Part shown: positions 1 through 64,000 of the stretch, one piece after another
Layout of the letters: every line of letters starts with the position of its first letter
How positions within the stretch are numbered: position 1 is the stretch's first letter
Source of the DNA: Candidatus Nomurabacteria bacterium
GTDB lineage: Bacteria; Patescibacteriota; Patescibacteriia; HK-STAS-PATE-3
Length of the DNA: 64,000 nucleotides
Direction: 5' to 3'
Assembly: GCA_023898465.1 (NCBI GenBank)
Contig: CP060223.1
Location: 416,001 to 480,000, forward strand
Program-made: the position numbers and the translations under genes
The notes under the pieces: model-generated
The model's input: the letters and a program-made list of their open reading frames with translations, nothing else
Told to the model about the DNA's origin: nothing
Databases searched by the model: none

Positions 1-277
1 GGTTATAGATAACCAGATCCGTTTGTGTAAAATCACGCAGCTCATGTTTGCCAAATACATAGCGCGGCTTAAATTTCTGTAGCGCTTTTTTTGCAGCCTG
101 GAAATGAGCAGGTGACTTTTCGTCAGTCACCGTTACTTTTGCACCAAGCTCACTAAAAAATTTCACCGAGGACCAGCCACTCCCCTGTTGAAACTGCCCT
201 AAACCCATGACAGTCACGCGTTTTCCAGCCCACTCTTTCTTAAGTGCTTTACGTAAATCAGTTGCCTTTGTCAGCAT
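1..277 (-). CDS. murD: UDP-N-acetylmuramoylalanine--D-glutamate ligase MurD, N-terminal part (gene continues beyond window start)
   Basis: The reverse-complement translation from ATG at 275-277 reads MLTKATDLRKALKKEWAGKRVTVMGLGQFQQGSGWSSVKFFSELGAKVTVTDEK... This matches the MurD N-terminal Rossmann motif (V-x-V-x-G-L-G-x-x-G). It lies directly downstream of mraY on the same strand, which is the canonical dcw order. It is not in the ORF track because it is truncated at the window edge. Confidence 0.6.
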   Translation of the reverse strand, partial: MLTKATDLRKALKKEWAGKRVTVMGLGQFQQGSGWSSVKFFSELGAKVTVTDEKSPAHFQAAKKALQKFKPRYVFGKHELRDFTQTDLVIYN

Positions 278-278
278 T

Positions 279-1325
279 TTATTGGACAAAGAGATAGAAG
301 CTTAATCCTAATACAGCCATAACTGCAGTAAGTACCCAGAAACGCATTACAATCTTTGTTTCAGGCCAACCAATTGCTTCGAAATGGTGATGCAGGGGGG
401 TGGAAAGAAAGACTTTTTTCTTTCGAATCTTTTTTGAGCTTAATTGGATGATGACGGAAAGCGCCTCAGCAACAAACACAAAGCCAATAATTGGCAAAAT
501 GTATACAGCGTTAGTAAGTATTGCCACTATTGCGAGTGTGGTACCAAGCGACATTGATCCCGTATCGCCCATGAAAAAGCGGGCCGGGTGGATATTAAAC
601 CAAAGAAATGCAAGTAAGGCCCCGGAAATAACTGCGCAAAATGTTGCCAAATCAACACTACCCTGGCTAAAGGCAATTAGTCCGAAAACCGCAAAACAAG
701 CAAGAAGCGTGCCGCCAGCCAAACCATCCAGCCCATCCGTTTCATTTACCGAAAATGACGTTGCCACAATCAGGAACACGATAATCGGTGCAAACCACCA
801 GCCCAGGTCATAGTTCCCAAGAAAAGGAACATACATAGTGGTCCAATCAAGCTTAGCAACAAACCACCAGGCGCCAACAATAGCGATGGCGGTATAAATA
901 ATGAGCTTGTGCCGGACGCGTAATCCACCTCCATTTGCGCCCATTTTACGCACATTATAGTAATCATCTAGCAACCCAACTAGTGCGGTAGCGATTAATG
1001 CACCGAGAGGTAAAAGGGTTTCTGAACGAGTAAGGAAATTGAGCTGTTTAAAGAAATCAAAGTCGCTTAAGAGTGCTATCCAAGCAATAACTAGCGCAAT
1101 AACTAAAGTAGTTACCCAGATAAGCATCCCACCCATAGTAGGGGTGCCTGACTTAGCTTGGTGCATTTTTGCGTAAATCGGTGCAGAATCTTCGCTTCGA
1201 ATTTGCTTACCTAACTTGTGACGATAGAGAAAGCTTGTCAGAAGTGGTGTCCAAAGTATCGTAACAATAAAAGCAAGTGTCGCGAGCGAGAAAACTTTGA
1301 GTACGGAAAAAGTATCGTGAAACAT
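279..1325 (-). CDS. mraY: phospho-N-acetylmuramoyl-pentapeptide transferase
   Basis: 348 aa polytopic membrane protein carrying MraY signature motifs (TPTMGG, DDYYNV, NETDGLDGLA, MGDTGS, HHHFE). It is followed on the same strand by murD. Confidence 0.9.
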   Translation of the reverse strand: MFHDTFSVLKVFSLATLAFIVTILWTPLLTSFLYRHKLGKQIRSEDSAPIYAKMHQAKSGTPTMGGMLIWVTTLVIALVIAWIALLSDFDFFKQLNFLTRSETLLPLGALIATALVGLLDDYYNVRKMGANGGGLRVRHKLIIYTAIAIVGAWWFVAKLDWTTMYVPFLGNYDLGWWFAPIIVFLIVATSFSVNETDGLDGLAGGTLLACFAVFGLIAFSQGSVDLATFCAVISGALLAFLWFNIHPARFFMGDTGSMSLGTTLAIVAILTNAVYILPIIGFVFVAEALSVIIQLSSKKIRKKKVFLSTPLHHHFEAIGWPETKIVMRFWVLTAVMAVLGLSFYLFVQ

Positions 1326-1697
1326 TTAAAAGAAGTTATAAAGCAAAAATCCTGTGCTGAGTGTAAGCATCACTTGTAGTAAAAACGCTCCACTCATAAG
1401 CACATCGGGCACAATTCGTTCGCGTCGAAAAAGAACACTAAAAAGAAAGTGCAAGAGAATAACAAGTAGCCCGATCGCGGGCATGTAGAAGAGCTGCTCC
1501 CATTGGCCGATTCTATCTATACCTAGCACAGTGCTATAATGCAGCGGCACAAAGTCGTCACTTGATTGGGCAAAGCGATATATAGCCAGCCAAATCGCTA
1601 TATTGAGCAAAAAGCTAAGCAACAGAAAAAGAGTTGCCCAACGATTTTTCCCAAATAATCGGATATTCGTTAGTATAGGAGAAAGTATTGGAACCAT
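1326..1697 (-). CDS. small hydrophobic membrane protein, unknown function (upstream of mraY on the same strand)
   Basis: 123 aa ORF with 3-4 predicted TM segments. It abuts the mraY start with a stop/start junction. No recognisable motif. Confidence 0.35.
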   Translation of the reverse strand: MVPILSPILTNIRLFGKNRWATLFLLLSFLLNIAIWLAIYRFAQSSDDFVPLHYSTVLGIDRIGQWEQLFYMPAIGLLVILLHFLFSVLFRRERIVPDVLMSGAFLLQVMLTLSTGFLLYNFF

Positions 1698-3500
1698 ATG
1701 CAGGCAAGCTCACACAAATATCGCATAGCGCTGATAGGCGTGCTCCTCATCGTTGCGATCTTACAAATCTTTGGCGCTCTAGGTGATTCGCAAACAATTG
1801 ATGAAGGCGCCCACCTTGCCAGTGGTTATTCCTATTGGAAAACTGGCGATTTTCGTTTAAATCCCGAGCATCCCCCTCTCAGTAAGATGCTATCTAGCGC
1901 ACCGCTTTTACTGCTAAATCTGCAATTTCCAAGCGATGCACAAAGCTGGATCGATGCTAATCAATGGGACTTTGCTCGTGATTTTTTATACCATAATTTA
2001 GCTAATCCGCAAAGCCTCTTCTTTCTCGGTCGACTACCCATCATCGGACTCTTTTTGCTTTTGATCGCAGTTTTCTATTTCTTCTGCGAAAAACTTTTTT
2101 CACCGAGGGCCAGTCTTTTAGCGAGTATACTTTTTTCACTTGATCCAACCCTGCTTGCCCACGGCAGACTGATCACAACGGACGTGAGTCTTACTGCTTT
2201 TTATTTTTTCAGCACTATTGCTTTACTTGGATTTGTACAAAAACCAAATCTGCGACGCTTTTTCCTTTTTGCCTTTACTTTTACTATTGCTCAACTGGTG
2301 AAGTTCTCTGCACTTTTTCTATGGCCAATTTTTCTTACCTTAGTGCTCATTGCTCTCTTTATCAAAAAATACAACCGTAGCTACATTAGTGAAAAATTTA
2401 CCGCAAAGCGAGCTTTATTGTTATTACTTGGTCTTATACTTTTGTTTGCAATAAGCACATGGACAATATATGGTTTCGAGCTGCGAACGATTAGCACTAT
2501 ACCAAGTGTTGAGGGGTATTATGATCTAGTTGATATGAAGGGCTTTGAAGAGGCTTCCGGGGCACTTGTTGGTATCCCTTTTTGGGAAAATGTGCTTAAT
2601 CCTACACATTCATCGTCTCAATCCATACGAAATTTTGTTCATACCGTGCCAATCCCCGCCCTCCACTACTTTGACGGTATTATGGAGCTGGCATTGCATA
2701 ATTATTATGGTCACGGCACGTATTTATTAGGAAAAACCTCTAATTTAGGCTGGTGGTATTACTTCCCCATCGCCCTTATTATTAAACTACCAGCAGTAAT
2801 TTTGTTGCTCTTCCTGCTTTTCTTGTTTTGGCAAGCTCGTCAAGCTTGGCTACAAGTACAGACGAGCGCGGAAACACACCCCTTTTTCACTAGGGTGTGG
2901 CACTTTTTCCGCTCACGTAGTTTTTTAAGTTACTTGCTAGTTTTACCGCCGCTCATATATTTCCTCGTAAGTCTCACAAGTCATATTAATCTTGGCGTTC
3001 GGCATCTCTTACCTATCTTTCCTTTTATTTATCTTGCTGTTGCATTTATGCTGGATCGAGTGTTGCTGAGATTTTTTTATGGAAAAATAATTACCGGGAT
3101 ACTTTTTGGCATAGTACTGATTATGGCTGTACTTACCTACCCAAATCATCTTTCGTATTTTAGTGAGATAGTCGGCGGTGAACGTAATGGGCCAAAATAT
3201 TTACTTGATTCAAACCTTGATTGGGGTCAGGGGTATTATGATCTCAAAGAATATATGGATGAGAAGCAGATCGACGCAATCCGCGGCGTATTTTTCTTCT
3301 CTGGTGATCTCGATGTCTTAGGCATTCACCTTCTCCATCTGCCCACGAATGACGAAGTTGCGCAACAGGGTGCTCCATCTGGAATTTTAGCCATAGACGT
3401 TGGCACATTAGCGAATCCGGATTACCCATACACTTGGCTTTGGCAGTATCAACCGGTGAAAAAAATTCGCGGATCAATATTTATCTACGAGCTACCTTAA
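1698..3500 (+). CDS. GT-C membrane glycosyltransferase, family 39 / ArnT / PMT-like (dolichyl/undecaprenyl-phosphate-sugar dependent)
   Basis: 600 aa polytopic protein. The first periplasmic loop has the PMT/ArnT-type DE motif region (DEGAHLASGYSYWKTGDFRLNPEHPPLSKML), there are many TM helices, and a soluble C-terminal domain follows. Confidence 0.7.
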   Translation: MQASSHKYRIALIGVLLIVAILQIFGALGDSQTIDEGAHLASGYSYWKTGDFRLNPEHPPLSKMLSSAPLLLLNLQFPSDAQSWIDANQWDFARDFLYHNLANPQSLFFLGRLPIIGLFLLLIAVFYFFCEKLFSPRASLLASILFSLDPTLLAHGRLITTDVSLTAFYFFSTIALLGFVQKPNLRRFFLFAFTFTIAQLVKFSALFLWPIFLTLVLIALFIKKYNRSYISEKFTAKRALLLLLGLILLFAISTWTIYGFELRTISTIPSVEGYYDLVDMKGFEEASGALVGIPFWENVLNPTHSSSQSIRNFVHTVPIPALHYFDGIMELALHNYYGHGTYLLGKTSNLGWWYYFPIALIIKLPAVILLLFLLFLFWQARQAWLQVQTSAETHPFFTRVWHFFRSRSFLSYLLVLPPLIYFLVSLTSHINLGVRHLLPIFPFIYLAVAFMLDRVLLRFFYGKIITGILFGIVLIMAVLTYPNHLSYFSEIVGGERNGPKYLLDSNLDWGQGYYDLKEYMDEKQIDAIRGVFFFSGDLDVLGIHLLHLPTNDEVAQQGAPSGILAIDVGTLANPDYPYTWLWQYQPVKKIRGSIFIYELP

Positions 3501-3505
3501 TTTAC

Positions 3506-3534
3506 TTTACGTTTCAGCACTTCTCTGGTATAAT
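3506..3534 (+). promoter_or_regulatory. sigma70-like promoter of the pilus operon: -35 TTTACG (3506-3511), 17-nt spacer, TG-extended -10 TATAAT (3529-3534)
   Basis: Sequence reads tttacg-N17-(tg)gTATAAT, about 45 nt upstream of pilB. A strong SD (AGGGGG) precedes ATG 3582. Confidence 0.4.
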
Positions 3535-3581
3535 CAAAAGCGCAAAATCTAAACACAAGAGGTACTTAGGGGGTCAGGGGG

Positions 3582-5309
3582 ATGTCACACGAAGAAAAAC
3601 TCAAAGAAGCGCTGACGAAAGGAAAAATACTCAGCGTAGAACAAGTAGAAAAAGCCACGCTCGACGCTCGTAATAAGAACGCCGATCTTCGTGATTGGTT
3701 AGTGCAAGAAAATCTAGTTTCCGAGGCGATTTTATATGAAGCTTTAGCAAAAACCTACAAGCTTCCTTTTGTTGACCTGAAAAACCAAGTAGTTCGCGGA
3801 GATGTTTTGCACTTAATCCCCGAGCCTTTTGTGCAGATGCATAACGTTGTGGCTTATGATCGAAGCGGCGAAGTACTTAAAGTTGCCATGCTTGATCCAG
3901 ATGACCTACAGATTACTGAGTTCCTAAAACGCCGCATCCAGCAGCGTATAGAAATTGCGATTACCACACCGAGTAGTATTCGGGAAATACTAAAACAGTA
4001 TCATCGTGGACTTCGAGCGGAGTTTAAAGACATTACCAAGGTTGATGAGAAAGATGTTAGCTCGGAAAAGGACCTAAAAAAGCTTGCTGAAGACCTGCCA
4101 GTTGTACGGATTGTTGATACCTTACTCGAATACGCGATTTTTGAAGGCGCTTCTGATATTCACATCGAGCCGACTGAGCACGATACCATAGTACGCTATA
4201 GAGTTGATGGTATTTTGCGCGAAGTAATGACCCTGCCGAAAACAATACATAATGGCGTGGTAGCTCGCGTAAAAATCTTGTCAGATCTCAAAATTGACGA
4301 GCACCGTTTACCACAAGACGGTCGTTTTAAAATAAATACTGACGATCACAAAGTTTCCTTTCGTGTCTCCATTTTACCTGTGTATGATGGTGAAAAAATC
4401 GTCTTACGTATTCTGCACGAGTCAGCTCAGGTACTTACTCTTGAGCAGCTCGGTCTGCAGCAAAGTGCGTTAGAGCTTGTTAAGGCAAATATTAAAAAAC
4501 CGCACGGCATGATTCTGGTGACCGGACCGACTGGGTCAGGAAAAACCACCACGCTTTATACGATTCTCAACATATTAAATACGCCCAAGGTAAATATTTC
4601 CACTGTCGAGGATCCTATTGAATATCGCATGCCCCGGGTAAATCAAACCCAGGCCAACTCTCGAATCGGTTTAACTTTTGCTAATGGTTTACGTGCTCTG
4701 CTGCGTCAGGATCCGAATATCATCATGGTTGGTGAAATTCGCGATAATGAGACTGCCAATATGGCGACACAGGCTGCTCTAACTGGACACTTAGTACTCT
4801 CCACTCTGCACACCAATGATGCGGTTACCGCACTTCCCCGTCTCATTGAAATGGATGTGCCAACTTTCTTAATCGCCTCAACCACAAACGTCGTGATTGC
4901 ACAACGTTTAGTAAGAAAAATTTGCCTAAACTGTATTGAGAGCTACACCTTAACCAAGAAATCTATCGAGGAGCTAGAAAAGCAAATTAATGTTGAATTT
5001 ATCCTCAAAGCATTGCAAGCCGAGGGAGTTATTATGTCGAATAAGCAGTCCTTTGATGAATTACTTTTCTATCGAGGGAAAGGATGTAAACAATGCAATT
5101 CTGAAGGTTATAAGGGTCGTATAGGTATCTACGAGGTGCTGCAGGTATCTGATACTATTTCACGACTGATCATGGAGCAAGCAACGGCTGATCAAATACG
5201 CAAAGCAGCAATTGAGGAAGGCATGTTGCTTATGGTGCAAGACGGATTTATTAAGGCAAAAATGGGACTTACTACTATTGAAGAGGTGCTTCGAGTTACT
5301 AAGGAATAG
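3582..5309 (+). CDS. pilB: type IV pilus assembly / type II secretion ATPase (GspE/PilB family)
   Basis: 575 aa. N-terminal GSPII-type domain, Walker A VTGPTGSGKTTTLY, Asp box and His box, and a C-terminal tetracysteine motif (CLNC...CKQC). Confidence 0.9.
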   Translation: MSHEEKLKEALTKGKILSVEQVEKATLDARNKNADLRDWLVQENLVSEAILYEALAKTYKLPFVDLKNQVVRGDVLHLIPEPFVQMHNVVAYDRSGEVLKVAMLDPDDLQITEFLKRRIQQRIEIAITTPSSIREILKQYHRGLRAEFKDITKVDEKDVSSEKDLKKLAEDLPVVRIVDTLLEYAIFEGASDIHIEPTEHDTIVRYRVDGILREVMTLPKTIHNGVVARVKILSDLKIDEHRLPQDGRFKINTDDHKVSFRVSILPVYDGEKIVLRILHESAQVLTLEQLGLQQSALELVKANIKKPHGMILVTGPTGSGKTTTLYTILNILNTPKVNISTVEDPIEYRMPRVNQTQANSRIGLTFANGLRALLRQDPNIIMVGEIRDNETANMATQAALTGHLVLSTLHTNDAVTALPRLIEMDVPTFLIASTTNVVIAQRLVRKICLNCIESYTLTKKSIEELEKQINVEFILKALQAEGVIMSNKQSFDELLFYRGKGCKQCNSEGYKGRIGIYEVLQVSDTISRLIMEQATADQIRKAAIEEGMLLMVQDGFIKAKMGLTTIEEVLRVTKE

Positions 5310-5311
5310 TC

Positions 5312-6514
5312 ATGTCGATTTTTACGTATACTGGAGTAAAAGCGGGTAAAAAGGTAAAAGGCAGCGTTGTTGCTGATACTCAAGAGCAAGCAAAGGCGCA
5401 AATTGAGACCAAGGGCTTGCAAATCAATGGCTTGAAAGAAGAAGCGCCTAAATCAGGTGTAATGGATAGGCTTTTGAACCGAGTTTCGATTGTTCAGAAG
5501 CTTTTTTTCACACAAAACCTTGAGGTAATGATACGTACGGGCTTTTCTCTTAGTCTTGCCCTGCAAACTCTCGCGCAGCAAATTAGCAATAAGCGCTTTC
5601 AGTGGATTATTGCGCAGATGACCAGCGATGTCCGGTCTGGAAAAACCTTTGCCTCAGCCCTAGAAAAGCACAAAGATGTGTTTAGTGAAGTTTTTGTGAG
5701 CATGATTGCAACTGGTGAATCGAGCGGTAAATTGCAGGAGGTCCTGAAACGACTTGCGGTGCAGCTAAAGAAAGATCATTTGCTTGTTGCAAAGGTAAAA
5801 AACGCGCTCACCTATCCTGTTATTGTCGTGGTTGCTATGGTCGCAATAGGCATAGCGGTAACTGTCTTTGTTGTACCTAAATTGGTCACTGTTTTTGAGG
5901 AAAGTAATGTAGAACTTCCACTTCCGACAAAAATTCTCATCACAACAAGCGACGTATTGATTCATTACGGATATCTCATCGCAATTGGCGTAGCACTCGC
6001 CGTTGTCGGATTTTTACGCCTCCTAAAGCTGAATAAAGTGCGCTATACCATGGATCGGCTTATTTTGAAGTTACCCATAGCTGGTCAAATAGTGAAAAAA
6101 ATTCACTTGGCTCAACTTACTCGTACTCTCTCTTCACTACTTGAGACTGATATACATATTGTTGAGAGCTTTCAAATTATTGCTCGGACAATGTCAAACA
6201 GTCAGTATCGCTTAGCCATAGAACAAGCAGCTGAAAAACTAAAAACTGGCTCAACAATTGCTACTGTGCTTGGCGAGCATCCTGATTTATTTACCCCGAT
6301 TCTCATACAAATGGTAACAGTTGGAGAACAAAGTGGATCTCTTGATCAAATCGCCAACGAGGTTGCTGACTTCTATGAATCAGATGTAGATGACACGATG
6401 AGTAATTTATCGACTATCATTGAGCCAATACTCATGCTCTTGCTGGGTGGCGCGGTCGCGCTTCTCGCGGTGTCGATTATTCTCCCCATCTATCAACTCA
6501 CCGAAGCCATTTGA
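5312..6514 (+). CDS. pilC: type IV pilus inner-membrane platform protein (GspF/PilC family)
   Basis: 400 aa. Two repeated GspF-like domains with 3 TM helices. It sits immediately after pilB with a 2-nt gap. Confidence 0.85.
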   Translation: MSIFTYTGVKAGKKVKGSVVADTQEQAKAQIETKGLQINGLKEEAPKSGVMDRLLNRVSIVQKLFFTQNLEVMIRTGFSLSLALQTLAQQISNKRFQWIIAQMTSDVRSGKTFASALEKHKDVFSEVFVSMIATGESSGKLQEVLKRLAVQLKKDHLLVAKVKNALTYPVIVVVAMVAIGIAVTVFVVPKLVTVFEESNVELPLPTKILITTSDVLIHYGYLIAIGVALAVVGFLRLLKLNKVRYTMDRLILKLPIAGQIVKKIHLAQLTRTLSSLLETDIHIVESFQIIARTMSNSQYRLAIEQAAEKLKTGSTIATVLGEHPDLFTPILIQMVTVGEQSGSLDQIANEVADFYESDVDDTMSNLSTIIEPILMLLLGGAVALLAVSIILPIYQLTEAI

Positions 6515-8718
6515 AGTCAGCGCGAACAAAAAACAAAAAAACTCCTAAAGGCTTCACTCTGATTGAGGCTTTGGTTGGCTTAGGCATACTTTCTATTATT
6601 CTTGCGGCCGTTTTGAGTATGTATTACTCAAATTTACAAGCCCTTGGCATTGCGCGCGCCCGACTAACTGCTTCTAGCTTAGCAAGTGAGGAAATTGAAA
6701 TCATCGAAAATCTTCCTTACGCAGATGTCGGCACAACAACTGGCTGGCCTCTCGGTGTGCTGCCTAGCTCTCGACAAGTGAATCGTAATGGTCTGACATT
6801 TACGGTTAGTGTGTACCCTAAATACGTTGACGATCCTTTTGACGGAGATGCATTTGGCACTGTGGCGGGTAAACCTACTGATACGCAACCGAGCGACTAT
6901 AAATTTGTCGAGGTGAGGGTTTGCTGGAGCCATTATCCGTGCAACACGCCTGTCAGTTTAAGCACGCAAATTGTACCGAATGGTGTTGAAACAGATGACG
7001 GTACTGGATCTCTCTTCATTGAAGTATTAAACGCCCAAGGTCAAGCAGTGGGTCAGGCTGATGTAAACGTAGTAAATACAACCACCGTTCCAGTAATAAA
7101 CATTAGCAGCAGCACTGGAACGAATGGGCGCTTACTTTTATCCTCTCTCCCCCCTGCCCTAGACAGCTATCAAATTACAGTTTCAAAAACAGGCCATAAC
7201 AGTGACTATACGGTTACGCCGAGTGTAGCTAATCCCAATCCTACTCGACCTGATACGTCAATTATTGCTGGTGATGTAACTGAATCAACCTTCTTTTTGG
7301 ACCATACGGCAAATCTCGAGCTTTACACTGTAGATGACACATGCACGGCGGTTTCAAATGTGCAGCTGAACCTCCGTGGTGCTTGGTTGGACGGCACATC
7401 ACCTGATGTATATCGCTATGATCAAGCACATACCACGGACGCGCTAGGACATTTGAGTTTGTCGGATTTGCAATGGGATTATTACACGCAGCTAATTGAT
7501 CCAAGTGAAGGACTGGATGTCGCCGGAACAACGATTAGTCAGCCTTATAATGTATTACCAAGTAGTAATCAGACGGTTTACGTCCATCTCGTACCCGATT
7601 CAGCAAATACCCTACTCATCACAGTGAGAGAGGCAGGCACTGCAACACCTCTCTCCGATGCAAGTGTACACGTAGAAGATGGCGTTGACTTTGACGAAAC
7701 AAAAACGACTGGACAAGGCACCTTAACGCAAAGTGACTGGTCAGGTGGATCAGGTCAAGCCGACTATAGTGACGAAACAATGTACTTTAGTCAGGATGGA
7801 AATATTGACGACACAAACGCGGGAGATATTACCCTTGTACAAGATCCCGGCAACGGAAATTTTAGTGAAGATTTTACCACTGACGTATACAAGGATCCGG
7901 TAACTAGCACAGCTAACTGGGATACGGTGAGTAATCGCGGCGAGCTTAGTTTCGACTTAGGAAATTATCAAAGTCCCGGCACTCTAGCATCGCTACAGCT
8001 TAACAGTGAGGAAGGTATTATCACGAGCGCCACGCTCACTGTTACCGAAGAGCTAAATAGTCAGTCAATTAGTTACGAGCTATCGGCCGATGGTGGTGCA
8101 CACTTTGAGGCGGTTACTCCTGGGATAAATCACACCTTCAGCACCCAGGGCACTGACTTACGCTGGCGAGCAACTCTTAGTACCACAAATACAAGTGTGA
8201 CTCCTCGAATTTTAGATCTTTCCCTGAGTTATAATTATTTAGCGTATCGAGTAAGTGGAACACTCATCTCTTCTACTTTTAATTTTGGACCGGATAGTGC
8301 GTTTGATAATATAATTTGGGCTCCACTTGCACAGCCGAGCGAGGTTGGTAGCACAAGTGTAAAATTTCAAATTGCCACAAACACTGATAATGCAACATGG
8401 AACTATGTAGGCCCTGATGGTACTGCAGGCACATATTACACGACCAGTGGTGACTCACTGTGGTCTGGTCATACCGGTGACCAGTATTTGCGCTATCAAG
8501 TTATACTGAGCACGGCTAATCAAAGCGCTTCTCCAACACTGAGCTCCATATCATTGGTGCATAGCGCTGGTTGTATTCCTCCGGGACAGGTATTTTTTAG
8601 CAGTCTCGATCCAGATACCTATCAAATAACCGTTGATAGAAGCGGGTATCAGCAATTTCTTTCCTCAGTCGATGTGTCCGGCGATACCGTATATTATGTT
8701 GACCTCGATCCATCATGA
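6511..8718 (+). CDS. giant type IV pilin-like protein (prepilin-type N-terminal cleavage/methylation domain plus about 700 aa Thr/Ser-rich beta-rich extension)
   Basis: The N-terminus MKSARTKNKKTPKG|FTLIEALVGLGILSIILAAV is a canonical class III signal, with Gly-1, Phe+1 and Glu+5. The remainder is T/S/N/D-rich and low in hydrophobic segments. Confidence 0.65.
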   Translation: MKSARTKNKKTPKGFTLIEALVGLGILSIILAAVLSMYYSNLQALGIARARLTASSLASEEIEIIENLPYADVGTTTGWPLGVLPSSRQVNRNGLTFTVSVYPKYVDDPFDGDAFGTVAGKPTDTQPSDYKFVEVRVCWSHYPCNTPVSLSTQIVPNGVETDDGTGSLFIEVLNAQGQAVGQADVNVVNTTTVPVINISSSTGTNGRLLLSSLPPALDSYQITVSKTGHNSDYTVTPSVANPNPTRPDTSIIAGDVTESTFFLDHTANLELYTVDDTCTAVSNVQLNLRGAWLDGTSPDVYRYDQAHTTDALGHLSLSDLQWDYYTQLIDPSEGLDVAGTTISQPYNVLPSSNQTVYVHLVPDSANTLLITVREAGTATPLSDASVHVEDGVDFDETKTTGQGTLTQSDWSGGSGQADYSDETMYFSQDGNIDDTNAGDITLVQDPGNGNFSEDFTTDVYKDPVTSTANWDTVSNRGELSFDLGNYQSPGTLASLQLNSEEGIITSATLTVTEELNSQSISYELSADGGAHFEAVTPGINHTFSTQGTDLRWRATLSTTNTSVTPRILDLSLSYNYLAYRVSGTLISSTFNFGPDSAFDNIIWAPLAQPSEVGSTSVKFQIATNTDNATWNYVGPDGTAGTYYTTSGDSLWSGHTGDQYLRYQVILSTANQSASPTLSSISLVHSAGCIPPGQVFFSSLDPDTYQITVDRSGYQQFLSSVDVSGDTVYYVDLDPS

Positions 8719-9317
8719 TAAATAGACAAGGGTTTACCATGCTTGAAGTGACGGTTACCATTGCGATATTTAGTTTTATTATGGTTGGAGTACTTTCTTT
8801 TATTGCCTCAAGCTACCAATCCTATTTTAAACTTAACGATCGCACCTCAACCTTGAGTAAAGGTCGGAGTGCAATGGAACGTATGTTAAAAGAAATTCGA
8901 GGTGCGCGTGAAAGTTCCCTTGGCGCTTATCCAATTAATTCAGCTACGGCAAATGAATTCATCTTTTACGCAAATATTGATAGCGATGATCTCACTGAGC
9001 GTGTTCGCTACACGCTGAGCGGAAGCACGCTATCACGTGGTGTTATCAAGCCTGTCGGCACTCCTCTCCAGTATCTCCCTGCAAATGAAGTTGTGAGTAA
9101 TCTCGCGACTGATATTTATAACGGCGCAACGCCAACCTTCGCCTATTATGATGACACCTATACCGGCAGTGAAGCTGCACTTAGTTTTCCAGTAACTGCA
9201 ACAAATGTGCGTTATGTGCAATTTACCTTAAAGGTTGATGAAACGCCCGGTTCACCTCCCGAAGCTGTTGAATTAGTCTCCTCGGCAACTATTCGAAATT
9301 TAAAAGATAACCTCTAG
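8715..9317 (+). CDS. minor (pseudo)pilin with prepilin-type N-terminal methylation domain
   Basis: 200 aa. N-terminus RQG|FTMLEVTVTIAIFSFIMVGVL has Gly-1, Phe+1 and Glu+5. It overlaps the preceding gene by 4 nt. Confidence 0.6.
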   Translation: MINRQGFTMLEVTVTIAIFSFIMVGVLSFIASSYQSYFKLNDRTSTLSKGRSAMERMLKEIRGARESSLGAYPINSATANEFIFYANIDSDDLTERVRYTLSGSTLSRGVIKPVGTPLQYLPANEVVSNLATDIYNGATPTFAYYDDTYTGSEAALSFPVTATNVRYVQFTLKVDETPGSPPEAVELVSSATIRNLKDNL

Positions 9318-11176
9318 TGAAAATTCCTCGATTACAAAATCAGAGCGGAGTTGAACTCATCATGCTGATTGTGATGAGCGGTGTGTTGCTTTCCATTTTC
9401 ACGGCTGGATTTCTCCTAATTAATGCAGAAAAGCGTTTAACTATCCGATCAGCCGATCGTGAACGAGTGCACGCTATTGCGGAGGCGGGTATTAATTATT
9501 ACCGTTGGCATTTAGCACATAGTCCAGAGGACTATACCGATGGCGATGATATTTTACTTGATGATATTTCTCGGGCAGGATATACCGAAGCCTATCTCGA
9601 CCTTGGCTCTCAATACTATAGCGATGCCACATCCACATTACTTAGTATTCCCGCCTCTCTCGACCAGGCTCTCTGGTTAAGGACAAAACAAGCTGATGCT
9701 GCAGACACATCTGATTCCTTTTTGAGCTTTTGGGTAAATCGACCAGTTATTGTCTCTATTGGTTACGATAATCGTGGTACGGCTCCAACTTGGCTAAGCG
9801 GATCATTCACCGACTCTGGCCAACAAATCCAAGTAAGTGATGCTGGGGCATCTCCGCTGCGTGTTTGGCAAAAACAATTCTCAGCTGGCTCCAGCGTACT
9901 TTTAGGTGGTAATCTAGCCTCTGGAGCAAGTGGCGCACTCTCCATGTACACGATTACACTCACTCCAGTCGATTCAAGCGGTCCGTTTATTCATCCCTAT
10001 ACTGATTTTGATGGAAATGTGATTGGAAGATATAGCATCACTGTGACACCACCTAGCCTAGGTAGCACGATTACCACCGTGAGCTCTACAGGCTACTTAT
10101 TAAGTAGTGAAAAAAGTACACGAACGATAATTGCGCGTTTTGGCATCCCCTCTTTATCTGAGTATGCAGTTGTTGCCAACGATGTTATGCGTTTTGGTGA
10201 AGGCACAGAAACCTTTGGCAAGATACATTCTAACTATGGCATTCGCTTTGATGGACTCGCGCATGGACTTATTACGAGCGCATGCAGCACTTATGATGAT
10301 CCAGATCATAGCGGCCCACAGGAGGATTGCGTACATACTCATCAGCCAAATCCTAATACTGTTTTTGAGGGTGGACGTGAATTTCCCGTTGCCCCAGTAG
10401 ACTTCAATGGCATCACGGGTGATTTAGCAACCCTGAAGACTGCTGCACAAGAACCAAGCGGCGTATACTTATCCCCCTCAGGAGTCCAGGGCTATCATAT
10501 AACACTAAAAACGAACGGGACAATGGACATGCGCCGTGTAACATCTCAAGCGAGCTGCTTATACCGCAGTGGATCATGGCATGCCTATCCTGATGTATTC
10601 TCAATTGGAAATCAAAGTAATTTTACTTACGAAGGTGGGAGTTCTCTCAATGTACCTTTCCCGGCTAATGGAATAATTTTTGCTGAAGATAATATTTGGA
10701 TCGATGGAAGTATTGATAATGCAAAACTTACTATTGTTGCCGCAGAGGAGCCTCTGGCCAGTGGAAATGCAAACATTATTGTAAATAATGATCTCCACTA
10801 CACAAATGAAGATGGCACGGATACCATAGGGCTTATTGCTCAAAATGACTTTCATATTGGCTTCTACAGTGAGGATAATTTAGAGATTGATGCTGCGATT
10901 ATCGCCCAAAAAGGACGGGTGGGTCGTCCCTACTATGCCGACTATGGTTTGCCAAATAACCGCTATAGTCCAAATGCATGTGGAGACTATGTCCACAGGG
11001 ATACCGTCACACTTGATGGCTCAATCGCTACTAATGAGCGATATGGATTTGCCTACACTGACGACACTGGATATCAAAACCGAAATTTGTATTTTGACGA
11101 TAATCTCATTTTTGGTCCTCCCCCCTTATTCCCGACAAGCGGAGAATACGTTATGATTAGTTGGGAAGAACAATAG
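9317..11176 (+). CDS. large pilus-associated protein with PilX-like hydrophobic N-terminus (possible tip/minor pilin)
   Basis: 619 aa with a GTG start. The N-terminus QSGVELIMLIVMSGVLLSIFTAGFLL resembles PilX_N-type non-canonical prepilin leaders. It lies in the operon between the minor pilin and pilM. Weak call. Confidence 0.4.
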   Translation: MKIPRLQNQSGVELIMLIVMSGVLLSIFTAGFLLINAEKRLTIRSADRERVHAIAEAGINYYRWHLAHSPEDYTDGDDILLDDISRAGYTEAYLDLGSQYYSDATSTLLSIPASLDQALWLRTKQADAADTSDSFLSFWVNRPVIVSIGYDNRGTAPTWLSGSFTDSGQQIQVSDAGASPLRVWQKQFSAGSSVLLGGNLASGASGALSMYTITLTPVDSSGPFIHPYTDFDGNVIGRYSITVTPPSLGSTITTVSSTGYLLSSEKSTRTIIARFGIPSLSEYAVVANDVMRFGEGTETFGKIHSNYGIRFDGLAHGLITSACSTYDDPDHSGPQEDCVHTHQPNPNTVFEGGREFPVAPVDFNGITGDLATLKTAAQEPSGVYLSPSGVQGYHITLKTNGTMDMRRVTSQASCLYRSGSWHAYPDVFSIGNQSNFTYEGGSSLNVPFPANGIIFAEDNIWIDGSIDNAKLTIVAAEEPLASGNANIIVNNDLHYTNEDGTDTIGLIAQNDFHIGFYSEDNLEIDAAIIAQKGRVGRPYYADYGLPNNRYSPNACGDYVHRDTVTLDGSIATNERYGFAYTDDTGYQNRNLYFDDNLIFGPPPLFPTSGEYVMISWEEQ

Positions 11177-11177
11177 T

Positions 11178-12227
11178 ATGCCACTACCTAATTTCTCAAA
11201 TGCCTTTGGTTTAGAAATACGTGACACGGAAATACGCGTGGCACAGATTCACCGTCATGGAAAAAAGCTCTCTCTTTCTTCTTATGGTTTTTCGCAAATA
11301 CCAAACGGCGCAATGGAGCGAGGAGAGATCCTTAAATCTGATCAAGTAAAGTTAGCTATCCTCAACGCGCTTAAGTCACCTGTTGGGAAAAATTTTAGCA
11401 GTCAGTATGTAGTATGCGCTATTCCTGAGCAGCACGTTTTTACCACAGTCATCACTCTGCCGGCAAAAAAAAGTATTGAGAAAGACGACGTACAAGCTGC
11501 TGCACTACAGCAAATCCCCTATCCATTAGAAGATATTCAACTTGACTGGACTTTGGTAGATAAAGACGCAAAAACAAATTATATCCTTGTAGGGGCTGCC
11601 CCAAAAAACATAATTGCTGCGTATACTCAGGTACTTCGATCGGCGAATCTTATTCCAGTCGCTCTAGAGCCTCAGTCATCATCCATAGCGCGCGCTCTAC
11701 TGACCTCACATGACGCACAAACCCCAACCATGGTGCTGCACTTTGGACAAAAGCTCCTTACTATCTTTATCGTAAATAAAAACGTAGTATATTTTTCATC
11801 CTCTACGCCTATTTTTTCAGGTGAATCGATTATCAGTCTACTCAGTAAAAAGCTTGATTTAAATGCTGATAAGGCACGGAAGGCTGCTCAGTTATTCGGA
11901 TTACAAGCCAAAGAAGGAAAAGGCGAGGTGCGACGCGCACTTCTTCCTGAAATAAGTGCCTTAATGGAACATATTGAACAAATAAAAGAGTACTCAAGTA
12001 GCCACTTACCCGCTCCGGTGCATAACATCAGCACCATGCTAGTAACCGGAGAAATGAGCTCACTGCCTGGCCTAGCTGAATACCTACAGGAAGAGCTGCG
12101 CATACCAATTCAGCCAGGCTTACCTGGTGAGCGATATCAGCTTGAGATACCACAGAAGGAGCTTACATCGCTTGATCTGCAGTCCTCTGCTACGGTCTTA
12201 GGATTAGCTTTGCACGAACTCGCATGA
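11178..12227 (+). CDS. pilM: type IV pilus assembly protein PilM (actin-like ATPase fold)
   Basis: 349 aa. The N-terminal block FGLEIRDTEIRVAQI is typical of PilM/FtsA-like proteins. It is followed by PilN/PilO-like genes. Confidence 0.8.
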   Translation: MPLPNFSNAFGLEIRDTEIRVAQIHRHGKKLSLSSYGFSQIPNGAMERGEILKSDQVKLAILNALKSPVGKNFSSQYVVCAIPEQHVFTTVITLPAKKSIEKDDVQAAALQQIPYPLEDIQLDWTLVDKDAKTNYILVGAAPKNIIAAYTQVLRSANLIPVALEPQSSSIARALLTSHDAQTPTMVLHFGQKLLTIFIVNKNVVYFSSSTPIFSGESIISLLSKKLDLNADKARKAAQLFGLQAKEGKGEVRRALLPEISALMEHIEQIKEYSSSHLPAPVHNISTMLVTGEMSSLPGLAEYLQEELRIPIQPGLPGERYQLEIPQKELTSLDLQSSATVLGLALHELA

Positions 12228-12784
12228 AATCACTTAACTTTCTATTTCAAGAAGATCGCCAGGCCCTCCAAAGAGCTTATCAAGAGTTGCGTTTTCAGCA
12301 CACGTCTCTGCTTATTGTATTAAGCGTTGGACTCATTTCCGGACTTGTTTGGGGTACCAACCAGCTCCTTCATGTACGCATTCAACAACTTGACGATGAA
12401 ATCCAATCCACCCAGCAAACCGAACTCGTGCAGCAAACTACTGCCGCTGAATCAAAGGTGCGTGAGTTTAATACTCTAGTAAAGTTTTTTAGTGAAGAGA
12501 CAGAACTCATCTTTCCCCTCAGTGATCGTGTTGCTGAAATTAGTAAGATAATTCCCACAGGAATAAAAGTAGATCAACTTAGCTTAAATATGAATGCAAA
12601 ACAGCTTACCTTAGCTGGCAGCGCAAGCAACCGTGATAGTTACCTTTCCCTACGTGATGCACTAGCAAACACTGGATGGTTTGAGAGCGTGGAATTACCA
12701 ATTACAGATCTACTTAGCCGGGAAAATATCCGCTTTACGCTGCAGACTGATTTAACCGATGAGTTTTTTAACATAAGCAAATGA
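12224..12784 (+). CDS. pilN: PilN-like pilus assembly protein (single TM plus coiled coil)
   Basis: 186 aa with one N-proximal TM (LLIVLSVGLISGLVWG) and a coiled-coil/periplasmic domain. It is in the operon position after pilM and overlaps it by 4 nt. Confidence 0.5.
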   Translation: MKSLNFLFQEDRQALQRAYQELRFQHTSLLIVLSVGLISGLVWGTNQLLHVRIQQLDDEIQSTQQTELVQQTTAAESKVREFNTLVKFFSEETELIFPLSDRVAEISKIIPTGIKVDQLSLNMNAKQLTLAGSASNRDSYLSLRDALANTGWFESVELPITDLLSRENIRFTLQTDLTDEFFNISK

Positions 12785-13332
12785 AACTAGCCGGACAAAA
12801 AACTCGAGTTTTCATTATAGTCGAGCTTGGTATTTCACTCGCCTTGCTGCTACTCATCATTTTACCAAGCTGGCAAAATATTGAAGGAAGTAAAAAAACA
12901 ATAACAGAACGTCGCGTCACTCAGGCTGAGACAAATCAACTCACCGAGCGATCCAATGATCTTATCCAACGTAGCGGAGAGCTAGAGGGCAAAATTAATA
13001 CTCTGCAGGATCGCCTTATCAGCCCTGCCACTGCACTTGATTTCCTCACCCAGCTAGAATCTACCGCCTCCGCTTCAAACGTTGTATTGGATGTAAAAAG
13101 CTTTGACCAGCCTAGCGCACAAAAAAAGGAAGGGGCGCTTAGCTTGTCAGCCATTGGCAGCTTCAGTGAGGTGCTTGGCTTTATTCATGAAATTGAACGC
13201 TTAAATTGGCTCCTTCAGATAGAGAACGTCAGCTTCTCCCCTAGTGCGGCTAATAACCGCAGCCAATCAGATACAGACACGGGTAACGCAGTGACGCTCA
13301 GTCTCGAGGCGTCTACCTTCTGGAAGGAATAA
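12781..13332 (+). CDS. pilO: PilO-like pilus assembly protein
   Basis: 183 aa. N-terminal TM, then a coiled-coil region (QLTERSNDLIQRSGELEGKINTLQDRL), then an alpha/beta domain. It overlaps pilN by 4 nt. Confidence 0.5.
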   Translation: MKLAGQKTRVFIIVELGISLALLLLIILPSWQNIEGSKKTITERRVTQAETNQLTERSNDLIQRSGELEGKINTLQDRLISPATALDFLTQLESTASASNVVLDVKSFDQPSAQKKEGALSLSAIGSFSEVLGFIHEIERLNWLLQIENVSFSPSAANNRSQSDTDTGNAVTLSLEASTFWKE

Positions 13333-13336
13333 TACT

Positions 13337-13612
13337 ATGACACTTTCTCTCTCCTCACTCTCACAAGCCACAAAACGTTTCCACGGTCTCTTACTGAGTC
13401 TTTTTGTCCTGGTGCTGGTAGGCGCACTTGGTTTCTTCCTCTATAGCAACATTTATCAAACCCTTATTCAACCTCAATCGCTTGACTCTATTCTCACTGA
13501 ACGAAAGCAAACCAAGATTCTAACGAGTGAATACGACGACCTTATTATCAGAGATCAAGAATGGAGAGCGGCCCCTAAGCCCGCAAACGCGGTTGATATA
13601 TTTCATCGTTAG
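13337..13612 (+). CDS. small membrane-anchored protein at the end of the pilus operon (PilP position), unknown
   Basis: 91 aa with a single TM (LLLSLFVLVLVGALGFFLY). No motif recognised. Confidence 0.35.
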   Translation: MTLSLSSLSQATKRFHGLLLSLFVLVLVGALGFFLYSNIYQTLIQPQSLDSILTERKQTKILTSEYDDLIIRDQEWRAAPKPANAVDIFHR

Positions 13613-13676
13613 GAAAACTTGACGAAAATACAGTATATGTGATAGTTTCCCTCAAGTTAGCACTTATTTGTGACCT

Positions 13677-13955
13677 ATGGCCCATACTAAATCTGGAGGT
13701 TCCACTTCGCTAGGACGCGATTCCGCTGGTCAACGACTAGGAATGAAGCGTTTTAGTGGACAGCGTGTCCGTGCTGGTGAAGTACTTGTACGTCAACGTG
13801 GCACTCACCTCCGCCCTGGAGTAAACGTCCGACGAGGCAATGATGATACTCTGTACGCTGTTACCAGCGGAACAGTGCAAGTAAAACAGCGCAAAGTCCG
13901 CCTGTTTAATAACAAGTTAGTTGCTCGACGTTACGTTTCTATTCAGGCTGAATAA
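13677..13955 (+). CDS. rpmA: 50S ribosomal protein L27
   Basis: 92 aa. The N-terminal [16 protein letters not shown]...[10 protein letters not shown]...VRQRGT block matches L27 along its length. Confidence 0.9.
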
Positions 13956-13974
13956 CTGATAGCAAAAGCAAAGG

Positions 13975-14000
13975 TAGTCCGACGGGCTATTTTTGTTTTG
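13975..14000 (+). terminator. putative rho-independent terminator after rpmA (overlaps the pyrG stop on the opposite strand)
   Basis: Hairpin tagtcc-gacg-gggcta (6 bp including one G-U) followed by TTTTTGTTTT. Confidence 0.35.
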
Positions 14001-15630
14001 CCAAGCATGCCCGGACAAACGCTGCGAACAAGGGGTGAGCCTGGGTAGGTCGAGTCAGAAATTCTGGATGAAATTGCACTCCAACAAAGAATGGGTGCCC
14101 GGGTAATTCTACAATCTCTGCCAAGTCCTTTTGCGTATAGGTACCAGAGACAAGCAATCCAGCTTTCTCTAATTCAGGTCGGTATTCATTATTCAATTCG
14201 TAGCGATGACGATGTCGCTCAAGTATTTTTTGCGTTCCATACGCTTTTGCCGCTACGCTATCCTTTTTTAGCTTACAAGGATATTCACCCAAGCGCATTG
14301 AACCGCCGTAATCCTTGTGTTTTAGCTTTTCCTCTTGCTCCGGCAGTATATGAATGACTGGATGTGACGTTTTTGGATTAATTTCCGTGGTATTTGCATC
14401 CTTCCACCCTAATACGTGGCGAGCAAATTCCACTACAGCTAATTGCATGCCATAGCAAAGACCAAAATACGGGATTTTATGCTCTCGAGCATATTGAATC
14501 GCTTTTATTTTTCCCTCAATACCCCTACTGCCAAATCCACCCGGAACAATTAATCCATCAAGCTTATCAAGTCCACGCAGTTTTGAGCTATTTTTTTCAA
14601 ATTCGCTCGAATCTATCCAAACAATTTCAGGCTTGGCATGTACTGCCCAAGCGGCATGCTTAATTGACTCAATAACTGATATATATGCATCGAGCAGGGT
14701 GAAATCGCCGCTACCAAAGTACTTACCAGCTATACCAATTCTCACCTTTTTCTTCGGATTCTCGATTTTTCGATTTAGGGACTTCCAATCTGCTAAATCA
14801 TTCTTGCGGGCTTTTAAGCCAAAGTTATTTAATATCTTATCTGCCAAATGCTCCTTTTCGAAATTCAAAGGAATCTGGTAAATACTCGATACATCAGGCG
14901 CGGAAATGATATCCTTGGCCGGAACGCCTGTGTTCATGGCTATGCGCTCTCTGCGTGGAGCATCAAGTGCATGTGAGCCTCGAGCCAAAATAAAATGCGG
15001 CTGTATACCTGCTGAATTAAGCGTTCTCACCGCATATTGCGTTGGCTTCGTCTTCATTTCTCCTAGATTTCCAGGAATAGGGAGATAGCTTACTAGTACG
15101 TACTGCACATCACCTGGCTGCAATTGGCTTAACATGCGAGCAGCTTCTAGGAAAAGCAAATTCTGATACTCGCCAACTGTTCCGCCAATTTCAATAAGTG
15201 CAATCTCAGCCTTACTCTTCTTCACTGCTTCACGGATGCGGCGAATGACCTCATTTGGAACGTGTGGCACAACCTCTACCTGCTTGCCTCCAAAAGCCAA
15301 ATTACGCTCAGCCTGGATGAGTGACAGGTAAACCGAGCCCGTGGTCATGTAGTTTGTCTTGGTAAGCTCAGTATTCAAAAAACGTTCGTAATTTCCAATG
15401 TCCTGATCCGTTTCCATGCCATCCTTGGTAACAAAAACTTCCCCATGCTCAGTCGGATTCATAGTACCTGCGTCAACATTAACGTAGGGATCTATTTTAA
15501 GTGAGGTAACGCGATAACCCTTACGCTGCAATAAAAGTCCGATCGATGAGGTGGCAACACCTTTACCTAAGCCAGAGAGCACGCCTCCCATTATAAAAAC
15601 ATACTTGGTGGATTTTTTTGATGTGCTCAT
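13987..15630 (-). CDS. pyrG: CTP synthase
   Basis: 547 aa. N-terminal VFIMGGVLSGLGKGVATSSIGLLL, and a C-terminal glutamine amidotransferase domain with GLCYGMQ (catalytic Cys) and HPEF. Confidence 0.95.
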   Translation of the reverse strand: MSTSKKSTKYVFIMGGVLSGLGKGVATSSIGLLLQRKGYRVTSLKIDPYVNVDAGTMNPTEHGEVFVTKDGMETDQDIGNYERFLNTELTKTNYMTTGSVYLSLIQAERNLAFGGKQVEVVPHVPNEVIRRIREAVKKSKAEIALIEIGGTVGEYQNLLFLEAARMLSQLQPGDVQYVLVSYLPIPGNLGEMKTKPTQYAVRTLNSAGIQPHFILARGSHALDAPRRERIAMNTGVPAKDIISAPDVSSIYQIPLNFEKEHLADKILNNFGLKARKNDLADWKSLNRKIENPKKKVRIGIAGKYFGSGDFTLLDAYISVIESIKHAAWAVHAKPEIVWIDSSEFEKNSSKLRGLDKLDGLIVPGGFGSRGIEGKIKAIQYAREHKIPYFGLCYGMQLAVVEFARHVLGWKDANTTEINPKTSHPVIHILPEQEEKLKHKDYGGSMRLGEYPCKLKKDSVAAKAYGTQKILERHRHRYELNNEYRPELEKAGLLVSGTYTQKDLAEIVELPGHPFFVGVQFHPEFLTRPTQAHPLFAAFVRACLAKQK

Positions 15631-16073
15631 TGCTGGACCTTAATAATAATATGAAGCGACCCTTTGAGGGAGTTAATTTGCCAATCAATATTTTGCTCGC
15701 CAGCATTTTTAAGATGCTCTGGAGTAATACGGAAATGTTCAGGCACCCGAAGAGTAAGCTTTTCTTGTAAAGCCTTACGTATATCTTGTGCCCCTAAGCT
15801 GCCGTATAAAGTGCCGTCGCTATTTCCTTTTGCAAGCAGTTCAAGGGAGCTTTTTTCTATGGCCTGCTGGAGCTTTTTCAGTTGAGCATGGTTTTTTACT
15901 TCCTCATCTTTTTGCTTCTTCGCCTTCTCCTTTGCTTGAGCAATCGCTTCTGGTGATGCCACCTTGGCTAAATTCCTCGCAAACAAAAAGTTGCGGGCAT
16001 ATCCGGGCTTCACATGGTGAATTTCCCCGGCTTTTCCAAGCCCTGGTACTGAAGCTATGAGGATAACGTCCAT
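15627..16073 (-). CDS. rplI: 50S ribosomal protein L9
   Basis: Residues MDVILIASVPGLGKAGEIHHVKPGYARNFLFARNLA match the L9 N-domain. The likely start is the internal Met of the 154-aa ORF, because a TG-extended -10 (TGcTAAAAT, minus strand) overlaps the first ATG. The stop overlaps the pyrG start (ATGA). Confidence 0.8.
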   Translation of the reverse strand: MDVILIASVPGLGKAGEIHHVKPGYARNFLFARNLAKVASPEAIAQAKEKAKKQKDEEVKNHAQLKKLQQAIEKSSLELLAKGNSDGTLYGSLGAQDIRKALQEKLTLRVPEHFRITPEHLKNAGEQNIDWQINSLKGSLHIIIKVQQ

Positions 16074-16155
16074 ACTTGAATTCATGCGCATTTTAGCACA
16101 TGATGTGCAATCTGAAAAAGCTTCGCGCTATTTAGGCTATTTCGCAGCCTTTTTA

Positions 16156-17391
16156 CTACTCACTAGGAAAAAGTGTCTGGAGGGCCGCCTCTAATTGCGG
16201 ATCCCGGTCATTATCATAATCGTCCTGGGTGAGCTCAACGTTTTGATCAGGATCTAGGCCTGATTGATCAATCGAGGTCCCATTCGGAGTTAACCAGCGT
16301 GCAACCGTAATCTTTACACTTGCCCCGTTCTCTAACTGGATAAAGTCCTGGACAGAGCCTTTTCCAAAAGTAGTAACACCAACCAATTGAGAGCCGTCAT
16401 CATCCCGTAATGCCCCGGCAACAATCTCAGCCGCTGAGGCTGTACCTTCATTTACCAAAACGACAACAGGGAGGTCTTTTAATTCATGCTTACCAGTGGT
16501 CGAATAACTTATGCGCTGGCCATCCCCTTTTTCTTCAAAAAGCACTGTATCGCCTTCATTGAGAAATACGCTCGCGACATCTATCCCTGCCTGTAAATAA
16601 CCACCCGGGTTATTGCGTAAATCAAGCACTATGCCATCTGGAGAGTCTAATATCATATCGCTAATCGCCTCGTGCAGCTCAGCTTGCGTTGTGTCAGAAA
16701 AACTGGATATGCTTATGAATGCGTATTCTTTACCATTCTCAAGCGTTTTGCGCTCAGCTTTAACGCTTTTTACACTAATTGCATCACGAGTAATTGTTAG
16801 CGTTCGTGCATCCTCATCACCATTCTGCACAGTAACCTGAACAGTGGTATCTTTAGCGCCACGCAACATATCTACCGCTTGGGTTAAAGTAAGAAAGTCA
16901 GCTGGCTGATCATCAATAGCCAAGATAACATCCCCAGCTCGTACACCAGCTTTTGCTGCTGGTGAGTCTGGTAAAGGAGCGATAACAGTTAGTCTGTCTT
17001 TTTTAATGCCTATTTCGGCTCCAATACCTTCGAAATTTCCCTGGATGTCGCCTAAAAAGTCCTTTGTTTGTTCTGAGCTCAAATAAATCGTGTAAGGATC
17101 ACTTAAGCTATTCACCATTCCAGCAATTGCGCCCTCGATTAACTCATCATTCGTTACTGGCTGATGTAGGTAATCCTGCTTTATCGTGTTCCAGACGCTT
17201 TCGAATACTGCTGTACTACTCTTTGATCCAGAAACGCGCTCTAAAGCGCCTAGGAAGCCTTCTAGAGTGTCTGGATGGGGCGTGCGAAGCCACCAGCCAA
17301 GCCCAAAGCCAATAACAAGCAAAAGTAGCCCTCCAATGAAGCGCCGCTGCCGTGTTTGCAATGATTCACTACGGAAACTATACGGATCCAT
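16156..17391 (-). CDS. ctpA: carboxyl-terminal processing protease (S41 family) with PDZ domain
   Basis: 411 aa. N-terminal TM, a PDZ block GIGAEIG...AGVRAGDVILAIDDQ, and an S41 catalytic region LVNEGTASAAEIVAGAL. Confidence 0.85.
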   Translation of the reverse strand: MDPYSFRSESLQTRQRRFIGGLLLLVIGFGLGWWLRTPHPDTLEGFLGALERVSGSKSSTAVFESVWNTIKQDYLHQPVTNDELIEGAIAGMVNSLSDPYTIYLSSEQTKDFLGDIQGNFEGIGAEIGIKKDRLTVIAPLPDSPAAKAGVRAGDVILAIDDQPADFLTLTQAVDMLRGAKDTTVQVTVQNGDEDARTLTITRDAISVKSVKAERKTLENGKEYAFISISSFSDTTQAELHEAISDMILDSPDGIVLDLRNNPGGYLQAGIDVASVFLNEGDTVLFEEKGDGQRISYSTTGKHELKDLPVVVLVNEGTASAAEIVAGALRDDDGSQLVGVTTFGKGSVQDFIQLENGASVKITVARWLTPNGTSIDQSGLDPDQNVELTQDDYDNDRDPQLEAALQTLFPSE

Positions 17392-18644
17392 TACTCGACC
17401 CTCTCAATCTGCGCACCAAGCTCACGTAAACGCTGATCAATTCGTTCGTAGCCACGATCCACCTGTTGTACATTATCAATAACGCTTTTTCCTTTTGCGA
17501 TAAGAGCGGCGATAACCAAAGCCATACCAGCTCGAATGTCAGGTGACTCCATTTTTTTCGCAACCAGTGGCGTAGGACCTTCGACCACCACACGGTGGGG
17601 ATCAGCCATAATGATTTTTGCACCCATACGATTCAAAATGTCGGTGTAGAAAAGTCGGCCTTCATAAATAACTTCTTGAACAAGGCTCATTCCGCTAGCC
17701 TGAGTAAGTAAAACAGTAAATGGCGGCTGTAAATCAGTATTAAACCCTGGATGTTCACGAGTTCGTAATTCAAGAGCTTGCAAGTGCTTTGCTTTATGTA
17801 CAAGTACCGTGCTGTCATTTATTTCATAATTCCCACCAGCTCGCTTTAACATCGTCCAAAAGGTCGCTAAATCCTCTGGTTGCGTATCAGTAATGGCTAT
17901 TTCTTCGCCAATAAGGTTTCCTAGTACTGCGAAAGTGCCTGTTTCAATACGATCAGGCATAATTCGAGTTTTTCCTCCACCTAAGCTATCGACGCCGTGA
18001 ATTGTTAAGGTGTGATGTCCCACATTTTCTATCTTTGCGCCTAGGCTATTCAACCACTCACAGAGTGAAGCCACCTCAGGCTCCATAGCAGCGTTAATTA
18101 TCTTGGTGGTGCCCTGCGCCATCACCGCCCCTAAAATAAGGCTTTCGGTTCCGGTATGAGAAATCCAGGGAAAGGTAAATTCACCGCCCTGTATTTTTTT
18201 AGCGCTGATATGAAAAACGTCATCTTTCTCTTCGACTTTTGCGCCTAAGGCACGATATCCATCCAAGAAAAGATCAATGGGACGCTTACCAAGAACGCAA
18301 CCACCTGGAAAACTGAAGCGCACCTCACCAAATCGGGCAAGCAGCGGGGCTACACAAAGTATAGATGAGCGCAATTTAGCTGATAAGTCAGCCGGCAGCT
18401 CGCTTGTTTGGACCTCTTTAGCATTAATAACATACGTATTCTCGTGTGGATGTTGCACATCAGCACCAATAGCCCGTAGTAGGTCAGCCAAGTTATGCAC
18501 ATCTGCAATTTCAGGCACATTTTCTAGTGTCCACGTCTCTTTACTCAAAAGCGCCGCTGCCATGAATTTCAGGGCTGCATTTTTGGCACCACTCACTCGA
18601 ATACTGCCAGACAAAGTCCGGCCACCATTAATCGTAAATTGCAT
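17391..18644 (-). CDS. murA: UDP-N-acetylglucosamine 1-carboxyvinyltransferase
   Basis: 417 aa. MQFTINGGRTLSGSIRVSGAKNAALKFMAAALLS matches MurA/EPSP-synthase-fold signatures throughout. Confidence 0.9.
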   Translation of the reverse strand: MQFTINGGRTLSGSIRVSGAKNAALKFMAAALLSKETWTLENVPEIADVHNLADLLRAIGADVQHPHENTYVINAKEVQTSELPADLSAKLRSSILCVAPLLARFGEVRFSFPGGCVLGKRPIDLFLDGYRALGAKVEEKDDVFHISAKKIQGGEFTFPWISHTGTESLILGAVMAQGTTKIINAAMEPEVASLCEWLNSLGAKIENVGHHTLTIHGVDSLGGGKTRIMPDRIETGTFAVLGNLIGEEIAITDTQPEDLATFWTMLKRAGGNYEINDSTVLVHKAKHLQALELRTREHPGFNTDLQPPFTVLLTQASGMSLVQEVIYEGRLFYTDILNRMGAKIIMADPHRVVVEGPTPLVAKKMESPDIRAGMALVIAALIAKGKSVIDNVQQVDRGYERIDQRLRELGAQIERVE

Positions 18645-18724
18645 CTCTTGGTGAAGTATTGTTCAATCTGCTACACTAAATTTTGCTATACATACTGTAT
18701 CGTAAAGCCCCCAAACCGTCAAAG

Positions 18725-20080
18725 ATGACCCCTAGGGTACGCCGCCTGTATTTCACTAGTGCAATAATTGCCTTTATTATCCTGGCACCATTATTCGTGT
18801 TTTATGCCAGTGGCTATAGAGTCAATTTTAGCAATTTTTCCATTTATCAGACTGGAATTCTGGTTATTTCATCCCAGCCCAAAGGAGCTGATGTTTTTCT
18901 CAATGATAAAAAACTCCGGGCTACTACCCCTATTCGCTTTAGTACTGTTGCCCCTGGTCAATACAAGCTACGGATAGAGAAAGCGGACTATCTACCTTGG
19001 TCATCGCAAATTCGAATAGCCGGAAAAGCGTCTACGGTTATTTCTGACTTACCACTTTTTTATGCCTCCCCCAAAGAAACACAACTTTGGTCAGGACCAT
19101 TTGAAGCTGGACGTCTTTCAGGGGACCATAAATCAATTGTCTTAAGCACACCGACTGAGGAAGGAAATAACCTTCATGTATTAAGCCTCAATGGTACTTC
19201 ACGGCAAAGTATTCAAAATATCGAGGCAGGAGAAATTAAAGACCTGCAGTGGAGCGCGCAAAAAAATTACATTCTCCTCAAAATGCTCCGGAACGAAAAA
19301 AATATCTGGCTGCTCGTAAACACCAATAGTGCGAGCACACGAGATATAACTGACTTGTTACAACAGGACGTACTGGAGACTTGGTGGAGCAAGCAAAGCG
19401 ACGATTTTCTTTTTTACAAAACCTCAAATGGTTTTTATCGACTTGACATCTTTACCGGAGAATCAGAGCTCATAACGACTGATGTGGTTAGCTCTTTCCT
19501 ACCTAATGCGAACGGCGGCTACTTTATTGCCTCGGATACATTCGGATTTCATATTTTTTCATATGATTCAACTCGAAGCGAGCCTGAACTAATACAAGAC
19601 CTGGATAATGATGCGTACACCTTGCTCGAACAAAAAAACCAATGGTTTGGACTACTTCATACCGGGCGTCTAAGCTTGAGCCTCATTCGCAATACACCTG
19701 GATCCCCCTTACTTACCCTACCGCTTTCTGTTTCCGTGAATGCAATTGCCTGGAACCCAAATAATGATGATGAAATATTAGTAGCAGATGGCTACGAGCT
19801 TAATTTAGTCAACGTGCAAAGCGGACAAGTACAATTACTTACGCGAACAAGTCAAAACTTTGAAGATTTTGGATGGTTGCCCAACACACACATGGCATAT
19901 ACTTCTAACAATGGAAGAATTGAAGTGTACACCACAAAACAAGAATATCCATCACAAAGCACGCTCATTCAGAGCGCGGAGGGAAAATATTTTATAGGCG
20001 CAAGTAATGATGGTAAATCTCTACTCTTCTCTGAATTGAGAAGTGGGCAAATGTTGCTTACGCGCTACGACATTCGTTAG
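18725..20080 (+). CDS. membrane-anchored PEGA-domain protein with C-terminal beta-propeller-like region
   Basis: One TM (IIAFIILAPLFVFYASG), then a PEGA domain (GADVFLNDKKLRATTPIRFSTVAPGQYKLRIEKADYLPWSSQIRI), then a Trp/Asn-rich repeat region. The start is taken at the internal ATG 18725. Confidence 0.55.
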   Translation: MTPRVRRLYFTSAIIAFIILAPLFVFYASGYRVNFSNFSIYQTGILVISSQPKGADVFLNDKKLRATTPIRFSTVAPGQYKLRIEKADYLPWSSQIRIAGKASTVISDLPLFYASPKETQLWSGPFEAGRLSGDHKSIVLSTPTEEGNNLHVLSLNGTSRQSIQNIEAGEIKDLQWSAQKNYILLKMLRNEKNIWLLVNTNSASTRDITDLLQQDVLETWWSKQSDDFLFYKTSNGFYRLDIFTGESELITTDVVSSFLPNANGGYFIASDTFGFHIFSYDSTRSEPELIQDLDNDAYTLLEQKNQWFGLLHTGRLSLSLIRNTPGSPLLTLPLSVSVNAIAWNPNNDDEILVADGYELNLVNVQSGQVQLLTRTSQNFEDFGWLPNTHMAYTSNNGRIEVYTTKQEYPSQSTLIQSAEGKYFIGASNDGKSLLFSELRSGQMLLTRYDIR

Positions 20081-20082
20081 GA

Positions 20083-20832
20083 CTAGGCTCCATTCCAGGA
20101 GTGCTGAGGATTTTTTTTGCAATGGTCAGCTACTAACTGTCCCGCCTGAAGTAAGCTGTCGAAGGATTCTCCGCCATCGCCCCACCAACCACGAAGGATT
20201 TGGTAGCTCATAGTCCCCTGCTGTATGTAATGATTATTTACATCGGTGATTTCTAGCTCACCGCGAGCTGACGGCTGCAGGGTTTTGACGACTTCAAACA
20301 CACTACTATCATACATATATACACCAATCACAGCCAAATTAGACTTTGGCTCACTTGGCTTTTCTACTATTTGTACGAGCTTTTCTCCTTGAATTTCAGC
20401 AATGCCAAATGATTGAGGGTTTTCTACTTCTTTGAGGAAAATCTTTCCGCCCTTTTCTTGTGCTTCAAAGTCTTTTACTGCTTCTTGGATAGGATCTTCC
20501 AAAATGTTATCTCCTAGGATGACGGCCACCTTATCACCATCAGCAAAGTGCTCAGCCAAACCTAAAGCCTGAGCAATTCCACCGGCTTTTTCTTGAACTT
20601 CATAGGAAAGCCGCACTCCAAGCTCATCACCCGAGCCAAGTAGCTCTAAGAAATGACCAGCGTGTCCGCGTCCCGAAACAATCAAAATATTTGTCACTCC
20701 AGCTTGCTTCAGCGTAAGTATTGGATAATAAATCATTGGCTTGTTATACACTGCCAATAAGTGCTTATTTGTTACTTTGGTGAGTGGCGCAAGTCGACTA
20801 CCAGTTCCACCAGCTAAAATAATACCTTTCAT
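20083..20832 (-). CDS. sugar-phosphate nucleotidyltransferase, short RmlA-like (glucose-1-phosphate thymidylyltransferase family)
   Basis: 249 aa. The N-terminal MKGIILAGGTGSRLAPLTKVTNKHLL is the G-x-G-x-R-L nucleotidyltransferase motif. It is co-oriented and contiguous with rmlD and rmlB. Confidence 0.7.
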   Translation of the reverse strand: MKGIILAGGTGSRLAPLTKVTNKHLLAVYNKPMIYYPILTLKQAGVTNILIVSGRGHAGHFLELLGSGDELGVRLSYEVQEKAGGIAQALGLAEHFADGDKVAVILGDNILEDPIQEAVKDFEAQEKGGKIFLKEVENPQSFGIAEIQGEKLVQIVEKPSEPKSNLAVIGVYMYDSSVFEVVKTLQPSARGELEITDVNNHYIQQGTMSYQILRGWWGDGGESFDSLLQAGQLVADHCKKNPQHSWNGA

Positions 20833-20836
20833 GAGA

Positions 20837-21661
20837 TTATCCTTTCGTGGTCAAATACTCTTGTAAGGCTGCTTCCCAATGCCGCAGAGCAGGGGCTTTG
20901 GTATTTTGCAGTATAGAAATTTTTGGACGTTTGGCTAAGCGAGGAAAATCATTTGTGGCTATTGCCTCAACCGGCACATCAAGTTTTTTATAGGCAAATA
21001 TTTTCTTTGCAAAATCAAACCAAGTAGTGCTTCCACTATTTACCAAATGATAAATCCCAAATGGCGCTTGTTCTCGAACTAAGCGATAAGCTGCATCAGC
21101 TAAATCTTTTGCATAAGTTGGACAACCATGCTGATCATTCACCACACGTAAAACCCTCTTTTCTCGTGCTGCAGTTAACATCATATCTACAAAATTCTTT
21201 CCATTTCTCCCATAGAGCCATGAGGTACGGATCAAATAAAATCGCGTTGTGGCTTCTTGTAATAAACTTTCACCTTGCAGCTTCGTTCTCCCATAAGCGT
21301 TTAATGGGTTGGGAGTTTCGGTCTCAGTATATCCTCCGTCTTTTTCTCCATCAAACACATAATCAGTCGAAAAATGCATCATGACTGCACCAATATCAGC
21401 ACAAGAAGTTGCTATATACCCTACCGCATCTCCATTCACTTTATTAGCAACATCTTCGTGATTTTCACACTCATCAACAGCGGTATAGGCAGCGGCATTT
21501 ACCACTAAATCGGGTTTTAGCTTTTTGAGTTTTTTCTTTACATCATCAGCATCACTAATATCCAGGTCTTCTTTATCCCATAAGGTGCAAGTTTCCGCGG
21601 CGAACGCTCGTTGCAGCTCAAAACCAAGCATACCTTTGGCGCCAAGTATTAAGACCTTCAT
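20837..21661 (-). CDS. rmlD: dTDP-4-dehydrorhamnose reductase
   Basis: 274 aa. MKVLILGAKGMLGFEL Rossmann start, then YxxxK region (YGRTKLQGE), and an RmlD-like C-terminus. Confidence 0.85.
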   Translation of the reverse strand: MKVLILGAKGMLGFELQRAFAAETCTLWDKEDLDISDADDVKKKLKKLKPDLVVNAAAYTAVDECENHEDVANKVNGDAVGYIATSCADIGAVMMHFSTDYVFDGEKDGGYTETETPNPLNAYGRTKLQGESLLQEATTRFYLIRTSWLYGRNGKNFVDMMLTAAREKRVLRVVNDQHGCPTYAKDLADAAYRLVREQAPFGIYHLVNSGSTTWFDFAKKIFAYKKLDVPVEAIATNDFPRLAKRPKISILQNTKAPALRHWEAALQEYLTTKG

Positions 21662-22677
21662 GCTGAGTCTCCTTTAGTATCTCCGTACTGCTTGGCGTAG
21701 TACTCTTGATATTCGCCTGATTTCAGTGGGCGCCACCAGGCTTCATTCTTTTTGTACCACTCTACTGTTTCTTGAATGCCGTCCTGAAAAGTATAGCTTG
21801 GCTTCCAGCCGAGATTTCTCAATTTTTCACTATTTAAGGCATAGCGCAGATCATGACCTGGACGATCTTTTACCCGCTCAATACTTTCCTCACCCTTTCC
21901 TAGCTGCTTCAATAACTCAGAGGTAAGTTCAAGATTTGTGATGCGCTCTCCGGAACCGATATTATATGATTGACCTAAGTCGCCTTTCCGTAATACTAAA
22001 TCTACCGCGCGAGAATGATCGCGTACAAAAAGCCATTCACGAACATTTTTCCCATCCCCATACAGCGGAACCTTTTTACCCTCAAGTAAATTGGTAATAA
22101 AAAGCGGAATCACTTTTTCGGGATAATGATGCCACCCATAATTATTTGTTGCGTGTGTGATAAGTACTGGCGTCTCGTAGGTATGCCAATACGCCATTAT
22201 AAGATGTTCGGCAGCGGCTTTTGAGGCTGAATACGGACTCGTAGGTCGGAAAGGATATTCTTCACTTGCTTCCCCCTCAGCCAGACTGCCAAAAACCTCA
22301 TCTGTTGATATATGCAAGAAACGGGAAACTTTTGATGCACGCATTGCTTCAAGTAGCACGTGTGTACCCATGACATCGGTGCGAAGGAAGGCCTCTGGAT
22401 CATGGATTGAACGATCCACATGTGTTTCTGCAGCATAATTTACTATCACGTCGGGCTGAAAGTCTTGTATTGCCTTCTTTACTGCAAGCGCATCACAAAT
22501 ATCAGCCTGTACAAAATGATAGCGTGAATTATCAGCTACACTCGCTAAATTAGCTAAATTGCCGGCGTATGTGAGTTTATCATAATTTAGCACCTCATCT
22601 TCTGGATGTTCTGACAGCACAAATCGGATAAAATCCGACCCCATAAAACCAGCCCCTCCGGTCACCAATATACGCAT
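21658..22677 (-). CDS. rmlB: dTDP-glucose 4,6-dehydratase
   Basis: 339 aa. MRILVTGGAGFMGSDF, an STDEV(F)G catalytic block and YSASKAA. It overlaps rmlD by 4 nt. Confidence 0.9.
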   Translation of the reverse strand: MRILVTGGAGFMGSDFIRFVLSEHPEDEVLNYDKLTYAGNLANLASVADNSRYHFVQADICDALAVKKAIQDFQPDVIVNYAAETHVDRSIHDPEAFLRTDVMGTHVLLEAMRASKVSRFLHISTDEVFGSLAEGEASEEYPFRPTSPYSASKAAAEHLIMAYWHTYETPVLITHATNNYGWHHYPEKVIPLFITNLLEGKKVPLYGDGKNVREWLFVRDHSRAVDLVLRKGDLGQSYNIGSGERITNLELTSELLKQLGKGEESIERVKDRPGHDLRYALNSEKLRNLGWKPSYTFQDGIQETVEWYKKNEAWWRPLKSGEYQEYYAKQYGDTKGDSA

Positions 22678-22801
22678 ATGTACTTAGATTAGCCTGATTT
22701 TAGGGTAATTGGCAAGACCTGTTTCGTTGACATTACTCAAGCGCTTTTGTAAGGTTTCAACCTCGAGGCCATGTGCACATACTTAGCCCAGGAGAACTGA
22801 A

Positions 22802-23092
22802 ATGCCTGATTGCAATCTCAACGTCCACGGCATCCGAGTACCTGACGAGCGCTGGCGGAAAATGAAAGCAGTTCATGATTCCTGCGAAACTGCAGGTGTC
22901 CAGCTGCCAGAAGAAGTCGAGATCTACTTCGATGGACATGAACCTGATCCGAGCGGAATACTCACTGACCTGGCTGACCCCATCGTCACCAAGTGGGAGC
23001 GCGAGGAAGACGACGATCAGGAAGGTATCGAGATCGACCTGACTCAGCTTCCAGAGGGCGTGACCAAGCTTCGCGTCACCATCAGCTACTAG
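22802..23092 (+). CDS. small acidic hypothetical protein (high-G+C island 1)
   Basis: 96 aa, very D/E-rich. An RBS caggaga lies 6 nt before the ATG. G+C and codon choice (GAC/GAG/CTG/GGC) are unlike the backbone. Confidence 0.4.
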   Translation: MPDCNLNVHGIRVPDERWRKMKAVHDSCETAGVQLPEEVEIYFDGHEPDPSGILTDLADPIVTKWEREEDDDQEGIEIDLTQLPEGVTKLRVTISY

Positions 23093-23122
23093 CACCCGCC
23101 CTCGACACAGAGTCATAGCTCA

Positions 23123-23485
23123 TCAAGCTATGGCTCTTTTTCTTGCTCCTAAAAAGATAAAGACTACTCCAATAGCCAGCGGTACTAGCATGTGCACGGG
23201 AATCTCACCTTCAGCAATGATGCCAATAATGAGACCCACAAACACTGCACCGGCGCTGAGATATCCGCCAAGTCGTTCATATTTCCAACCCAGGGCAAGA
23301 CCAATAAACATTATGGGAAAAACGCTAAGCCACGTGTTATCCCAAAGCGTATAACTCGAGTCAATAAAGGGTAAGGGATTTCCATAGCCAAAGTAGAATG
23401 GAAGTCCAAATGAAATGACTAAAAGGCTGAGAATGCGCATAGTCCAGCGCAGAGCTCTATACTGAGAAGAAGAAAAATGTCTCAT
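23123..23485 (-). CDS. 4-TM small membrane protein, unknown
   Basis: Backbone-like G+C. The start is taken at the Met of MRHFSS, because a -10-like TATACT (within palindrome AGTATACT 23492-23499) lies 6 nt upstream, so the transcript may be leaderless. Confidence 0.4.
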   Translation of the reverse strand: MRHFSSSQYRALRWTMRILSLLVISFGLPFYFGYGNPLPFIDSSYTLWDNTWLSVFPIMFIGLALGWKYERLGGYLSAGAVFVGLIIGIIAEGEIPVHMLVPLAIGVVFIFLGARKRAIA

Positions 23486-23603
23486 GTCTGTAGTATACTC
23501 CCGCCTTCCTTGTTTAAACAAACAAGGCTTGCTTGATTTGCAATATGTTGCTAAGGTCTTTTGTCTAGCTCATTTGCACATTCACTGAACAAGGAGCACA
23601 AAG

Positions 23604-23972
23604 GTGAAGTCCAGGCAAAAAACGGGTCCGATTTCAAGATATCTTGCTTGGTGCACTTCACGAGAGGCCACTGAGCAAGAACGCCGAGACAGGCTAAAGC
23701 AGCGTCTTTCAGGGGCAATCCCACGCGGTACCTGCCAGTGGCTGCGCGAAGAATGCGACATACCGATCGATGGACTCTTCAAGAAAGAAAGCATCACGGT
23801 CCTAATTACTAGAAGAGGTCCTGGAGCAAAAGCTCTTGGTCTCTCGCCTGAACTCAAAGGGACTGATGAGCAACTCAGAGCTCTCCAGGCTGCTTGGCGA
23901 GGCGCAATCACAGTTACCTGGCAATGGACTGAGGATCGAAGCACTCTGCGTATTAGCTTCAAGCGGGCTTAA
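23604..23972 (+). CDS. small basic hypothetical protein (high-G+C island 1)
   Basis: 122 aa with a GTG start. An RBS AAGGAG lies 7 nt upstream. Arg-rich, no motif recognised. It is followed by the hairpin/T-tract at 24003-24038. Confidence 0.35.
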   Translation: MKSRQKTGPISRYLAWCTSREATEQERRDRLKQRLSGAIPRGTCQWLREECDIPIDGLFKKESITVLITRRGPGAKALGLSPELKGTDEQLRALQAAWRGAITVTWQWTEDRSTLRISFKRA

Positions 23973-24002
23973 TCCTCAATACTCACCACAACAAAGACCT
24001 GT

Positions 24003-24038
24003 TCGACGTTTGTTCGCAGGTCTTTCCTTATTGACAAA
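24003..24038 (+). terminator. putative rho-independent terminator
   Basis: Perfect 8-bp stem aagacctg/caggtctt with a 15-nt loop, followed by TTTCCTT. Confidence 0.35.
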
Positions 24039-24039
24039 A

Positions 24040-24068
24040 ATGAGGTTTTGGACTATATTACCTCGTTC
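24040..24068 (+). promoter_or_regulatory. near-consensus sigma70 promoter: -35 TTGACA (24040-24045), 17-nt spacer, -10 TATATT (24063-24068)
   Basis: It is followed by AGGAGG (24101-24106) and a GTG/ATG start of the first gene of the paralogous pair. Confidence 0.45.
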
Positions 24069-24114
24069 TTTACATCCGTCTAGTACCGTGCAGGAGGGCG
24101 AACAAGTGCCAGTA

Positions 24115-24447
24115 AAAAAGATGGTGAAGATTATGAACCACGTTGAAATCCTGAAAAACACTCCGCTCCTTCGGGAGTTCCGCTTGGCAACTGCTGAGGA
24201 TATCGCGCCAGGAGCAGAGCTGTTCGAGGCTGAGGTGGGCTTTGATCTCAGAATTGAACAACCACGTCGGATCCGTCTGGCCGACGAACCGATACAAGAA
24301 GCTTACGGAGAAGATCATGTGGTCTACTCCCAGGCCAATGGCCTGAAGGACCTTACGGTCACCGTACAACGCTTCCTGTCCACCGAAGCAGAACCTGAGA
24401 CCCTCTTCCCACACCGCTACACAATCCTCTACCTCGTCAAGATCTAG
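24115..24447 (+). CDS. hypothetical protein, paralog 1 of a tandem pair (island 1)
   Basis: About 110 aa. Start is GTG 24115 (RBS AGGAGG 8 nt upstream) or ATG 24130. It shares ILxxxPxLxxxRLxTxxDxxPGAxL at the N-terminus and EAExxxxxxTxLYLxK at the C-terminus with the next ORF. The long 5' extension in the ORF track lies upstream of the promoter and is rejected. Confidence 0.5.
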   Translation, partial: KKMVKIMNHVEILKNTPLLREFRLATAEDIAPGAELFEAEVGFDLRIEQPRRIRLADEPIQEAYGEDHVVYSQANGLKDLTVTVQRFLSTEAEPETLFPHRYTILYLVKI

Positions 24448-24477
24448 CGCTCACAGGGCTTCCACCAAGGAGGATTC

Positions 24478-24801
24478 ATGTCCACGATGATCAACCGTCA
24501 AGATATCCTGAACCGGGCACCGGATCTTCCGGGTCGCCGCTTGGTCACCCGAGACGAAGTGATCCCGGGCGCGAAGCTCGATATGGTTCATGTTGACCTG
24601 GACGGCAAGGCTCAGTGGCTTCAGCCGATCCAGATCGACGAAGAAGCCACCGGTGAGCGGGTAGGCACGACCTACGTGTTCTACCACTGCGACGGTCATC
24701 CCAGTCAGTGCTTCGTCCCCTTCGATGATTTCGTTGGTGTCGAGGTGGAAGCAGAGAGCTGCGGACCCTTCCTCACCACCCTCTACCTCGCGAAAAACTG
24801 A
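24478..24801 (+). CDS. hypothetical protein, paralog 2 of a tandem pair (island 1)
   Basis: 107 aa with a perfect AGGAGG 5 nt before the ATG. Conserved blocks are shared with the upstream ORF (MINRQDILNRAPDLPGRRLVTRDEVIPGAKL / ...TTLYLAKN). Confidence 0.55.
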   Translation: MSTMINRQDILNRAPDLPGRRLVTRDEVIPGAKLDMVHVDLDGKAQWLQPIQIDEEATGERVGTTYVFYHCDGHPSQCFVPFDDFVGVEVEAESCGPFLTTLYLAKN

Positions 24802-24860
24802 CCCCCCTCAAAGCCGCCAATATCACTTCATGTGTGAGGCGGCTTTTTCATTAAACAAAC

Positions 24861-24892
24861 GACAGGGCACAGAGGCCCTGTCTATCTGTTTT
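24861..24892. terminator. bidirectional rho-independent terminator between convergent paralog-2 and ahcY
   Basis: Perfect 8-bp stem gacagggc/gccctgtc with loop acagag, then TATCTGTTTT on the + strand and GTTTGTTT on the - strand. A second, weaker hairpin (aagccgcc/ggcggctt + TTTTT) lies at 24812-24848. Confidence 0.5.
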
Positions 24893-24959
24893 ACAAAGTT
24901 ATGCAAATTTAGATTACTGCTTCCGGTCGTAGTGCAGCTTCATTGCTACTCATAACTTC

Positions 24960-27175
<2,216 letters not shown>

Positions 27176-27624
27176 ATGCTATTTTTGGATCGTCATACTT
27201 TAGACGTTTTTCATCCGGGTTCGCTGGATTATACGAAGAAGTAGTGTGATAAAACAAAATGACCGGGTCTTGGCTCATCACTTTATATCCATGCGCGACA
27301 CCAATTGGAATAACAATCACCTTATAATCATCCTTGCCTGCAAAAAGGACTTGAGTCTCCCCCTTTGTTGGAGAATCTTCACGTAGGTCATGAAGCACGA
27401 CCATTGCTTTTCCGGTCGCCACAAACCACAAATCATCTTGATGCTCGTGATAGTGAAAAGCTTTAATAGTACCTTCATACGCGACGGTCATGGTGCTTTG
27501 CCCGAAGCGCTGAAGCAACATGTCATCATCACGTAACACTTCCATTAAAAAACCAGGCTTACCCACATCTTCATCCCGGTCAGGTATGTCTTGATGCACC
27601 GTCAATTTTTTTATTTTTACACCT

Positions 27625-28017
27625 TCAATCATCGTGAGAAATGCTGCGAATATCAGCACTCAGTATACTCCAGGCGAGGATACCGGTCAACGCAGCGACA
27701 ATCCATCCACCCAAGCCAAAATCCTTAAGTAATAACCCAGTAAGAATAAGCGTAACAACACTTCCTAGTAATGGAAACACGATGCGGAGTAAGGTCACTG
27801 AATTTTCTTCTGACTGCTCAAATATATGTGCGTCCTGCGCAATGGTCAGTACGCCAATGAGAATCACTGTCCCAACGAGATAAGGGTAGGAAATAAAATT
27901 CTGAGGGAAATGACTGACAAAGGGATCAATCAATAATAAAATAAAAGTAAAGCAAAGCAGAGCAGCAAAAATATCACGGGCGAGGATATTAAATTTTGGT
28001 TCAGGTGAATGATCCAT
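27625..28017 (-). CDS. small polytopic membrane protein, unknown
   Basis: 130 aa with 4 TM helices, in an operon with the cupin gene. Confidence 0.4.
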   Translation of the reverse strand: MDHSPEPKFNILARDIFAALLCFTFILLLIDPFVSHFPQNFISYPYLVGTVILIGVLTIAQDAHIFEQSEENSVTLLRIVFPLLGSVVTLILTGLLLKDFGLGGWIVAALTGILAWSILSADIRSISHDD

Positions 28018-28021
28018 GATA

Positions 28022-28900
28022 CTAGTTTAAAACACGTGACCAAAGGGGCGTCTTGGTAAATTGTGTCTGTAACCAATCAAGATTTACCCTACCTGCATCA
28101 GACTGCATAGATGGTGCACGTAGAGAAAAATAAAATCGATTATCGTTTACAAACAAGCTTGGTAGATGGAAAGTCAACTCAGCAACCGACCATTGACCAT
28201 CTGGGATTGGTGGACGATAAGTGCTAAGTATTTCATCATAAGATAAAAGTTCATCGACTGTACTTGGCTCTACCTCTATTCCACTCATCTCAGGAAGTAT
28301 TACTTCGGCTGATAGATCATTCCTTACCTGGCTTAAACCGGGCGCATACCAAGCTAATGCAAGGTTCGGATGATCATCACTTGCAAAAAATTCATCGATT
28401 GTGTTAAAACGTTTTTCTTTTTGCCAAAGTCGTACACTGCCATTGTCTAATACATGCCAGGTAAGATTATCAAGTGCATCACTTTTAATAGGGATATTTA
28501 CTGGCGGGATATCTAGCCTTGTTTGCGGATTAAGAAAAACAATAGGTCGATCTTGATTTTGAAATCGGAGGCGCATCTGAATATCTACAAACGCAACACT
28601 CGGACGTACCGTAAAGCGCAATTCCTGGTCAATAAAATACTGTGGCTTATTGGAGGAGCTGGACTCAGTTAATTGCAGTCGAGTTGGATCATCCACTTTA
28701 ACTATTGACGAGGAATCATGAAAATCTGTCCGGAGTGTTACTACGCCAAAAGCGCCGGTGTACTGTCCGGCTAACCAAATAAGCACTGCGAAAGGTGACA
28801 GCCAAATAAAAATCCGCAAAACAAGGATTGTCTTATTTTTTTTCTCAGCAGGTATTTCTTCCATGTGTTTATCTTTCCAGGGTATAGAGACTGAGTCCAC
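28022..28900 (-). CDS. membrane-anchored hypothetical protein with large extracytoplasmic domain
   Basis: 292 aa with an N-terminal signal anchor (ILVLRIFIWLSPFAVLIWLAGQY). No motif recognised. Confidence 0.45.
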   Translation of the reverse strand: MDSVSIPWKDKHMEEIPAEKKNKTILVLRIFIWLSPFAVLIWLAGQYTGAFGVVTLRTDFHDSSSIVKVDDPTRLQLTESSSSNKPQYFIDQELRFTVRPSVAFVDIQMRLRFQNQDRPIVFLNPQTRLDIPPVNIPIKSDALDNLTWHVLDNGSVRLWQKEKRFNTIDEFFASDDHPNLALAWYAPGLSQVRNDLSAEVILPEMSGIEVEPSTVDELLSYDEILSTYRPPIPDGQWSVAELTFHLPSLFVNDNRFYFSLRAPSMQSDAGRVNLDWLQTQFTKTPLWSRVLN

Positions 28901-30476
28901 CCTCCAAGGGACTAACTAAACGCCAGCTGCGTCCAGTCTGCTGCGCATAGGCTTGTAATTGCGCTGCTTCCACCTCGCCCCAAACTATAGCATAGACAGG
29001 TACTTTTTCGACAAGCGCATTTGCCGCACGTTGATGTTCTGCTTGTAATACATTGTATCCAATCACTTTTCGTAATGGCCAAAATACCTTGTCTTGATCT
29101 CGAGCTAGCAATACTCCATTTGAGGGAACTTTTTCCAGCACTGTCTCTTTATTATAGCTTGCAATATTTTCTTGCACCTCGCGATCAAGTGCCAGCCCAT
29201 AGAGAGGATCAGCATAAATTCGTGTCAGGGAAAACAGCATGAGTATGAACAAAAGGAAGAGCGAAATTTTCTTACCAAAACGTATTCTGTGTAAAAGAAA
29301 ATGCAAAGCGACTACCATAAAAGGCACAAGGAGTAGGAGTCCCGGCATAAGGTAACGCAAATATGATGATCCAAAGAGCAATACTGACGGGTCAAGAAAT
29401 TCGCTAAAGGTGAAACTCCCGTAAAGCAACACTAAATAGAGCAAGGAAAAAAGTGTTACCCAAGCAAAGGCAAATGCTTCACGGTTTTGTTTTGCACCAC
29501 GGAAGATGACGAGGAGTAAGCCAATAAGTCCAAGAATAGTCCATACGCCTAAAAAAGATGAGAGGTAATGGACAACAACTTGAGCAATCTGTCTGATTTG
29601 AATACCAAAAGGAAAAAAGAGGTGACCAAGACTTACCCAAAGTGCGGTCAGACTATTTAAGTGAACTCCGTTATTTGTTGCACTATCAGTAATCGTATAA
29701 CCAGTGCTGAGAAAATTGCCAAAGGTGAGCTGCTGGTAATACGCAATCGGAATAAAACACAACACGAAAATTACTGCGATAAGGAAAAGGTGACTCCATG
29801 GAACTTTTTGACGAACTACTATCCAATAGAGAGCAAAAGCTGGTAGCACCCAGACCAATTCCGAGGTTCTTATGACTAGCGTCATACCTAGCATTACCGC
29901 AAAACCAATTGCGTCAACAATCCTCTTCTTTCCTAACCACCTCACAAAGAAAAACCAGGCAATAAATAGGAAGTCAACAAAAATAGTGTTATGCCAAAGC
30001 GGTCGGTGATTATAAAACCAGAAAATCGGATGGATAAGCCACAAGACAGAACTCAACCACCCGACCTGACTATTCCAGATTCGACGAAAAAGCGCAAAAA
30101 CAAAAAAACTTGTGAATATACTTATCGCTGCTGTAAAAAATGGCAACGCTGCTTCACCAAAAATACGAATACCTAGCCCATAGAACAAAGGCAATCCTAG
30201 CCATGAAGCCGGAACAATACTATCCCCGATTGCGCGCATGCTACGTGGATGCAGTAATCCGCCTGCTAAAGACTCAAGCGACTCCTCTATGACAAATGAA
30301 CCTGTGCGAGCATAGTGTCGAGCAAAAAATGCATTAGCCGTCTCATCAGGAGATCCGTATGTTTGCGTGCCGTGTAAACCAAAAGTATAGAGAAAAAACA
30401 TAACAAGCCCAAGAGCTGCTAAAGCCCAAAACGGTCGAGCTGCTTTGTCCTGTAGTACTGAAGTAAATGTCGACAT
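28869..30476 (-). CDS. polytopic membrane protein, GT-C glycosyltransferase-like
   Basis: 535 aa with 12 or more TM helices. The first loop has SPDETANAFFARHYARTGSF, a DE-type motif like PMT/ArnT families. A -10 TATACT lies 9 nt upstream of the ATG. Confidence 0.5.
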   Translation of the reverse strand: MSTFTSVLQDKAARPFWALAALGLVMFFLYTFGLHGTQTYGSPDETANAFFARHYARTGSFVIEESLESLAGGLLHPRSMRAIGDSIVPASWLGLPLFYGLGIRIFGEAALPFFTAAISIFTSFFVFALFRRIWNSQVGWLSSVLWLIHPIFWFYNHRPLWHNTIFVDFLFIAWFFFVRWLGKKRIVDAIGFAVMLGMTLVIRTSELVWVLPAFALYWIVVRQKVPWSHLFLIAVIFVLCFIPIAYYQQLTFGNFLSTGYTITDSATNNGVHLNSLTALWVSLGHLFFPFGIQIRQIAQVVVHYLSSFLGVWTILGLIGLLLVIFRGAKQNREAFAFAWVTLFSLLYLVLLYGSFTFSEFLDPSVLLFGSSYLRYLMPGLLLLVPFMVVALHFLLHRIRFGKKISLFLLFILMLFSLTRIYADPLYGLALDREVQENIASYNKETVLEKVPSNGVLLARDQDKVFWPLRKVIGYNVLQAEHQRAANALVEKVPVYAIVWGEVEAAQLQAYAQQTGRSWRLVSPLEGGLSLYTLER

Positions 30477-30507
30477 AGCTATTTTAGTATACTGGAGGAC
30501 CTATGGC

Positions 30508-30537
30508 TTTACAATTTAGGGCGAAGGTCCATACAAT
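30508..30537 (+). promoter_or_regulatory. putative sigma70 promoter (-35 TTTACA 30508-30513; -10 TACAAT 30532-30537, 18-nt spacer) for the 30544 gene
   Basis: Hexamers read from the sequence. A divergent promoter (-35 TTGTAA, 17 nt, -10 TATACT at 30486-30491 on the minus strand) overlaps it and points to the 28869..30476 gene. Confidence 0.3.
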
Positions 30538-30543
30538 GCAAGT

Positions 30544-30903
30544 ATGAATACCTACTTACGAGAAATTACCGTTCATGCACTCCTCATATTCATCGCCTCG
30601 TGTATAGTTGGACTCTTTTGGCTAAAAATTACAGAGTCAATCATATTCGGCCTAGGAATCACGGGGGTACTTTTTATTCCTGGTGCCATCTGGCTGGAAA
30701 TTATTACGCAGGGACAACTTCATTCTTTTGTCCGTCTTCTCCTTCGCGTACTACTTTCGGCTATTCTTGTGGGCGTTACCTTGCTAGCGCTGAACAGGTT
30801 GGGAATAGCATTCAGTCAAACAGTGGTCTTACTCAGTTTATCCATACTAAGTGGAATCGGAATACTTATCTTAGTATTACAGCACAGGAGTAAAAAAACG
30901 TGA
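30544..30903 (+). CDS. small membrane protein (4 TM), unknown
   Basis: 119 aa, hydrophobic throughout. Its stop overlaps the next gene start. Confidence 0.4.
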   Translation: MNTYLREITVHALLIFIASCIVGLFWLKITESIIFGLGITGVLFIPGAIWLEIITQGQLHSFVRLLLRVLLSAILVGVTLLALNRLGIAFSQTVVLLSLSILSGIGILILVLQHRSKKT

Positions 30904-31784
30904 CTTTGGGAATTATTCTCTCTTTTATTGCTGCGATTTTTTGGGCGAGCAGCAATATTATCGATAAAATAGTTATCACGCATCATATCGAACGCCCAGG
31001 ACAAATAATGATCATAATAAGCGGCCTCTATACTGTTATAGGTGGTGGAATATTATTTTTTATCCAAGAGCCTGTTCGGCTAACTCATATGCCTATACTT
31101 CTGGCCTGTGGAGCATTATGGACACTCATGGGATACACTTACTTCATTGCCATTTCCCGAGAAGAAATTTCTCGCGTAGTTCCTCTTTTTGCTTTTATAC
31201 CAGCTTTCACCGCGATGCTCGGTGCTATTTTTTTGCATGAAATTTTTGCCTTCACCACCTATCTTGGCATTGCCGGACTCATCTTCGGGACCTTTCTCAT
31301 ACTTTCCCGCGGCTCACTTGCTTCAGTGTTTAAAAACAAGTCGCTGAGCATAATGCTCCTTAGCTCGTCCTCCATTGCCGTGTACAACATCCTGAGTAAA
31401 TATGTTTTAGATTACTATTCATATTGGACAGTCTTTGCCTGGATAACGCTTTTTACCGCCTTGATTGGATGGATAATATTTTTTCCACATATTAAAGGTG
31501 TACGTGAAAATTTAAAAAAAGGCTGGGATGGCACACTTCTCTATGTTGGGTCAGAAATTATTGCGCACTTTGCAGCACTTATCTACACCGCTGCAATAGC
31601 TGTCTGGTACGTCACTTTAGCGAGTAGCATTATCACCGTACAATATCTCTTCCTTTTTCTTTTCACGATCCTTCTCGCAAAGTGGAAACCCAATTTAGTA
31701 CCTGAATTGCTCAATCGCAAAATAGCCGCGCAAAAAATAATTGCGATCCTTTTCATAATATTGGGCGTGGTGCTAATTAGTTAG
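30900..31784 (+). CDS. EamA/DMT-superfamily transporter (10 TM)
   Basis: 294 aa with two 5-TM EamA-like halves. GTG start. Confidence 0.6.
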   Translation: MTLGIILSFIAAIFWASSNIIDKIVITHHIERPGQIMIIISGLYTVIGGGILFFIQEPVRLTHMPILLACGALWTLMGYTYFIAISREEISRVVPLFAFIPAFTAMLGAIFLHEIFAFTTYLGIAGLIFGTFLILSRGSLASVFKNKSLSIMLLSSSSIAVYNILSKYVLDYYSYWTVFAWITLFTALIGWIIFFPHIKGVRENLKKGWDGTLLYVGSEIIAHFAALIYTAAIAVWYVTLASSIITVQYLFLFLFTILLAKWKPNLVPELLNRKIAAQKIIAILFIILGVVLIS

Positions 31785-32881
31785 CCTTTAACTACAGACC
31801 GCAATGCCTGAGCAAAGCCCTCAGCCATTCTTTCGTAGCTGAAGTTTACGATGCGCTCCTTTGACGCACGACCAAATTGCTCACGCAGACTTGATTGACT
31901 TGCTAAGGTATCAAGTGCGCGAGTAAGTGTGTTGGTATCCCCTGCTCTCACTATAAAGCCGTTCACATCGTCTTGCACAAGATCATTTGCTGATCCGACC
32001 GCATCAGTCACTACAACTGGTTTGGCAAACTCCATAACCTCATTTACAACCAAGCCCCAGGGCTCAGCAATTGGTTGTGCTGTTGAAGCAAGAATAAAAA
32101 TATCACAATTTGCATACGCTTGCACTTTTGCGCTGACATCCCCATCATCGCGAATAAAATGAACTCGACTGGCAATGTCTAATGCGTAACAAAGCTGCTC
32201 CAGCTTCTGTCGATATCCAGGCGCCTGACTATCATCTGCACCAAATAGAATCAACTCAGCTGGCACGTGCATACTAGCAAAGGATTTACAGAGAACATCT
32301 AGGCCCTTACGTGGCAAAAATCTTGCTACGCTGAGTATTTGAGGTAAGGTACTTTCCTTAAAGCTTGCCTCTCGTACCTCTACTCGGCTGGCATTTGGCG
32401 CCCAAAAAATCTTTTTTGCCCGTACACCCATTTGTAAAAAGTGCTGCTCACTCCTGACCCCAGGCACAATGACTGCCGAAGCATTTTGAACTAAGGTCGA
32501 AATAATTGGCTGCACAAGTTTGCGACGCCATGTCATTGGCCAGGCCCACTCTTCTGACCACACCAGGTAAGGGACGTTTTGTTTGCGGCAATACTTAGCC
32601 ACACTATAAAATCCCCATAACTGCTGAGGTGTGTCCCAATTTCCGGTAACCACAGCTGCATACTTCTTTTCTTTAAGCTGTTGTAAAGCACCTTTTCTCC
32701 CCTGCCCCGACAAAGGAGAAATCTGTACTCCTGGGACGCCTTTTAGACTCTCTGAGGCCGTCTCGCTGATGTAGAGGTCTATTTGAAACCAGGAACCAAG
32801 TAATGCAAAAAGCTCACGTCGATAACTTGGCAAGGTATTATGAATAATGAGGATAGATTGGGGCATTATTGTCTGAGGCAA
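31781..32881 (-). CDS. glycosyltransferase family 4 (GT-B, Glycos_transf_1)
   Basis: 366 aa. The C-terminal E-x7-E region (VVNEVMEFAKPVVVTDAVG) and overall GT4 pattern. Confidence 0.8.
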   Translation of the reverse strand: MPQTIMPQSILIIHNTLPSYRRELFALLGSWFQIDLYISETASESLKGVPGVQISPLSGQGRKGALQQLKEKKYAAVVTGNWDTPQQLWGFYSVAKYCRKQNVPYLVWSEEWAWPMTWRRKLVQPIISTLVQNASAVIVPGVRSEQHFLQMGVRAKKIFWAPNASRVEVREASFKESTLPQILSVARFLPRKGLDVLCKSFASMHVPAELILFGADDSQAPGYRQKLEQLCYALDIASRVHFIRDDGDVSAKVQAYANCDIFILASTAQPIAEPWGLVVNEVMEFAKPVVVTDAVGSANDLVQDDVNGFIVRAGDTNTLTRALDTLASQSSLREQFGRASKERIVNFSYERMAEGFAQALRSVVKG

Positions 32882-34458
32882 ATTCTCGTGCTAGCCTACA
32901 GCTTAGCATGAACAGCCCACTTCAGCACGAATCTTTATTGGAAAAAGTTGGCCTTATCGCCTTAGCGCTCTTTTTTAGCGCATGCACACTGCTTATCGTA
33001 CTCAGGGCTCCGTACCAGGCAGGTGGCGATCTTTTTTTTCATACTTGGTTTACGCAACAGATAATTGACTCAGGTCAGATTCCTCAAAGCGCGCCAACCT
33101 ACGCAGCGGCAACGCACTATAGCTTAGCACCACTTTTCCACTTTATTATCGCGAGTATTCAAAGTGTTGTTCATATTCCTCTCACGACACTTCTTCCACT
33201 CCTTAACATAGGGGCGGCGGCACTCTGGATAAGCTTACTTTTTCTCGTTATTAAGCAAAGCACTAGGAGAGTGGACGCAGCACTCTTTGGCGCGCTACTA
33301 AGCATCTTCTTCACCGAGGATAGCAGTTTTTTCTATCTACTCCCGCGCACGGTAAGTATGTGTGTAGTCCTTGCAGCAATGTATGTACTCAACAGCACGC
33401 TAACTCGATTCCCTCGCCTCATCATGCTTAGTTTATTTAGTTTAAGCATACTCCTCCTGCACCTCCCCTCAGCTCCTTTTTGGTTAAGTATTCTTGCAAC
33501 GTTATCTATAGTACGGGCTTGGCGTGATTACAGAAAAATCCTTCATGATATTTTTGCGTTCGGACTTGGCGCAGCGCTCTTCATCATTTTATTACTCCCT
33601 GAAATTTTGAAAAATGGGATACCAATAAATCCAAGTGACTCTAGCTTCCAGTCACAGAGCGACGCCCCCTTAGCCATTGCCCAATTGCTTCATGTAGTAC
33701 AAAATCCATTTGTTGCTATTTCGATCATACTAGGACTCGCCGGACTTCTCACTTACACGTATCGATCAAAAAATAAAACGTCACTTTGGATGTTATGGGC
33801 TTTTCTGATTGCGAGCACACTGGTTGCAATGCAAGAATTTGGTCAATATGCTTTCCTGCCCGAGAGAGCAATTAGTTATCTCTTCATACCTTTTTCACTA
33901 CTAGCGGGATATGCCTACTTGGCAATCAATAGCATAATCCCAAACTCCTATCGCGTCATTATTTTTACTCTATTGCTGCTAACCATCATTCCACTAGGCG
34001 CGTTACAATTACTTAATAGCAATGAAGCACCGCTCAAAGACGCAGTCAGCCATGATGAGTTACAAGGTCTCAATGATCTACGTGAAGCTCTGCCTGAAGG
34101 TGCTTTTGCTAGCGACCCACTAACCATGGTAAAAATTGCCAGTATTACAAATCTTCAACCGGCCATTTCATTTGAGGCAACTAATTTACGTGCCGCGAGC
34201 GTGAGAAATTGGCCTATTGTTATTGGACTATTTGGCCCAGAAGAAAACCTTATTCCCTACCTTACTCAAAATAACATCAAATATATTATTCTTTCCACTG
34301 ATACCTATCAAAGATTCCTTCATTTAGATGAGCGCTTTGCAAGTCAAGCAGTTTTTGAAAATATTTTTACCTCAAAACAAACAATAACTCTTGAGGGATT
34401 TAGCGATCCAATTCCCTATTACGCCGTGTATCGCTACCTAGGAGCCAACGAAGAATAA
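32869..34458 (+). CDS. polytopic membrane protein with C-terminal soluble domain, unknown (possibly glycan polymerase/GT-C-like)
   Basis: 529 aa with 10 or more TM helices. The start may be the internal Met at 32908. Confidence 0.45.
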   Translation: MSEANSRASLQLSMNSPLQHESLLEKVGLIALALFFSACTLLIVLRAPYQAGGDLFFHTWFTQQIIDSGQIPQSAPTYAAATHYSLAPLFHFIIASIQSVVHIPLTTLLPLLNIGAAALWISLLFLVIKQSTRRVDAALFGALLSIFFTEDSSFFYLLPRTVSMCVVLAAMYVLNSTLTRFPRLIMLSLFSLSILLLHLPSAPFWLSILATLSIVRAWRDYRKILHDIFAFGLGAALFIILLLPEILKNGIPINPSDSSFQSQSDAPLAIAQLLHVVQNPFVAISIILGLAGLLTYTYRSKNKTSLWMLWAFLIASTLVAMQEFGQYAFLPERAISYLFIPFSLLAGYAYLAINSIIPNSYRVIIFTLLLLTIIPLGALQLLNSNEAPLKDAVSHDELQGLNDLREALPEGAFASDPLTMVKIASITNLQPAISFEATNLRAASVRNWPIVIGLFGPEENLIPYLTQNNIKYIILSTDTYQRFLHLDERFASQAVFENIFTSKQTITLEGFSDPIPYYAVYRYLGANEE

Positions 34459-34590
34459 ACAGTAAGGCCACCGAAGTAATAATAATTCCAACGCTTAATC
34501 CTAATAAAGGCGCTTGGTTTTCGATACTGGCTGGCAAAAGCAAGCGAAATAGCCAAGTAAAAAAATGTGCTGGAGCATATACTATGTCAC

Positions 34591-35667
34591 TCATACACCA
34601 AGAGTAAAGTGGTAAATTTTTCTTCGTAGGTCTGCCCAGCTCGGCATAGTTTGCGCGTACTTACGAGCTGCATCACTCATACCCGAAACAACCTCGTCAT
34701 GGCGAAGCATTTGATACATTGCTTGCTCAAGCGCCTGTGCATCATTTGTTGGAATAAGTACGCCTCGCTCATTGTCTCCAATTAATTTCGGCACACTTCC
34801 CACCCGAGTGGCAATTACGGGCGTTCCCAGGGAAAACGCTTCAATAATAACACGTGGGACCGCTTCACTTAATGAGGGTAAAATAAGCGCCTGACTTCGT
34901 GCCATTTCACGCAGGACTTCATCATGAGACAGCTCTCCCAATATCTTAATGTGAGAAGCAAGCCATAAGTCTGTGCGAATCTCTTTTTGCAACCATTTGA
35001 GATCTTTTCCTGTTCCGATAATTTTTAGTTGGCAGGCTGTGTTTGTCTTACCAATTGCCCGCATAGCCTCAATTAATACATCTAAACCTTTTGCTTTTTT
35101 AAGTAAGCTGCCCACAAAGATAAATTGATTTGACTCTCGTCTTGGAAGATCCTTTGGTAAGGTGCTAGGAACGAGAGAAGAAATTTCTAAAATGCGTGCT
35201 TCGGCAATTCCCATATCACGGATTCTCTGCGTTACCGCCTCACCAACGGTCAGGTATTTTGGCTTACGTCCGAAACGCAGCAGCCAGAGTGGCGCTTGCA
35301 TATCTTGCACGTCGTAAACTATTGGTATTCCTAATGTTATACTCGCAAAAACTACCCCTAAGGTTATTGCCGTACTAGAATGCACTTGCACGACGTCAAT
35401 CTTTTTTCTAAGGCGAAAAAAAAGTATCCAAAAAAAAGTCCACAGTGGTAAAAGGAGTATGCGGATGAGAAAAAAAGAGCGCACCACACTCGGCAGAGCA
35501 GGGTGAAAATGTATGGATGATCCTGTGATTTCCTTTCCAGTCCAGGTAGTCAATAGATGCACCTCAAGATGCTCGGGGACTTCTGCCACGAGTTCTGCAT
35601 AATATTGGGCTGCCCCGCTTCCTTCGGGTGGAAAGGAAGGTGTGACAATAAGGAGTCGCTTACTCAT
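34591..35667 (-). CDS. glycosyltransferase family 4 with N-terminal TM segments
   Basis: GT4 C-terminal half (LILPSLSEAVPRVIIEAFSLGTPVIATRVGSV). The start is taken at the Met of MSKRLLIVTPSF, 8 nt overlapping the upstream gene. Confidence 0.7.
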   Translation of the reverse strand: MSKRLLIVTPSFPPEGSGAAQYYAELVAEVPEHLEVHLLTTWTGKEITGSSIHFHPALPSVVRSFFLIRILLLPLWTFFWILFFRLRKKIDVVQVHSSTAITLGVVFASITLGIPIVYDVQDMQAPLWLLRFGRKPKYLTVGEAVTQRIRDMGIAEARILEISSLVPSTLPKDLPRRESNQFIFVGSLLKKAKGLDVLIEAMRAIGKTNTACQLKIIGTGKDLKWLQKEIRTDLWLASHIKILGELSHDEVLREMARSQALILPSLSEAVPRVIIEAFSLGTPVIATRVGSVPKLIGDNERGVLIPTNDAQALEQAMYQMLRHDEVVSGMSDAARKYAQTMPSWADLRRKIYHFTLGV

Positions 35668-36688
35668 GTCGCTCTTCCTTGAGCCAACGTACGATCGCGT
35701 CAGCCATAGCATCAACATCCCCTGGAGGCACTAATTTTCCTTTACCACGAAAAACCTCTGCATGCGGTCCCACACTAAAAGCAATAACAGGCTTAGCAAA
35801 CTCTTGCGCCTCGGCAAAAGGCAGGTTAAAGCCCTCCCATTGTGTCGCAGTGACATAGAGATCGCAGGCTGCGTAAAACTTTGGCAAATCTTCGTCTGAC
35901 ACAAAACCGATAAAATGCGTATGTGGTCCAGCTGCCCGTTTCAGTTGCGCAAGATATTTCTCAAAAGTTGCTTTTCCTACAATTAACAAATGCGCATCCG
36001 GAATTTGCTCACGCACTTTACTAAATGCACTTAAGAGCATGTGAAAACCTTTATGCGGAGATAAGCGCCCAACAGTAAGTAGGACTGGCGCATCACCCAG
36101 CTCCAGATGCGCGCGAATTTCGTCACCCGAAACCGCTTCACGAAATCGCTCCTTATCAACCGTGTCATGTACGACACGCGAGACGCGACCTGTTTCTTCT
36201 TTACATACTTCTGCTAAAAAGCGACTAATAGAAATAATCTCATCCGGATCTCGTAAGGAGCGATTCGTTAGCCAGCGAAAAATCGTGATGTATATTTTTT
36301 CAGTCCAAGTAGAAAAAGTATTAGCTGGTGGAATGCCGTGATTGTAGTAGACATAGCGAGTTCCCCACTCTCGCTGCATTTCATGTGCTAAAGCGTTGAG
36401 AGGATACTGATGACTATACACCGTATCCTGCTTTCCTAAGCTTTTCATAGCTGAACGAATTTTTGCTCGATCTAGAGCAAAAAACCCTAAGCGATACACT
36501 CGCTGCCAAAAAAGCGACTTCGGCATACCCAACACAAATACCTTGTAATGCTCACTCTTCATGTCACCCTCTAGACACACGACCGTCACTGTATGACCCT
36601 CCGCACTGAGCGACTCAGCTTGTTGTGCCACAACTCGATCAATTCCAGAAAAGCGAGAAAATGTACCGGTAAGTAAGGCTATATTCAT
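35660..36688 (-). CDS. glycosyltransferase family 4
   Basis: 342 aa. The N-terminal MNIALLTGTFSRFSGIDRVV, and C-terminal EGFNLPFAEAQEFAKPVIAF. Confidence 0.8.
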   Translation of the reverse strand: MNIALLTGTFSRFSGIDRVVAQQAESLSAEGHTVTVVCLEGDMKSEHYKVFVLGMPKSLFWQRVYRLGFFALDRAKIRSAMKSLGKQDTVYSHQYPLNALAHEMQREWGTRYVYYNHGIPPANTFSTWTEKIYITIFRWLTNRSLRDPDEIISISRFLAEVCKEETGRVSRVVHDTVDKERFREAVSGDEIRAHLELGDAPVLLTVGRLSPHKGFHMLLSAFSKVREQIPDAHLLIVGKATFEKYLAQLKRAAGPHTHFIGFVSDEDLPKFYAACDLYVTATQWEGFNLPFAEAQEFAKPVIAFSVGPHAEVFRGKGKLVPPGDVDAMADAIVRWLKEERHE

Positions 36689-37819
36689 CCTAGTTGCGAA
36701 TAAACGCTACGAAGCTTCTGTCCGATTTCCTGCCAGTCATAGCGTTGACGGGCTAAGTTCTGACCAGCTTCACCTAGCTGACGCGCGTAATCATCATTGC
36801 TCAATATCGCTCGTATTGCGTCCTCAAGCGCGTGCGTATTTCCTGGAGGATATAAAATGCCACCTACCCCATTTTCAGTAACTTCGAGGGTGGGTGGCAA
36901 CTCGCTACTTACATAAGGCGTGCCAAGGGCCATTGCTTCAGCCAAGACAATCCCAAAGCCCTCAACTGAGGAAGGGAGACAGAGAATATGACTCTTTGCC
37001 ATTGTTTCTAAGACATCGACATGTTTTTCCACGAAGCCGGAAAAATGCACTCGATCCGAAACACCCAGCTGCTCAGTTAGGGCTTCTAACTTGGCTTGCT
37101 GTGGACCGCTACCGATAATTTTCACCTGCAGATTTGGCATATCATTCCGCAGCTCAGCTACTACTTCCAATAAATCAGGTATACGTTTGTAATTCACTAG
37201 GCGGCCAACAAAACAAATAGTTGGGTCATCATAGCGTTCAAGGTTTTTAGGCAGACGAGTGAAGTCAACTCCGTTTGGTATTACGGCAATACGCTTTGGA
37301 TCCATACCATGCCGCAATAGCTTCGCACGAGTAGCGGTACTCACTGCGATAACTTTATCCCAAAGGAATTTTAAAAAGCGGCGTTCTACAAATTCACCGA
37401 AGAGACTAGAAGAAAACCAAGGTTAGCCCGCCACTCACCTATCCACACATCATGATAGGTTGCTACCGCGCGAATTTTCTTTTTCTTGGCAATAGTGATA
37501 GCTGCTTGATAAAGCAGGAAATTTGTCCCCTCAACTACGTCAATATCTTTTTTAAGCGCAGTTGCAATCACATTACGCATAAATATGTAGCGCTTCAGTA
37601 AACCGCCTGATTGAGTGAAAGAACGCGAGGACCGCAACGAATAACCTCAATACCAGGTAGTGGTTCCTGAGTCAGGTGTCCTTCTTGTGCGGCAATGACA
37701 GTTACTTTATGCTCTTTTGCTAACTCTAGTGCCGAGTAATATGTGCGTGCTTCTACACCGCCCCGAAAATCAAGATCTGCTGTGTATGGGAAAAATTCTG
37801 CAAGAATGAGGATCTTCAT
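36685..37819 (-). pseudogene. GT4 glycosyltransferase disrupted by two or more frameshifts (three ORF fragments)
   Basis: The N-terminal fragment 37595-37819 (MKILILAEFFPYTADLDFRGGVEARTYY...), the middle 37386-37637 and the C-terminal 36685-37344 (...CLPSSVEGFGIVLAEAMALGTPYVSS) are consecutive GT4 segments in three different frames. The C-terminal frame continues upstream as ...GEFVERRFLKFLWDKVIAVSTATRAK without an ATG. Confidence 0.55.
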
Positions 37820-37820
37820 A

Positions 37821-38132
37821 TTATTCTTTTTTATCCGTTTCTTTACGTAGTGCTAACTCGCGGACAATCGTGGTTATCTCCTGTTCCAAATGTTCAATCT
37901 TCATCATCACTCGGAACAGCGCATACACTAAACCAATGACCGAGATGTAGAGAATAGCATCGACGCCTCGTCCAACGCCGAGGAATTTAGCAAGATACTC
38001 AGTTAATCGAGGTAAAAGGACTATAACACTGATGCCCAGCCAAATAAGAAGCCAAAAAAGAATTCTTTGGCAGTAATATCCTTTTTGCGTAACGATATGC
38101 AGTCCGTACAACCACGAAGAAGGCAAACACAA
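37821..38132 (-). CDS. small 3-TM membrane protein with C-terminal charged helix (DUF2304-like partner of polyprenyl-phosphate GT2 enzymes?)
   Basis: 103 aa. It lies immediately downstream of the GT2 (dolichol-P-sugar synthase-like) pseudogene. The family call is tentative. Confidence 0.35.
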   Translation of the reverse strand: MCLPSSWLYGLHIVTQKGYYCQRILFWLLIWLGISVIVLLPRLTEYLAKFLGVGRGVDAILYISVIGLVYALFRVMMKIEHLEQEITTIVRELALRKETDKKE

Positions 38133-38158
38133 TAACGAGAATCTGTATCAGCATAGTC

Positions 38159-38840
38159 TTATTTCAATAATCGAAGTAATAACAATCGAAAAAAAGTTCT
38201 TACACCCTCTCCAAAACTCTGTCCTTTTGACATTGAGTATTCAGTATAGATTGCAGCAATTGGCACTTCGCTTAGACGGAAAGCGTGCCGCTTCACCTCA
38301 TACATTATTTCCGTAGACACCTCCATGCGATTTGACTGCAGATGCAGGGTGCGAGCAGCCTGTCGAGTAAACTCCCGGAGGCCTGACTGACTATCACTCG
38401 TCTGTAATCCAAACATGAATAAGGTGATCCGATTTCCTATCGCGTTATACAGCCGACGACGCAAAGGCATCCTAGGCTGCGTCTTATCGCGGACAAGCAT
38501 ACGTGAGCCTACAACAACATCAGCTACACCTTTTTCAAGCGGCTCAATAATGCGTAGTATATCTTTTGCTTCATGCTGACCGTCAGCATCAAAGGTAACA
38601 ATGTATTCTGCGCCAGCTCGGATGGCAGCCTGAATGCCGGTAGCAAGCGCTCCACCAAGACCTCGATTAATGAGGTGGCGATACACCCGTGCACCTGCTG
38701 CTTGAGCTATCTGACCACTACCGTCACTAGAACCATCGTCAATAACAAAACATCCGGCGTGACTGCACGGACTGCGCGCACCACATCAGATATAGTCTTT
38801 GCTTCGTTAAATGCAGGAATAACAATTGCCACCTTCATGG
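38159..38840 (-). pseudogene. GT2 polyprenyl-phosphate sugar synthase (Dpm1/GtrB/ArnC-like), frameshifted near 38750
   Basis: A reverse-complement ATG at 38838-38840 gives MKVAIVIPAFNEAKTISDVVRAVRAV, then the frame breaks. A second frame continues AGCFVIDDGSSDGSGQIAQAAGARVYRHLINRGLGGALA..DADGQH into the 175-aa ORF 38159-38686. Confidence 0.55.
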
Positions 38841-38987
38841 CACAAATTACTCTACTAAAAAGCGGTCAAAAATGCAAGGGGTCACGCTATAAAAAATCCA
38901 AACTTAGCGTGCTGATTAATAAAAACAACGTGCCTTTGTGATCACGCCTATTGTGACTTGTCACTTTAGCCACTATGATGATACCGA

Positions 38988-40267
38988 ATGCCACTCCCAA
39001 ATCCGCAACTCCAAAACTTATATACTGACGCAAAAAAGGATTTTACCTTAGCCTTTCGCACTGGGATGCTGCACCTATTAAGCAGTTCCGGTATTGTCCA
39101 AATCTCTGGCTTTGTGGTTACACTTGTGCTTGTCCGCGTGCTCAGCACGGAATCGGTCGGGCATATTCGCCTCATTCATTCCGTACTGGACTTTCTCATC
39201 CTCTTAGGTGATTTTGGCTTAGCCATGGCGATGTTGAAATATATTGCCGAGCCAAATGACGAGGAGGAGAAAAAATCACTGCTTAGTCATGCCAGTTACG
39301 GAATTCTTTTCACTTCTTTGCTCACAGCCCTTCTGGCTTTTGGACTAAGCTTTATACCAAACTTAATTGGCGATGCGACAGCGCAAGCAGCGTTACGTTG
39401 GATGGTTTGGCTGATCCCCTTGCGACGCTTTTGGCATAGTTGTGCACTGGGAACATGGCCGAAAAAGAATCAAGCAAAAAGCATGGTATGAATTAGCCCA
39501 GCGGCTTGTACTTGTTGTCCTTACCTTAGGTGGACTTCTTTACGCTGGATATTCAGGATACCTCTACGGATTCGCTATTGGTATGGCACTTGTGACGCTT
39601 ATTTTACTGAGCCGACTACCCCAAGGCTGGTGGAGCCATCGTATGTAAAAGAAAAAATGCGCAAGCTTTTTGCTTTTGGCTGGTACGCCATGCTGGCCAA
39701 TCAATTCCAAGTTGTTGTAGTAACTGCTGATGTCGTCATGATTAGTTTACTCACTCGCGATGCGGTTGATGTGGGAATCTACAGTGTGATGGCGCTTTCA
39801 TCCGAGGACTTTGGATACTTCCAAATGCCATCATGCAAACTGCGCTTCCATATCTCTCGGAACAATCTGCTGATACGAATCAATTACAACAGAGCATCAA
39901 ACGGATCAGCACAAAATGGCCATGCTGATGCTGCCACTCTGCGCCTTACTTTTCTCCTGGCTCCCACGCTTATCCCTTACTCTTTGGAAGAGACTACGAG
40001 AGTGGAATAAAGGTCTTTCAGGTTCTGATCCTCTCACTCTTTTTCAGCTCATTGGCCATGGTCAACTATACCGCGCTTTTAAGTTTAGGTAAGGTAAAAT
40101 TTAACTTTTATACAGTACTTATTGAAGCCCTAGTCAACATTGTCTTGAATTACTGGCTGATTTCGCAACTTGGGATGATCGGTGCTGCCTGGGCAACAGT
40201 GGTCACCTTTGCACTACGGTATGGGATAAACTCATTTTTCCTCCGACGACAGCTTAAAACTGCTTGA
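38988..40267 (+). pseudogene. Wzx-like oligosaccharide flippase (MOP superfamily) broken into four ORF fragments
   Basis: The ORFs 38988-39491, 39442-39648, 39630-40010 and 40052-40267 are sequential segments of one polytopic MOP/Wzx-type protein in different frames. They need at least three frameshifts to join. Confidence 0.5.
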
Positions 40268-40366
40268 CAAAATAGAGGGATTTGCTAATTTCTGCGTGAC
40301 GGTGGCGACCTGACAAAGGGGCCGCTGTATTCATGTTGAGTAAAGTACTCACATGAGGCACGCACG

Positions 40367-40396
40367 TTGACAATCTAAACTAACGAAGCGTAAGTT
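40367..40396 (+). promoter_or_regulatory. sigma70-like promoter of island 2: -35 TTGACA (40367-40372), 18-nt spacer, -10 TAAGTT (40391-40396)
   Basis: It is followed by RBS GGGAGG (40405-40410) and ATG 40415. Confidence 0.4.
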
Positions 40397-40414
40397 GCGC
40401 GTTTGGGAGGATGC

Positions 40415-40960
40415 ATGAAAACGCTCAGTTTTTTGCTGATGTTGCTTAGCTTTGGCTTGGCAACACCGAGCTTGGCACAGCTCACGCTGCGCCATGGGAC
40501 ACTCATGCCAGGTAATGGTATGAGTGAATCAGCGCAATACCGTCTGGTGAGCGTCATCGGATGGGCTGACCTTAGCCAACATGCCGATACTACTTGGGTA
40601 CTGATCGAAGGGCCGTGGATTCCTCGGAACCATGACACCTCGGCAGTGGGAGGACCTGAAACTCAGGCACACCGCCTAAGCCTCTCGAACATTCAACCCA
40701 ATCCGATTGGTCAATCCGGTCTGATTCACTTCAATGTCCCTGGGATCAATGGAGAGAAATCGCCCCTTACCATGGCAATCTATGACGTCACCGGGCGTCG
40801 AGTACGCACACTGGTCTCAGGCGAGATGCAATCCGGTCCACAGGTTGCTATCTGGGATGGACGAGACGACAGTGGAAAGGCGCTGGCGAATGGCATCTAT
40901 TGGTGCCAAATTCAGTGCAAAAACAACAGGGCAACCAAAAAGCTGGCGGTTATCCGCTAA
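40415..40960 (+). CDS. secreted small protein consisting of signal peptide, short linker and a T9SS-type/FlgD-Ig-like C-terminal sorting domain (island 2)
   Basis: A signal peptide MKTLSFLLMLLSFGLATPSLA. The C-terminal about 90 aa (LSNIQPNPIGQSGLIHFNVPG...LTMAIYDVTGRRVRTLVSGEMQSGPQVAIWDGRDDSGKALANGIYWCQIQCKNNRATKKLAVIR) follows the por-secretion CTD / FlgD_ig pattern (NPF..T.I.F.L......V.L.IYD..GR.VRTL......G.H...WDG.D..G..V.SGVY.Y.L..G....TKKM.L.K). High G+C. Confidence 0.6.
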   Translation: MKTLSFLLMLLSFGLATPSLAQLTLRHGTLMPGNGMSESAQYRLVSVIGWADLSQHADTTWVLIEGPWIPRNHDTSAVGGPETQAHRLSLSNIQPNPIGQSGLIHFNVPGINGEKSPLTMAIYDVTGRRVRTLVSGEMQSGPQVAIWDGRDDSGKALANGIYWCQIQCKNNRATKKLAVIR

Positions 40961-40978
40961 GTAGAAGGAGATGAGATC

Positions 40979-42502
40979 ATGTTGAAGTTCCAGAGTCTCT
41001 GTATTTTGGTGGCGCTTTGTTGTGCCACGCTCGTCTTTGCTTCTGTGCCAAACCTGCTCACCTACCAGGGCTACTTGGAAGATGGTGGACAGGCAGCCAA
41101 CGGCAGCTACAACGTCACCTTCCTGCTCTACGATCAGGCAAGTGGCGGTACCAGCCTCTGGGAAGAAGTACAAACCGGTCTCGCGGTCCAGGACGGACTC
41201 ATGCAGTCATACCTCGGCCGGATCACGCCGCTTCCCAGCAACCTCGATGAGATCGAAACCCTCTATCTCAGCGTCGTTGTGCAGGGTGACACTCTGCAAT
41301 CACGCACCGAGCTCGCTTCTGTCCCCTACGCCTTCCGCGCCAAGCTATCTGAACACGCAGTCTATGCTGATTCGGCCGGAAATGGCGGAGATAGTGGTAG
41401 TGGATTCTGGGCAGCGAACGGCAACGATATCCATAACACCAATTCTGGGTTTGTGGGGATCGGGACGGAGAATCCAAACGAGCCCCTACATGTTGAAGGA
41501 CAAGGCATAGATTGGGCTGCCAGATTCACAAACAGTGATGGAAGCAGCAGCTCAGACGTGCGCTTGGCCTACAGAACTGGCGCTGGCATCTACATGAACA
41601 CCACTGGAACTACTAGTGGGTACTTCATGAACTTGAAGCATGAAGATCTCACAAAGGTCTATCTCACGAAGTCAGGCTACCTTGGGCTTGGTACGGATGG
41701 TCCAATTTCACAGCTCCACGTGGTGAACCCGGTCAACGCGGGGGCTGGAAACATCTTCAACATCGACCGAACGAACGACGTCACAAAGCAAACCTACATG
41801 GGCTTCCGTACGCACACGCTGCAGGACGCCTTCATAGGTGTGCCGGCAAACACGACCAACACGCTCACCTTTGGGTATGCCGGAAGCGCCGAGCTTATGC
41901 GTTACAACGCAAACGGGCTCGGTATTCGCACCACCAATCCGCAATTCACACTCGATGTGAACGGGAATACCAATTCAAGTCAGTACTACCTGGCCGGGCA
42001 CCAGATCGCCTACACTACTGGCGGCGGATCTCTCTTTCGTCTCAAGGACCCAAGCGGTGCAGACCGTGTTGAGTTCCAGGGGAACGGAGGCGATCTGCTC
42101 TTGGTGGGACCTGTCCGTATCAACGGCGACCTCTGCGTCACTGGTCAGAAAAACCGTATTGTGGAAACACCTTACGGCACTCTGGCTTTGAATGCTGAGG
42201 AATCGGCCGAAGCTTGGTTCTCTGCCAGCGGCGAAAGTCAGCTGGAAAACGGCCGAGCCCAAGTCGAGCTGTCTGAACGCTTCCTCGCGACCGTGGTCGT
42301 TTCTGATGAGCATCCTATGCAAGTCAACGCGACCTTCTATGGAGCGCACGGCGGCGGATGGTACGTGGAGCGTGGGCTGAACAGCTTCACTCTCGTCGAC
42401 CCCAGCGGGAGTAATGCACCGTTCACTTGGACGGTCAAAGCTCGCCAAAAAGGTTACGAAGACGTGAATCTCCGCGTTGTCGCGCCAACAGATGGGAGGT
42501 GA
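40979..42502 (+). CDS. secreted tail-fibre-like repeat protein (peptidase S74 / endosialidase-chaperone-type GIGT...LHV repeats) (island 2)
   Basis: A signal peptide is present. The N-terminal LTYQGYLEDGGQAANGSYNVTFLLYD..SGGTSLWEE block matches a phage-fibre-like motif. Three repeats of the G-[FYL]-[VLG]-G-[IL]-[GR]-T-x-x-P-x-x-x-L-[HD]-V motif occur (NSGFVGIGTENPNEPLHV; SGYLGLGTDGPISQLHV; NGLGIRTTNPQFTLDV). Confidence 0.55.
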   Translation: MLKFQSLCILVALCCATLVFASVPNLLTYQGYLEDGGQAANGSYNVTFLLYDQASGGTSLWEEVQTGLAVQDGLMQSYLGRITPLPSNLDEIETLYLSVVVQGDTLQSRTELASVPYAFRAKLSEHAVYADSAGNGGDSGSGFWAANGNDIHNTNSGFVGIGTENPNEPLHVEGQGIDWAARFTNSDGSSSSDVRLAYRTGAGIYMNTTGTTSGYFMNLKHEDLTKVYLTKSGYLGLGTDGPISQLHVVNPVNAGAGNIFNIDRTNDVTKQTYMGFRTHTLQDAFIGVPANTTNTLTFGYAGSAELMRYNANGLGIRTTNPQFTLDVNGNTNSSQYYLAGHQIAYTTGGGSLFRLKDPSGADRVEFQGNGGDLLLVGPVRINGDLCVTGQKNRIVETPYGTLALNAEESAEAWFSASGESQLENGRAQVELSERFLATVVVSDEHPMQVNATFYGAHGGGWYVERGLNSFTLVDPSGSNAPFTWTVKARQKGYEDVNLRVVAPTDGR

Positions 42503-42505
42503 GGG

Positions 42506-44284
42506 ATGAGATGGATTCTCTCGGTCCTACTCCTGGCTCTTGCGAGTAGTGCCTTTGCCGTACAACCAAATCTTCAGCTTCCCTTTGCTGAAGGGACCGT
42601 TCACAAATGTACGCAAGGTGCCAATGGCGAGTACTCACATCAGTACACTTCAACACGTTACGACATCGATCTAGACACGATCAACAATGGCGATGAAACG
42701 TTGTACGCCCCAGTATCCGGAACCGTCTATCTGCATGATGAAGGTGAATCCGGATTCGGAAAACACGTAAACATCGACGTTGGAGACAACACTTTTGTTC
42801 TCCTTGGGCATTGCAAGAGCTTTCTTGTTTCTGATGGACAGCAGATAACAACAGGGATGCCTGTTGCGCTTGAAGGCTGTACAGGAAATTGTTACGGTGA
42901 TCATGTACACTTTGGTCTGCACACTGGAAACCCTCAGATAGGCGCTTCAAGTAGCACATCAATTGTTGCCGAACACATCTGGGCTAGGGATGTGACCGCG
43001 GGTGGAGAATTTCGATTCTTCCGAAGCGATGAATTCATAGGCGATTTGACTAGTGGCCACAACTACGAGACTGGCTATTTAGGCACACCCTACCTCTGTT
43101 CTCCTGCTGGTCAAGATCCACCCGCTGCCCCGCCATTCTGGACCAAGCCTGGCGACATCAAATCATACTTGGCGAGATTCAGAAATACGGGAACGGCAAC
43201 GTGGATTGATAGCGGAGGCGTTGGTACGAATAACTACGTTGAACTACGATCGGTGTTTCAGAACGGCACACCCAAAAACTGTTGGCTTGAGCCAGTAGAT
43301 TGGATTGGGTGCCCTGCATCCTGCAACACTCAACGAGTAACCTCGTTTGACGAAGGGACAGTCGCTCCTGGTCAAACTGCAACATTCACCTTCCAGGCAC
43401 GAACACCAAATGTTCCAACTGACCTTGACGGTGAAGTAGTGTACTTCCGCCCCTTCCACGGAGCAGACATCGGAATCGACGGATGGGGGGAGATGAACTT
43501 CCTTATCTATGTCGACGCCGACGCGCCGCAGGTCCCGCCGAACTTGAGCGTGAACCCGTCAGACTGCACGAGCACCAACTCGTTCTTCTTTGACTGGGAT
43601 GCTTCGAGCGACGTGGGTAGTGGACTGGATCTCTACGAGTGGCAAATCAACGGATCTACACCGAACTCCACGACTAGTACTTCGGTACAAGTGAATGGGA
43701 GTCAAAGCGTTCACCCGGGCACCAACGTCTTCTACGTCAGAGCCTTGGATAAGGTCGGAAACGTGAGTGGAATGGCCACGGTGGAATTCTGCTTCGAAAC
43801 CGACTGCAACCTCAGCTTCAACCGAGACGACGACGGCAATAGTGTGCCTGACGGATGGACGGCTGACCCTCATGGAGGTTCAAGCTATAGCTGGCCGCCT
43901 GGAGGCATTGGAAGCAACTCACACTACGTACGTATTGTGAACGCTGATGGAGATGATTGGATGATCTATACTCGCACCAACTGCGATCAGATCACGCCAG
44001 GACAACTCTACCGAATCGGCTTCTGGTACAACACCACCTCCACGGCTCCGTTCGAGTGGGCACTGTTCAAGAGTAGTGTTTCAACTGGTCAACGAAGTCT
44101 GAACGCCCTCGTGAGCAACCCAACCGCAGACGGGCAGTGGCATCAATTCCAAAGTGAACCCTTCACAATCAACTCCGGCGACCTCAGCACCTACCCGAAA
44201 TTCGGGGTAAAGGTACCGCCGGGATCTGTCGGAACCTTCAACTTCGACGAGGTCTTCTTCGTTGAAACTGAGCTGTGTCAATAG
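42506..44284 (+). CDS. secreted M23-family metallopeptidase with Fn3/Ig-like and CBM-like (jelly-roll) C-terminal domains (island 2)
   Basis: A signal peptide MRWILSVLLLALASSAFA. M23/LytM motifs are H-x3-D (HQYTSTRYDID) and HxH (GDHVHFGLH) around LYAPVSGTV / VALEGCTGNCYGDHVHFGLH. An Fn3-like block follows (PNLSVNPSDCTSTNSFFFDWDASSD...YEWQINGS...VFYVRALDKVGNVSG), and the C-terminal about 170 aa has a CBM4/9-like pattern. Confidence 0.6.
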   Translation: MRWILSVLLLALASSAFAVQPNLQLPFAEGTVHKCTQGANGEYSHQYTSTRYDIDLDTINNGDETLYAPVSGTVYLHDEGESGFGKHVNIDVGDNTFVLLGHCKSFLVSDGQQITTGMPVALEGCTGNCYGDHVHFGLHTGNPQIGASSSTSIVAEHIWARDVTAGGEFRFFRSDEFIGDLTSGHNYETGYLGTPYLCSPAGQDPPAAPPFWTKPGDIKSYLARFRNTGTATWIDSGGVGTNNYVELRSVFQNGTPKNCWLEPVDWIGCPASCNTQRVTSFDEGTVAPGQTATFTFQARTPNVPTDLDGEVVYFRPFHGADIGIDGWGEMNFLIYVDADAPQVPPNLSVNPSDCTSTNSFFFDWDASSDVGSGLDLYEWQINGSTPNSTTSTSVQVNGSQSVHPGTNVFYVRALDKVGNVSGMATVEFCFETDCNLSFNRDDDGNSVPDGWTADPHGGSSYSWPPGGIGSNSHYVRIVNADGDDWMIYTRTNCDQITPGQLYRIGFWYNTTSTAPFEWALFKSSVSTGQRSLNALVSNPTADGQWHQFQSEPFTINSGDLSTYPKFGVKVPPGSVGTFNFDEVFFVETELCQ

Positions 44285-44320
44285 CTTGGAGGGGCTATTC
44301 CAGCATACATCGCACTTTCA

Positions 44321-44357
44321 CGCGCCTTCAGGCCAGCAACTTGGAGGCGCGTTTTTC
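44321..44357 (+). terminator. putative rho-independent terminator ending island 2
   Basis: Stem cgcgcct/aggcgcg (7 bp) with a 17-nt loop, followed by TTTTTC. Confidence 0.35.
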
Positions 44358-44424
44358 TTACTTTTCAAAATGACCAATTTTTAGTATACTCTAGCCTGAA
44401 CTTTTATCCTTTTTTTGCCAAAAA

Positions 44425-45936
44425 ATGTCAGAAAAACAAGAGAAGGCCAGTCGCTACCTCATTTCTATAGTAATTGGCTTTTTTATTGTATTTGGATTGG
44501 GTTTGCTAAACAAAAACCTTGCGTTTTTTGGTCAAAATCTTAGTTTTTCCCTTGATTTTCCTGCAAATGATAAGGTGCTCAGAGCTCTTCCAGCCATCAA
44601 TGAAACTACAGAAATTGGCGAGAACCCTGCAAACGGGAAGCAGTACGCGATTCAACGTCATACCATAACGACGCCCGAGACCAATATTTGGCTAAAAATA
44701 CCAGAAACACTGCAGTTAAGCGAAAAAAATCATCTCAGCGTTTCAACTGAATTTGATCCCAAACACCTCGATAGTTTAGAGCTTTCACTCGTCCACCCCA
44801 GTGGAATTAGCTATGACCTAGGGCCAATATACTCCGCCCAGCTCGAAGCTCTAGAGTGGAGCTCAATCACCCAGGACGGCGTTACTCTGTGGCAACGAAA
44901 CCCAAGCTACGCATCCATACAGGATTTCTACAAAAACCCACCGAAATCTGATGCAGAAACGCCTGTAATTGCCACTTTTCATGCCGCTCTCAATCCAGTG
45001 CTCCAGAGCGAATTTCTCGCTAATCTTCCTGAAAAAAAGCAATTAGAAAGTTCCCTACCCTATCTCGAGGGACCTTATACAACCTATACCCTGCTATTGG
45101 AAAGCGGCTCTCTTCATATTCACCTAGATGTACAGGAGCTTAATTTTTACGAAGGACCAGATCCGACCGAAATAAACGTTTTTGATCAATCTGGTGAGCT
45201 AATATATGTCACCACGCTTCCAGATGATGGCGTAGTAAGCGCCTCTAAAGTTCGAACCCCACTTCGTGCTATAGATTTTACCCTCGAGGGGCTTAATCCT
45301 GGAATGTATCGAGTTGAGGTTGATAATCCAGATATTCAGTCAAAACTAAGCACAAATCAACAATATGTTGTTTTAGCAAGCTCCCCGTTGCTTGTTGATA
45401 ACGTGTATAACAGCAGCGCAAATCCTCTAACTCTATACACAAATTCTCAAAATATTGATTTTCCTGCCTGGCATATTGACGCCAGCGCACAAAATATCAG
45501 TTTAGATGGTCACCAGATAACACTCGCTTCTGACCGACAAGTTGGCAGCTCAGTGCACTACAGCTTCCCTAACCTCGCTACAGCAAAAAATCCACACAGT
45601 ATTCAATTAGGTACCAATCATGCACTTATTGAAATAGATAAAAGCGCTGTTATTGCTTTTGATGCATTTGCTTATTTTAACCCTTTTACTATCCCAACTC
45701 GTCGTCTCACTGCCGATACTACCAAAGATACTTCAATAGAATACGTCTTAGCACGTTACGAAAAACAAAATCCGGTGAATGGAAGATACTTGCTGAATCG
45801 CGATTTCTACTTTGATAAAAGCTTCCTCAACGAAGACAATGGCCTGCAAATACGCTATAGCGCTGATACTCGCCTGGGATCCCCTCAATATCGCCTGCAA
45901 AAAGTTGACGTCTCAATCACTCGCTCTACTGAATAA
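44425..45936 (+). CDS. membrane-anchored hypothetical protein with large extracytoplasmic domain
   Basis: 503 aa with an N-terminal TM (YLISIVIGFFIVFGLGLL), then an Asn/Ser/Thr-rich soluble region. Backbone-like low G+C. Confidence 0.5.
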   Translation: MSEKQEKASRYLISIVIGFFIVFGLGLLNKNLAFFGQNLSFSLDFPANDKVLRALPAINETTEIGENPANGKQYAIQRHTITTPETNIWLKIPETLQLSEKNHLSVSTEFDPKHLDSLELSLVHPSGISYDLGPIYSAQLEALEWSSITQDGVTLWQRNPSYASIQDFYKNPPKSDAETPVIATFHAALNPVLQSEFLANLPEKKQLESSLPYLEGPYTTYTLLLESGSLHIHLDVQELNFYEGPDPTEINVFDQSGELIYVTTLPDDGVVSASKVRTPLRAIDFTLEGLNPGMYRVEVDNPDIQSKLSTNQQYVVLASSPLLVDNVYNSSANPLTLYTNSQNIDFPAWHIDASAQNISLDGHQITLASDRQVGSSVHYSFPNLATAKNPHSIQLGTNHALIEIDKSAVIAFDAFAYFNPFTIPTRRLTADTTKDTSIEYVLARYEKQNPVNGRYLLNRDFYFDKSFLNEDNGLQIRYSADTRLGSPQYRLQKVDVSITRSTE

Positions 45937-46168
45937 GCATAAGTCCTAGTGTCGCCAAAATAAAAGGCATAAGCAACCAAATAAGCGGTATTGTATAAAT
46001 GATGAATCCAGGCAGGACAAGTTCTAGTAAAAAACCTAACGCTGATACCACCGCGCTAATGATAAAAAAGCGTTGTATAAAAAATATCCAGGATGTTTTC
46101 GCTGATTGAAAAGGATGAAATTGCATAACGTTAGTATAAATCTCCCTTGCAGTATACCCCTTTCTCAT
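45926..46168 (-). CDS. small 2-TM membrane protein, unknown
   Basis: 80 aa hydrophobic ORF convergent with the 503-aa gene. Weak call. Confidence 0.3.
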   Translation of the reverse strand: MRKGYTAREIYTNVMQFHPFQSAKTSWIFFIQRFFIISAVVSALGFLLELVLPGFIIYTIPLIWLLMPFILATLGLMLIQ

Positions 46169-46230
46169 TATTTACGTAAATTTTCAGGACGCCTGCTTCT
46201 GCTCAGCACTGCGATTCCTCAGCCCCTTCC

Positions 46231-47187
46231 ATGAACTACCTTATTACCGGTTCCGCAGGATTTATTGGATCACACCTCTCCACCACCCTCTTAGCACAAG
46301 GACATCGCGTCATTGGGATTGATGATCTGAATGATTACTATTCTGTTACCCAAAAGCAAGAAAATATAACGCAGCTCAAAGAATTTTCTGAATACTCCTT
46401 TCTTCAATGCGACATTCGTAAACCAGAAGAAATAAAAACATTTCTGCAAAAATATTCACAACCAATTGACGCCATTATTCACCTTGCCGCTCGGGCGGGA
46501 GTGCGGCCTTCAATTGCGAAACCAACCCTTTATACTGATGTAAATGTAAATGGCACTGTGCAAATGCTTGAGCTTGCTCGGGTTTTTCAAATCCCTAAAT
46601 TTATTTTTGCCTCCTCCTCTTCGGTCTACGGTAATCAAGAAAAAACCCCTTTTAGTGAAACAGATGCTGTTGATACACCGATATCACCTTATGCGGCAAC
46701 AAAGCGAGCTGGTGAATTACTTAGCTACACTTATCATGCATTGCACGGCATGAGTGTGGCCTGTCTACGCTTTTTTACCGTATATGGACCAAAAGGACGG
46801 CCGGATATGGCGCCCTACCTCTTCGTTGATAAAGTGCATCGTGGCGAAGCTATTACAAAATTTGGCAACGGAGAAACGCGCCGAGATTACACCTATATTG
46901 AGGATATTATCTCTGGAATTCTCGCAAGTCTACAAGCTGATATTGGTTACGAAATTATTAATCTAGGTAACTCTCATACGATCTCATTAAATGAATTTAT
47001 CGCAACAGTAGAACGAGTAACTGGAAAAACGGCTATTGTTGACCAACAGGGTCCCCAGCCGGGTGATGTGCAACAAACTTTTGCGGATATTACGAAAGCA
47101 AAAAAACTGCTTGGTTACGATCCAAGCACCGCAATCGAAAGCGGTCTCCAACATTTTTATGAATGGTATAAACGTTATCGCGTATGA
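46231..47187 (+). CDS. NAD-dependent nucleotide-sugar epimerase (UDP-glucuronate/UDP-GlcNAc 4-epimerase-like, SDR extended family)
   Basis: 318 aa. Rossmann TGSAGFIGSHL, catalytic YAATKRAGE (YxxxK) and an S(S)SSVYG block. Confidence 0.85.
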   Translation: MNYLITGSAGFIGSHLSTTLLAQGHRVIGIDDLNDYYSVTQKQENITQLKEFSEYSFLQCDIRKPEEIKTFLQKYSQPIDAIIHLAARAGVRPSIAKPTLYTDVNVNGTVQMLELARVFQIPKFIFASSSSVYGNQEKTPFSETDAVDTPISPYAATKRAGELLSYTYHALHGMSVACLRFFTVYGPKGRPDMAPYLFVDKVHRGEAITKFGNGETRRDYTYIEDIISGILASLQADIGYEIINLGNSHTISLNEFIATVERVTGKTAIVDQQGPQPGDVQQTFADITKAKKLLGYDPSTAIESGLQHFYEWYKRYRV

Positions 47188-48146
47188 ATGAAATAACAAC
47201 CACTAAAGCATTTTTTTCAGTCGTCGTACCGGTCTATAACGAAGTCGAGGCTGTGGCTAGTCTTCATGCTGAGATTCTTCAGATCATGCAGACGATGCAA
47301 AAACCTTTTGAGATTATCTTTGTAGACGACGGAAGCAGAGACGGCACATTTGAAAAATTACAATCTCTACATCCGATTACGATTATCCGTTTGCGAAAAA
47401 ACTTTGGACAGACCGCTGCACTGGACGCTGGTTTTAAACATGCTCAAGGGGAAATTATTTTTACCCTGGACGGTGATGGACAAAATGATCCAGCAGACAT
47501 ACCTGGACTTTATGCGAAGATTGAAGAGGGGTATGATGTGGTTTCTGGGTGGAGAAAAAACCGAAAAGACACTTTTTCGAAGCGCTTTTTGTCTCGTGGA
47601 GCAAACTTCCTTCGCGGATTTCTAGTAGCAGATAAAATTAAAGACTCTGGCTGCACGCTCAAAGCATATCGAAGAGAATGCTTCGAGGACTTGGACCTCT
47701 TCGGTGAAATTCATCGTTTCATACCGGCAATTCTAGCGTGGAAAGGTTTCCGCATCGGCGAAATAGTCGTTAATCATCGCGCTCGAACCACTGGCCGAAC
47801 AAAATACAACTGGCGCCGCGTGATAAAAGGTTTTGTCGATATGGTAAGCGTCTGGTTTTGGCGAAAATACTCTAGCCGTCCTCTCCATCTTTTTGGCGGT
47901 CTTGGCATATTGGCTGGAGCCGCTGGTCTCGTCTTAGGACTTTACCTTGCCATTGCTCGACTAATGGGAATTATCTCACTCCAAAACAGCATCTGGCCAT
48001 TGATTTCTGTTTTTCTGATCCTAGCTGGCATCCAATTATTTATTTCTGGACTCCTGGGTGATATTGCTATCAAGACTTACTACAACGGCAAACGGCAAAT
48101 CTACACCATACGTTCAATTACCACATCGCGTAGAGAAAATTCATGA
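47184..48146 (+). CDS. GT2 polyprenyl-phosphate glycosyltransferase (GtrB/ArnC/DPM1-like) with C-terminal TM helices
   Basis: 320 aa. FSVVVPVYNE...IFVDDGSRDGT...DGDGQNDP motifs and two C-terminal TM segments. Confidence 0.8.
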   Translation: MNEITTTKAFFSVVVPVYNEVEAVASLHAEILQIMQTMQKPFEIIFVDDGSRDGTFEKLQSLHPITIIRLRKNFGQTAALDAGFKHAQGEIIFTLDGDGQNDPADIPGLYAKIEEGYDVVSGWRKNRKDTFSKRFLSRGANFLRGFLVADKIKDSGCTLKAYRRECFEDLDLFGEIHRFIPAILAWKGFRIGEIVVNHRARTTGRTKYNWRRVIKGFVDMVSVWFWRKYSSRPLHLFGGLGILAGAAGLVLGLYLAIARLMGIISLQNSIWPLISVFLILAGIQLFISGLLGDIAIKTYYNGKRQIYTIRSITTSRRENS

Positions 48147-49273
48147 GTCGAATACTGTTACTTAATTACGAGTTTCCACCTCTTGGTGGTGGCGCTAGTC
48201 CACTTAGCTACGAGCTAGCTCGAGGATTTGTGCAAAATGGCCATTCAGTCACTGTTGTCACAATGGGCTATAAAACCCTCCCTCGATATGAAGAAAAAGA
48301 CGGTATGCGGATCTTTCGACTCCGTTCAGTTCGAGCAAAAAAAGAGATATGTACGCCATGGGAACAATTCACATTCATCATCTCCGCTTTTTTCTTTTTC
48401 ACAAACCATTTAAAAAAAGAAAAATATGACGTTAATCATACGCATTTTTTAATACCTAGTGGAATTATTTCATGGTGGCTCAAAAAAAAATATCAATTGC
48501 CTTATGTCGTTACCAGTCACGGTAGTGATGTTCCTGGCTTCAACGATGATAGATTTAAGCTTCTTCACAAATTTACCGGCCCAATACTCCGCTTGGTAAG
48601 CAATAATAGTGATAAAATTATTGTTCCCTCAAAATATCTAGGAACCCTCATTGAAAAGAATATTAATTCTGCATTACATAGTAAAATTTATTACATTCCT
48701 AACGGCATAGATGAAAAGAAGTTTGTGCCACAAGAAAAGAAAAAAATCATTCTTTCCACTGGACGATTATTACCAAGAAAAGGTTTTCAGTATTTGATAA
48801 ATGCAATGGCAAAAGAAAACTTGGGATATGAATTACACATTGCTGGTGATGGTCCTATGATGACAGAACTTCAAAAGCTAGCAAGTAACGCAAAAAGTAA
48901 AATAGTTTTTCATGGTTGGCTTGATAATCTTAGCCACGAATACAAAGAACTTCTTGAATCCGCTGCCATTTATAGTTTGGTTTCACCTAAGGAAAACGCA
49001 AGTGTCGCCTTACTTGAGGCGATGAGCGCGGGCTGCGCTATAATCACCAGCAGTTCGGGTGGAGCAGCAGAAACAATGGGTGAGGCCGGTATTACCATAG
49101 AAGCAAAAAACCAAACAAGTATCAATGAAGCGCTGCGTCATCTCACCACCTCCAGTGAAGAGATTCAACGCTTAGGTCAACTTGCCCGCAAACGCGTGCT
49201 TGAAAAATTTAGCTGGACAACTGTATTTCATCAATATAATCAACTATTCACACCTTACGGAGTTAAACTATGA
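48143..49273 (+). CDS. glycosyltransferase family 4
   Basis: 376 aa. GT4 N-domain (MSRILLLNYEFPPLGGGAS) and C-terminal E-x7-E region (SPKENASVALLEAMSAGCAIITS). Confidence 0.8.
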   Translation: MSRILLLNYEFPPLGGGASPLSYELARGFVQNGHSVTVVTMGYKTLPRYEEKDGMRIFRLRSVRAKKEICTPWEQFTFIISAFFFFTNHLKKEKYDVNHTHFLIPSGIISWWLKKKYQLPYVVTSHGSDVPGFNDDRFKLLHKFTGPILRLVSNNSDKIIVPSKYLGTLIEKNINSALHSKIYYIPNGIDEKKFVPQEKKKIILSTGRLLPRKGFQYLINAMAKENLGYELHIAGDGPMMTELQKLASNAKSKIVFHGWLDNLSHEYKELLESAAIYSLVSPKENASVALLEAMSAGCAIITSSSGGAAETMGEAGITIEAKNQTSINEALRHLTTSSEEIQRLGQLARKRVLEKFSWTTVFHQYNQLFTPYGVKL

Positions 49274-50151
49274 AAAAGATAAAACTGCTATTCATCCTTG
49301 CCTGGCGAAATCTGCGTTGGACTTTTATTAAAGCAATTCACCTAAATGGCCAAATATCCGTACAAGTGTATGGAAAGAAAATTGTTCTCTATCTTAATCG
49401 TGTTGGATTAGACATCAAGGAGAATAATATTTTTAAACAGCTCGCTTTAGATCATAATCGCGAAGCTGAGGCCTCTAAGGTAATGCTAGACTTTATCGAG
49501 CCTGGAGACGAAATTTTTGAAGCCGGCGCAAATATTGGCTACTACGTTTTACTTGAAGCGAGTCGACTACAAGGCCAAGGTAAAATTTACGCAATTGAGC
49601 CAGATCCTAGTAACTACGAGCTACTTAAAAAAAATGTGGAGTTAAATGAACTGCAAAATTATGTTGATGTCCGTAAACTATCGGTCAGCGATAAAGTCGG
49701 TCACTCAGAATTTTTCCTAAGTAAGGATTCTAACCTGCACAGCTTCCTTCCGAGCGAAAATGATGAAGAGAGAACCTCAATTATGGTAGAGACAACTACC
49801 ATTGATGCCTTCTTAGCAGATAAACCAAAGGTTAACTTTATCCGAATGGACATAGAAGGCTATGAATGTCGAGTTATTTATGGGATGAAACAATTCCTTG
49901 CTAAGCCTGGCCCTTTAAAACTTTTTATTGAGCTGCATCCAAAGCTGGTTTCAAGGGAAGAAATGTTGAATTTGCTTACCATTTTGGAAGAAAGCGGTTT
50001 CACTATACATAAAGCAATCTCGCGAGATAACTATCTTCGGAAGCAGCTAGGACAAACCACTGTTGAGGAAATGACTATGGCTGAATTAAAGAGCGATCCG
50101 CGCTTGCTGGAAGAAAAACGCTCATTTGAAATGTTTTTCATAAAAAAATAA
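49270..50151 (+). CDS. FkbM-family SAM-dependent methyltransferase
   Basis: 293 aa. EAGANIGYYVLLEAS (SAM-binding glycine-rich motif) and FIRMDIEGYE, typical of the Methyltransf_21/FkbM domain. Confidence 0.7.
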   Translation: MKKIKLLFILAWRNLRWTFIKAIHLNGQISVQVYGKKIVLYLNRVGLDIKENNIFKQLALDHNREAEASKVMLDFIEPGDEIFEAGANIGYYVLLEASRLQGQGKIYAIEPDPSNYELLKKNVELNELQNYVDVRKLSVSDKVGHSEFFLSKDSNLHSFLPSENDEERTSIMVETTTIDAFLADKPKVNFIRMDIEGYECRVIYGMKQFLAKPGPLKLFIELHPKLVSREEMLNLLTILEESGFTIHKAISRDNYLRKQLGQTTVEEMTMAELKSDPRLLEEKRSFEMFFIKK

Positions 50152-50152
50152 C

Positions 50153-51031
50153 ATGACCCAGGATGCTCAAAAACATCCCCTACTCACTGTCTGTATAGTT
50201 CACTACAGAAGGCTTGAGCAGCTCCAAAAAACAATAGATGCTCTTTTTCAAAATACCCGTACTGCATTTCTTCTCCGTGTGTATAACAACGGATACGAGG
50301 ATGATGGAATCAGGGAGTATCTAGATGGTATTAATCAGCGTAGCGATACTACGGTTATCTTTGACACAAAAAATATCGGCTGCTCCCCTGCTCGACACGA
50401 AATTGTAAAAAATATTGAGACACCCTTCATCCTCATGCTTGATGATGACATGTATGTAAATAAAGATTGGGACGTCCCCGTATTTAAAAAATTTGCAGAA
50501 AATCCTACGATTGGCGCTATTGGATTTTCAATTTATAAAATTGATGGGAGCTTCTGGTGGACAGGTGGACGCAATATTATTCTATCAAAAAAAGAAATTA
50601 AAATAGAGCGACCTCATATCGATCCAGAAAAATCAGACCTTGATTTTATAGAGCTTGATGATGTTGCCGCGGGGGCAATGATTTATCGAAAAGAACTTGA
50701 GGATATTATCGTTTGGGACAAGAATTATTTTATCGGCTTTGAGGATCTGGAGAAAGGTCTACATTTAAAACAGAGCAAATATTCCTGTCTCGTCTCAATT
50801 CAAAGTAAATTTATCCACGACAAAATATCTGAGAAACAGGAATACGCTGCTTATAACAATGCACGACGAAATTACCACGCCTACCGGAGAAGTTATCTAC
50901 ATTTTCTAAAGGAAAATAGATATCGTCTTGATTTGAAGCGCCATCTTTTCTACAAATATGTTTGTCTTCTTCCGAATAACATTCTGCAGAAGTTGGTATA
51001 TACTTGGTTAAGCATAAAAAAGAAGGGTTAG
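50153..51031 (+). CDS. GT2-like glycosyltransferase (GT-A fold)
   Basis: 292 aa. LTVCIVHYRR near the N-terminus and a DxD-like MLDDDMYV block. Confidence 0.55.
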   Translation: MTQDAQKHPLLTVCIVHYRRLEQLQKTIDALFQNTRTAFLLRVYNNGYEDDGIREYLDGINQRSDTTVIFDTKNIGCSPARHEIVKNIETPFILMLDDDMYVNKDWDVPVFKKFAENPTIGAIGFSIYKIDGSFWWTGGRNIILSKKEIKIERPHIDPEKSDLDFIELDDVAAGAMIYRKELEDIIVWDKNYFIGFEDLEKGLHLKQSKYSCLVSIQSKFIHDKISEKQEYAAYNNARRNYHAYRRSYLHFLKENRYRLDLKRHLFYKYVCLLPNNILQKLVYTWLSIKKKG

Positions 51032-51032
51032 T

Positions 51033-52823
51033 ATGAAAGAAATTCTACAGAAGCTTCAGGTGATTTTGCCACCAGGTGATAAGAAAAAAATCTTTGGCAT
51101 TTTTGTTTTAATGCTCATTGCAGCGATTTTAGAAGTTATCGGGATTAGTCTAATTCTTGCATTCATTTCAACGGTTTCTAATCCTGATACTCTTTTTCAA
51201 ATCACCTGGCTTGCCCCAATACTACAACGTGCAAATATTACGGATGCAAAAGGCTTACTTACCTACGGGTCGATTCTTCTCATTGTGCTCTTTGTTTTAA
51301 AAAATGCCTATATTATTTCGTTTCAGTATATCCAATCGCATTTCGTTTATCGCAGATTCAGCGCAATATCATCTCGGCTCTTTAATTCATACATGCGGGC
51401 GCCTTATATTTATCACCTTAATAATAATTCAGCTCGCCTTGTGCGTAATGTAACTGGAGAAACCACCTTACTCGTACACTACATCATGCTCCCCTTGCTG
51501 GTGGTGGTCATGGAATCAATCATGATCATTAGTATTAGTATCTTTCTTTTTGCGGTTGAGCCACTCAATACACTCATAGTGCTTTTCTTTGTCGGATCAA
51601 GTGGTATTTTTTTCCTTCGCTTAGTCAAAAAAAAGATTCAACACTTCGGATCTGAATCTCTGATTGAACGAGAAACTATGATTCGTCGCGTGAATGAAGG
51701 TGTTGGTGGTATAAAGGAAATACTCGTAAAGAATCGACAATCTTGGTTTATTAATGCGTTTACTCAATCGATCCATACTTACGCTAAAGCTGAAACATAC
51801 AAAAACATTTTTAAGATGAGCGCCCGGCCCGTTATTGAAACCGTTGCGGTGGCAGGCATGCTTTTAGTCGCCTTAGTACTCGTGTGGCAAGGACGTGGTG
51901 TAGAGTCGATCTTACCAGTACTAAGTCTCTTCGGCGTTGCCACATTTAAACTTATGCCCTCTTTAGATAAGGTTGTGAGTAATAGTAATGTGATTCGTTA
52001 TTACACTTATACGCTAAACTCAATCCATGATGATATTGCTGAGTTGAGTAAAATTGAAACTCCAATACACACAAACTCTGACAATAAAAAGATTTCCATC
52101 TCATCGACCTTAAGTCTTCAAAAGGTATATTTTCGCTACCCAGGCAGTGAGAAACAAGTGCTGCAAGATGTTAGTCTCACTATTCCAAAAGGTGCGGCAA
52201 TCGGATTTGTTGGCCCTTCTGGAGCTGGAAAAAGCACCATAGTGGATATTATCCTCGGACTACTGTCAATTGATTCGGGGCAAATCCTCGTTGATGGAAA
52301 AGATATAAAAAATACTATGGCAGCCTGGCAAAAAAATATCGGCTATATCCCGCAAACTATTTTCCTGGCTGATAATACTATTCGTAATAATATCGCCTTC
52401 GGACTAAACGACAATGAAATTAATGATGCACAGGTTTCTCGTGCTATTAAAATGGCACAGCTAGAAGAGTTCATTGCCTCCCTACCGCAAGGAGTGAACA
52501 CAATGGTTGGTGAACGAGGTGTTCGCTTAAGCGGTGGACAGAGACAGCGCATCGGTATTGCCCGAGCGCTTTATCATGACCCAGAGGTCTTAGTAATGGA
52601 TGAGGCGACATCCTCGCTTGATAATCAAACTGAAAAATATATTATTGATGCAATTGAAAACCTCAAACGGGATAGAACCATTATCATCGTGGCGCATCGT
52701 CTCAGTACAGTAGAGAATTGTGATAACTTGTTTTTCATCGAAAAAGGACACATAAAAGATTCTGGGACTTACTCACATATCATTCAACAAAACAGCGAGT
52801 TACTCGTAAATGAAAAAAGGTAA
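51033..52823 (+). CDS. ABC exporter, fused 6-TM permease plus ATPase (MsbA/PglK-like type I exporter)
   Basis: 596 aa. Six N-terminal TM helices, Walker A GPSGAGKST, signature LSGGQRQRIGIARAL and Walker B LVMDEATS. Confidence 0.85.
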   Translation: MKEILQKLQVILPPGDKKKIFGIFVLMLIAAILEVIGISLILAFISTVSNPDTLFQITWLAPILQRANITDAKGLLTYGSILLIVLFVLKNAYIISFQYIQSHFVYRRFSAISSRLFNSYMRAPYIYHLNNNSARLVRNVTGETTLLVHYIMLPLLVVVMESIMIISISIFLFAVEPLNTLIVLFFVGSSGIFFLRLVKKKIQHFGSESLIERETMIRRVNEGVGGIKEILVKNRQSWFINAFTQSIHTYAKAETYKNIFKMSARPVIETVAVAGMLLVALVLVWQGRGVESILPVLSLFGVATFKLMPSLDKVVSNSNVIRYYTYTLNSIHDDIAELSKIETPIHTNSDNKKISISSTLSLQKVYFRYPGSEKQVLQDVSLTIPKGAAIGFVGPSGAGKSTIVDIILGLLSIDSGQILVDGKDIKNTMAAWQKNIGYIPQTIFLADNTIRNNIAFGLNDNEINDAQVSRAIKMAQLEEFIASLPQGVNTMVGERGVRLSGGQRQRIGIARALYHDPEVLVMDEATSSLDNQTEKYIIDAIENLKRDRTIIIVAHRLSTVENCDNLFFIEKGHIKDSGTYSHIIQQNSELLVNEKR

Positions 52824-52827
52824 GAAT

Positions 52828-53904
52828 ATGAACACATTTAATGAAGAGTTAAATATATCAATAAAAAAGAATTTTCCTAATAATTATCAAGATAATGTTC
52901 TTCAAATACGGTTTAAAAAAAAGAAATTCAAAGTCTGGTTATTAGAAATATTATCGGATTTCACATACAGAATTGGATTGTTCAATCTAATTCTCAAAAG
53001 AAAAAAAATACTAATCGACAGTTTTCATTATCTTTATGATCGACTTAGCGACGACTATTCTAGAGAACTGTTAATACAAGTACTCACGTTCAGATTGTTG
53101 GGAAGTCGTAAAGTAAAGCTCCCGCTAAATGACGGTAACTACTTTAAGAGGATTGAAGACATTGAAAAAAGCGTTGCTAATAAAGACGATTTTCTCTCAC
53201 CAAACTTTTTAGACTGGAAATTATTTTTGTTTGATCTTGAGCAATATGGATATAAGGGAAAAGCATACTCGATAAGCCCAAGCATTTTTAGTAGCTTTGT
53301 ACAGCCGCAATACCAATATAATGGCACACTTATTGCAGCTAAGCCAGGCGACGTTGTTATTGATGCTGGAGCGTGTTGGGGCGAAACGGCTATGTATTTC
53401 GCTGAAAGGGTTAAAGAAAATGGAAAAGTGTACAGTTTTGAATTCCTACCTGAAAACCTCGAGGTAATGAGAAAAAACCTTTCTCTAAACCCAGAATATG
53501 CAAAACAAATTACCATGGTGGAAAAACCCGTATGGTCGAAAAGCAACGAGCCTATAACCTGCAACAACCTTGGTCCAGGAAACAAAGTTATTACTGGTGT
53601 AGATGAAGCATCAACTACTTATCATACAATCTCAATTGATGATTTTGCTGAACAAAATACACTTGAAAACGTTAACTTTATTAAAATGGATATAGAGGGA
53701 TCAGAGCTCGAGGCATTAAAAGGTGCTGAAAATGTAATAAAAAAATTTCGGCCTGTGTTGTCTATTTGCGTCTACCATAAACCAAGTGATTGCAAGCACA
53801 TTCCTGCCTATATTGAAAGCTTAAACTTGGGCTATAAGTTTTATTTTGACCACTATTCAATCTACGGTGAAGAAAGTGTACTCTTTGCGAAAGTCGAAAA
53901 CTAA
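52828..53904 (+). CDS. FkbM-family methyltransferase (second copy)
   Basis: DAGACWGETAMYFAE glycine-rich SAM motif and FIKMDIEGSE. The start is taken at the ATG after the ABC gene stop. Confidence 0.65.
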   Translation: MNTFNEELNISIKKNFPNNYQDNVLQIRFKKKKFKVWLLEILSDFTYRIGLFNLILKRKKILIDSFHYLYDRLSDDYSRELLIQVLTFRLLGSRKVKLPLNDGNYFKRIEDIEKSVANKDDFLSPNFLDWKLFLFDLEQYGYKGKAYSISPSIFSSFVQPQYQYNGTLIAAKPGDVVIDAGACWGETAMYFAERVKENGKVYSFEFLPENLEVMRKNLSLNPEYAKQITMVEKPVWSKSNEPITCNNLGPGNKVITGVDEASTTYHTISIDDFAEQNTLENVNFIKMDIEGSELEALKGAENVIKKFRPVLSICVYHKPSDCKHIPAYIESLNLGYKFYFDHYSIYGEESVLFAKVEN

Positions 53905-53905
53905 T

Positions 53906-55033
53906 ATGCAGAGCTCAAACCAACAACCAATTTATGTAACTAAACCAGCACTCCCGCCACTTGAAGAATTTACTGCTGAGCTAAAAACGATATGGGAGAA
54001 TCGAGTGCTAACAAATAATGGACCATTCCATCAACAATTTGAACTAGCCCTCGCTAAACATCTGGATGTTCCATTTGTATCTGTATTTAGCAATGGAACA
54101 CTTGCTTTGATGACTGCACTGCAATCACTTGATATCCAAGGTGAAGTTATTACTACCCCATTTAGCTTTGTCGCAACAACGCATGCACTTTGGTGGAACA
54201 AAATAACTCCAATATTTGCTGATATTGAATCAACTCATTTTACACTTGATCCTAATAAAACTGAGGAACTTATTACACCTCAAACAAGCGCGATCATGCC
54301 TGTGCACATTTATGGTTACCCATGCAGGACAAAGGAAATCGACATGATAGCAAAAAAGCATAATCTCAAGGTCATTTACGACGCCGCCCACGCCTTTGAT
54401 GTGAAGCAAGATGGTATTTCTGTATTAAATGCTGGCGACCTTTCTGTCCTAAGCTTTCATGCGACGAAAGTTTTTAATACAATTGAGGGTGGTGCGATCA
54501 TTTCCCATAGTGAAGAAATGAAAAATAGGATTGATCACCTAAAAAACTTTGGCTTTGAAGATGAGACAATAATAATTGGTCCCGGCATTAATGCCAAAAT
54601 GAACGAAGTGCAAGCTGCATATGGACTACTTCAACTAAAATATGTTGCTAAATATATAGAAGCCAGAAAAAGAATTGTAGAAAAATATCGTCTAGCACTA
54701 TCTGATATACCTGGCTTGCATTTCTTAGAAGACCAGGAAGGCGTACAAAATAATTACGCCTACTTCCCGATTGTTATTGATACAGAACATTGTATTCATA
54801 CGCGAGATTATATTTATGAGGAATTAAAAAAAGACAATATTTTTTCTCGTAGATATTTTTATCCACTCATAAGTAAAATTCCACTCTACGAAAATCTGGC
54901 GACAACTAAAGCAGCGCAGCTTCCGGTTGCATCTAAAATTAGCGAACAGGTTCTTTGTCTACCCTTATACCATGATTTAAGTGATAGTGATTTTACACGC
55001 ATCATTAGCAGTCTTAAAAGAATGCTTACATAG
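53906..55033 (+). CDS. DegT/DnrJ/EryC1/StrS-family PLP-dependent sugar aminotransferase
   Basis: Start at ATG 53906 (MQSSNQQPIYVTKP). The conserved SFHATK Schiff-base lysine block and the overall fold-type I pattern. Confidence 0.85.
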   Translation: MQSSNQQPIYVTKPALPPLEEFTAELKTIWENRVLTNNGPFHQQFELALAKHLDVPFVSVFSNGTLALMTALQSLDIQGEVITTPFSFVATTHALWWNKITPIFADIESTHFTLDPNKTEELITPQTSAIMPVHIYGYPCRTKEIDMIAKKHNLKVIYDAAHAFDVKQDGISVLNAGDLSVLSFHATKVFNTIEGGAIISHSEEMKNRIDHLKNFGFEDETIIIGPGINAKMNEVQAAYGLLQLKYVAKYIEARKRIVEKYRLALSDIPGLHFLEDQEGVQNNYAYFPIVIDTEHCIHTRDYIYEELKKDNIFSRRYFYPLISKIPLYENLATTKAAQLPVASKISEQVLCLPLYHDLSDSDFTRIISSLKRMLT

Positions 55034-55045
55034 GAATCCATTCAG

Positions 55046-55747
55046 ATGAAAATAGCAATCATGCAGCCCTATTTTTTCCCTTATATCGGATATTTTCAGC
55101 TGATGAATGCTGTAGATGAATTTGTGGTTTACGACAACATTCAATATACCAAGAAGGGGTGGATCAATCGTAACCGTATCCTCCTCAATGGAAAAATTGA
55201 AACTATTTCTCTAGCGATAAAGAAAGATTCTGATTATCTCGATATACGCGACCGTTGCTTAGCTGATAATTGGATAAAGGAACGAAGTAGTATATTAAAC
55301 AGACTCAAATCCTCTTATCAGAAAGCCCCTTACTTCATTCCTACATATACTCTGGTTGAAAAGATACTCAAACAAGATTCGGTCAATCTTTTTGAATTTC
55401 TTTTTAACAGCCTGCAACTCATCAAAGAATATCTCCACATCCCCACCCCTCTTATCATTTCCTCTCAGGTTCCAGTCGACCATACGCTAAAATCAAGCGA
55501 GCGCGTATTGGCTATTTGCAAAGCACTCCAAGCAAATCAATATATTAATCCAATTGGTGGAACAGAATTATATACAAAAGAGCATTTCCTTAAAAATGGC
55601 GTTGCGCTCCAATTTCTCCGAACTCAAGCACATCATTACCAACAGTTTAATAAAGAACATGTACCCTATCTCTCTATTATAGATGTTATGATGTTTAATA
55701 GTCAGGAAGCGCTAAAGGACTTACTCCAAGAATACATTCTCGAATAA
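55046..55747 (+). CDS. WbqC-family protein (uncharacterised glycan-modification family)
   Basis: 233 aa starting MKIAIMQPYFFPYIGYFQLM, the hallmark N-terminus of WbqC-like proteins found in O-antigen/capsule loci. Confidence 0.75.
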   Translation: MKIAIMQPYFFPYIGYFQLMNAVDEFVVYDNIQYTKKGWINRNRILLNGKIETISLAIKKDSDYLDIRDRCLADNWIKERSSILNRLKSSYQKAPYFIPTYTLVEKILKQDSVNLFEFLFNSLQLIKEYLHIPTPLIISSQVPVDHTLKSSERVLAICKALQANQYINPIGGTELYTKEHFLKNGVALQFLRTQAHHYQQFNKEHVPYLSIIDVMMFNSQEALKDLLQEYILE

Positions 55748-55756
55748 TAATCCCAT

Positions 55757-57061
55757 ATGCCCGCTCAAATAGATAAAAAAATTCGCGTACTCCTCTTCCC
55801 GGCTGGCTCAGAAATTGCTTTTGAAATTTATCACTCGCTTCGTCATAACCTCCACGTAGAAATATTTGGAGCTTCGGGAAAGTCTGATCACGCGAGCTAC
55901 TTATATGATTCCGAGCATTACTTCGAGGGTCCATATCAAATCTCCGACGAAAAATTTAATGACCACTTCACCGAGTTATTAAAAGAGCAAAAAATCGATA
56001 TGGTCATGCCAACACATGACTCAGTAACTGAATTTTTGGCAAAACACCGGGATAAATATCCAGCAAAAATTTTGACTTCTCCATACGAAAGCACAAGGAT
56101 AGCTCGACAGAAGATCCTCACCTACGAGCTTTTTCAAGCTTATGATTTCCTGCCAAAGCAGTATTTACCGCCATATCAGAATCTTGAGTATCCTATTTTC
56201 CTCAAGCCAAATCAGGGACAAGGCGGGAAAGGCACTTGTTTAGTTCATACATATGAAGAGCTGCAGGAACAAACCAGTAAGCAACCTGACTTAGTTGCTT
56301 ACGAATATTTACCAGGCGAGGAGCTGAGTGTTGATTGTTTTACCGATCGACATGGCCAGTTGCGTTTTATTGGACCAAGGACTAGAGCAAGAATTGATTT
56401 TGGCATTTCCTTTAGGACAGAGTCTCGTCCGGTCACTCAGGATATTCAGACAATTGCCGAAACAATAAATACAAAGGTTGCTATTCGAGGCGCGTGGTTT
56501 TTTCAAGTAAAAAAAGATAGCACAGGTAAATATAAACTCATGGAATTTGCAGTTCGCCAGGCAAGTACTATGGGTCTTTATCGTCAAATTGGAGTTAATT
56601 TTGCCTTACTCACGATATTCGACGCGCTCGACATCGATGTAAAGATTCTAAAAAATGACTATCCTATCACGCTTGATCGCAGAATGCTAAACCGATATAA
56701 AGCTGATTTCACTTACACAAAAGTATACATTGATTTCGATGATACAATTATCATCAATGAAAAAATTAACATTATCGCACTGCAGTTTCTCTATCAATGT
56801 AAATATGCTCATAAGAAAATTTGTCTTCTCACAAAACATGAGTTCGATCTCGATGAGACATTACAGAAATACTGCCTTGCAAAAAATCTATTTGACGAGA
56901 TTGTGATTTTACATCCTGGAGAGGACAAGACTGATCACATCGTTGCCGACGATGCAATTTTTATTGATAACTACTTTTTTGATAGAGAAAAAGTAAAGCA
57001 GCGTCACAATATTCCTGTATTTGATGTAGACGCCATCGAGAGTTTATTACTTAATACATAA
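55757..57061 (+). CDS. ATP-grasp ligase fused to a C-terminal HAD-like domain
   Basis: An N-terminal about 300 aa ATP-grasp pattern (IFLKPNQGQGGKGTCLV...AYEYLPGEELSVDCF). The C-terminal about 130 aa begins with HAD motif I (VYIDFDDTII). Confidence 0.6.
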   Translation: MPAQIDKKIRVLLFPAGSEIAFEIYHSLRHNLHVEIFGASGKSDHASYLYDSEHYFEGPYQISDEKFNDHFTELLKEQKIDMVMPTHDSVTEFLAKHRDKYPAKILTSPYESTRIARQKILTYELFQAYDFLPKQYLPPYQNLEYPIFLKPNQGQGGKGTCLVHTYEELQEQTSKQPDLVAYEYLPGEELSVDCFTDRHGQLRFIGPRTRARIDFGISFRTESRPVTQDIQTIAETINTKVAIRGAWFFQVKKDSTGKYKLMEFAVRQASTMGLYRQIGVNFALLTIFDALDIDVKILKNDYPITLDRRMLNRYKADFTYTKVYIDFDDTIIINEKINIIALQFLYQCKYAHKKICLLTKHEFDLDETLQKYCLAKNLFDEIVILHPGEDKTDHIVADDAIFIDNYFFDREKVKQRHNIPVFDVDAIESLLLNT

Positions 57062-57064
57062 GGC

Positions 57065-58030
57065 ATGTTCCGCTGGAAGAAACTAGGAAAAGTATTTGAC
57101 CCAACACAAAACGGAAATGATGCGTGGATGCAGACTTTTGCTCAAGCTCCTGCCACTTTAGTTTTTGATTCTTTTGTTCGAGTATATTTTTCTTGTCGGC
57201 CACTTCCGGACAAAAATGGTCAAGCGACAAGCTATGCCGGCTTTGTTGATCTTGATCGAAAAAACCTTTTTAATATTCTTAGGATCTCAAAAAAACCCGT
57301 GCTTCCGCTTGGAGAAATTGGTAGTTTTGACGAGTTTGGTATTATGCCCATCTCAGTCATTCGAGATAAGCATCGATTACTCGCTTACTATGGCGGATGG
57401 ACTCGATGCGTTTCCGTTCCATTCAATATCGCTATTGGTCTGGCTGAAAGTAAGGACAATGGGGAAACTTTTGAAAAAATTGGCCCTGGACCCGTACTCT
57501 CGTATAGCCCTGATGAGCCGTTCTTAGTTGCGGTTCCTAAAATTAGGAAATTTCAAAATCGCTGGTTTCTCTGGTATACCGCCGGGACTCATTGGAGAAA
57601 AGTAAATGGAAAGACTGAGGCGGTTTATGGCATCCGGATGGCTACATCAACTGACGGCGTTACATGGAAAAAAGAGCATCGAAAAATTATTCCAAACGTT
57701 TTAGGTGAGAACGAGGCGCAAGCAAGCGCTGACGTTTATTTTGCTAACGACATCTATCACATGTTTTTTTGCTATCGGCATACTTCTGATTTTCGTACAA
57801 ATAAAGATCGGGCTTATCGGATTGGCTATGCTTACTCTCAGGATGGATTTCATTGGCAGCGTGACGATTCACGGGTAGGCATCGACATATCGACTGAAGG
57901 ATGGGATTCAGAAATGATCTCTTTTCCTCATATTTTTTCACTGGACGGAAAAACCTACATGCTCTACTTGGGAAATAACTTTGGTCGAGAAGGGTTTGGA
58001 ATTGCTGAACTTGAAGGGAGTTTACAATAA
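57065..58030 (+). CDS. five-bladed beta-propeller glycosidase-fold protein (GH43/GH32/GH130-like), tandem paralog 1
   Basis: 321 aa, rich in Trp/Asp/Gly. It starts M-x-W-K-K-L-G-K-V-F-D-P and ends GNNFGREGFGIAEL. It is a clear paralog of the next ORF. Confidence 0.5.
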   Translation: MFRWKKLGKVFDPTQNGNDAWMQTFAQAPATLVFDSFVRVYFSCRPLPDKNGQATSYAGFVDLDRKNLFNILRISKKPVLPLGEIGSFDEFGIMPISVIRDKHRLLAYYGGWTRCVSVPFNIAIGLAESKDNGETFEKIGPGPVLSYSPDEPFLVAVPKIRKFQNRWFLWYTAGTHWRKVNGKTEAVYGIRMATSTDGVTWKKEHRKIIPNVLGENEAQASADVYFANDIYHMFFCYRHTSDFRTNKDRAYRIGYAYSQDGFHWQRDDSRVGIDISTEGWDSEMISFPHIFSLDGKTYMLYLGNNFGREGFGIAELEGSLQ

Positions 58031-58031
58031 T

Positions 58032-58985
58032 ATGCACTGGGAAAAACTCGGAAAAATTTTTGATCCGTCCCAACACAATCTTCCAAACGATTGCAAGCTT
58101 TTCGCGCAATCGCCTCAGGTGTTACTTTTGGACGACCGAATACGGATATATTTTTCTACCCGACAAGCAGATACACCCACAACCTACCTCAGTCATATTG
58201 CTTATGTCGATTTTACAAATGACTTTTCTAAAGTACTTGAAGTCTCAAAAAAAACCGTACTTCCTTTAGGGAAACTTGGCACCTTTGATGAACACGGCAT
58301 CTTTCCAATGAATGTCTTAAGGTTTCAAGATCGAGTACTAGGGTTCACAAGCGGCATTTCTCGTAGATCTTCTGTATCAGTGGAAACATCTATTGGCCTG
58401 GTGGAAAGCTTTGATAACGGAGAAAGCTTTCAGCGAAATAGTGATGGCCCTATCCTTACCTCCTCTCTTCATGAGCCATTTATGGTAGGCGATCCTTTTG
58501 TCCAAGCATACGAAGGAAAACTTCATATGTGGTACATCAACGGAGTACGATGGAAACCAAAAACAGCCCAGGAACCTGCTGCACGAGTATACAAAATTGC
58601 TCATGCAACTTCCTTAGACGCCATACATTGGCAAAATGATAATCGTCAAATTATTAGTGACGTTCTCAATGCCGATGAGTGTCAGGCGCTTCCTACTGTA
58701 ATTAAAATTAAGCAAAGGTACTACATGTACTTTTGCTATCGCGAAGCCAGTGATTTTCGAACAAACAAAAATCGTGCGTATCGAATTGGATGCGCCTATT
58801 CGGATGACCTTACCCATTGGACTCGAGATGATGCCCAAGCTGGTATCACTGTTTCAGACCAGGGCTGGGATTCAGAAATGCAGTGCTACCCTCACGTCTT
58901 TCAAAAAGATGATGTAATATATTTACTTTATAATGGAAACGCCTTCGGCCGCGATGGTTTTGGCTTAGCTAAGCTTGTTGGATAA
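58032..58985 (+). CDS. five-bladed beta-propeller glycosidase-fold protein, tandem paralog 2
   Basis: Starts MHWEKLGKIFDPSQ and ends GNAFGRDGFGLAKL. The conserved internal blocks FRTNK(D/N)RAYRIG(Y/C)AYS.D..HW.RDD and WDSEM..(F/Y)PH(I/V)F are shared with paralog 1. Confidence 0.5.
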   Translation: MHWEKLGKIFDPSQHNLPNDCKLFAQSPQVLLLDDRIRIYFSTRQADTPTTYLSHIAYVDFTNDFSKVLEVSKKTVLPLGKLGTFDEHGIFPMNVLRFQDRVLGFTSGISRRSSVSVETSIGLVESFDNGESFQRNSDGPILTSSLHEPFMVGDPFVQAYEGKLHMWYINGVRWKPKTAQEPAARVYKIAHATSLDAIHWQNDNRQIISDVLNADECQALPTVIKIKQRYYMYFCYREASDFRTNKNRAYRIGCAYSDDLTHWTRDDAQAGITVSDQGWDSEMQCYPHVFQKDDVIYLLYNGNAFGRDGFGLAKLVG

Positions 58986-58990
58986 TACCT

Positions 58991-59938
58991 ATGAATTCTG
59001 ATTCTCCTCTCGTCAGTGTAGTATGCGTCACATACAATCATGGTCCATATATTGCAGAAGCAATAGAAAGTTTTTTACAGCAAGAAACTGACTTCCCTTT
59101 TGAAATTATCATTGGAGAAGACTTCAGTACAGACGAAACCAGGGAAATTTGCTTGGAATATGCAAAAAAGTACCCTGATAAAATCCACCTAGCGATTTCT
59201 GATGGAAATGTCGGGGCACGTAATAATTATTTTCGCGCTTTGTCAGCCGCACGAGGAAAATATATTGCATTTTGTGAAGGAGATGATTACTGGTCGGATC
59301 CAAAAAAGTTGGCAATCCAAATTGGCTACATGGAAAAACATCCAGAGTGCAGTCTCACCTTCCACTCGGTTCGAATTATCAACGGAGATAAAGCAACCAA
59401 TAAGACGATTCGTCCCTTTAACAAAAAAACAATTATTCCAAAAAATACCTTTTTTGGCTACGGCACGATGGCACCATCCCCCACTCTTGTGTATCCCAGA
59501 AAATATATTATAGACCCACCTGATTGGCTTCGTCACTCGCCTGTTGGGGATATACCCTTGAAGCTCTATCTCTCTCAACTTGGTACAGTAGTATATCTGG
59601 ATAAAATCATGGCCATGCGAAGAATTGGCGTCGAGGGTTCGTGGAGTAAACGCATGCAAACTTTTTCATACCGACAAAAACTCTTTCCAGGTATGATTGT
59701 AATGCTTGAAGGTTTTAACGAATTTAGTAAATATATATATGCCTATCAAGTACTAAAAAAACAGCTAAGCTACGAAATTAAAAGTGTGAAAAATCCAATA
59801 ACAAAAGTAAGACAAATGCTAAAACTCATCCGAACAAAATATTCAAAATCGTACTCTTCTCTTTCGCTTACAAAAAAAATGTTTGCAATTGGTAATCTAT
59901 TTATCACAAGCATAGTTGAACAGGTAGCACGTCGTTAG
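58991..59938 (+). CDS. GT2 glycosyltransferase (GT-A)
   Basis: 315 aa. VSVVCVTYNHGPYIAEAIESFL...EIIIGEDFSTDET, and a DxD-like region (CEGDDYW). Confidence 0.8.
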   Translation: MNSDSPLVSVVCVTYNHGPYIAEAIESFLQQETDFPFEIIIGEDFSTDETREICLEYAKKYPDKIHLAISDGNVGARNNYFRALSAARGKYIAFCEGDDYWSDPKKLAIQIGYMEKHPECSLTFHSVRIINGDKATNKTIRPFNKKTIIPKNTFFGYGTMAPSPTLVYPRKYIIDPPDWLRHSPVGDIPLKLYLSQLGTVVYLDKIMAMRRIGVEGSWSKRMQTFSYRQKLFPGMIVMLEGFNEFSKYIYAYQVLKKQLSYEIKSVKNPITKVRQMLKLIRTKYSKSYSSLSLTKKMFAIGNLFITSIVEQVARR

Positions 59939-59940
59939 CC

Positions 59941-60831
59941 ATGGAACCCACTACATATCCAAACAGCCCGGTGTTCTTAATAGGCTCCCCGCGCAGTGGA
60001 AAAACAATACTGCACACCTTACTTGCGCAAGGTAATGACTTCGCCTGGTTTTCCCAATACTCAAGCAAATTTTATACTCATACTTGGCCGGCTTATTTAC
60101 CACGTATATATCAAATTCCATGGCTGGGAAGATATTTACAAAAACATGCTCGTTTACGCATACTCCCCCACCCTGAAGAAATTTCTCACAAGTTTATTCC
60201 AATAATGACTCAGTACGGTTCACTTGAGCAAACTCATGTGAATGAAGCAAATCAAAAAAAACTGCAGCACTGGGTGAGAAAACAAATGCAAGCGCAGAAA
60301 AAAAATCGTATGCTCATTGACTGCGGCCGACCTGCTCGCATATCTTTTTATCACAAAGTCTTTCCTGAGGCAAAATTTATTCACCTTATCAGAGATGGGC
60401 GCGCAGTAGCAGTTGAAATGCTCCGTAGTTACCCTTATATGTTTACTGAAAAAAGTAGTATTGATAGTTATTTTATCCAGACGCCCGAGGAATTTAAAAA
60501 CTACTTACCTAAAAAAAGCGATGATCCATCTCGACCTCTCATTTTAGCCGCCCTGTACTGGAAAATGTCTGTTCGTGAAATTGAGCGGCAAGCCAACCCA
60601 CTTGGAGAGGATGTTTTATCCATCCGATTTGAGGATATTCTCCAAAATCCTACTTCGGAGCTAGAAAAAATCTGTCGCTTTGTGGAATCGGCAAACTCTG
60701 CTAAAATCATCAAGTCTGCTAAGGTTCAGCGATTTCAGTATAAGGATGCCTCCCAGCTCATGGACAAGCAAGGCTACGAGAAATTGACCCATATACTGCA
60801 TGACGAGCTAAAAAACTATGGCTACATTTAA
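59941..60831 (+). CDS. PAPS-dependent sulfotransferase-family protein
   Basis: 296 aa. The 5'-PSB-like P-loop GSPRSGKTILHTLL near the N-terminus and the 3'-PB-like HLIRDGRAVAVEM. Confidence 0.65.
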   Translation: MEPTTYPNSPVFLIGSPRSGKTILHTLLAQGNDFAWFSQYSSKFYTHTWPAYLPRIYQIPWLGRYLQKHARLRILPHPEEISHKFIPIMTQYGSLEQTHVNEANQKKLQHWVRKQMQAQKKNRMLIDCGRPARISFYHKVFPEAKFIHLIRDGRAVAVEMLRSYPYMFTEKSSIDSYFIQTPEEFKNYLPKKSDDPSRPLILAALYWKMSVREIERQANPLGEDVLSIRFEDILQNPTSELEKICRFVESANSAKIIKSAKVQRFQYKDASQLMDKQGYEKLTHILHDELKNYGYI

Positions 60832-60858
60832 CCATTTAGTATTCAGAAAAGTAAGCAT

Positions 60859-61575
60859 ATGATGGATCTCGATATACTTAAGAAACGTGCTGATGATCGC
60901 TGGTTTGTAGTGGATCGATCAAAAGGCAAAAGGGTCTTAGAAATCGGTTGCGTAAACCATACTATTGAAGGAATTGAGGAGCAGCGCAGGATTGGCACTT
61001 GGCTTTTTGATTATCTCCACGTGTATGGAACTCATGCTACTGGTATTGATATTGACCAACCAGCAATTGACCATTTAGCCAAACAGGGCTACGACATCCG
61101 GTATGGAGATGGGCAAGATTTTAATCTGAACGAAGAGTTTGAAGTTATTATTGCATCAAAAGTAATTGATCATCTTACCAATATTGATGGTTTCCTAAAA
61201 AGCTGTAAAAAGCATCTCTCTCCCGACGGTAAACTCATTATCACTGATGACAACATTCTCTGCGTTCCTCAGCTCCTGACATGGTATGCAAAGAAAAATG
61301 TTGGACATCCTGACGATGATATAACTGTAAAAATTATTCCGGAGTACTTCCGCCTCTTTGTGAGGCGCTATGGCTTTGAGGTCGAAGAAATACATTATGT
61401 AGTTGGCACAGGAAATTCTTTTCTCTTCAAGCTGTTCCGTTTCATAAAAAAAATAATGCCAAAGCGCCTAGTACATGAACCGCTTTTTTATCCAAACTAC
61501 ATCATTCAATTACGTCATCGTACGAATGAAGAGAGCGAGAAGGGTGCTACTGCACATCACTCGCATCAGCACTAG
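60859..61575 (+). CDS. class I SAM-dependent methyltransferase
   Basis: 238 aa. VLEIGCVNH (motif I, G-x-G-like), then acidic motif II (DIR), then VIIASKVIDHL (motif III). Confidence 0.6.
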   Translation: MMDLDILKKRADDRWFVVDRSKGKRVLEIGCVNHTIEGIEEQRRIGTWLFDYLHVYGTHATGIDIDQPAIDHLAKQGYDIRYGDGQDFNLNEEFEVIIASKVIDHLTNIDGFLKSCKKHLSPDGKLIITDDNILCVPQLLTWYAKKNVGHPDDDITVKIIPEYFRLFVRRYGFEVEEIHYVVGTGNSFLFKLFRFIKKIMPKRLVHEPLFYPNYIIQLRHRTNEESEKGATAHHSHQH

Positions 61576-63958
61576 GCGGATCAATGATCTCGTAAACACT
61601 TACACCCTGTACCGATCCAATTGCTTGAAAGTATTTTGATGGATCAATTTTGGTGTTGAGATTCTCTTCATTTTCATCATAGTACTCCACATCTTCGTAA
61701 AGCTTAGAGAGGATCAAATCGGAACGATCTGTAGCTATTTTGTCGGTGGAATCAGTGAAGAGATAGAGTAAAGAGATAAAGTTATTTTGACCTTTGGTGT
61801 CTATAAAAGTACTTAGGTGGTATTTTTCCATTGCTCCAGGAAAACCTAAATCGCTAATATCCTTCCTGAGACTTTCCAATTCTGCTTGATTCGAAATCGC
61901 ACTTAGCTGCACAAATGGCTGGTGTGTATATAAATAAAGCACACGGTATTCTGAAGAATATGTCATGGCCTTACTGTTAGCGTCGCTATTCTTCAATATT
62001 ACGTCTCGTATGGCCTGCACTTCGAGTTGAGATAACTTACTTTGAAGAAAGTACTCTGGTGTAGGATTTAAAGTAAGCCCCATAGTTAATAATATGAGTG
62101 TAAATGTTGCTATAGTGCTCTTCTTTGATAAGACGAGGTTCTTCTCAATTTGATACAAAACACCGCCCACAAAAAGAACCATGGTCAAAACAAAAATATG
62201 ATTATAATACCATGCAAAGCGAATTGACTTTGAAGCCAGGATTAAAAAAATAAATGAAGTAAAGAAGAAAGTGAGGAGTATATAAAATTTCTTGCGGGGT
62301 AGAAACCAAAATGTACCTAAAGAGATAAAAAATACAAAGCTGATAAAGGGTGTACTCATATACCGAACTCTATCAAACAATTGTAGATAGAAATCCACGT
62401 TTAAGAGCAACGATGTATCTGTTAGGAATTCACCACCAAGAGCTTGTAGGGACTTTCGCAAAAAGAAAAGAGAGAGTAGTAGAAAAAATGCCCCAGTAGA
62501 AATAAGGCTTGTCCGCCAAACTTTTTTGTTTCTTTGCAGCAAACGAAGTGCCTTAGTAAATGGATATTTAAGAACCAGATAAATACCTAAAACTAGTAAT
62601 AGGAATACCACAAGCATAGTAATATTTCTCCCCCACTCATCAGCATGTGCCGGCAAGCTGCGGAGAAAAAGGGTAAAGAAAATATACGGAGAAAAGCTTG
62701 CTAATGCCAACTTAATTAAATGCAACATCTTTTCCTTTTCGAGGAAGAGTACGAGTAAAGCAAGAAGTGGACCGCCTATTACGACAAACGATAACTTACA
62801 TAAGAAGGCAAAACCAAGGATGATGAAAGAGGCGTCTCTTTTCCCGTAAAGGTATAAATTAACTGAGCAAAGCAAAAAACATAGTGCTGTTGCATCAAGT
62901 GTTGTGGTCCAAGTCAATAAATTAAAAACTGGAGTAAGTGAAAAAATGTACGTAAGTGCAATTGCTACAAGAGGTGAAAAAAGTCGTCTGGTTAATAAAA
63001 ATATGCTTCCTAAAATAAAGGAGCCAACAATAGTAAGATATATACGAACAATTGACTCATCGCTAAAATATGACCTCAAACTAAAGAATGGAGCAAGGGT
63101 CCACTCAAGTACCGGCATACGCCAAAATGTACCGTACTCCTGATCTTCAGCACTTCCAAAAATTCCTGCGTAAGCGGGGTTTCTGAATACAAATGGATTT
63201 TTTGCTTCATACATTTCTTGAGCAACTGGCACATAGCTCACATATTTTCCAGGGTGAAGTTTAATAAAAAACGAGTCATGGAAATATGGGACTCGAATTG
63301 CAAAATAATTCAACAGAATTAATGCCAACAAAAAAATGGATAAAACGTTCTTTTTACGAAAAAGTATGAACAATGTAGGAAGCAAAGGGATGCGACTAAA
63401 ACGGGAATGGCTAAAACGAATTTTTCTATACAGCTTTTCACTACTGTCTTCATCGTGGGCTGCCACATCTTCGATTTTGCGTTCACGATATATCACTTTA
63501 TTATTTAATATAAGCCAAATGAAGAATAATAGAGCCGTACTGTACAAGACTGCACTTACGGGCGTATTTAATATAGTCACAAAAATTCCACGCTGCTGTG
63601 TAAAGGTTGCCACAAGCGATATAATCAAAACAGCCAACAAAACAATCCCGTAATGAAGTGATGGGATTTGCATTTTTTCAAGACTTTTTTCTCTACGAAG
63701 TCTATTTGTGAAAGTAAAAAGCAAGGCGAGCGTCAACACAAGCACAAAGAAGCTTAAATAAGCGCTCACATCGGTACTTTGTATCAAGACCCTCTCTATG
63801 TGGACAGCGCTCCATACGTTTACCCAAATTGCGAGTGCTATTAACAAAGTAAATGATATCTTTCTTCTTAAAGTGTCCCGTATTCCTTGATAGGCAAAAA
63901 GAATCAAGATACTAAGGAAAATATTAATTTGTAAAAAACGCAAAGATAATTCGATCAT
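61547..63958 (-). CDS. large polytopic membrane protein with C-terminal extracytoplasmic domain, unknown (possibly GT-C/YfhO-like)
   Basis: 803 aa. More than 15 hydrophobic segments in the first about 620 aa and a soluble C-terminal about 180 aa. Convergent with the glycan cluster. Confidence 0.45.
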   Translation of the reverse strand: MIELSLRFLQINIFLSILILFAYQGIRDTLRRKISFTLLIALAIWVNVWSAVHIERVLIQSTDVSAYLSFFVLVLTLALLFTFTNRLRREKSLEKMQIPSLHYGIVLLAVLIISLVATFTQQRGIFVTILNTPVSAVLYSTALLFFIWLILNNKVIYRERKIEDVAAHDEDSSEKLYRKIRFSHSRFSRIPLLPTLFILFRKKNVLSIFLLALILLNYFAIRVPYFHDSFFIKLHPGKYVSYVPVAQEMYEAKNPFVFRNPAYAGIFGSAEDQEYGTFWRMPVLEWTLAPFFSLRSYFSDESIVRIYLTIVGSFILGSIFLLTRRLFSPLVAIALTYIFSLTPVFNLLTWTTTLDATALCFLLCSVNLYLYGKRDASFIILGFAFLCKLSFVVIGGPLLALLVLFLEKEKMLHLIKLALASFSPYIFFTLFLRSLPAHADEWGRNITMLVVFLLLVLGIYLVLKYPFTKALRLLQRNKKVWRTSLISTGAFFLLLSLFFLRKSLQALGGEFLTDTSLLLNVDFYLQLFDRVRYMSTPFISFVFFISLGTFWFLPRKKFYILLTFFFTSFIFLILASKSIRFAWYYNHIFVLTMVLFVGGVLYQIEKNLVLSKKSTIATFTLILLTMGLTLNPTPEYFLQSKLSQLEVQAIRDVILKNSDANSKAMTYSSEYRVLYLYTHQPFVQLSAISNQAELESLRKDISDLGFPGAMEKYHLSTFIDTKGQNNFISLLYLFTDSTDKIATDRSDLILSKLYEDVEYYDENEENLNTKIDPSKYFQAIGSVQGVSVYEIIDPPSADASDVQ

Positions 63959-64000
63959 CTCAATAGCCAGATCTCGATTCCAAAAGAAAACTAAACAAAT

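What the first reader, a model, noticed from the sequence alone, without database searches (positions are those of the whole stretch)
22700..24900. Second high-G+C islet encoding small unknown proteins, including a tandem paralogous pair with its own consensus promoter
About 57% G+C in a hand-counted sample, versus about 40% for the backbone. It contains an acidic 96-aa protein, a basic 122-aa protein (GTG start with RBS), and two about 110-aa paralogs. The paralogs share N-terminal I-L-x3-P-x-L-x3-R-L-x-T-x2-D-x2-P-G-A-x-L and C-terminal E-A-E-x6-T-x-L-Y-L-x-K blocks. They are driven by a textbook TTGACA-N17-TATATT promoter and strong AGGAGG sites. The pair sits between an 8-bp-stem terminator upstream and a perfect bidirectional terminator downstream. 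A backbone-like 4-TM gene lies between the acidic gene and the rest. No family could be assigned by eye. The organisation (small, strongly expressed, paralogous, foreign composition) is typical of accessory toxin-immunity, anti-defence or regulatory modules.
Basis: partly seen in the sequence, partly recalled or inferred. Interest (0 to 1): 0.65.

Follow-up and report, generated by a model that had tools for sequence, protein, structure and literature searches.

The report
Foreign small-gene cassettes in a Nomurabacteria genome
Two GC-rich pieces of foreign DNA sit inside a sugar-nucleotide/AdoHcy gene string of a tiny CPR bacterium; they carry a gene otherwise seen in large phages and two copies of a very rare, fast-evolving small beta-barrel protein that brings its own promoter and terminator, and none of their functions is known.

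Summary
A (96 aa), C1 and C2 have GC3 of 0.61-0.71 against 0.37 +/- 0.04 for host genes. The whole interval is 50.7% G+C, not 57%, and the backbone is 43%. C1 and C2 are true paralogs (30% identity, z = 18). The promoter and hairpin terminators are present. The basic ORF B has no support beyond its RBS.

The host is a Candidatus Nomurabacteria MAG. A distant syntenic relative has one NUDIX gene where the islet sits.

A belongs to an uncatalogued family found in 8 IMG/VR viral contigs, which include Bacillus phage Shbh1 and a 485-kb jumbo phage.

C1 and C2 belong to a rare family: 34 clusters among 1.84 billion proteins, with no Pfam, PHROG, PADLOC or PDB match. The AF2 model (pLDDT 93.6) is an SH3/Tudor-like barrel. 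Elsewhere the gene is usually single and more GC-rich than its host DNA. It is preceded by a near-consensus TTGACA promoter, often plus a leader box, and followed by a G+C-rich hairpin. It is hyperdivergent between close genomes (43.5% versus 90-94% for flanking proteins).

My reading is autonomous, moron-like accessory cassettes that encode binding proteins, possibly conflict-related. A toxin-immunity pair is not supported. Function remains untested.

The parts
22727..22755 (+). Weak sigma70-like promoter candidate for gene A (TTGACA-N17-TAAGGT, 9/12), ending 46 nt before the ATG
   Evidence: A 9/12 match occurs in about 20% of random 180-nt windows, so this is weak evidence.
22802..23092 (+). 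Gene A: acidic 96-aa protein (pI 4.31; NCBI H6760_02125 / USN53944.1). It belongs to an uncatalogued family found in large phages.
   Evidence: GC 0.546 and GC3 0.619 (z = 6.7 against host genes). tblastn hits to Bacillus phage Shbh1 gp43 and to the 485-kb uncultured phage LR745208 (E about 1e-7, 94-96% coverage). Eight IMG/VR contigs at 30-44% identity. In phages its GC matches the phage's own GC. No Pfam or PHROG family.
23109..23137 (+). 12-bp-stem hairpin plus T run: terminator of A. It overlaps the 3' end of the convergent TM gene.
   Evidence: -17.8 kcal/mol, z = -5.0.
23123..23485 (-). 4-TM membrane protein of family DUF7670. It has host-like composition, lies on the same strand as the flanking host operon, and is probably native.
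   Evidence: PF24709, E = 1.7e-12, 48.1 bits against a cut-off of 29. GC 0.436, GC3 0.39. The ATG at 23485 is the start used by the gene call in L001.
23604..23972 (+). ORF B: basic 122-aa ORF (GTG start, AAGGAG 7 nt upstream). Its status as a gene is doubtful.
   Evidence: No homologue in any search. Not in the protein collection and not annotated by NCBI or in L001. Its frame scores best of the six on the codon log-likelihood, but weakly (0.09 against 0.19-0.23 for real genes). GC1/2/3 of 0.57/0.54/0.46 is atypical for a coding sequence.
23993..24025 (+). Hairpin (10-bp outer stem with a small inner stem) followed by a weak T tract. It insulates the C1-C2 unit on the upstream side.
   Evidence: -14.3 kcal/mol, z = -3.3. 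It lies inside the over-long 193-aa NCBI gene call H6760_02135.
24031..24059 (+). Near-consensus sigma70 promoter of the C1-C2 unit (TTGACA-N17-TATATT)
   Evidence: 11/12. The same perfect -35 and near-consensus -10, ending 36-63 nt before the start codon, occur upstream of family members in 7 other loci: L086 12/12; L099b, L100 and L101 11/12; L085 10/12; L083 and L102 9/12. Random windows reach 11/12 or better in 2.7% of cases.
24063..24074 (+). Degenerate copy (TCGTTCTTTACA) of the leader box GTCGATTTCAA(C) that follows the -10 hexamer in other family loci
   Evidence: The box is 9-10 of 11 conserved in L083, L085, L102 and L100 at the same offset. The window copy is weak.
24092..24097 (+). 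AGGAGG Shine-Dalgarno sequence, 8 nt before the GTG of C1
   Evidence: Read directly from the sequence.
24106..24447 (+). Gene C1: 113-aa (GTG start) divergent member of the small beta-barrel family. It lacks the family's Cys71/Cys78 pair.
   Evidence: Family HMM E = 4e-30. 30% identical to C2 and 35-38% to other members. GC3 0.605. The start is inferred from the SD spacing and from the family's length of 98-141 aa.
24467..24473 (+). AAGGAGG Shine-Dalgarno sequence, 4 nt before the ATG of C2
   Evidence: Read directly from the sequence.
24478..24801 (+). Gene C2: 107-aa typical family member (H6760_02140 / USN53947.1), predicted SH3/Tudor-like beta-barrel
24810..24846 (+). Terminator hairpin of the C1-C2 unit (AAAGCCGCC...GGCGGCTTT, followed by TT)
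   Evidence: -18.5 kcal/mol, z = -4.9.
24861..24882 (.). 8-bp-stem palindromic hairpin with T-rich tails on both strands. It would act as a bidirectional terminator between the cassette and the convergent ahcY gene.
   Evidence: Found on both strands; -16.2 kcal/mol, z = -4.0.

Best explanation
The interval is a mosaic of horizontally acquired accessory transcription units. They are inserted on the opposite strand into a conserved host gene string (rfbC-adoK-ahcY-[x]-rfbB-rfbD) of a Candidatus Nomurabacteria (CPR) genome, on either side of a native DUF7670 membrane-protein gene.

Unit 1 is gene A. It is a small, very acidic protein from a gene family whose other known homes are large phages.

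Unit 2 is the C1-C2 pair. These are two anciently diverged members of a rare family of about 105-aa cytoplasmic SH3/Tudor-like beta-barrel proteins. Across unrelated genomes this family travels, or is kept, as a self-contained cassette. The cassette comprises an upstream insulating hairpin (seen in the window, L100 and L101), a near-consensus TTGACA-N16/17-TATAxT promoter, a short leader that usually begins with a GTCGATTTCAA-like box, a strong Shine-Dalgarno site, the ORF, and a G+C-rich hairpin terminator.

It therefore works like a phage 'moron'. It is expressed constitutively and independently of the operon it interrupts, and terminators on both sides keep it from interfering with host transcription.

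The proteins have no catalytic signature. I infer that they act by binding a partner macromolecule. Because the ORF diverges faster than its own intergenic flanks between close relatives, I infer that the partner is itself fast-evolving: a phage, competitor or host-cell component. That would place the family in the accessory or conflict class.

Shown: composition, paralogy, family membership, fold class, regulatory signals, synteny, phage affiliation of A, hyperdivergence.

Inferred: horizontal origin, constitutive expression, a binding function, a conflict role.

ORF B is probably not a functional gene, or is at best a lineage-specific orphan.
For: Composition: GC3 is 0.62 (A), 0.61 (C1) and 0.71 (C2) against 0.374 +/- 0.037 for host ORFs. 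The TM gene is host-like.

Assembly is real: an independent Logan assembly (L001, 99.2% identical over 15.8 kb) has the same arrangement.

Host identity: NCBI names for A, C1 and C2 come from a 1.08-Mb Candidatus Nomurabacteria contig.

Insertion site: the syntenic relative L003 has rfbC-adoK-ahcY-NUDIX-rfbB-rfbD all on one strand, with 548 nt where the window has 2282 nt.

Gene A: homologues occur in phage Shbh1 (in a run of small, mostly hypothetical genes), in a 485-kb phage and in six further IMG/VR contigs. In those contigs A's GC is close to that of the surrounding phage DNA in most cases.

C family:
- It has 34 clusters in 1.84e9 proteins, nearly all stand-alone and 98-141 aa long.
- The AF2 model is confident.
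- The gene's GC exceeds the GC of the surrounding DNA in all 11 other loci examined.
- One copy lies between two IS transposases (L086).
- Promoters are conserved, as are the leader box and the downstream hairpins. Several hairpins share CCCCGCATCGA arms.
- L100 and L101 share the arrangement fusA-[C]-uvrB. EF-G is 93.9% and UvrB 90.1% identical, but C is 43.5% identical. At the nucleotide level the C ORF is 63% identical, against 83-85% for the flanking genes and about 70% for the intergenic DNA.
- C2 carries the densest cluster of strain differences (17 in 130 nt). About half are synonymous (my count from the alignment), which suggests an imported allele.

Genomic islands and horizontal transfer are already documented as common in Patescibacteria (PMC12455944).
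Against: - No mobility gene, tRNA or convincing target-site duplication marks the islet. The 10-nt repeat TTAAACAAAC at 23514 and 24851 is at chance level.
- No close relative lacking the islet was available. L003 is distant (42-66% protein identity).
- The C family was not found in any phage, plasmid or IMG/VR record, so its vehicle is unknown.
- The gene holds the same site in L100 and L101. This argues for vertical persistence in at least one lineage. Its persistently high GC3 could therefore be an intrinsic, selected property rather than a trace of recent transfer.
- Expression, binding and any phenotype are untested.
- The window's own promoter match is not significant by itself, and its leader box and terminator are the least typical of the set.
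Confidence: 0.5

Rival explanations
1. Toxin-immunity or toxin-antitoxin module. One of B, C1 or C2 would be a toxin and a neighbour would neutralise it.
For: The genes are small and adjacent, share a promoter and have foreign composition. One is basic and two are acidic.
Against: C1 and C2 are homologues of each other. The family is a single gene in 10 of the 12 loci recovered, with unrelated neighbours. B has no homologue and no gene call. There is no hit in PADLOC, Pfam, NCBIfam or PHROGs for any member.
Confidence: 0.06
2. Phage-derived anti-defence or host-takeover genes left in the chromosome. A would be an acidic mimic-type inhibitor. C1 and C2 would be small barrel proteins that bind a host machine such as RNA polymerase or repair helicases, in the way the CarD, Mfd and UvrD Tudor-like domains do.
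Against: The fold matches are weak and generic for SH3-like barrels. hhalign against a CarD sequence recalled from memory gives 0.09% probability. No C-family member was found in any phage collection. The association with uvr genes was noticed after the fact, and L100 and L101 are one lineage. A matches no known anti-restriction family, and its structure could not be modelled (pLDDT 48.7).
Confidence: 0.2
3. Native, lineage-specific small proteins of CPR bacteria. Their high GC3 and strong promoters would reflect selection, for example for expression or mRNA stability, or GC-biased gene conversion, rather than foreign origin.
For: The gene's position is conserved between L100 and L101. GC3 stays at 0.60-0.78 in hosts whose GC3 ranges from 0.33 to 0.62, although the proteins are only 30-48% identical. 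A recombination tract lies inside C2. All longer contigs look like small-genome bacteria with housekeeping neighbours.
Against: No host gene in the window, including conserved housekeeping genes, exceeds GC3 0.47. The distribution is extremely patchy, with 34 clusters in 1.84e9 proteins. One copy lies between IS elements. The flanking genes differ in almost every locus. A, which shares the composition, is demonstrably from the phage gene pool.
Confidence: 0.2
4. Assembly or binning artefact: a chimeric contig that joins DNA from a GC-richer organism.
For: The composition changes abruptly in a metagenome-assembled genome.
Against: An independent assembly from another sequencing run (L001, SRR12358676) has the identical arrangement with both host flanks. 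A native-composition gene sits in the middle of the islet. The same family is embedded in host-composition DNA in several other assemblies.
Confidence: 0.02

Closest known systems
Phage 'morons' (autonomous promoter-ORF-terminator units of deviant composition, inserted between conserved genes; a concept from lambdoid phage genomics, cited from my own knowledge)
   Same: Each unit has its own promoter, its own intrinsic terminator and a base composition unlike its flanks. It sits between genes that are adjacent or nearly so in a relative, and it encodes a small accessory protein.
   Different: The units are not inside a recognisable prophage. The flanks are chromosomal housekeeping genes of a CPR bacterium. 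The C-family cassette was not found in any phage record. The cassette's promoter, leader box and terminator arms recur between unrelated genomes, which is not part of the moron definition.
Genomic islands and individually transferred genes of Patescibacteria (PMC12455944)
   Same: Compositionally deviant, lineage-specific DNA in a streamlined CPR genome, with mostly hypothetical cargo.
   Different: It is very small (about 0.3 kb plus 1.3 kb), carries no integrase or other mobility gene, and interrupts an operon-like string in antisense orientation.
Tudor-like / SH3-like RNA-polymerase-interacting domains (CarD_CdnL_TRCF, PF02559; UvrD C-terminal Tudor domain)
   Different: There is no sequence or profile similarity. 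C2 has extra strands and two short helices, 107 aa in all, of which about 60 align. The family-specific motifs (Y/F)RLxTxxDxxPGAEL, YV(F/Y)YHC..QCFVP and GPYxTTLYL are absent from those families.
DUF1653 (small SH3-like proteins of bacteria and phages)
   Different: No member hits the DUF1653 Pfam model, and the similarity is below any reliable threshold.
Bacillus phage Shbh1 gp43 and relatives (unnamed family of gene A)
   Same: 33-44% identity (tblastn) over the whole length, with shared motifs WKKMK, AC(E/K)AAG, YFDGEEPD, (I/V)D(L/M)xKLPxGV and a C-terminal SY.
   Different: The window copy lies in a bacterial chromosome with no phage genes nearby. The family has no Pfam or PHROG model and no known function.

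Membership tests
Toxin-antitoxin / toxin-immunity pair | Two non-homologous partner genes | tested here: not met
   C1 and C2 are homologous (z = 18).
Toxin-antitoxin / toxin-immunity pair | The pairing is conserved wherever the family occurs | tested here: not met
   The family is a single gene in 10 of 12 loci, and neighbours share no similarity.
Toxin-antitoxin / toxin-immunity pair | Similarity to a known toxin, antitoxin, immunity or defence protein | tested here: not met
   No hit in PADLOC, Pfam, NCBIfam or PHROGs for the window proteins or, in PADLOC, Pfam and PHROGs, for all 32 family members.
Toxin-antitoxin / toxin-immunity pair | Toxicity that the partner neutralises | not testable with these tools
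   This needs expression experiments.
Phage moron | Own promoter | tested here: met
   An 11/12 consensus match at 24031-24059, which recurs in 7 other family loci. This is sequence evidence only.
Phage moron | Own factor-independent terminator | tested here: met
   Hairpins with T runs at 24810-24846 and 24861-24882, and at 23109-23137 for A. Family genes in 10 other loci tested also have a downstream hairpin, 8 of them clearly more stable than shuffles (z <= -3).
Phage moron | Composition different from the flanks | tested here: met
   GC3 z-scores of 6.3-9.3.
Phage moron | Located within a (pro)phage genome between conserved phage genes | tested here: not met
   The flanks are rfbB and ahcY, and no phage gene occurs in the neighbourhood. 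So it works like a moron but is not one in the strict sense.
Horizontally acquired genomic islet | Absent from the same site in a relative | tested here: met
   L003 has only a NUDIX gene between ahcY and rfbB. The relative is distant, so this is suggestive rather than decisive.
Horizontally acquired genomic islet | Mobility genes, a tRNA target or flanking direct repeats | tested here: not met
   There is no tRNA in the window and no integrase or transposase ORF in the interval. Only chance-level 10-nt repeats are present.
CarD_CdnL_TRCF / Tudor-like RNA-polymerase-interacting domain | Five-stranded Tudor/SH3-like barrel | tested here: inconclusive
CarD_CdnL_TRCF / Tudor-like RNA-polymerase-interacting domain | Sequence or profile match to the family | tested here: not met
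   No Pfam hit for any of the 32 members. hhalign probability 0.09% against a CarD sequence recalled from memory.
CarD_CdnL_TRCF / Tudor-like RNA-polymerase-interacting domain | Binding to the RNA polymerase beta subunit | not testable with these tools
   This needs a biochemical assay or complex prediction.
DUF7670 (the TM gene) | Pfam model match above the gathering score | tested here: met
   48.1 bits against a cut-off of 29, E = 1.7e-12, covering 107 of the 118 model positions.
Anti-restriction DNA mimics (Ocr/ArdA-type), considered for gene A | Strongly acidic small protein of phage origin | tested here: met
   pI 4.31 with 23 Asp+Glu in 96 residues. The family occurs in phages.
Anti-restriction DNA mimics (Ocr/ArdA-type), considered for gene A | Homology or fold similarity to Ocr, ArdA or other known mimics | tested here: not met
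   No Pfam, PHROG or PDB sequence hit. The fold could not be modelled (pLDDT 48.7).
Integron gene cassette | A promoterless ORF followed by an attC site (about 57 bp or more, with GTTRRRY core sites), in an array next to intI | tested here: not met
   The cassettes have their own promoter. The 3' hairpins are 20-40 nt, and I saw no GTTRRRY cores by eye. There is no intI or cassette array in any locus.

The most novel reading that the evidence does not exclude
The C1/C2 family may be a previously undescribed class of mobile, self-expressing mini-cassette, possibly specific to CPR/Patescibacteria. Each cassette would comprise a conserved consensus promoter, a GTCGATTTCAA leader box, a GC3-rich ORF and a CCCCCG-type hairpin. 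It encodes a hypervariable SH3/Tudor-like binder that takes part in a genetic conflict, for example against phages or in the episymbiont-host interaction. The conserved ends might double as the sequences through which the cassette is exchanged by recombination. That would explain three things at once: the hyperdivergence at a fixed site (L100 versus L101), the imported allele tract in C2, and the constant GC3 across hosts.
Probability: 0.25. Interest if true: 0.7.

Novelty: new variant of a known kind. Interest (0 to 1): 0.42.

Why it matters
CPR/Patescibacteria genomes are tiny and full of unannotated small proteins. Knowing which of these are horizontally exchanged accessory genes bears on how these episymbionts deal with phages and host cells.

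This analysis defines two uncatalogued protein families. One is shared with large phages. The other is a rare beta-barrel family that appears to carry its own conserved expression signals and evolves much faster than its surroundings.

If the cassette idea holds, it gives a simple sequence signature (promoter, box, ORF, hairpin) for mining a new class of accessory genes in uncultivated bacteria. If it does not hold, the locus is an ordinary small island of ORFans. Either way, the finding also corrects a database annotation: H6760_02135 is over-extended by about 80 codons across a terminator and a promoter.

Tried and rejected
- BLASTP of C1 against C2 gave no alignment. This was a seeding failure, because Smith-Waterman with shuffles gave z = 18.
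- The word-indexed homologue search found only the sister-strain allele for C2, nothing for C1, and nothing for a concatenated A+B query. The exhaustive HMM search was needed to find the C family.
- The large Ig-like and Calx-beta repeat proteins among the weak HMM hits (P0024, P0025) are spurious beta-strand matches.
- The genome-contig scan with AhcY did not find close relatives (best 66% identity). It was useful only for the syntenic locus L003.
The metagenome scan added one locus (L086).
- tblastn of C2, P0004 and P0017 against phages, and of C2 against plasmids, found nothing. B against phages also found nothing.
- A degenerate promoter-plus-box pattern in IMG/VR gave at least 120 chance hits, none next to a C or A gene.
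- Single-sequence AF2 of A was unusable (pLDDT 48.7). The afdb50 fold library was unavailable.
- No remnant of an A- or C-type gene is hidden in the B region.
- There are no Rfam families and no tRNAs in the window.
- Leader RNAs do not fold better than shuffles. The pairing of the 5' box with the I-D-R codons is probably a trivial consequence of TCGA palindromes.
- Conserved Cys71/Cys78 (16 and 23 of 32 members) are not universal, so an essential metal or catalytic site is unlikely.
- I rejected the integron-cassette, DGR-target and assembly-chimera readings. The reasons for the integron and chimera readings are under membership tests and rivals. The DGR reading was rejected because, by my count from the alignment, the C2 substitutions are a mix of synonymous and non-synonymous changes and are not adenine-specific.

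Full report
**1. What is in the interval**

Reading the sequence and listing ORFs gives the following order, starting from the 5' end of rfbB (21658-22677, minus strand):
- A, 22802-23092 (+), 96 aa.
- A hairpin with a T run at 23109-23137.
- A membrane-protein gene, 23123-23485/23521 (-).
- B, 23604-23972 (+), GTG start, 122 aa.
- A hairpin at 23993-24025.
- TTGACA-N17-TATATT at 24031-24059.
- AGGAGG at 24092-24097.
- C1, 24106-24447 (+).
- AAGGAGG at 24467-24473.
- C2, 24478-24801 (+).
- A hairpin at 24810-24846.
- A palindromic hairpin at 24861-24882.
- The 3' end of ahcY (24960-26216, minus strand).

The isoelectric points are 4.31 (A), 10.27 (B), 5.38 (C1) and 4.61 (C2). The promoter and the terminator-like sites were recovered by the consensus scan. 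All four hairpins fold better than dinucleotide shuffles, with z from -3.3 to -5.0.

**2. Composition**

Per gene the values are A 54.6%, TM 43.6%, B 52.6%, C1 52.6% and C2 58.3%.

Third-position G+C shows the contrast best. A is 0.619, C1 0.605 and C2 0.713. The 46 host ORFs of at least 150 aa average 0.374 +/- 0.037 with a maximum of 0.47. None of 129 host chunks of 110 codons exceeds 0.49.

The TM gene is host-like (0.39) and B is intermediate (0.463). The 'islet' is therefore two deviant segments on either side of a native-looking gene. The only comparable region in the window is 40.4-44.3 kb.

**3. Paralogy**

C1 and C2 align over their full length, with one 1-residue gap near the C terminus, at 30% identity. 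The Smith-Waterman score is 105 against 25.1 +/- 4.4 for shuffles, z = 18. No other pair among A, TM, B, C1 and C2 is related.

**4. Host and reality of the arrangement**

Exact look-up shows that A, a 193-aa version of C1, and C2 are annotated as hypothetical proteins H6760_02125, H6760_02135 and H6760_02140 on a 1.08-Mb contig of a Candidatus Nomurabacteria MAG.

An independently assembled 20.5-kb contig from SRR12358676 (L001) is collinear and 99.17% identical over 15.8 kb, and it contains the same genes. This excludes a chimeric assembly.

The 193-aa gene call spans the hairpin, the promoter and the SD site. All other family members are 98-141 aa, so the call is over-extended. I place the C1 start at the GTG at 24106, 8 nt after AGGAGG.

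**5. Insertion site**

Among the loci fetched with AhcY, L003 has the order rfbC-adoK-ahcY-NUDIX-rfbB-rfbD, all on one strand and tightly packed. Protein identities to the window are 29%, 42%, 66%, 56% and 51%.

The window has the same string on its minus strand. Between ahcY and rfbB, however, it has 2282 nt in place of the 548 nt that hold L003's NUDIX gene. In the window the deviant genes lie on the opposite strand.

This is the best available evidence that the site is variable and that the GC-rich genes are additions. The relative is distant, so the evidence is suggestive only. No tRNA, integrase or convincing direct repeat marks the borders.

**6. Gene A**

Pfam, PHROGs, NCBIfam and PADLOC give nothing significant.

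tblastn against GenBank phages finds full-length matches in two phages (E about 1e-7). One is Bacillus phage Shbh1 gp43. There the gene lies in a run of small, mostly hypothetical genes, about 3.7 kb upstream of an ocr-domain gene. The other is the 485-kb uncultured phage LR745208.

A pattern scan of IMG/VR confirmed eight viral contigs at 30-44% identity, including those two phages. They share the motifs WKKMK, AC(E/K)AAG, YFDGEEPD, (I/V)D(L/M)xKLPxGV and a C-terminal SY. No neighbour is conserved among these phage loci.

In most of these phage contigs the gene's G+C is close to that of the surrounding phage DNA, for example 0.53 against 0.56, 0.52 against 0.53, and 0.60 against 0.605. In the Nomurabacteria genome it is 0.546 against 0.434. 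The simplest reading is that A was acquired from a phage of about 53-56% G+C.

The family is in neither Pfam nor PHROGs. Its fold could not be modelled from the single sequence (pLDDT 48.7).

**7. ORF B**

B has a good SD site. However, it has no homologue in the protein collection, in phages or in any fetched locus, and no gene caller called it.

Its frame is the best of the six on a host-codon log-likelihood, but only weakly: 0.09 per codon against 0.19-0.23 for A, TM, C1, rfbB and ahcY (C2 itself scores only 0.08 on the host-codon table). Its GC1/2/3 pattern is atypical. No degraded A- or C-type gene is hidden there. I treat B as unproven.

**8. The C1/C2 family**

*Size and sequence.* An exhaustive HMM search of 1.84 billion representative proteins found 34 proteins at E <= 1e-3 and 14 at E <= 1e-10. 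Nearly all are stand-alone proteins of 98-141 aa. The three long proteins are Ig-like or Calx-beta repeat proteins, or carry no Pfam domain, and I set them aside as spurious.

The alignment shows these blocks:
- (Y/F)RLxTxxD(I/L)xPGAEL(F/Y)M
- IxLD(D/E)EP
- YV(F/Y)Y(H/R)C ... QCFVP..xF
- GPYxTTLYL

Arg21 is present in 30 of 32 members, Asp27 in 29 of 32 and Val67 in 30 of 32. Cys78 (23 of 32) and Cys71 (16 of 32, always together with Cys78) are common but not universal, and C1 lacks both. No member matches Pfam, PHROGs, PADLOC or any PDB sequence.

Foldseek against PDB and BFVD finds nothing significant. A profile comparison with a CarD sequence recalled from memory is null. The fold class is thus an SH3/Tudor-like barrel with extensions, and membership in any named family fails.

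**9. Genomic contexts of the C family**

Twelve loci were recovered; L084 is too short to show any context.
- The neighbours differ almost everywhere: folD and TM proteins; a DUF4442 gene; unknown proteins of 190 and 195 aa; a uvrD-like fragment; two IS transposases in L086; fusA and uvrB in L100 and L101. Pairwise tests find no conserved partner.
- Two paralogs occur together only in the window (and its sister strain L001) and in L099. There, P0013 and P0027 are 38% identical and are separated by one gene.
- In an NJ tree C1 and C2 are not sisters. C2 is 46-49% identical to members from other genomes. The tandem pair is therefore not a recent local duplication.
- In all 11 other loci examined, the gene's G+C exceeds that of the surrounding DNA. 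Examples are 0.60 against 0.42 in L102, 0.59 against 0.45 in L086, 0.63 against 0.48 in L002, and 0.51 and 0.56 against 0.40 in L099. GC3 is 0.60-0.78 in five members outside the window.

**10. The gene carries its own signals**

*Promoter.* Upstream of the first family gene in each locus there is a perfect TTGACA. A near-consensus -10 hexamer follows, ending 36-63 nt before the start codon. The scores are window 11/12; L099b, L100 and L101 11/12; L086 12/12; L085 10/12; L083 and L102 9/12. Random 180-nt windows from the same loci reach 11/12 or better in 2.7% of cases. The window's promoter is not significant alone, but it is credible as one of this set.

*Leader box.* Five to six nucleotides after the -10 hexamer, most loci share a box:
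- L083: GTCGATTTAAC
- L085: ATCGATTTCAA
- L102: GTCGATTCCAA
- L100: GTCGTTTTCAC
- L101: GCCGTTTTCCC
- window: TCGTTCTTTACA, only a weak match

*Terminator.* Every locus with enough downstream sequence has a G+C-rich hairpin after the ORF, in most followed by a T run. Nine of the eleven hairpins after C genes (window C2 included) are clearly more stable than shuffles (z <= -3). Several have nearly the same arms:
- L102: GCCCCCGCATCGA..TCGATGCGGGGGC
- L086: CACCCCGCATCGA..TCGATCGCGGGGGTG
- L002: GCCCCCGTATCGA..GATCGGTACGGGGGC
- CCCCCG/CGGGGG arms also occur in L083, L099a, L100, L101 and L085.

L100 and L101 also have a terminator hairpin just upstream of the promoter, as the window does. The unit of conservation is thus hairpin-promoter-leader-SD-ORF-hairpin.

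**11. Hypervariability**

L100 and L101 are close relatives. EF-G is 93.9% identical, UvrB 90.1% and the DUF218 protein 71%. Both have the arrangement fusA-[C]-uvrB, yet the two C proteins are only 43.5% identical.

At the nucleotide level fusA is 84.8% identical, uvrB 82.9%, DUF218 74.1% and the two intergenic spacers about 70%. The C ORF is 63.2% identical, against a shuffle baseline of 58.9%.

Between the window and L001, 17 of 129 differences fall within 130 nt of C2 (24613-24742). By my count from the alignment they are a roughly equal mix of synonymous and non-synonymous changes. That looks like a tract imported from a diverged allele. Either the ORF evolves faster than its own spacers, or alleles are swapped by recombination in the conserved ends.

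**12. Interpretation**

The data fit small horizontally acquired accessory units that work like phage morons. Each has its own promoter, its own terminators and a deviant composition, and is inserted between host genes without depending on host transcription.

A links the locus to the phage gene pool. The vehicle of the C family is unknown: it is absent from the phage, plasmid and IMG/VR searches.

A toxin-immunity pair is not supported, because the partners are homologous, the family usually occurs singly, and there are no hits to defence or toxin-antitoxin models.

The most probable molecular role of C1 and C2 is non-enzymatic binding to a macromolecular partner. The hypervariability suggests a conflict-type partner. 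The weak resemblance to RNA-polymerase-binding Tudor-like domains, and the neighbouring uvrB and uvrD-type genes in four loci, are leads only.

The alternative is that these are native CPR genes whose high GC3 is maintained by selection or biased gene conversion. That reading is not excluded. The fixed site in L100 and L101 favours it, while the extreme patchiness, the IS-flanked copy and the ever-changing neighbours speak against it.

Horizontal transfer and genomic islands are already known to be frequent in Patescibacteria (PMC12455944). The islet as such is therefore ordinary. What is new is the definition of two uncatalogued families and the cassette-like, hypervariable behaviour of one of them.

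**13. Verdict**

- Observation: partly confirmed.
- Novelty: a new variant of a known kind.
- Interest: moderate (0.42). The function is unknown and nothing has been tested experimentally. The cassette signature is specific enough to be followed up computationally.

Noticed in passing
window 40400-44300: A larger high-G+C region (52-58%; GC3 0.55-0.63). It encodes apparently secreted proteins: a 185-aa protein with a sorting-domain-like C terminus, a 507-aa protein, and a 592-aa protein that, by eye, has an M23-peptidase-like N-terminal part. It is probably another horizontally acquired block.
   Followed up: no
window 23866-24447 (NCBI H6760_02135, 193 aa; the same call appears in L001 9380-9961): The database gene model for C1 is over-extended by about 80 codons. 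The extension runs across the 3' end of ORF B, a terminator hairpin, the consensus promoter and the SD site. All other family members are 98-141 aa.
   Followed up: yes
window 24613-24742 (within C2) compared with L001 10127-10256: 17 of the 129 differences between two 99.2%-identical strains fall within 130 nt of C2. By my count 7-8 are synonymous and 7 non-synonymous. This looks like a recombination tract from a diverged allele. A, B and C1 are identical between the two strains.
   Followed up: partly
L100 2007-2345 and L101 5088-5402: Two closely related genomes (EF-G 94% and UvrB 90% identical) carry a family member at the same site between fusA and uvrB. The proteins are only 43.5% identical, and the ORF is more diverged than the flanking intergenic DNA.
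   Followed up: partly
Upstream and downstream of family genes in L083, L085, L086, L099, L100, L101, L102 and L002: The non-coding ends are conserved: a perfect TTGACA -35, a GTCGATTTCAA-like box 5-6 nt after the -10 hexamer, and downstream hairpins with shared CCCCG(CATCGA) arms. The 5' box can pair with the ATCGAT codons of the conserved I-D-R motif, but the leaders do not fold better than shuffles.
   Followed up: partly
L086 11-1009 (-) and 1973-2791 (+): The family member P0005 lies between a DDE (rve-type) transposase and an IS1595-like transposase. These identifications are by eye and were not confirmed by a family search. This is the only locus with mobility genes next to the family.
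   Followed up: no
L099 10001-10330 and 11450-11779: A second genome has two diverged paralogs of the family (38% identical). They are separated by a DKNYY-family gene, and both are GC-rich (0.51 and 0.56) in a 40% G+C contig. A LexA-like repressor gene lies 5-6 kb away.
   Followed up: partly
window 23999-24013: The hairpin upstream of the C1 promoter contains GTTC-N7-GTTC (GTTCGACGTTTGTTC). From memory, this has the form of an alphaproteobacterial LexA box. It may well be coincidental.
   Followed up: no
L003 11236-11802: In the distant syntenic relative, a 188-aa gene that looks NUDIX-like by eye occupies the ahcY-rfbB junction. It overlaps both neighbours on the same strand. The record is labelled 'uncultured Gammaproteobacteria', which may be a binning mislabel given its synteny with a CPR genome.
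   Followed up: no
L091 6001-6285: The closest viral homologue of gene A (44% identity, on a 106-kb IMG/VR contig) carries an in-frame stop after codon 73. This is either a pseudogene or a sequencing error. An HNH/AP2-type endonuclease and an asparagine synthase lie just upstream (both identified by eye).
   Followed up: no

Follow-up and report, generated by a model that had tools for sequence, protein, structure and literature searches.

A cluster of frameshifts that breaks up four adjacent glycan genes in a deposited Patescibacteria genome is very probably a local consensus error of that genome rather than a biological feature. The window analysed, a stretch of 64,000 nucleotides in which no tRNA genes were found, matches HK-STAS-PATE-3, which carries the NCBI label 'Candidatus Nomurabacteria bacterium' and is placed by GTDB in ABY1/UBA10025. 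HK-STAS-PATE-3 is a Patescibacteria MAG recovered from activated sludge in Hong Kong, circular and 1,082,586 bp long (PMC8518188, supplementary table S3). There are 12 frame-breaking lesions, all of them 1-bp deletions, spanning positions 37408-39973. They lie in an aberrant patch at 37282..39973 that, from its first to its last difference from independent contigs, contains the 12 deletions together with 14 SNPs and one TC/CT swap. Judged at the level of independent assemblies, the real population almost certainly has all four genes intact, with purifying selection acting on them.

The initial annotation had reported GT4, GT2 and Wzx genes split into ORF fragments, and these are present where it placed them, with domain matches in line with each identity (GT4, a probable GT2 polyprenyl-phosphate glycosyltransferase and a Wzx-type flippase). 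All three are indeed broken, but a fourth broken gene between them (DUF2304, 37821-38154) had been overlooked, and a real cluster counted as seven or more frameshifts comprises 12, every one a 1-bp deletion. The adjacent GT4 genes at 31781-36688 are unbroken ORFs, as had been noted, and a stretch of higher G+C (40.4-44.3 kb) does adjoin the cluster. Altogether, four intact genes appear as at least eight ORF fragments in the deposited sequence.

The GT4 glycosyltransferase gene occupies 36685..37819 on the minus strand and would encode 378 aa when intact, but is divided among three minus-strand ORFs in the window. The piece at 36685-37344 matches Glycos_transf_1 (E 4e-43), and those at 37386-37637 and 37595-37819 match parts of Glyco_transf_4. 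Its two deletions lie at codon 138 (GG to G, after 37408) and codon 64 (GGG to GG, after 37628), and the intact product aligns with the Glyco_transf_4 and Glycos_transf_1 models over their entire lengths. The neighbouring gene (37821..38154, minus strand) encodes a small membrane protein of the GacJ/Rv3632 family (DUF2304, PF10066) with an intact length of 111 aa, which is split into minus-strand ORFs at 37999-38154 and 37821-38132. One deletion, at codon 35, contracts an A7 run (after 38053), and the other, at codon 25, a T6 run (after 38081). The intact protein covers positions 2-105 of the 106 in the PF10066 model, with 93 bits.

The probable GT2 polyprenyl-phosphate glycosyltransferase gene, whose PpgS/GacI-like product matches PF00535 (Glycos_transf_2), lies at 38159..38838 on the minus strand and would encode 226 aa. 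It is represented by minus-strand ORFs at 38159-38686 and 38707-38838, separated by a single deletion at codon 31, which shortens an A5 run (after 38746). The best model for the intact product is NCBIfam PpgS (NF058614), matched over its full length with 192 bits. Because this score falls below the equivalog cut-off of 370, the protein is best described as a PpgS relative and not as an orthologue. The TC/CT swap at 38372-38373 produces the change G156E in this protein, and among the 80 homologues listed residue 156 is A, V, L, I, G, C or M and never E. The homologous loci come from a scan of genome contigs with the intact GT2 as query, with identities of at most 53% among the matches listed. 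The DUF2304 and GT2 genes are 4 nt apart, and this adjacency recurs in 53 of the 80 related loci listed.

The Wzx/MOP-type, GacK-like flippase gene is located at 38988..40267 on the plus strand and would encode 428 aa. It carries seven of the deletions, located in a C5 run (39415-39419), a T5 run (39428), a single T (39637), a T4 run (39795), an A5 run (39912), a T5 run (39949) and a C4 run (39973). Plus-strand ORFs at 38988-39491, 39442-39648, 39630-40010, 39916-40092 and 40052-40267 show Polysacc_synt/MurJ similarity, and the intact flippase matches positions 4-272 of the 274 in PF01943 with 77 bits.

Two long Logan contigs from separate runs, SRR12358676_356936 (27.5 kb) and SRR12358675_473727 (31.5 kb), provided the opportunity to contrast the deposited sequence with independent assemblies. 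The two share 16,272 bp without a single difference, and both carry all four genes intact, with products of 378, 111, 226 and 428 aa. Judging from their near-identity to the MAG, the two Illumina libraries of the source paper and the accession numbering, SRR12358675 and SRR12358676 are probably Illumina runs of the same BioProject (PRJNA648801), although the run numbers were found neither in a literature search nor in the supplements of that paper. Both contigs show the same 29 differences from the window, 28 of which are confined to 37282-39973. The window and both contigs have zero differences over 33817-37281 and a single one, a SNP at 43887, over 39974-62823.

The GT4 gene is also intact in a third run, SRR14234116, so that the 378-aa product is now present on three Logan contigs. 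A relative with about 90% identity, in SRR7638773, differs from the intact version by 99 substitutions and 0 indels. At both DUF2304 sites this relative keeps the frame, and its alignment with the window has gaps exactly there. The frameshifted products, by comparison, are confined to the MAG's NCBI record and absent from other assemblies. At least four fragments of the split genes have been deposited there as separate proteins (USN53960, USN53962, USN54057 and USN53964). An exact protein look-up with the 219-aa GT4 fragment yielded no match because the NCBI call uses a later start (206 aa). A scan of JGI metagenomes with a pattern across the 38746 site that allowed either length gave no match.

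The distribution of the lesions is as distinctive as their type. There are no insertions and no multi-base indels among the 12, which fall in GT4 (two), DUF2304 (two), GT2 (one) and the flippase (seven). All 12 gaps in the alignments with the contigs are 1-bp deletions in the window that lie in the 2.7-kb patch, out of 29.0 kb compared, and the other 26.3 kb (approximately) contain 0 indels and 1 SNP. By our own arithmetic, the chance of such clustering under a uniform spread is about (0.093)^12, or roughly 4e-13. Nine of the deletions contract runs of at least 4 nt, although such runs make up 8.5% of patch bases, and 11 fall in runs of at least 2 nt, which in two cases are no longer than 2-3 nt. 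The remaining deletion, at 39637, lies outside any homopolymer. Runs of at least 5 nt are shortened in 7 of 24 cases inside the patch versus 0 of 121 outside. When the 12 bases are reinstated, all four ORFs read through without a premature stop, and G156E is the sole amino-acid difference.

At the left edge of the patch, inside the GT4 gene, a 100-bp stretch (37282..37381, minus strand) holds the 14 SNPs and differs from all other read sets. This stretch is an alternative allele. The 14 SNPs are distributed across 12 codons and are all synonymous, which indicates purifying selection rather than decay. SRR14234116 carries the other allele here and not that of the window, and the private allele had no exact match in JGI metagenomes or in any other data set compared. 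Gene conversion from a paralogous GT4 was considered as a source of the 14 SNPs and rejected, as there is no second copy within the window. An alternative genetic code was likewise rejected because the breaks are frame changes instead of in-frame stops and table 11 gives normal translations for all of the genes nearby.

Strain variation of a more usual kind is present elsewhere in the window. The region 14968-30280 shows 118 SNPs and three intergenic indel events with 0 frameshifts, a pattern that differs from that of the patch. Look-ups for the exact products of window proteins at 9317-11176, 31781-32881 and 6511-8718 found none, and the contig comparison therefore covers 14968-30280 and 33817-62823. 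The ORFs of 1-14967 and 30281-33816 are long and unbroken.

The way in which the MAG was produced is consistent with a consensus error. Its inputs were raw Nanopore (ONT) reads with a mean quality of about Q8.8 together with Illumina reads, and the workflow used metaFlye followed by Unicycler hybrid assembly of each bin, with no separate polishing step named (PMC8518188). The workflow assigned short reads to bins when their identity was at least 80%, and the source paper remarks that high accuracy is still hard to reach for contigs from error-prone long reads, even once they are polished (PMC8518188). Presumably, the approximately 2.7-kb patch at 37282-39973 missed the short-read-accurate sequence and kept a long-read consensus, which would carry the typical Nanopore error of one missing base, mostly in homopolymers. 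The locus appears to be strain-variable, and with a recruitment threshold of 80%, reads of the approximately 90% identical relative could have entered the bin and tangled or broken the short-read graph. The assembler may then have picked a 100-bp node carrying the alternative allele, with its 14 synonymous SNPs, and spanned the remainder of the patch with a consensus of long reads.

Nanopore homopolymer-deletion errors known from hybrid and long-read MAGs resemble the patch in several respects. The single-base deletions are concentrated in homopolymers, the genes are split into neighbouring ORFs of different frames, and the defect is limited to a stretch that seems to have escaped short-read correction and is absent from what are probably short-read assemblies of the same population. 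Natural indels favour homopolymers too, and the location of the deletions alone is thus not discriminating. The patch differs from the known cases in that its errors are local, with the rest of the comparable window essentially error-free, and in that a 100-bp alternative allele lies at one border. This allele suggests a local graph or strain problem and not general under-polishing.

Among the alternatives to a consensus error, real pseudogenisation fares best, but we regard it as very improbable. Under this explanation, 12 independent 1-bp deletions would have cost the MAG strain a glycan module that co-occurring strains, those represented by the short-read contigs, still possess. The frameshifts do sit in a deposited, circularised genome, the population is strain-heterogeneous, and the private 14-SNP allele of the patch is absent from other read sets. 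Moreover, surface-glycan loci are frequently variable, and decaying clusters of surface-glycan pseudogenes, such as those of host-restricted pathogens, likewise contain several adjacent frameshifted genes. However, the lesions here are exclusively deletions of 1 bp unaccompanied by nonsense changes, the repaired genes show one missense change and no stop codon, and the substitutions that mark the patch edge are without exception synonymous. Independent data sets have intact versions of the genes, and the truncated products occur in no other assembly. The lesions strike four genes on both strands, with sharp patch borders, in a genome assembled from Q8.8 Nanopore reads. The flanks match the intact haplotype with 1 SNP in 26.3 kb, and such near-identity leaves no time for 12 neutral events within 2.7 kb. 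The initial annotation had favoured ongoing decay of one glycan pathway, perhaps superseded by the locus at 46-61 kb, and against this proposal stand the four intact genes on two long independent contigs, the intact GT4 gene in a third read set and a lesion spectrum unlike that of pseudogene decay. Relaxed selection would be expected to leave both insertions and deletions, varied in size, along with nonsense and missense substitutions. A comparison with a relative also speaks against it, given that the approximately 10% diverged sequence is in frame at the two DUF2304 sites. The evidence instead favours the alternative that the same annotation had named, a locally error-prone or strain-heterogeneous assembly.

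Slightly less probable again is the prospect that the entire patch truly exists in phase in a minority sub-lineage, the 14-SNP allele and the 12 deletions together. In that event, slippage mutagenesis in a localised burst, perhaps driven by phages or a host, would have knocked out a surface-glycan module of four genes. The deleted haplotype would then be the one recovered by long-read assembly, whereas the short-read assemblies would represent the intact haplotype that dominates.

Phase variation, in which homopolymer tracts switch genes on and off, and programmed ribosomal frameshifting have very little in their favour. In some bacteria glycan genes do count among the classic phase-variable loci, and the sites here include an A7 and a T6 tract. 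The affected tracts are mostly 2-5 nt long, however, one site is not a repeat, every change is −1, and only the in-frame length is seen in three other read sets (the third covering GT4). As many as seven shifts fall in one gene, and we know of no recoding or phase-variation system that uses that many per gene. This number of shift sites makes either process untenable. Equally far-fetched is an error in the independent contigs with a correct window, for which there is nothing specific beyond the automatic way in which Logan contigs are assembled: contigs from two runs have the same sequence over 16.3 kb, a third run concurs for GT4, the approximately 10% diverged relative has the same frame, and the Logan versions match four Pfam families at full length, which twelve random insertion errors cannot explain.

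If the patch is a consensus error, a public 'complete' CPR/Patescibacteria genome contains a 2.7-kb stretch of unpolished long-read sequence. Pseudogene counts, conclusions about the loss of glycan pathways and protein families built on this record would then mislead. Frameshift clusters in hybrid MAGs should be compared with short-read data before they are taken as genome decay.

The biology beneath the patch appears ordinary, namely a lipid-linked sugar module within a large Patescibacteria glycosylation region. Family membership and gene order suggest that the intact genes form a common GacI/GacJ/GacK-like (PpgS/Rv3632-like) module of this kind. The biochemistry of GacI/GacJ/GacK/GacL and of PpgS/Rv3632 has been described, including sugar-P-polyprenol synthesis by GacI/GacJ and its stimulation by the small partner protein (bioRxiv 10.1101/180810). 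As in the systems of Streptococcus pyogenes (GacI/GacJ/GacK/GacL) and Mycobacterium tuberculosis (PpgS/Rv3632), the GT2 gene directly adjoins the DUF2304 gene, and the window shares with the Gac module a Wzx-family flippase alongside and a GT-C transferase in the neighbourhood. It differs from these systems in that the flippase gene is divergently transcribed, the GT-C candidate is about 7 kb away, and the host is a Patescibacteria cell. Going by family and gene order, the GT2 enzyme, aided by its DUF2304 partner, would attach a sugar to polyprenyl phosphate on the cytoplasm-facing inner side of the membrane, the Wzx-like protein would flip the lipid-linked sugar, and the GT4 enzymes would build the glycan itself. 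The GT-C type membrane glycosyltransferase gene (PMT_2; 28869..30476, minus strand) is intact and encodes 535 aa, with a PF13231 score of 37.6 bits against a cut-off of 26.1. Its product is a candidate final transferase for the lipid-linked sugar of the GT2/DUF2304 pair, which it would transfer to an envelope glycan or protein.

The ORF map of the 36.6-40.3 kb region, together with domain matches, bears out the initial annotation of three consecutive genes in pieces. On the reverse strand, a GT4 glycosyltransferase is divided among three ORFs (36685-37344, 37386-37637 and 37595-37819) and a GT2 glycosyltransferase between two (38159-38686 and 38707-38838), while a Polysacc_synt/MurJ-type flippase on the forward strand (38988-40267) is broken into four or five. 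The adjoining GT4 gene (35660-36688) is intact, as had been stated. However, a fourth broken gene was omitted from that list. This gene, at 37821-38154 on the reverse strand, encodes a DUF2304 small membrane protein of the GacJ/Rv3632 family (111 amino acids when intact), and it carries two frameshifts, in A7 and T6 runs, that leave ORFs at 37999-38154 and 37821-38132. Because the window elsewhere consists of tightly packed long ORFs without breaks, the lesions are real features of the sequence and are locally confined.

The window's proteins are held by NCBI as USN53927 to USN54057 under 'MAG: ... [Candidatus Nomurabacteria bacterium]', where the fragments of 36685-39491 are listed as separate proteins. 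These include a 206-amino-acid GT4 (USN53960), a hypothetical protein of 74 amino acids (USN53962, locus tag H6760_02215), a 194-amino-acid GT2 (USN54057) and a 167-amino-acid flippase (USN53964). In this way truncated sequences have passed into protein databases, where two serve as cluster representatives; a protein look-up found none outside the genome's own NCBI record.

Independent sequence was obtained from Logan contigs, which are automatic assemblies of public runs. Exact-protein look-up with the intact GT4 (35660-36688) retrieved SRR12358676_356936 (27.5 kb), and look-up with the epimerase at 46231-47187 retrieved SRR12358675_473727 (31.5 kb) from a different run. These two contigs are identical across their shared 16,272 bp, and on both of them all four genes are uninterrupted, encoding proteins of 378 (GT4), 111 (DUF2304), 226 (GT2) and 428 (flippase) amino acids. 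The window departs from both by the same 29 differences, which comprise 14 SNPs at 37282-37381, a TC/CT swap at 38372-38373, one SNP at 43887, and 12 single-base gaps. In every gap the base is absent from the window and never from the contigs; the missing bases follow window positions 37408, 37628, 38053, 38081, 38746, 39415, 39428, 39637, 39795, 39912, 39949 and 39973. The observation is therefore confirmed and extended to four genes and twelve frameshifts; the clustering holds, and the initial count of seven or more becomes twelve. No difference from these contigs occurs at 33817-37281, and the SNP at 43887 is the sole one in 39974-62823. On a 1.6-kb contig from a third run, SRR14234116, GT4 is likewise unbroken and is of the common allele.

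The deletions have a distinctive spectrum. Eleven of the 12 shorten same-base runs (G2, G3, A7, T6, A5, C5, T5, T4, A5, T5 and C4), and nine fall in runs of at least 4 nt, which account for just 8.5% of the patch between the first and last differences in the broken region (37282-39973). Among runs of at least 5 nt, 7 of 24 are shortened inside the patch compared with 0 of 121 outside. By our own arithmetic, 12 errors in 2.7 kb correspond to a density of about 0.45%. When the 12 bases are put back in silico, four ORFs without internal stop codons result, and their products differ from the Logan proteins at a single residue, G156E in GT2, which is due to the TC/CT swap. E is absent from this position in 80 homologues among the matches listed, where A, V, L, I, G, C or M is found instead, and the swap is probably a further consensus error. 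It adjoins a C-run.

The 14 SNPs at 37282-37381 represent 14% divergence over 100 bp from three other read sets. Each of them is synonymous, with two codons doubly changed, and the stretch is therefore authentic sequence from a related allele maintained in working order. The window contains no paralogous donor, and the allele was not found by exact match in JGI metagenomes or in SRR14234116. It resembles a short fragment of an allele from a related strain that was inserted into the consensus. A relative is represented by a 1-kb Logan contig (SRR7638773_228618; aligned to 37669-38681) with about 90% nucleotide identity, the same GT2-DUF2304-GT4 arrangement and intact frames. It differs from the intact sequence by 99 substitutions and zero indels, whereas its alignment to the window has gaps precisely at both DUF2304 deletion sites. 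Its DUF2304 protein carries two substitutions only, which indicates, as judged from sequence comparison, strong purifying selection on the module.

The frameshift cluster is very probably a local consensus error of the assembly, probably left by a long-read bridge in a strain-variable locus. Related samples also contain a relative of about 90% identity, whose short reads may have been recruited into the bin, where they would have broken or tangled the short-read graph at this locus. In Unicycler, a gap that lacks a graph path is bridged by long-read consensus. This would leave a 100-bp node from the alternative allele and, after it, about 2.6 kb of consensus at Nanopore quality, as seen here. 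The published workflow is consistent with this sequence of events: PromethION reads with a mean accuracy of 86.7% (Q8.76) were assembled by metaFlye, contigs were binned, and every bin was re-assembled twice in Unicycler from long reads plus short reads recruited at ≥80% identity, the description containing no separately named polishing step (Liu et al., Microbiome 2021, PMC8518188). Table S3 of that study lists HK-STAS-PATE-3 (GTDB Patescibacteria; ABY1; UBA10025) as one circular contig of 1,082,586 bp with a G+C content of 0.470 and a relative abundance of 0.031%. The study used two Illumina libraries (PMC8518188), which we infer to be SRR12358675 and SRR12358676.

Ongoing decay of a glycan pathway, the reading initially favoured, would require that the captured strain truly carries these pseudogenes. 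The breaks are present in its deposited sequence, but this explanation is very unlikely. Decay through twelve indels should also bring insertions, longer indels, and missense and nonsense changes, and the flanks would not stay identical to an intact haplotype; lesion spectrum, selection and flank identity all fail to fit. Natural variation in the window is also different in kind. At 14968-30280, the window differs by 0.8% from contig SRR12358676_916322, with 118 SNPs, many spaced by multiples of three, and three indel events (3, 4 and 1 bp) at 24808-24846 within one SNP-dense intergenic stretch (24613-24901), and no gene is frameshifted there. From one part of the window to another, the MAG and the independent contigs thus reflect different mixtures of strains. 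Same-base tracts could in principle allow phase variation or programmed frameshifting, but this reading is untenable with as many as seven shifts in one gene and tracts mostly of 1-5 nt, and its probability is negligible. That the independent contigs are the faulty ones can in practice be dismissed, since three runs give the same result, the frame is kept in a diverged relative, and the repaired proteins again match their families over the full length. The alternative offered in the initial annotation, a locally error-prone and strain-heterogeneous assembly, is supported. The finding has some use as a data-quality flag and is biologically of low interest.

Contigs of both runs stop at about 30280, 33817 and 35772, within 30281-35760, which suggests that the GT4, membrane-protein and EamA genes there also vary among strains.

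With frames restored, each of the four proteins spans its Pfam model end to end. The GT2 most resembles PpgS, the mycobacterial polyprenyl-phospho-N-acetylgalactosaminyl synthase; its score of 192 bits over the full length is below the equivalog cut-off of 370, and it is a predicted relative. Only 4 nt separate the GT2 gene from the DUF2304 gene, with the flippase next to the pair and divergently transcribed, and the two genes are also neighbours in 53 of 80 related loci among the matches listed. PMT_2-type GT-C proteins are encoded at 28869-30476 and 61547-63958, and the module sits inside a long glycosylation region. In characterized systems, GacJ and Rv3632 are DUF2304 proteins that bind GacI and PpgS, both GT2 enzymes, and stimulate them. 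In Streptococcus pyogenes, the proposed roles of the Wzx-like GacK and the GT-C enzyme GacL are to flip the lipid-linked sugar and to transfer it to the wall polysaccharide, respectively (bioRxiv 10.1101/180810). Given the family matches, gene layout, nearby GT-C proteins and recurrent adjacency, the module is an ordinary putative three- or four-component system that would decorate an envelope glycan or protein.

The low-G+C locus at 46231-61575 (37-41%), raised initially as a possible successor to this module, is identical in sequence to the independent contigs. Its genes specify a glycan pathway of the ABC-transporter type with an epimerase, GT2 and GT4 enzymes, Methyltransf_21 proteins, a DegT aminotransferase, WbqC, an ATP-grasp protein, a GH130-like protein and a sulfotransferase. 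No sign was seen of its having replaced the 36.7-40.3 kb module. The stretch at 40403-44284 (G+C 49-55% compared with about 44% around it) is joined to both flanks in two independent contigs and is therefore not a misjoin. Its three proteins are a 185-amino-acid protein with a FlgD_ig domain and a sub-threshold Por_Secre_tail (type IX secretion sorting) match, a 507-amino-acid protein without a family, and a 592-amino-acid M23 peptidase. A T9SS-like sorting tail, here a sub-threshold match, is odd for a Patescibacteria genome.

Follow-up and report, generated by a model that had tools for sequence, protein, structure and literature searches.

Composition and boundaries of a three-gene island

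Why would a member of the CPR/Patescibacteria with a tiny genome carry, among genes of a different base composition, three genes for signal-peptide proteins that had been described from the sequence as a secretion-domain protein, a tail-fibre-like protein and a wall peptidase? The genes lie in a Candidatus Nomurabacteria MAG, within the 64,000-nt stretch that we analysed (positions 416,001 to 480,000 of contig CP060223.1, assembly GCA_023898465.1; hereafter the window). ORF calling placed three plus-strand genes, P1, P2 and P3, at 40415-44284, separated by gaps of 3-21 nt, and all three products begin with a Sec signal that has a basic n-region, a 12-residue hydrophobic core (hydropathy 2.4-2.9) and a cleavage motif (SLA, VFA and AFA). 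The unit is followed by an intrinsic terminator on the same strand (44320-44362; 13-bp stem with 8 G-C pairs, 7-nt loop and T-tract), identified by hairpin scan and by reading the sequence. Upstream of P1, the promoter-like element TTGACA-N18-TAAGTT (40367-40396, plus strand) can be read directly. The ORFs, Sec signals and terminator confirm the sequence-only reading of three co-directional signal-peptide genes running from a promoter to a hairpin and T-tract; the -35 of the promoter-like element is perfect, its -10 matches at just 3 of 6 positions, and a promoter scanner rejected the element. At other loci, a TTGACAAY box also lies 5' of P1-family genes, exactly at L002 (twice) and L007, and with one mismatch at L006 and L012.

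The higher G+C of the island relative to its flanks, originally estimated by hand counts that proved close, was also found by computation. G+C was 0.532, 0.555 and 0.519 for P1, P2 and P3, respectively, against 0.426±0.033 for the backbone, and GC3 was 0.559, 0.630 and 0.546 against 0.381±0.044 (z 3.8-5.7), with no difference from the backbone at GC1. The RSCU of the island genes correlated with that of the backbone at 0.03-0.23, compared with 0.65±0.09 for backbone genes (z -4.9 to -7.2). The G+C steps, computed over 200 nt at a time, were sharp at ~40300 and ~44300. The island sits inside a region of roughly 40 kb devoted to envelope glycans, of which the genes at 48-57 kb have a G+C of 0.34-0.40; pilB has 0.428. 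The window also contains a type IV pilus cluster.

We found no integrase, transposase, att repeats, flanking direct repeats or tRNA around the island when the window was scanned, and no relatives of the flanking genes in JGI metagenome contigs. Searches for an island-free relative yielded the same strain only, so that the case for acquisition is a compositional one.

Junctions and flank in independent assemblies

A high-G+C segment of another organism joined to this contig by the assembler would account for the abrupt step at both island ends, and a patch of consensus errors just upstream in the window assembly would fit such an origin. However, the same two junctions are reproduced in two independent short-read assemblies from separate runs (Logan; SRR12358675 and SRR12358676), to which the window is 99.85% identical over 18.7-21.5 kb across both sides of the island, and the boundaries coincide with the promoter and the terminator, not with contig ends. 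Because both junctions recur in two independent assemblies, the island is not a chimera; the misassembly that the sequence-only reading had allowed for is excluded, and to chimerism or contamination we assign next to no probability.

The same comparison overturned the claim that the island adjoins three decayed glycan genes and hence marks a recombination hot spot. In the flank outside the cassette (37409-39974; no strand assigned), genes for GT4, DUF2304, GT2 and a Wzx flippase are broken by 12 one-base deletions that fall mostly within short same-base runs and are unique to the window assembly. All four genes are intact in both Logan assemblies, which agree mutually at 29 of the 29 positions at which they differ from the window. 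The apparent decay is almost certainly a set of consensus errors of the window assembly, and serves as a practical warning that neighbouring "pseudogenes" in this Nomurabacteria MAG are consensus errors, not biology.

P1 contains a FlgD-Ig/T9SS-CTD-like domain

P1 (40415-40960, plus strand) encodes 181 aa (180 in the earlier count) from an ATG preceded by the Shine-Dalgarno sequence GGGAGGA (40405-40411, plus strand, read directly), or 185 aa from an upstream TTG; sites of the GGAGG type are also found upstream of P1 orthologues. Sequence features mark residues 1-22 as a signal peptide, followed by a short N-segment (residues 23-94) that ends in a GPW/GFW motif. The remainder (residues 95-181; 40697-40957) was matched by HMMs to a β-sandwich of the kind found in FlgD Ig domains and T9SS type-A C-terminal domains (CTDs), as the sequence-only reading had recognised. 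In particular, FlgD_ig (PF13860) scored 4.8e-10 and 39.7 bits (cut-off 27) and TIGR04183 scored 26.8 bits (cut-off 23), with PF18962, at 24.4 bits, under its cut-off of 27; the FlgD Ig domain in the PDB matched at 5e-6. P1 shares with these proteins the signature P..NP…IYDVxGRxV…WDGRDDxG…G(V/I)Y, and its orthologues have it in the full QNxPNPF form.

Unlike T9SS CTD proteins, P1 would carry a "cargo" of just about 70 residues, belongs to a lineage for which neither an outer membrane nor a T9SS is known, and has a CTD-like domain that is always paired with a fibre gene. To our knowledge, CPR cells have no outer membrane. No T9SS gene was found among the ORFs scanned in the window, which covers 64 kb of a contig of about 1.08 Mb, in agreement with the sequence-only reading. 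P1 orthologues (25-33% identical) lie upstream of a fibre gene in every locus that is untruncated there, and P1 was not found in PHROGs. A T9SS signal is implausible in a CPR cell; the same small protein also accompanies the fibre in other CPR genomes. The constant pairing with a fibre gene suggests instead that the CTD-like domain has a structural or adaptor role, and P1 may be the surface adaptor or assembly partner of the fibre.

P2 resembles mosaic adhesive trimer-type fibres

P2 (40979-42502, plus strand; 507 aa) has the make-up of a MAT-like mosaic fibre, as judged by alignment, AF2 and profiles. A signal peptide (residues 1-22) leads directly into a conserved β-rich N-domain (residues 23-125; 41045-41353), delimited by family alignment, followed by a shaft (residues 140-335; 41396-41983) and a β-sandwich tip (residues 375-500; 42101-42478), all on the plus strand. 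The shaft contains three GIGT repeats at 41447-41494, 41675-41722 and 41915-41959 (residues 157-172, 233-248 and 313-327), the third of which is degenerate. In the AF2 monomer the N- and C-domains have a pLDDT of about 90 (residues 23-115 are confidently modelled as a β-rich domain, and the tip exceeds 90), against <50 for the shaft.

We compared P2 with the non-S74 subgroup of the MAT (mosaic adhesive trimeric) fibres of Bdellovibrio bacteriovorus (PDB 8ond, 8oml, 8ojn, 8on4 and 8ol4; Caulton et al. 2024, PMC10769870). As described there, MATs consist of a signal peptide, a conserved β-rich N-domain of about 130 aa that is described as a producer-surface retention module, a shaft and an exchangeable tip that is either S74 or non-S74. 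The sequence of P2 alone matched none of the MAT structures. The P2 family profile matched the sequences of five different MAT fibres in the PDB through its GIGT-repeat region (best 8ond, Bd2133, at 1.4e-17, and 8oml at 3.4e-11, followed by 8ojn, 8on4 and 8ol4), a match that rests largely on short GIGT units also carried by phage fibres. The N-domain model NF053851 (Bdello_MAT_N) matched P2 at 7e-4 and 19.4 bits, far under its curated 60-bit cut-off, and matched 14 of 18 P2 relatives, the best at 8e-8. The likeness to MATs extends to a shaft of GxVGIGTxxP...L.V units, to an independently folding, exchangeable C-terminal β-sandwich, probably to the order of signal peptide and N-domain, and to modules that are spread in mosaic fashion over a very large family (25,169 representatives at E<=1e-3), in which the N-domain or the C-domain is separately common to relatives of 172-2,722 aa. 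In contrast to typical MATs of about 1,000 aa, P2 is short; its homology is at the profile level, with an N-domain under the curated cut-off; its CPR source is expected to lack an outer membrane, whereas the MAT examples in Table S3 of PMC10769870 come from diderm groups, mostly predators; it is encoded in a fixed cassette alongside a FlgD-Ig partner and a modular hydrolase, an arrangement that we did not find described in the sections of that paper that we read; and its tip is common to siphophage PblB-like tail proteins.

Phage receptor-binding proteins provide a second point of comparison. The P2 shaft and tip matched PHROG tail and tail-fibre families as well as tail proteins among the BFVD models, and the tip domain is also present in tail proteins encoded by 6 IMG/VR contigs and in PblB-like proteins of Enterococcus phage; viral tip relatives are 31-36% identical to P2, compared with 47-59% for cellular ones. 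The sequence-only reading of a tail-fibre-like protein with three repeats is consistent with these matches, apart from the degenerate third repeat and from its assignment to the S74 kind. The C-terminal chaperone domain Peptidase_S74 (PF13884) did not match P2 at E<=1, a difference from phage tail fibres, and was found only in two distant family members (P0006 and P0007), and the C-domain has the motif LCVTGxKNRxV and another fold assignment than S74, whose motif is SDxxxK. P2 is thus best described as a putative, remote relative of the Bdellovibrio MAT fibres of the non-S74 kind, which would probably trimerise and be displayed on the cell surface.

P3 is a predicted modular hydrolase

HMM and Foldseek searches identified P3 (42506-44284, plus strand; 592 aa) as a secreted modular hydrolase. 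A signal peptide (residues 1-18) is followed by an M23 head (residues 22-190; 42569-43075) with H45, D55/D57, H102, H133 and H135, and by a tail of three domains: domain A (residues 211-343; 43136-43534), which aligns with a stretch assigned to PF16158 (N_BRCA1_IG) in the relative P0181; the Fn3/OmpL47-like domain B (residues 344-432; 43535-43801); and the CBM-like jelly roll C (residues 433-592; 43802-44281), all on the plus strand. The M23 assignment made from the sequence was upheld by Peptidase_M23 (PF01551; 1.9e-13, 50.8 bits, gathering score 28.7) and by the fold, the head matching EnpA, ShyA, StM23, LytM, LasA and lysostaphin in Foldseek at 6e-6 to 1e-4, and StM23 in the PDB at 1e-9. 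For the proposed Fn3- and CBM-like domains, Foldseek supplied matches at the fold level (SGBP-B, a CBM and FnIII arrays), and the HMM matches of the CBM_4_9 and OmpL47 types were weak. NCBIfam matches were to EnvC, DipM, ShyA and MepM, and PHROG matches were to phage peptidase, endolysin and tape-measure families.

P3 shares the M23 fold and the HxH and GH histidines with the bacteriolysins lysostaphin, LytM, LasA, zoocin A, EnpA and StM23, and shares with M23 modular hydrolases the fusion of a catalytic head to wall- or glycan-binding modules. H102 (of the GH motif) and H133-x-H135 are invariant in its M23 subfamily. Unlike in the bacteriolysins, however, the first zinc-ligand motif is not the canonical HxxxD, which is absent from the whole subfamily, but a conserved YSH45...D55xD57 (H45-x11-D57), so that peptidase activity is not assured. 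The spacing presumably resembles the H-x12-D of LasA-type enzymes, and P3 may act on peptidoglycan. The targeting part also sets P3 apart from the bacteriolysins, in that its three-domain tail has few counterparts (about 7 proteins among 5.8 billion in a word-indexed search) and is common to CHAP- and NAGPA-headed enzymes. At L002 and L004 the tail is 39-48% identical to that of P3 and the heads differ; other M23 subfamilies, CHAP and NAGPA all occur as heads on the conserved tail, and are exchanged even among close cassettes. Such exchange on a constant tail would be characteristic of enzymes directed against a variety of foreign walls.

The cassette in other genomes

The three genes are not a chance trio. 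A cassette of a P1-family gene, one or two fibre genes and a gene for a tail-bearing hydrolase recurs in 8 cellular loci, its fibres having a signal peptide, the conserved N-domain, GIGT repeats and a β-sandwich tip. Tandem copies are present at L002, L004 and L013, and L007 has a P1-fibre pair without the hydrolase. Glycan genes adjoin the cassette at 2 of the 8 loci (the window and L002); in other genomes it lies among housekeeping genes. Five of the 8 loci are on metagenome contigs without a taxon name, and the taxon-named relatives are all Patescibacteria, including the best match (P0018, Patescibacteria group bacterium, 6e-92) and Ca. Kerfeldbacteria twice (L006 and P0178). The viral contigs that carry tip relatives yielded no P1, no N-domain of the fibre and no tail of the hydrolase.

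The RSCU of the island correlates at 0.60-0.61 with that of the Kerfeldbacteria locus and of the L002 cassettes, and at L006 (55% G+C) and L007 (49%) the composition of the cassette is that of its flanks. Since all taxon-named cassette relatives are Patescibacteria, the donor was likely another CPR lineage of higher G+C, and not a T9SS-bearing organism or a phage. Our best reading is that the segment was acquired horizontally as an operon complete in itself (promoter, three genes and terminator), and that it represents a conserved cassette of CPR/Patescibacteria MAGs and of unassigned metagenome contigs.

Possible functions of the cassette

The sequence-only reading had proposed a horizontally acquired module for host attack or attachment. 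Foreign composition argues for the acquisition and no mobility signature was found; for the role, this proposal remains the best reading, and we consider it an evenly balanced question whether the island is a module that passes horizontally between genomes and serves to attach to hosts and breach their walls. The target would be a host cell. P1, P2 and P3 would be exported by the Sec pathway, after which P2, presumably trimeric, would form a short fibre at the cell surface resembling a Bdellovibrio MAT or a phage tail fibre, held on the producer's surface by its conserved N-domain and binding a ligand on another cell through its β-sandwich tip, a module common to phage tail proteins. P1, a small Ig-fold protein encoded directly upstream of the fibre, could serve as an adaptor or assembly partner in which the T9SS-type CTD fold is reused without a T9SS. 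The Ig/Fn3/CBM-like tail of P3 would bring the M23 endopeptidase either to the fibre or to the target wall, the enzyme would cut peptidoglycan locally there, and exchange of heads on a P3-type tail could retarget it to different wall chemistries. Together, the three proteins might enable an episymbiont to recognise a host cell, keep hold of it and breach it locally.

The fibre modules and the M23 enzyme would also fit other roles. In one, both are directed at the producer itself, the fibre being an appendage or envelope component, perhaps tied to the glycan cluster, and the hydrolase an autolysin that opens the cell's own peptidoglycan for fibre insertion, or a division enzyme. The position of the island within the envelope-glycan region, the glycan genes that also adjoin L002, a CBM-like tail that could bind the producer's own glycan, the common action of M23 proteins in division (as in the EnvC, DipM, ShyA and MepM matches) and the lack of a hydrolase at L007 all speak for this. 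Yet an enzyme committed to the wall of a single organism would not be expected to exchange M23, CHAP and NAGPA heads, the fibre is built of modules known from phage receptor-binding proteins and from the MAT adhesins of predators, six of the eight loci have no adjoining glycan genes, and the foreign composition of the cassette implies that the basic envelope can do without it; we regard a self-directed role as unlikely. A secreted, fibre-targeted lysin that kills competitors in the manner of a bacteriocin or minimal tailocin is, in our view, distinctly unlikely. The P3 fold matches include the bacteriolytic enzymes lysostaphin, zoocin A and LasA, head swapping fits a changing target range, and weapon loci are typically horizontally mobile. 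But an immunity gene is not apparent among the three genes, CPR bacteria are host-dependent and not free-living competitors (PMC11665869), and the N-domain, which in MAT fibres is described as a producer-surface retention module (PMC10769870), argues against a released toxin.

The combination of a fibre with an M23 wall hydrolase mirrors the adsorption-and-penetration hardware of phages and their virion-associated lysins, and the island could be a prophage remnant or cargo, a leftover tail fibre and tail-associated lysin with no cellular role. The PHROG matches of P2 and P3, the tip domain in viral tail proteins and the foreign composition are compatible with such an origin, which we nevertheless think very improbable: all three proteins have Sec signal peptides, unusual for virion proteins; scans of the window turned up neither further phage genes nor an integrase, att repeat or tRNA; the viral loci have no counterpart of P1, of the N-domain of the fibre or of the hydrolase tail, and PHROGs have none of P1; the tip is closer to cellular than to viral relatives; and the cassette lies among housekeeping genes elsewhere.

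Host attachment and wall breaching, the reading that we prefer, can be taken further, to a proposal that we hold tentatively and with more doubt than belief: that episymbiotic CPR have in this cassette a dedicated "grip-and-cut" organelle, spread by horizontal exchange, in which P1 is the surface partner of the MAT-type N-domain, the hydrolase tail docks interchangeable lytic heads onto the fibre, and binding delivers the wall-cutter to the site of host contact. If so, an apparatus for phage adsorption would have been turned into a cellular one that is exported by Sec and needs neither an outer membrane nor a T9SS.

Beyond T4P, little is known of the factors with which ultrasmall Patescibacteria attach to their hosts and exploit them (PMC11665869, PMC12206443), and the cassette offers three cloneable candidates for CPR host exploitation: the adhesive fibre, the partner protein and the lytic enzyme. 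With it, the recently described family of predator MAT fibres would reach a lineage whose cell envelope is of another type, and the strict conservation of the small partner gene suggests what the conserved MAT N-domain may bind. The swapping of heads on a conserved tail, together with foreign composition in several hosts, suggests that the cassette is an exchangeable host-range module.

Organization, composition and assembly of the island

The three genes lie on the forward strand and encode P1, a small FlgD-Ig-type protein (40415–40960; 181 residues from an ATG behind GGAGG, a start with which the gene call in a sister assembly concurs), P2, a fibre-like protein (40979–42502; an ORF of 507 codons), and P3, a predicted cell-wall hydrolase (42506–44284; an ORF of 592 codons). 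A promoter-like TTGACA-N18-TAAGTT site with a weak −10 element (3/6 match) precedes them at 40367–40396 on the same strand, a strong terminator candidate (a 13-bp hairpin followed by a T-tract, forward strand) closes the unit at 44320–44362, and canonical Sec signal peptides are present at the N-termini of all three products. The island forms an operon complete in itself, its three products being exported by the Sec pathway, and occurs once in the window. P2 is identical to the annotated "hypothetical protein H6760_02250" of a Candidatus Nomurabacteria bacterium MAG, encoded on a 1.08-Mb contig, which places the host in the CPR/Patescibacteria.

The sequence-only reading had described three co-directional genes of raised G+C relative to the flanks, and had suggested a foreign origin. 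Computation of ORFs, GC3 and relative synonymous codon usage (RSCU) confirmed the first part of this description. The step in G+C is sharp at both edges of the island (~40.3 and ~44.3 kb), and most of the excess is carried by synonymous sites, GC1 being the same as in the backbone. GC3 is 0.559, 0.630 and 0.546 for P1, P2 and P3, respectively, versus 0.381±0.044 for 49 backbone ORFs (z 3.8–5.7), and the RSCU of the island genes correlates with the backbone at only 0.03–0.23, versus 0.65±0.09 for backbone genes with the rest (z −4.9 to −7.2). A smaller rise in G+C occurs at 23836–26216, over a 203-codon ORF that begins with TTG and matches no Pfam family (GC3 0.54) and a gene for an AdoHcy hydrolase (GC3 0.46). 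Just downstream of the island, a gene of host-like G+C at 44425–45936, with a promoter-like site at 44362–44390, encodes a 503-residue protein that has an N-terminal membrane anchor and falls in no family of Pfam, NCBIfam or PHROGs.

Logan short-read assemblies of two separate runs (SRR12358675 and SRR12358676) place the island at the same position, and their identity to the window is 99.85% over 18.7–21.5 kb. This makes a chimeric join very unlikely, and we rejected it on the strength of these independent assemblies; the same agreement leaves almost no room for the idea that the island as a whole is an artefact. The window differs from the two assemblies at 29 positions, and at all 29 the assemblies agree with each other. 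Within 37409–39974, the window carries 12 one-base deletions, most of them in short same-base runs, and two substitutions; these deletions break the genes for a GT4 (378 aa), a DUF2304 protein, a GT2 (226 aa) and a Wzx flippase (428 aa), all of which are unbroken in both other assemblies. For the "three decayed glycan genes" that had been taken to mark a recombination hot spot beside the island, the best explanation is thus consensus error in the window's own assembly, not pseudogenes or a recombination scar: given the excess of indels over substitutions (12 versus 2), seen in the window only, we rejected real decay, and the MAG consensus was probably left unpolished in this stretch. Adjoining it, at 37282–37381, there are 14 substitutions in 100 bp of the GT4 gene relative to both Logan assemblies, which looks like a strain variant or a recombination tract. 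The sole difference within the island is at 43887, where the window has A and the other two assemblies have C; this is the second position of codon 461 of P3, is non-synonymous, and falls in the last domain of the P3 tail.

The P2 fibre combines MAT-like and phage-tail-fibre-like modules

P2 had initially been likened to phage tail fibres and to S74 endosialidase-chaperone proteins. The former likeness holds, since the shaft and tip of P2 match PHROG tail and tail-fibre families, cyanophage fibres, Enterococcus phage PblB-like tail proteins, six IMG/VR contigs and BFVD models. The latter does not: no Pfam domain is matched by P2, Peptidase_S74 included, and we discarded an S74 chaperone fibre as its identity. 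The family to which P2 belongs is very large and mosaic, with 25,169 cluster representatives at E≤1e-3 in an exhaustive HMMER search, and its members (172–2,722 aa) may share the N-terminal ~130 residues, the repeats, or the C-terminal ~130 residues alone. Alignment of 18 full-length relatives revealed a signal peptide, a conserved N-domain (residues 23–125), a variable shaft and a conserved C-domain (375–500). The shaft of P2 contains GxVGIGTxxP...L.V units at residues 157–172 and 233–248 and a degenerate one at 313–327. In the AlphaFold models both end domains are β-rich (pLDDT ~90), and the shaft is unmodelled as a monomer.

The closest known system is the MAT (mosaic adhesive trimeric) family of Bdellovibrio fibres. 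The family profile matches solved fragments of Bdellovibrio bacteriovorus fibres (8ond/Bd2133 at 1.4e-17, and also 8oml, 8ojn, 8on4 and 8ol4), and NCBIfam model NF053851, "Bdello_MAT_N", is matched by 14 of 18 members (best 8e-8); P2 itself matches that model at 7e-4, its 19.4 bits being well short of the curated 60-bit cut-off. Searched as a single sequence, P2 has no meaningful match among PDB sequences, so the relationship to MAT fibres is remote; Foldseek against the PDB likewise returned weak matches only, none at E≤1e-3. The layout of the P2 family agrees with the published definition of MAT fibres, in which a signal peptide and a conserved β-rich N-domain (~130 aa) are followed by a trimeric shaft and by a tip, either S74 or non-S74, that can be exchanged (PMC10769870). 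By these comparisons, P2 appears to be a new, remote member of the MAT kind, in which MAT-like and phage-tail-fibre-like modules are joined. The carriers listed by the same authors, for the most part marked as predators or groups of predators, are Oligoflexia, the PVC group, Alphaproteobacteria, Bradymonadaceae/Myxococcales, the FCB group and Omnitrophica; that list includes no CPR lineage, and the surface element bound by the MAT N-domain is explicitly described as not known (PMC10769870).

P1 is an Ig-fold protein and P3 a putative modular wall hydrolase

P1 consists of a signal peptide, a segment of ~70 residues and a C-terminal β-sandwich. The β-sandwich passes the thresholds of FlgD_ig (39.7 bits) and of the T9SS type-A sorting-domain model TIGR04183 (26.8 versus 23 bits), falls slightly short of that of PF18962, and has a PDB match in the FlgD Ig domain. 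PHROGs contain no family for P1. The T9SS-type fold recognized in the sequence-only reading finds support in these matches, but the function that such a fold would imply is implausible here: CPR cells are not known to have an outer membrane or a T9SS, and neither is seen in the window, which argues that the C-terminal domain is a structural domain rather than a secretion signal. T9SS-dependent secretion was accordingly dismissed for a CPR host. At one related locus (L013, 2052–6797), a 1,581-residue Kelch/β-propeller repeat protein beside a cassette matches the P1-family HMM at 4.5e-16; the same fold is thus attached to a giant surface protein there.

The M23 peptidase assignment of P3 is upheld by Pfam (1.9e-13), by PDB sequences (StM23, 1e-9) and by fold matches of the head (residues 22–190) to EnpA, ShyA, LytM, LasA and lysostaphin. 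The subfamily of this head retains the GH and HxH histidines, with YSH45...D55xD57 at the usual place of HxxxD. C-terminal to the head is a tail of 380 aa. Its domain A (211–343), which is poorly modelled in structure prediction, aligns with a stretch of a relative (P0181) that bears PF16158 (N_BRCA1_IG); domain B (344–432) gives OmpL47-type and fn3-type signals, and domain C (433–592) a weak CBM_4_9 match. Fold matches of the tail include a CBM, the Bacteroides surface glycan-binding protein B and FnIII arrays.

A fixed cassette within Patescibacteria

Profile searches of all fetched loci revealed the same gene order in eight of eight cellular loci: a P1-family gene, one or two fibre genes with both end domains, and a gene for a tail-bearing hydrolase. 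Three loci (L002, L004 and L013) carry tandem cassettes, and one (L007) has a P1–fibre pair only. The tails are 39–48% identical between cassettes with differing heads, which may be M23 domains of different subfamilies (21–24% identity), CHAP or NAGPA. Enzymes of the P3 type are thus putative wall hydrolases in which the Ig/Fn3/CBM-like tail is conserved and the head can be swapped, and P1 is a strictly syntenic Ig-fold partner of the fibre. In six viral loci, the same searches detected the tip domain only, within tail proteins of 700–1,270 aa, with P1, N-domain and tail all absent; a viral scan with the P3 tail gave no match. In most cassettes, the P1-family genes are preceded by a TTGACAAY box and then a GGAGG-type site (the −35-like box is at 40367–40374 in the window, ~3700 and ~7880 in L002, ~3960 in L006, ~7390 in L007 and ~7380 in L012), suggesting that a promoter moves along with the cassette. 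This fixed three-component cassette, in a CPR lineage not known to have an outer membrane, is a new variant relative to MAT fibres, and our search of the full-text literature turned up no account of a MAT-like fibre, a T9SS-type CTD or the cassette itself from Patescibacteria.

All relatives with a taxon name are Patescibacteria. The best match to P2 (P0018, 6e-92) is from a "Patescibacteria group bacterium" MAG, where it lies amid SecY, Adk, Map, DnaB and RecR, and two others, P0178 and locus L006, are from Candidatus Kerfeldbacteria, L006 being the sole locus from the contig scan with a fibre C-domain alignment. Cassette GC3 is in line with that of the flanks in L006 (55% G+C) and L007 (49%), and the RSCU of the window's island correlates at 0.60 with the L006 flanks versus 0.12 with the window's backbone. 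The most economical reading is that this Nomurabacteria genome (43% G+C) received the island from a CPR lineage of higher G+C. No integrase, transposase, flanking repeat, tRNA or Rfam family was found around the island, and exact look-ups of both downstream genes returned the same strain only, yielding no island-free relative, so the case for transfer, and with it for the foreign origin first proposed, stands on composition, codon usage and distribution. The 503-residue downstream protein and the intact flippase had no relatives in JGI metagenome contigs. At L005 (1117–6191), the GC3 of the cassette (0.78–0.86) is lower than that of the flanks (0.95–0.97), hinting that the cassette is foreign there too; at L002 (3798–10094), it is higher (0.68–0.78) than in the adjacent glycan genes (0.51–0.63).

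Possible roles of the cassette

We give roughly even odds to the cassette being a module for host attachment and breaching. P2 would trimerise into a short surface fibre, held on the producer by the N-domain, with the tip engaging a ligand on another cell; P1 might serve as an adaptor or assembly partner of the N-domain; and the P3 tail could put the lytic head at the site of contact, where peptidoglycan would be cut. Were the cassette instead a structure of the producer's own envelope, which we regard as unlikely, the swapping of heads among M23, CHAP and NAGPA would be hard to accommodate, as such swapping is expected of enzymes that act against varied foreign walls; this is our main argument for a host-directed over a self-directed role. 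A lysin aimed at competitors is slightly less likely still. Despite the tail-fibre likeness of P2, a phage remnant is highly improbable, given signal peptides on all three products and the lack of other phage genes, and on these two grounds we set aside a prophage remnant. Overall, the sequence-only reading survives in its foreign origin, M23 domain, CTD fold, tail-fibre likeness and, as the favoured reading, role in attachment or attack, but not in its S74 assignment, T9SS function or decayed genes at a hot spot.

Elsewhere in the window, a type IV pilus cluster (3582–12227) encodes PilB, PilC, PilM and a 735-aa N-methyl pilin-like protein with a CarboxypepD_reg domain; in the Kerfeldbacteria locus L006, pilin-like genes (10368–12400) lie within ~3 kb of the cassette. 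The interval 20083–63958 is one long envelope-glycan region, with RmlA–D, many GT2 and GT4 enzymes, PMT_2 proteins, Wzx, an ABC exporter, DegT, WbqC, an ATP-grasp protein, a sulfotransferase and methyltransferases. Its part at 48–57 kb has a G+C of only 0.34–0.40, under the rest of the backbone, and may therefore itself be exchangeable.
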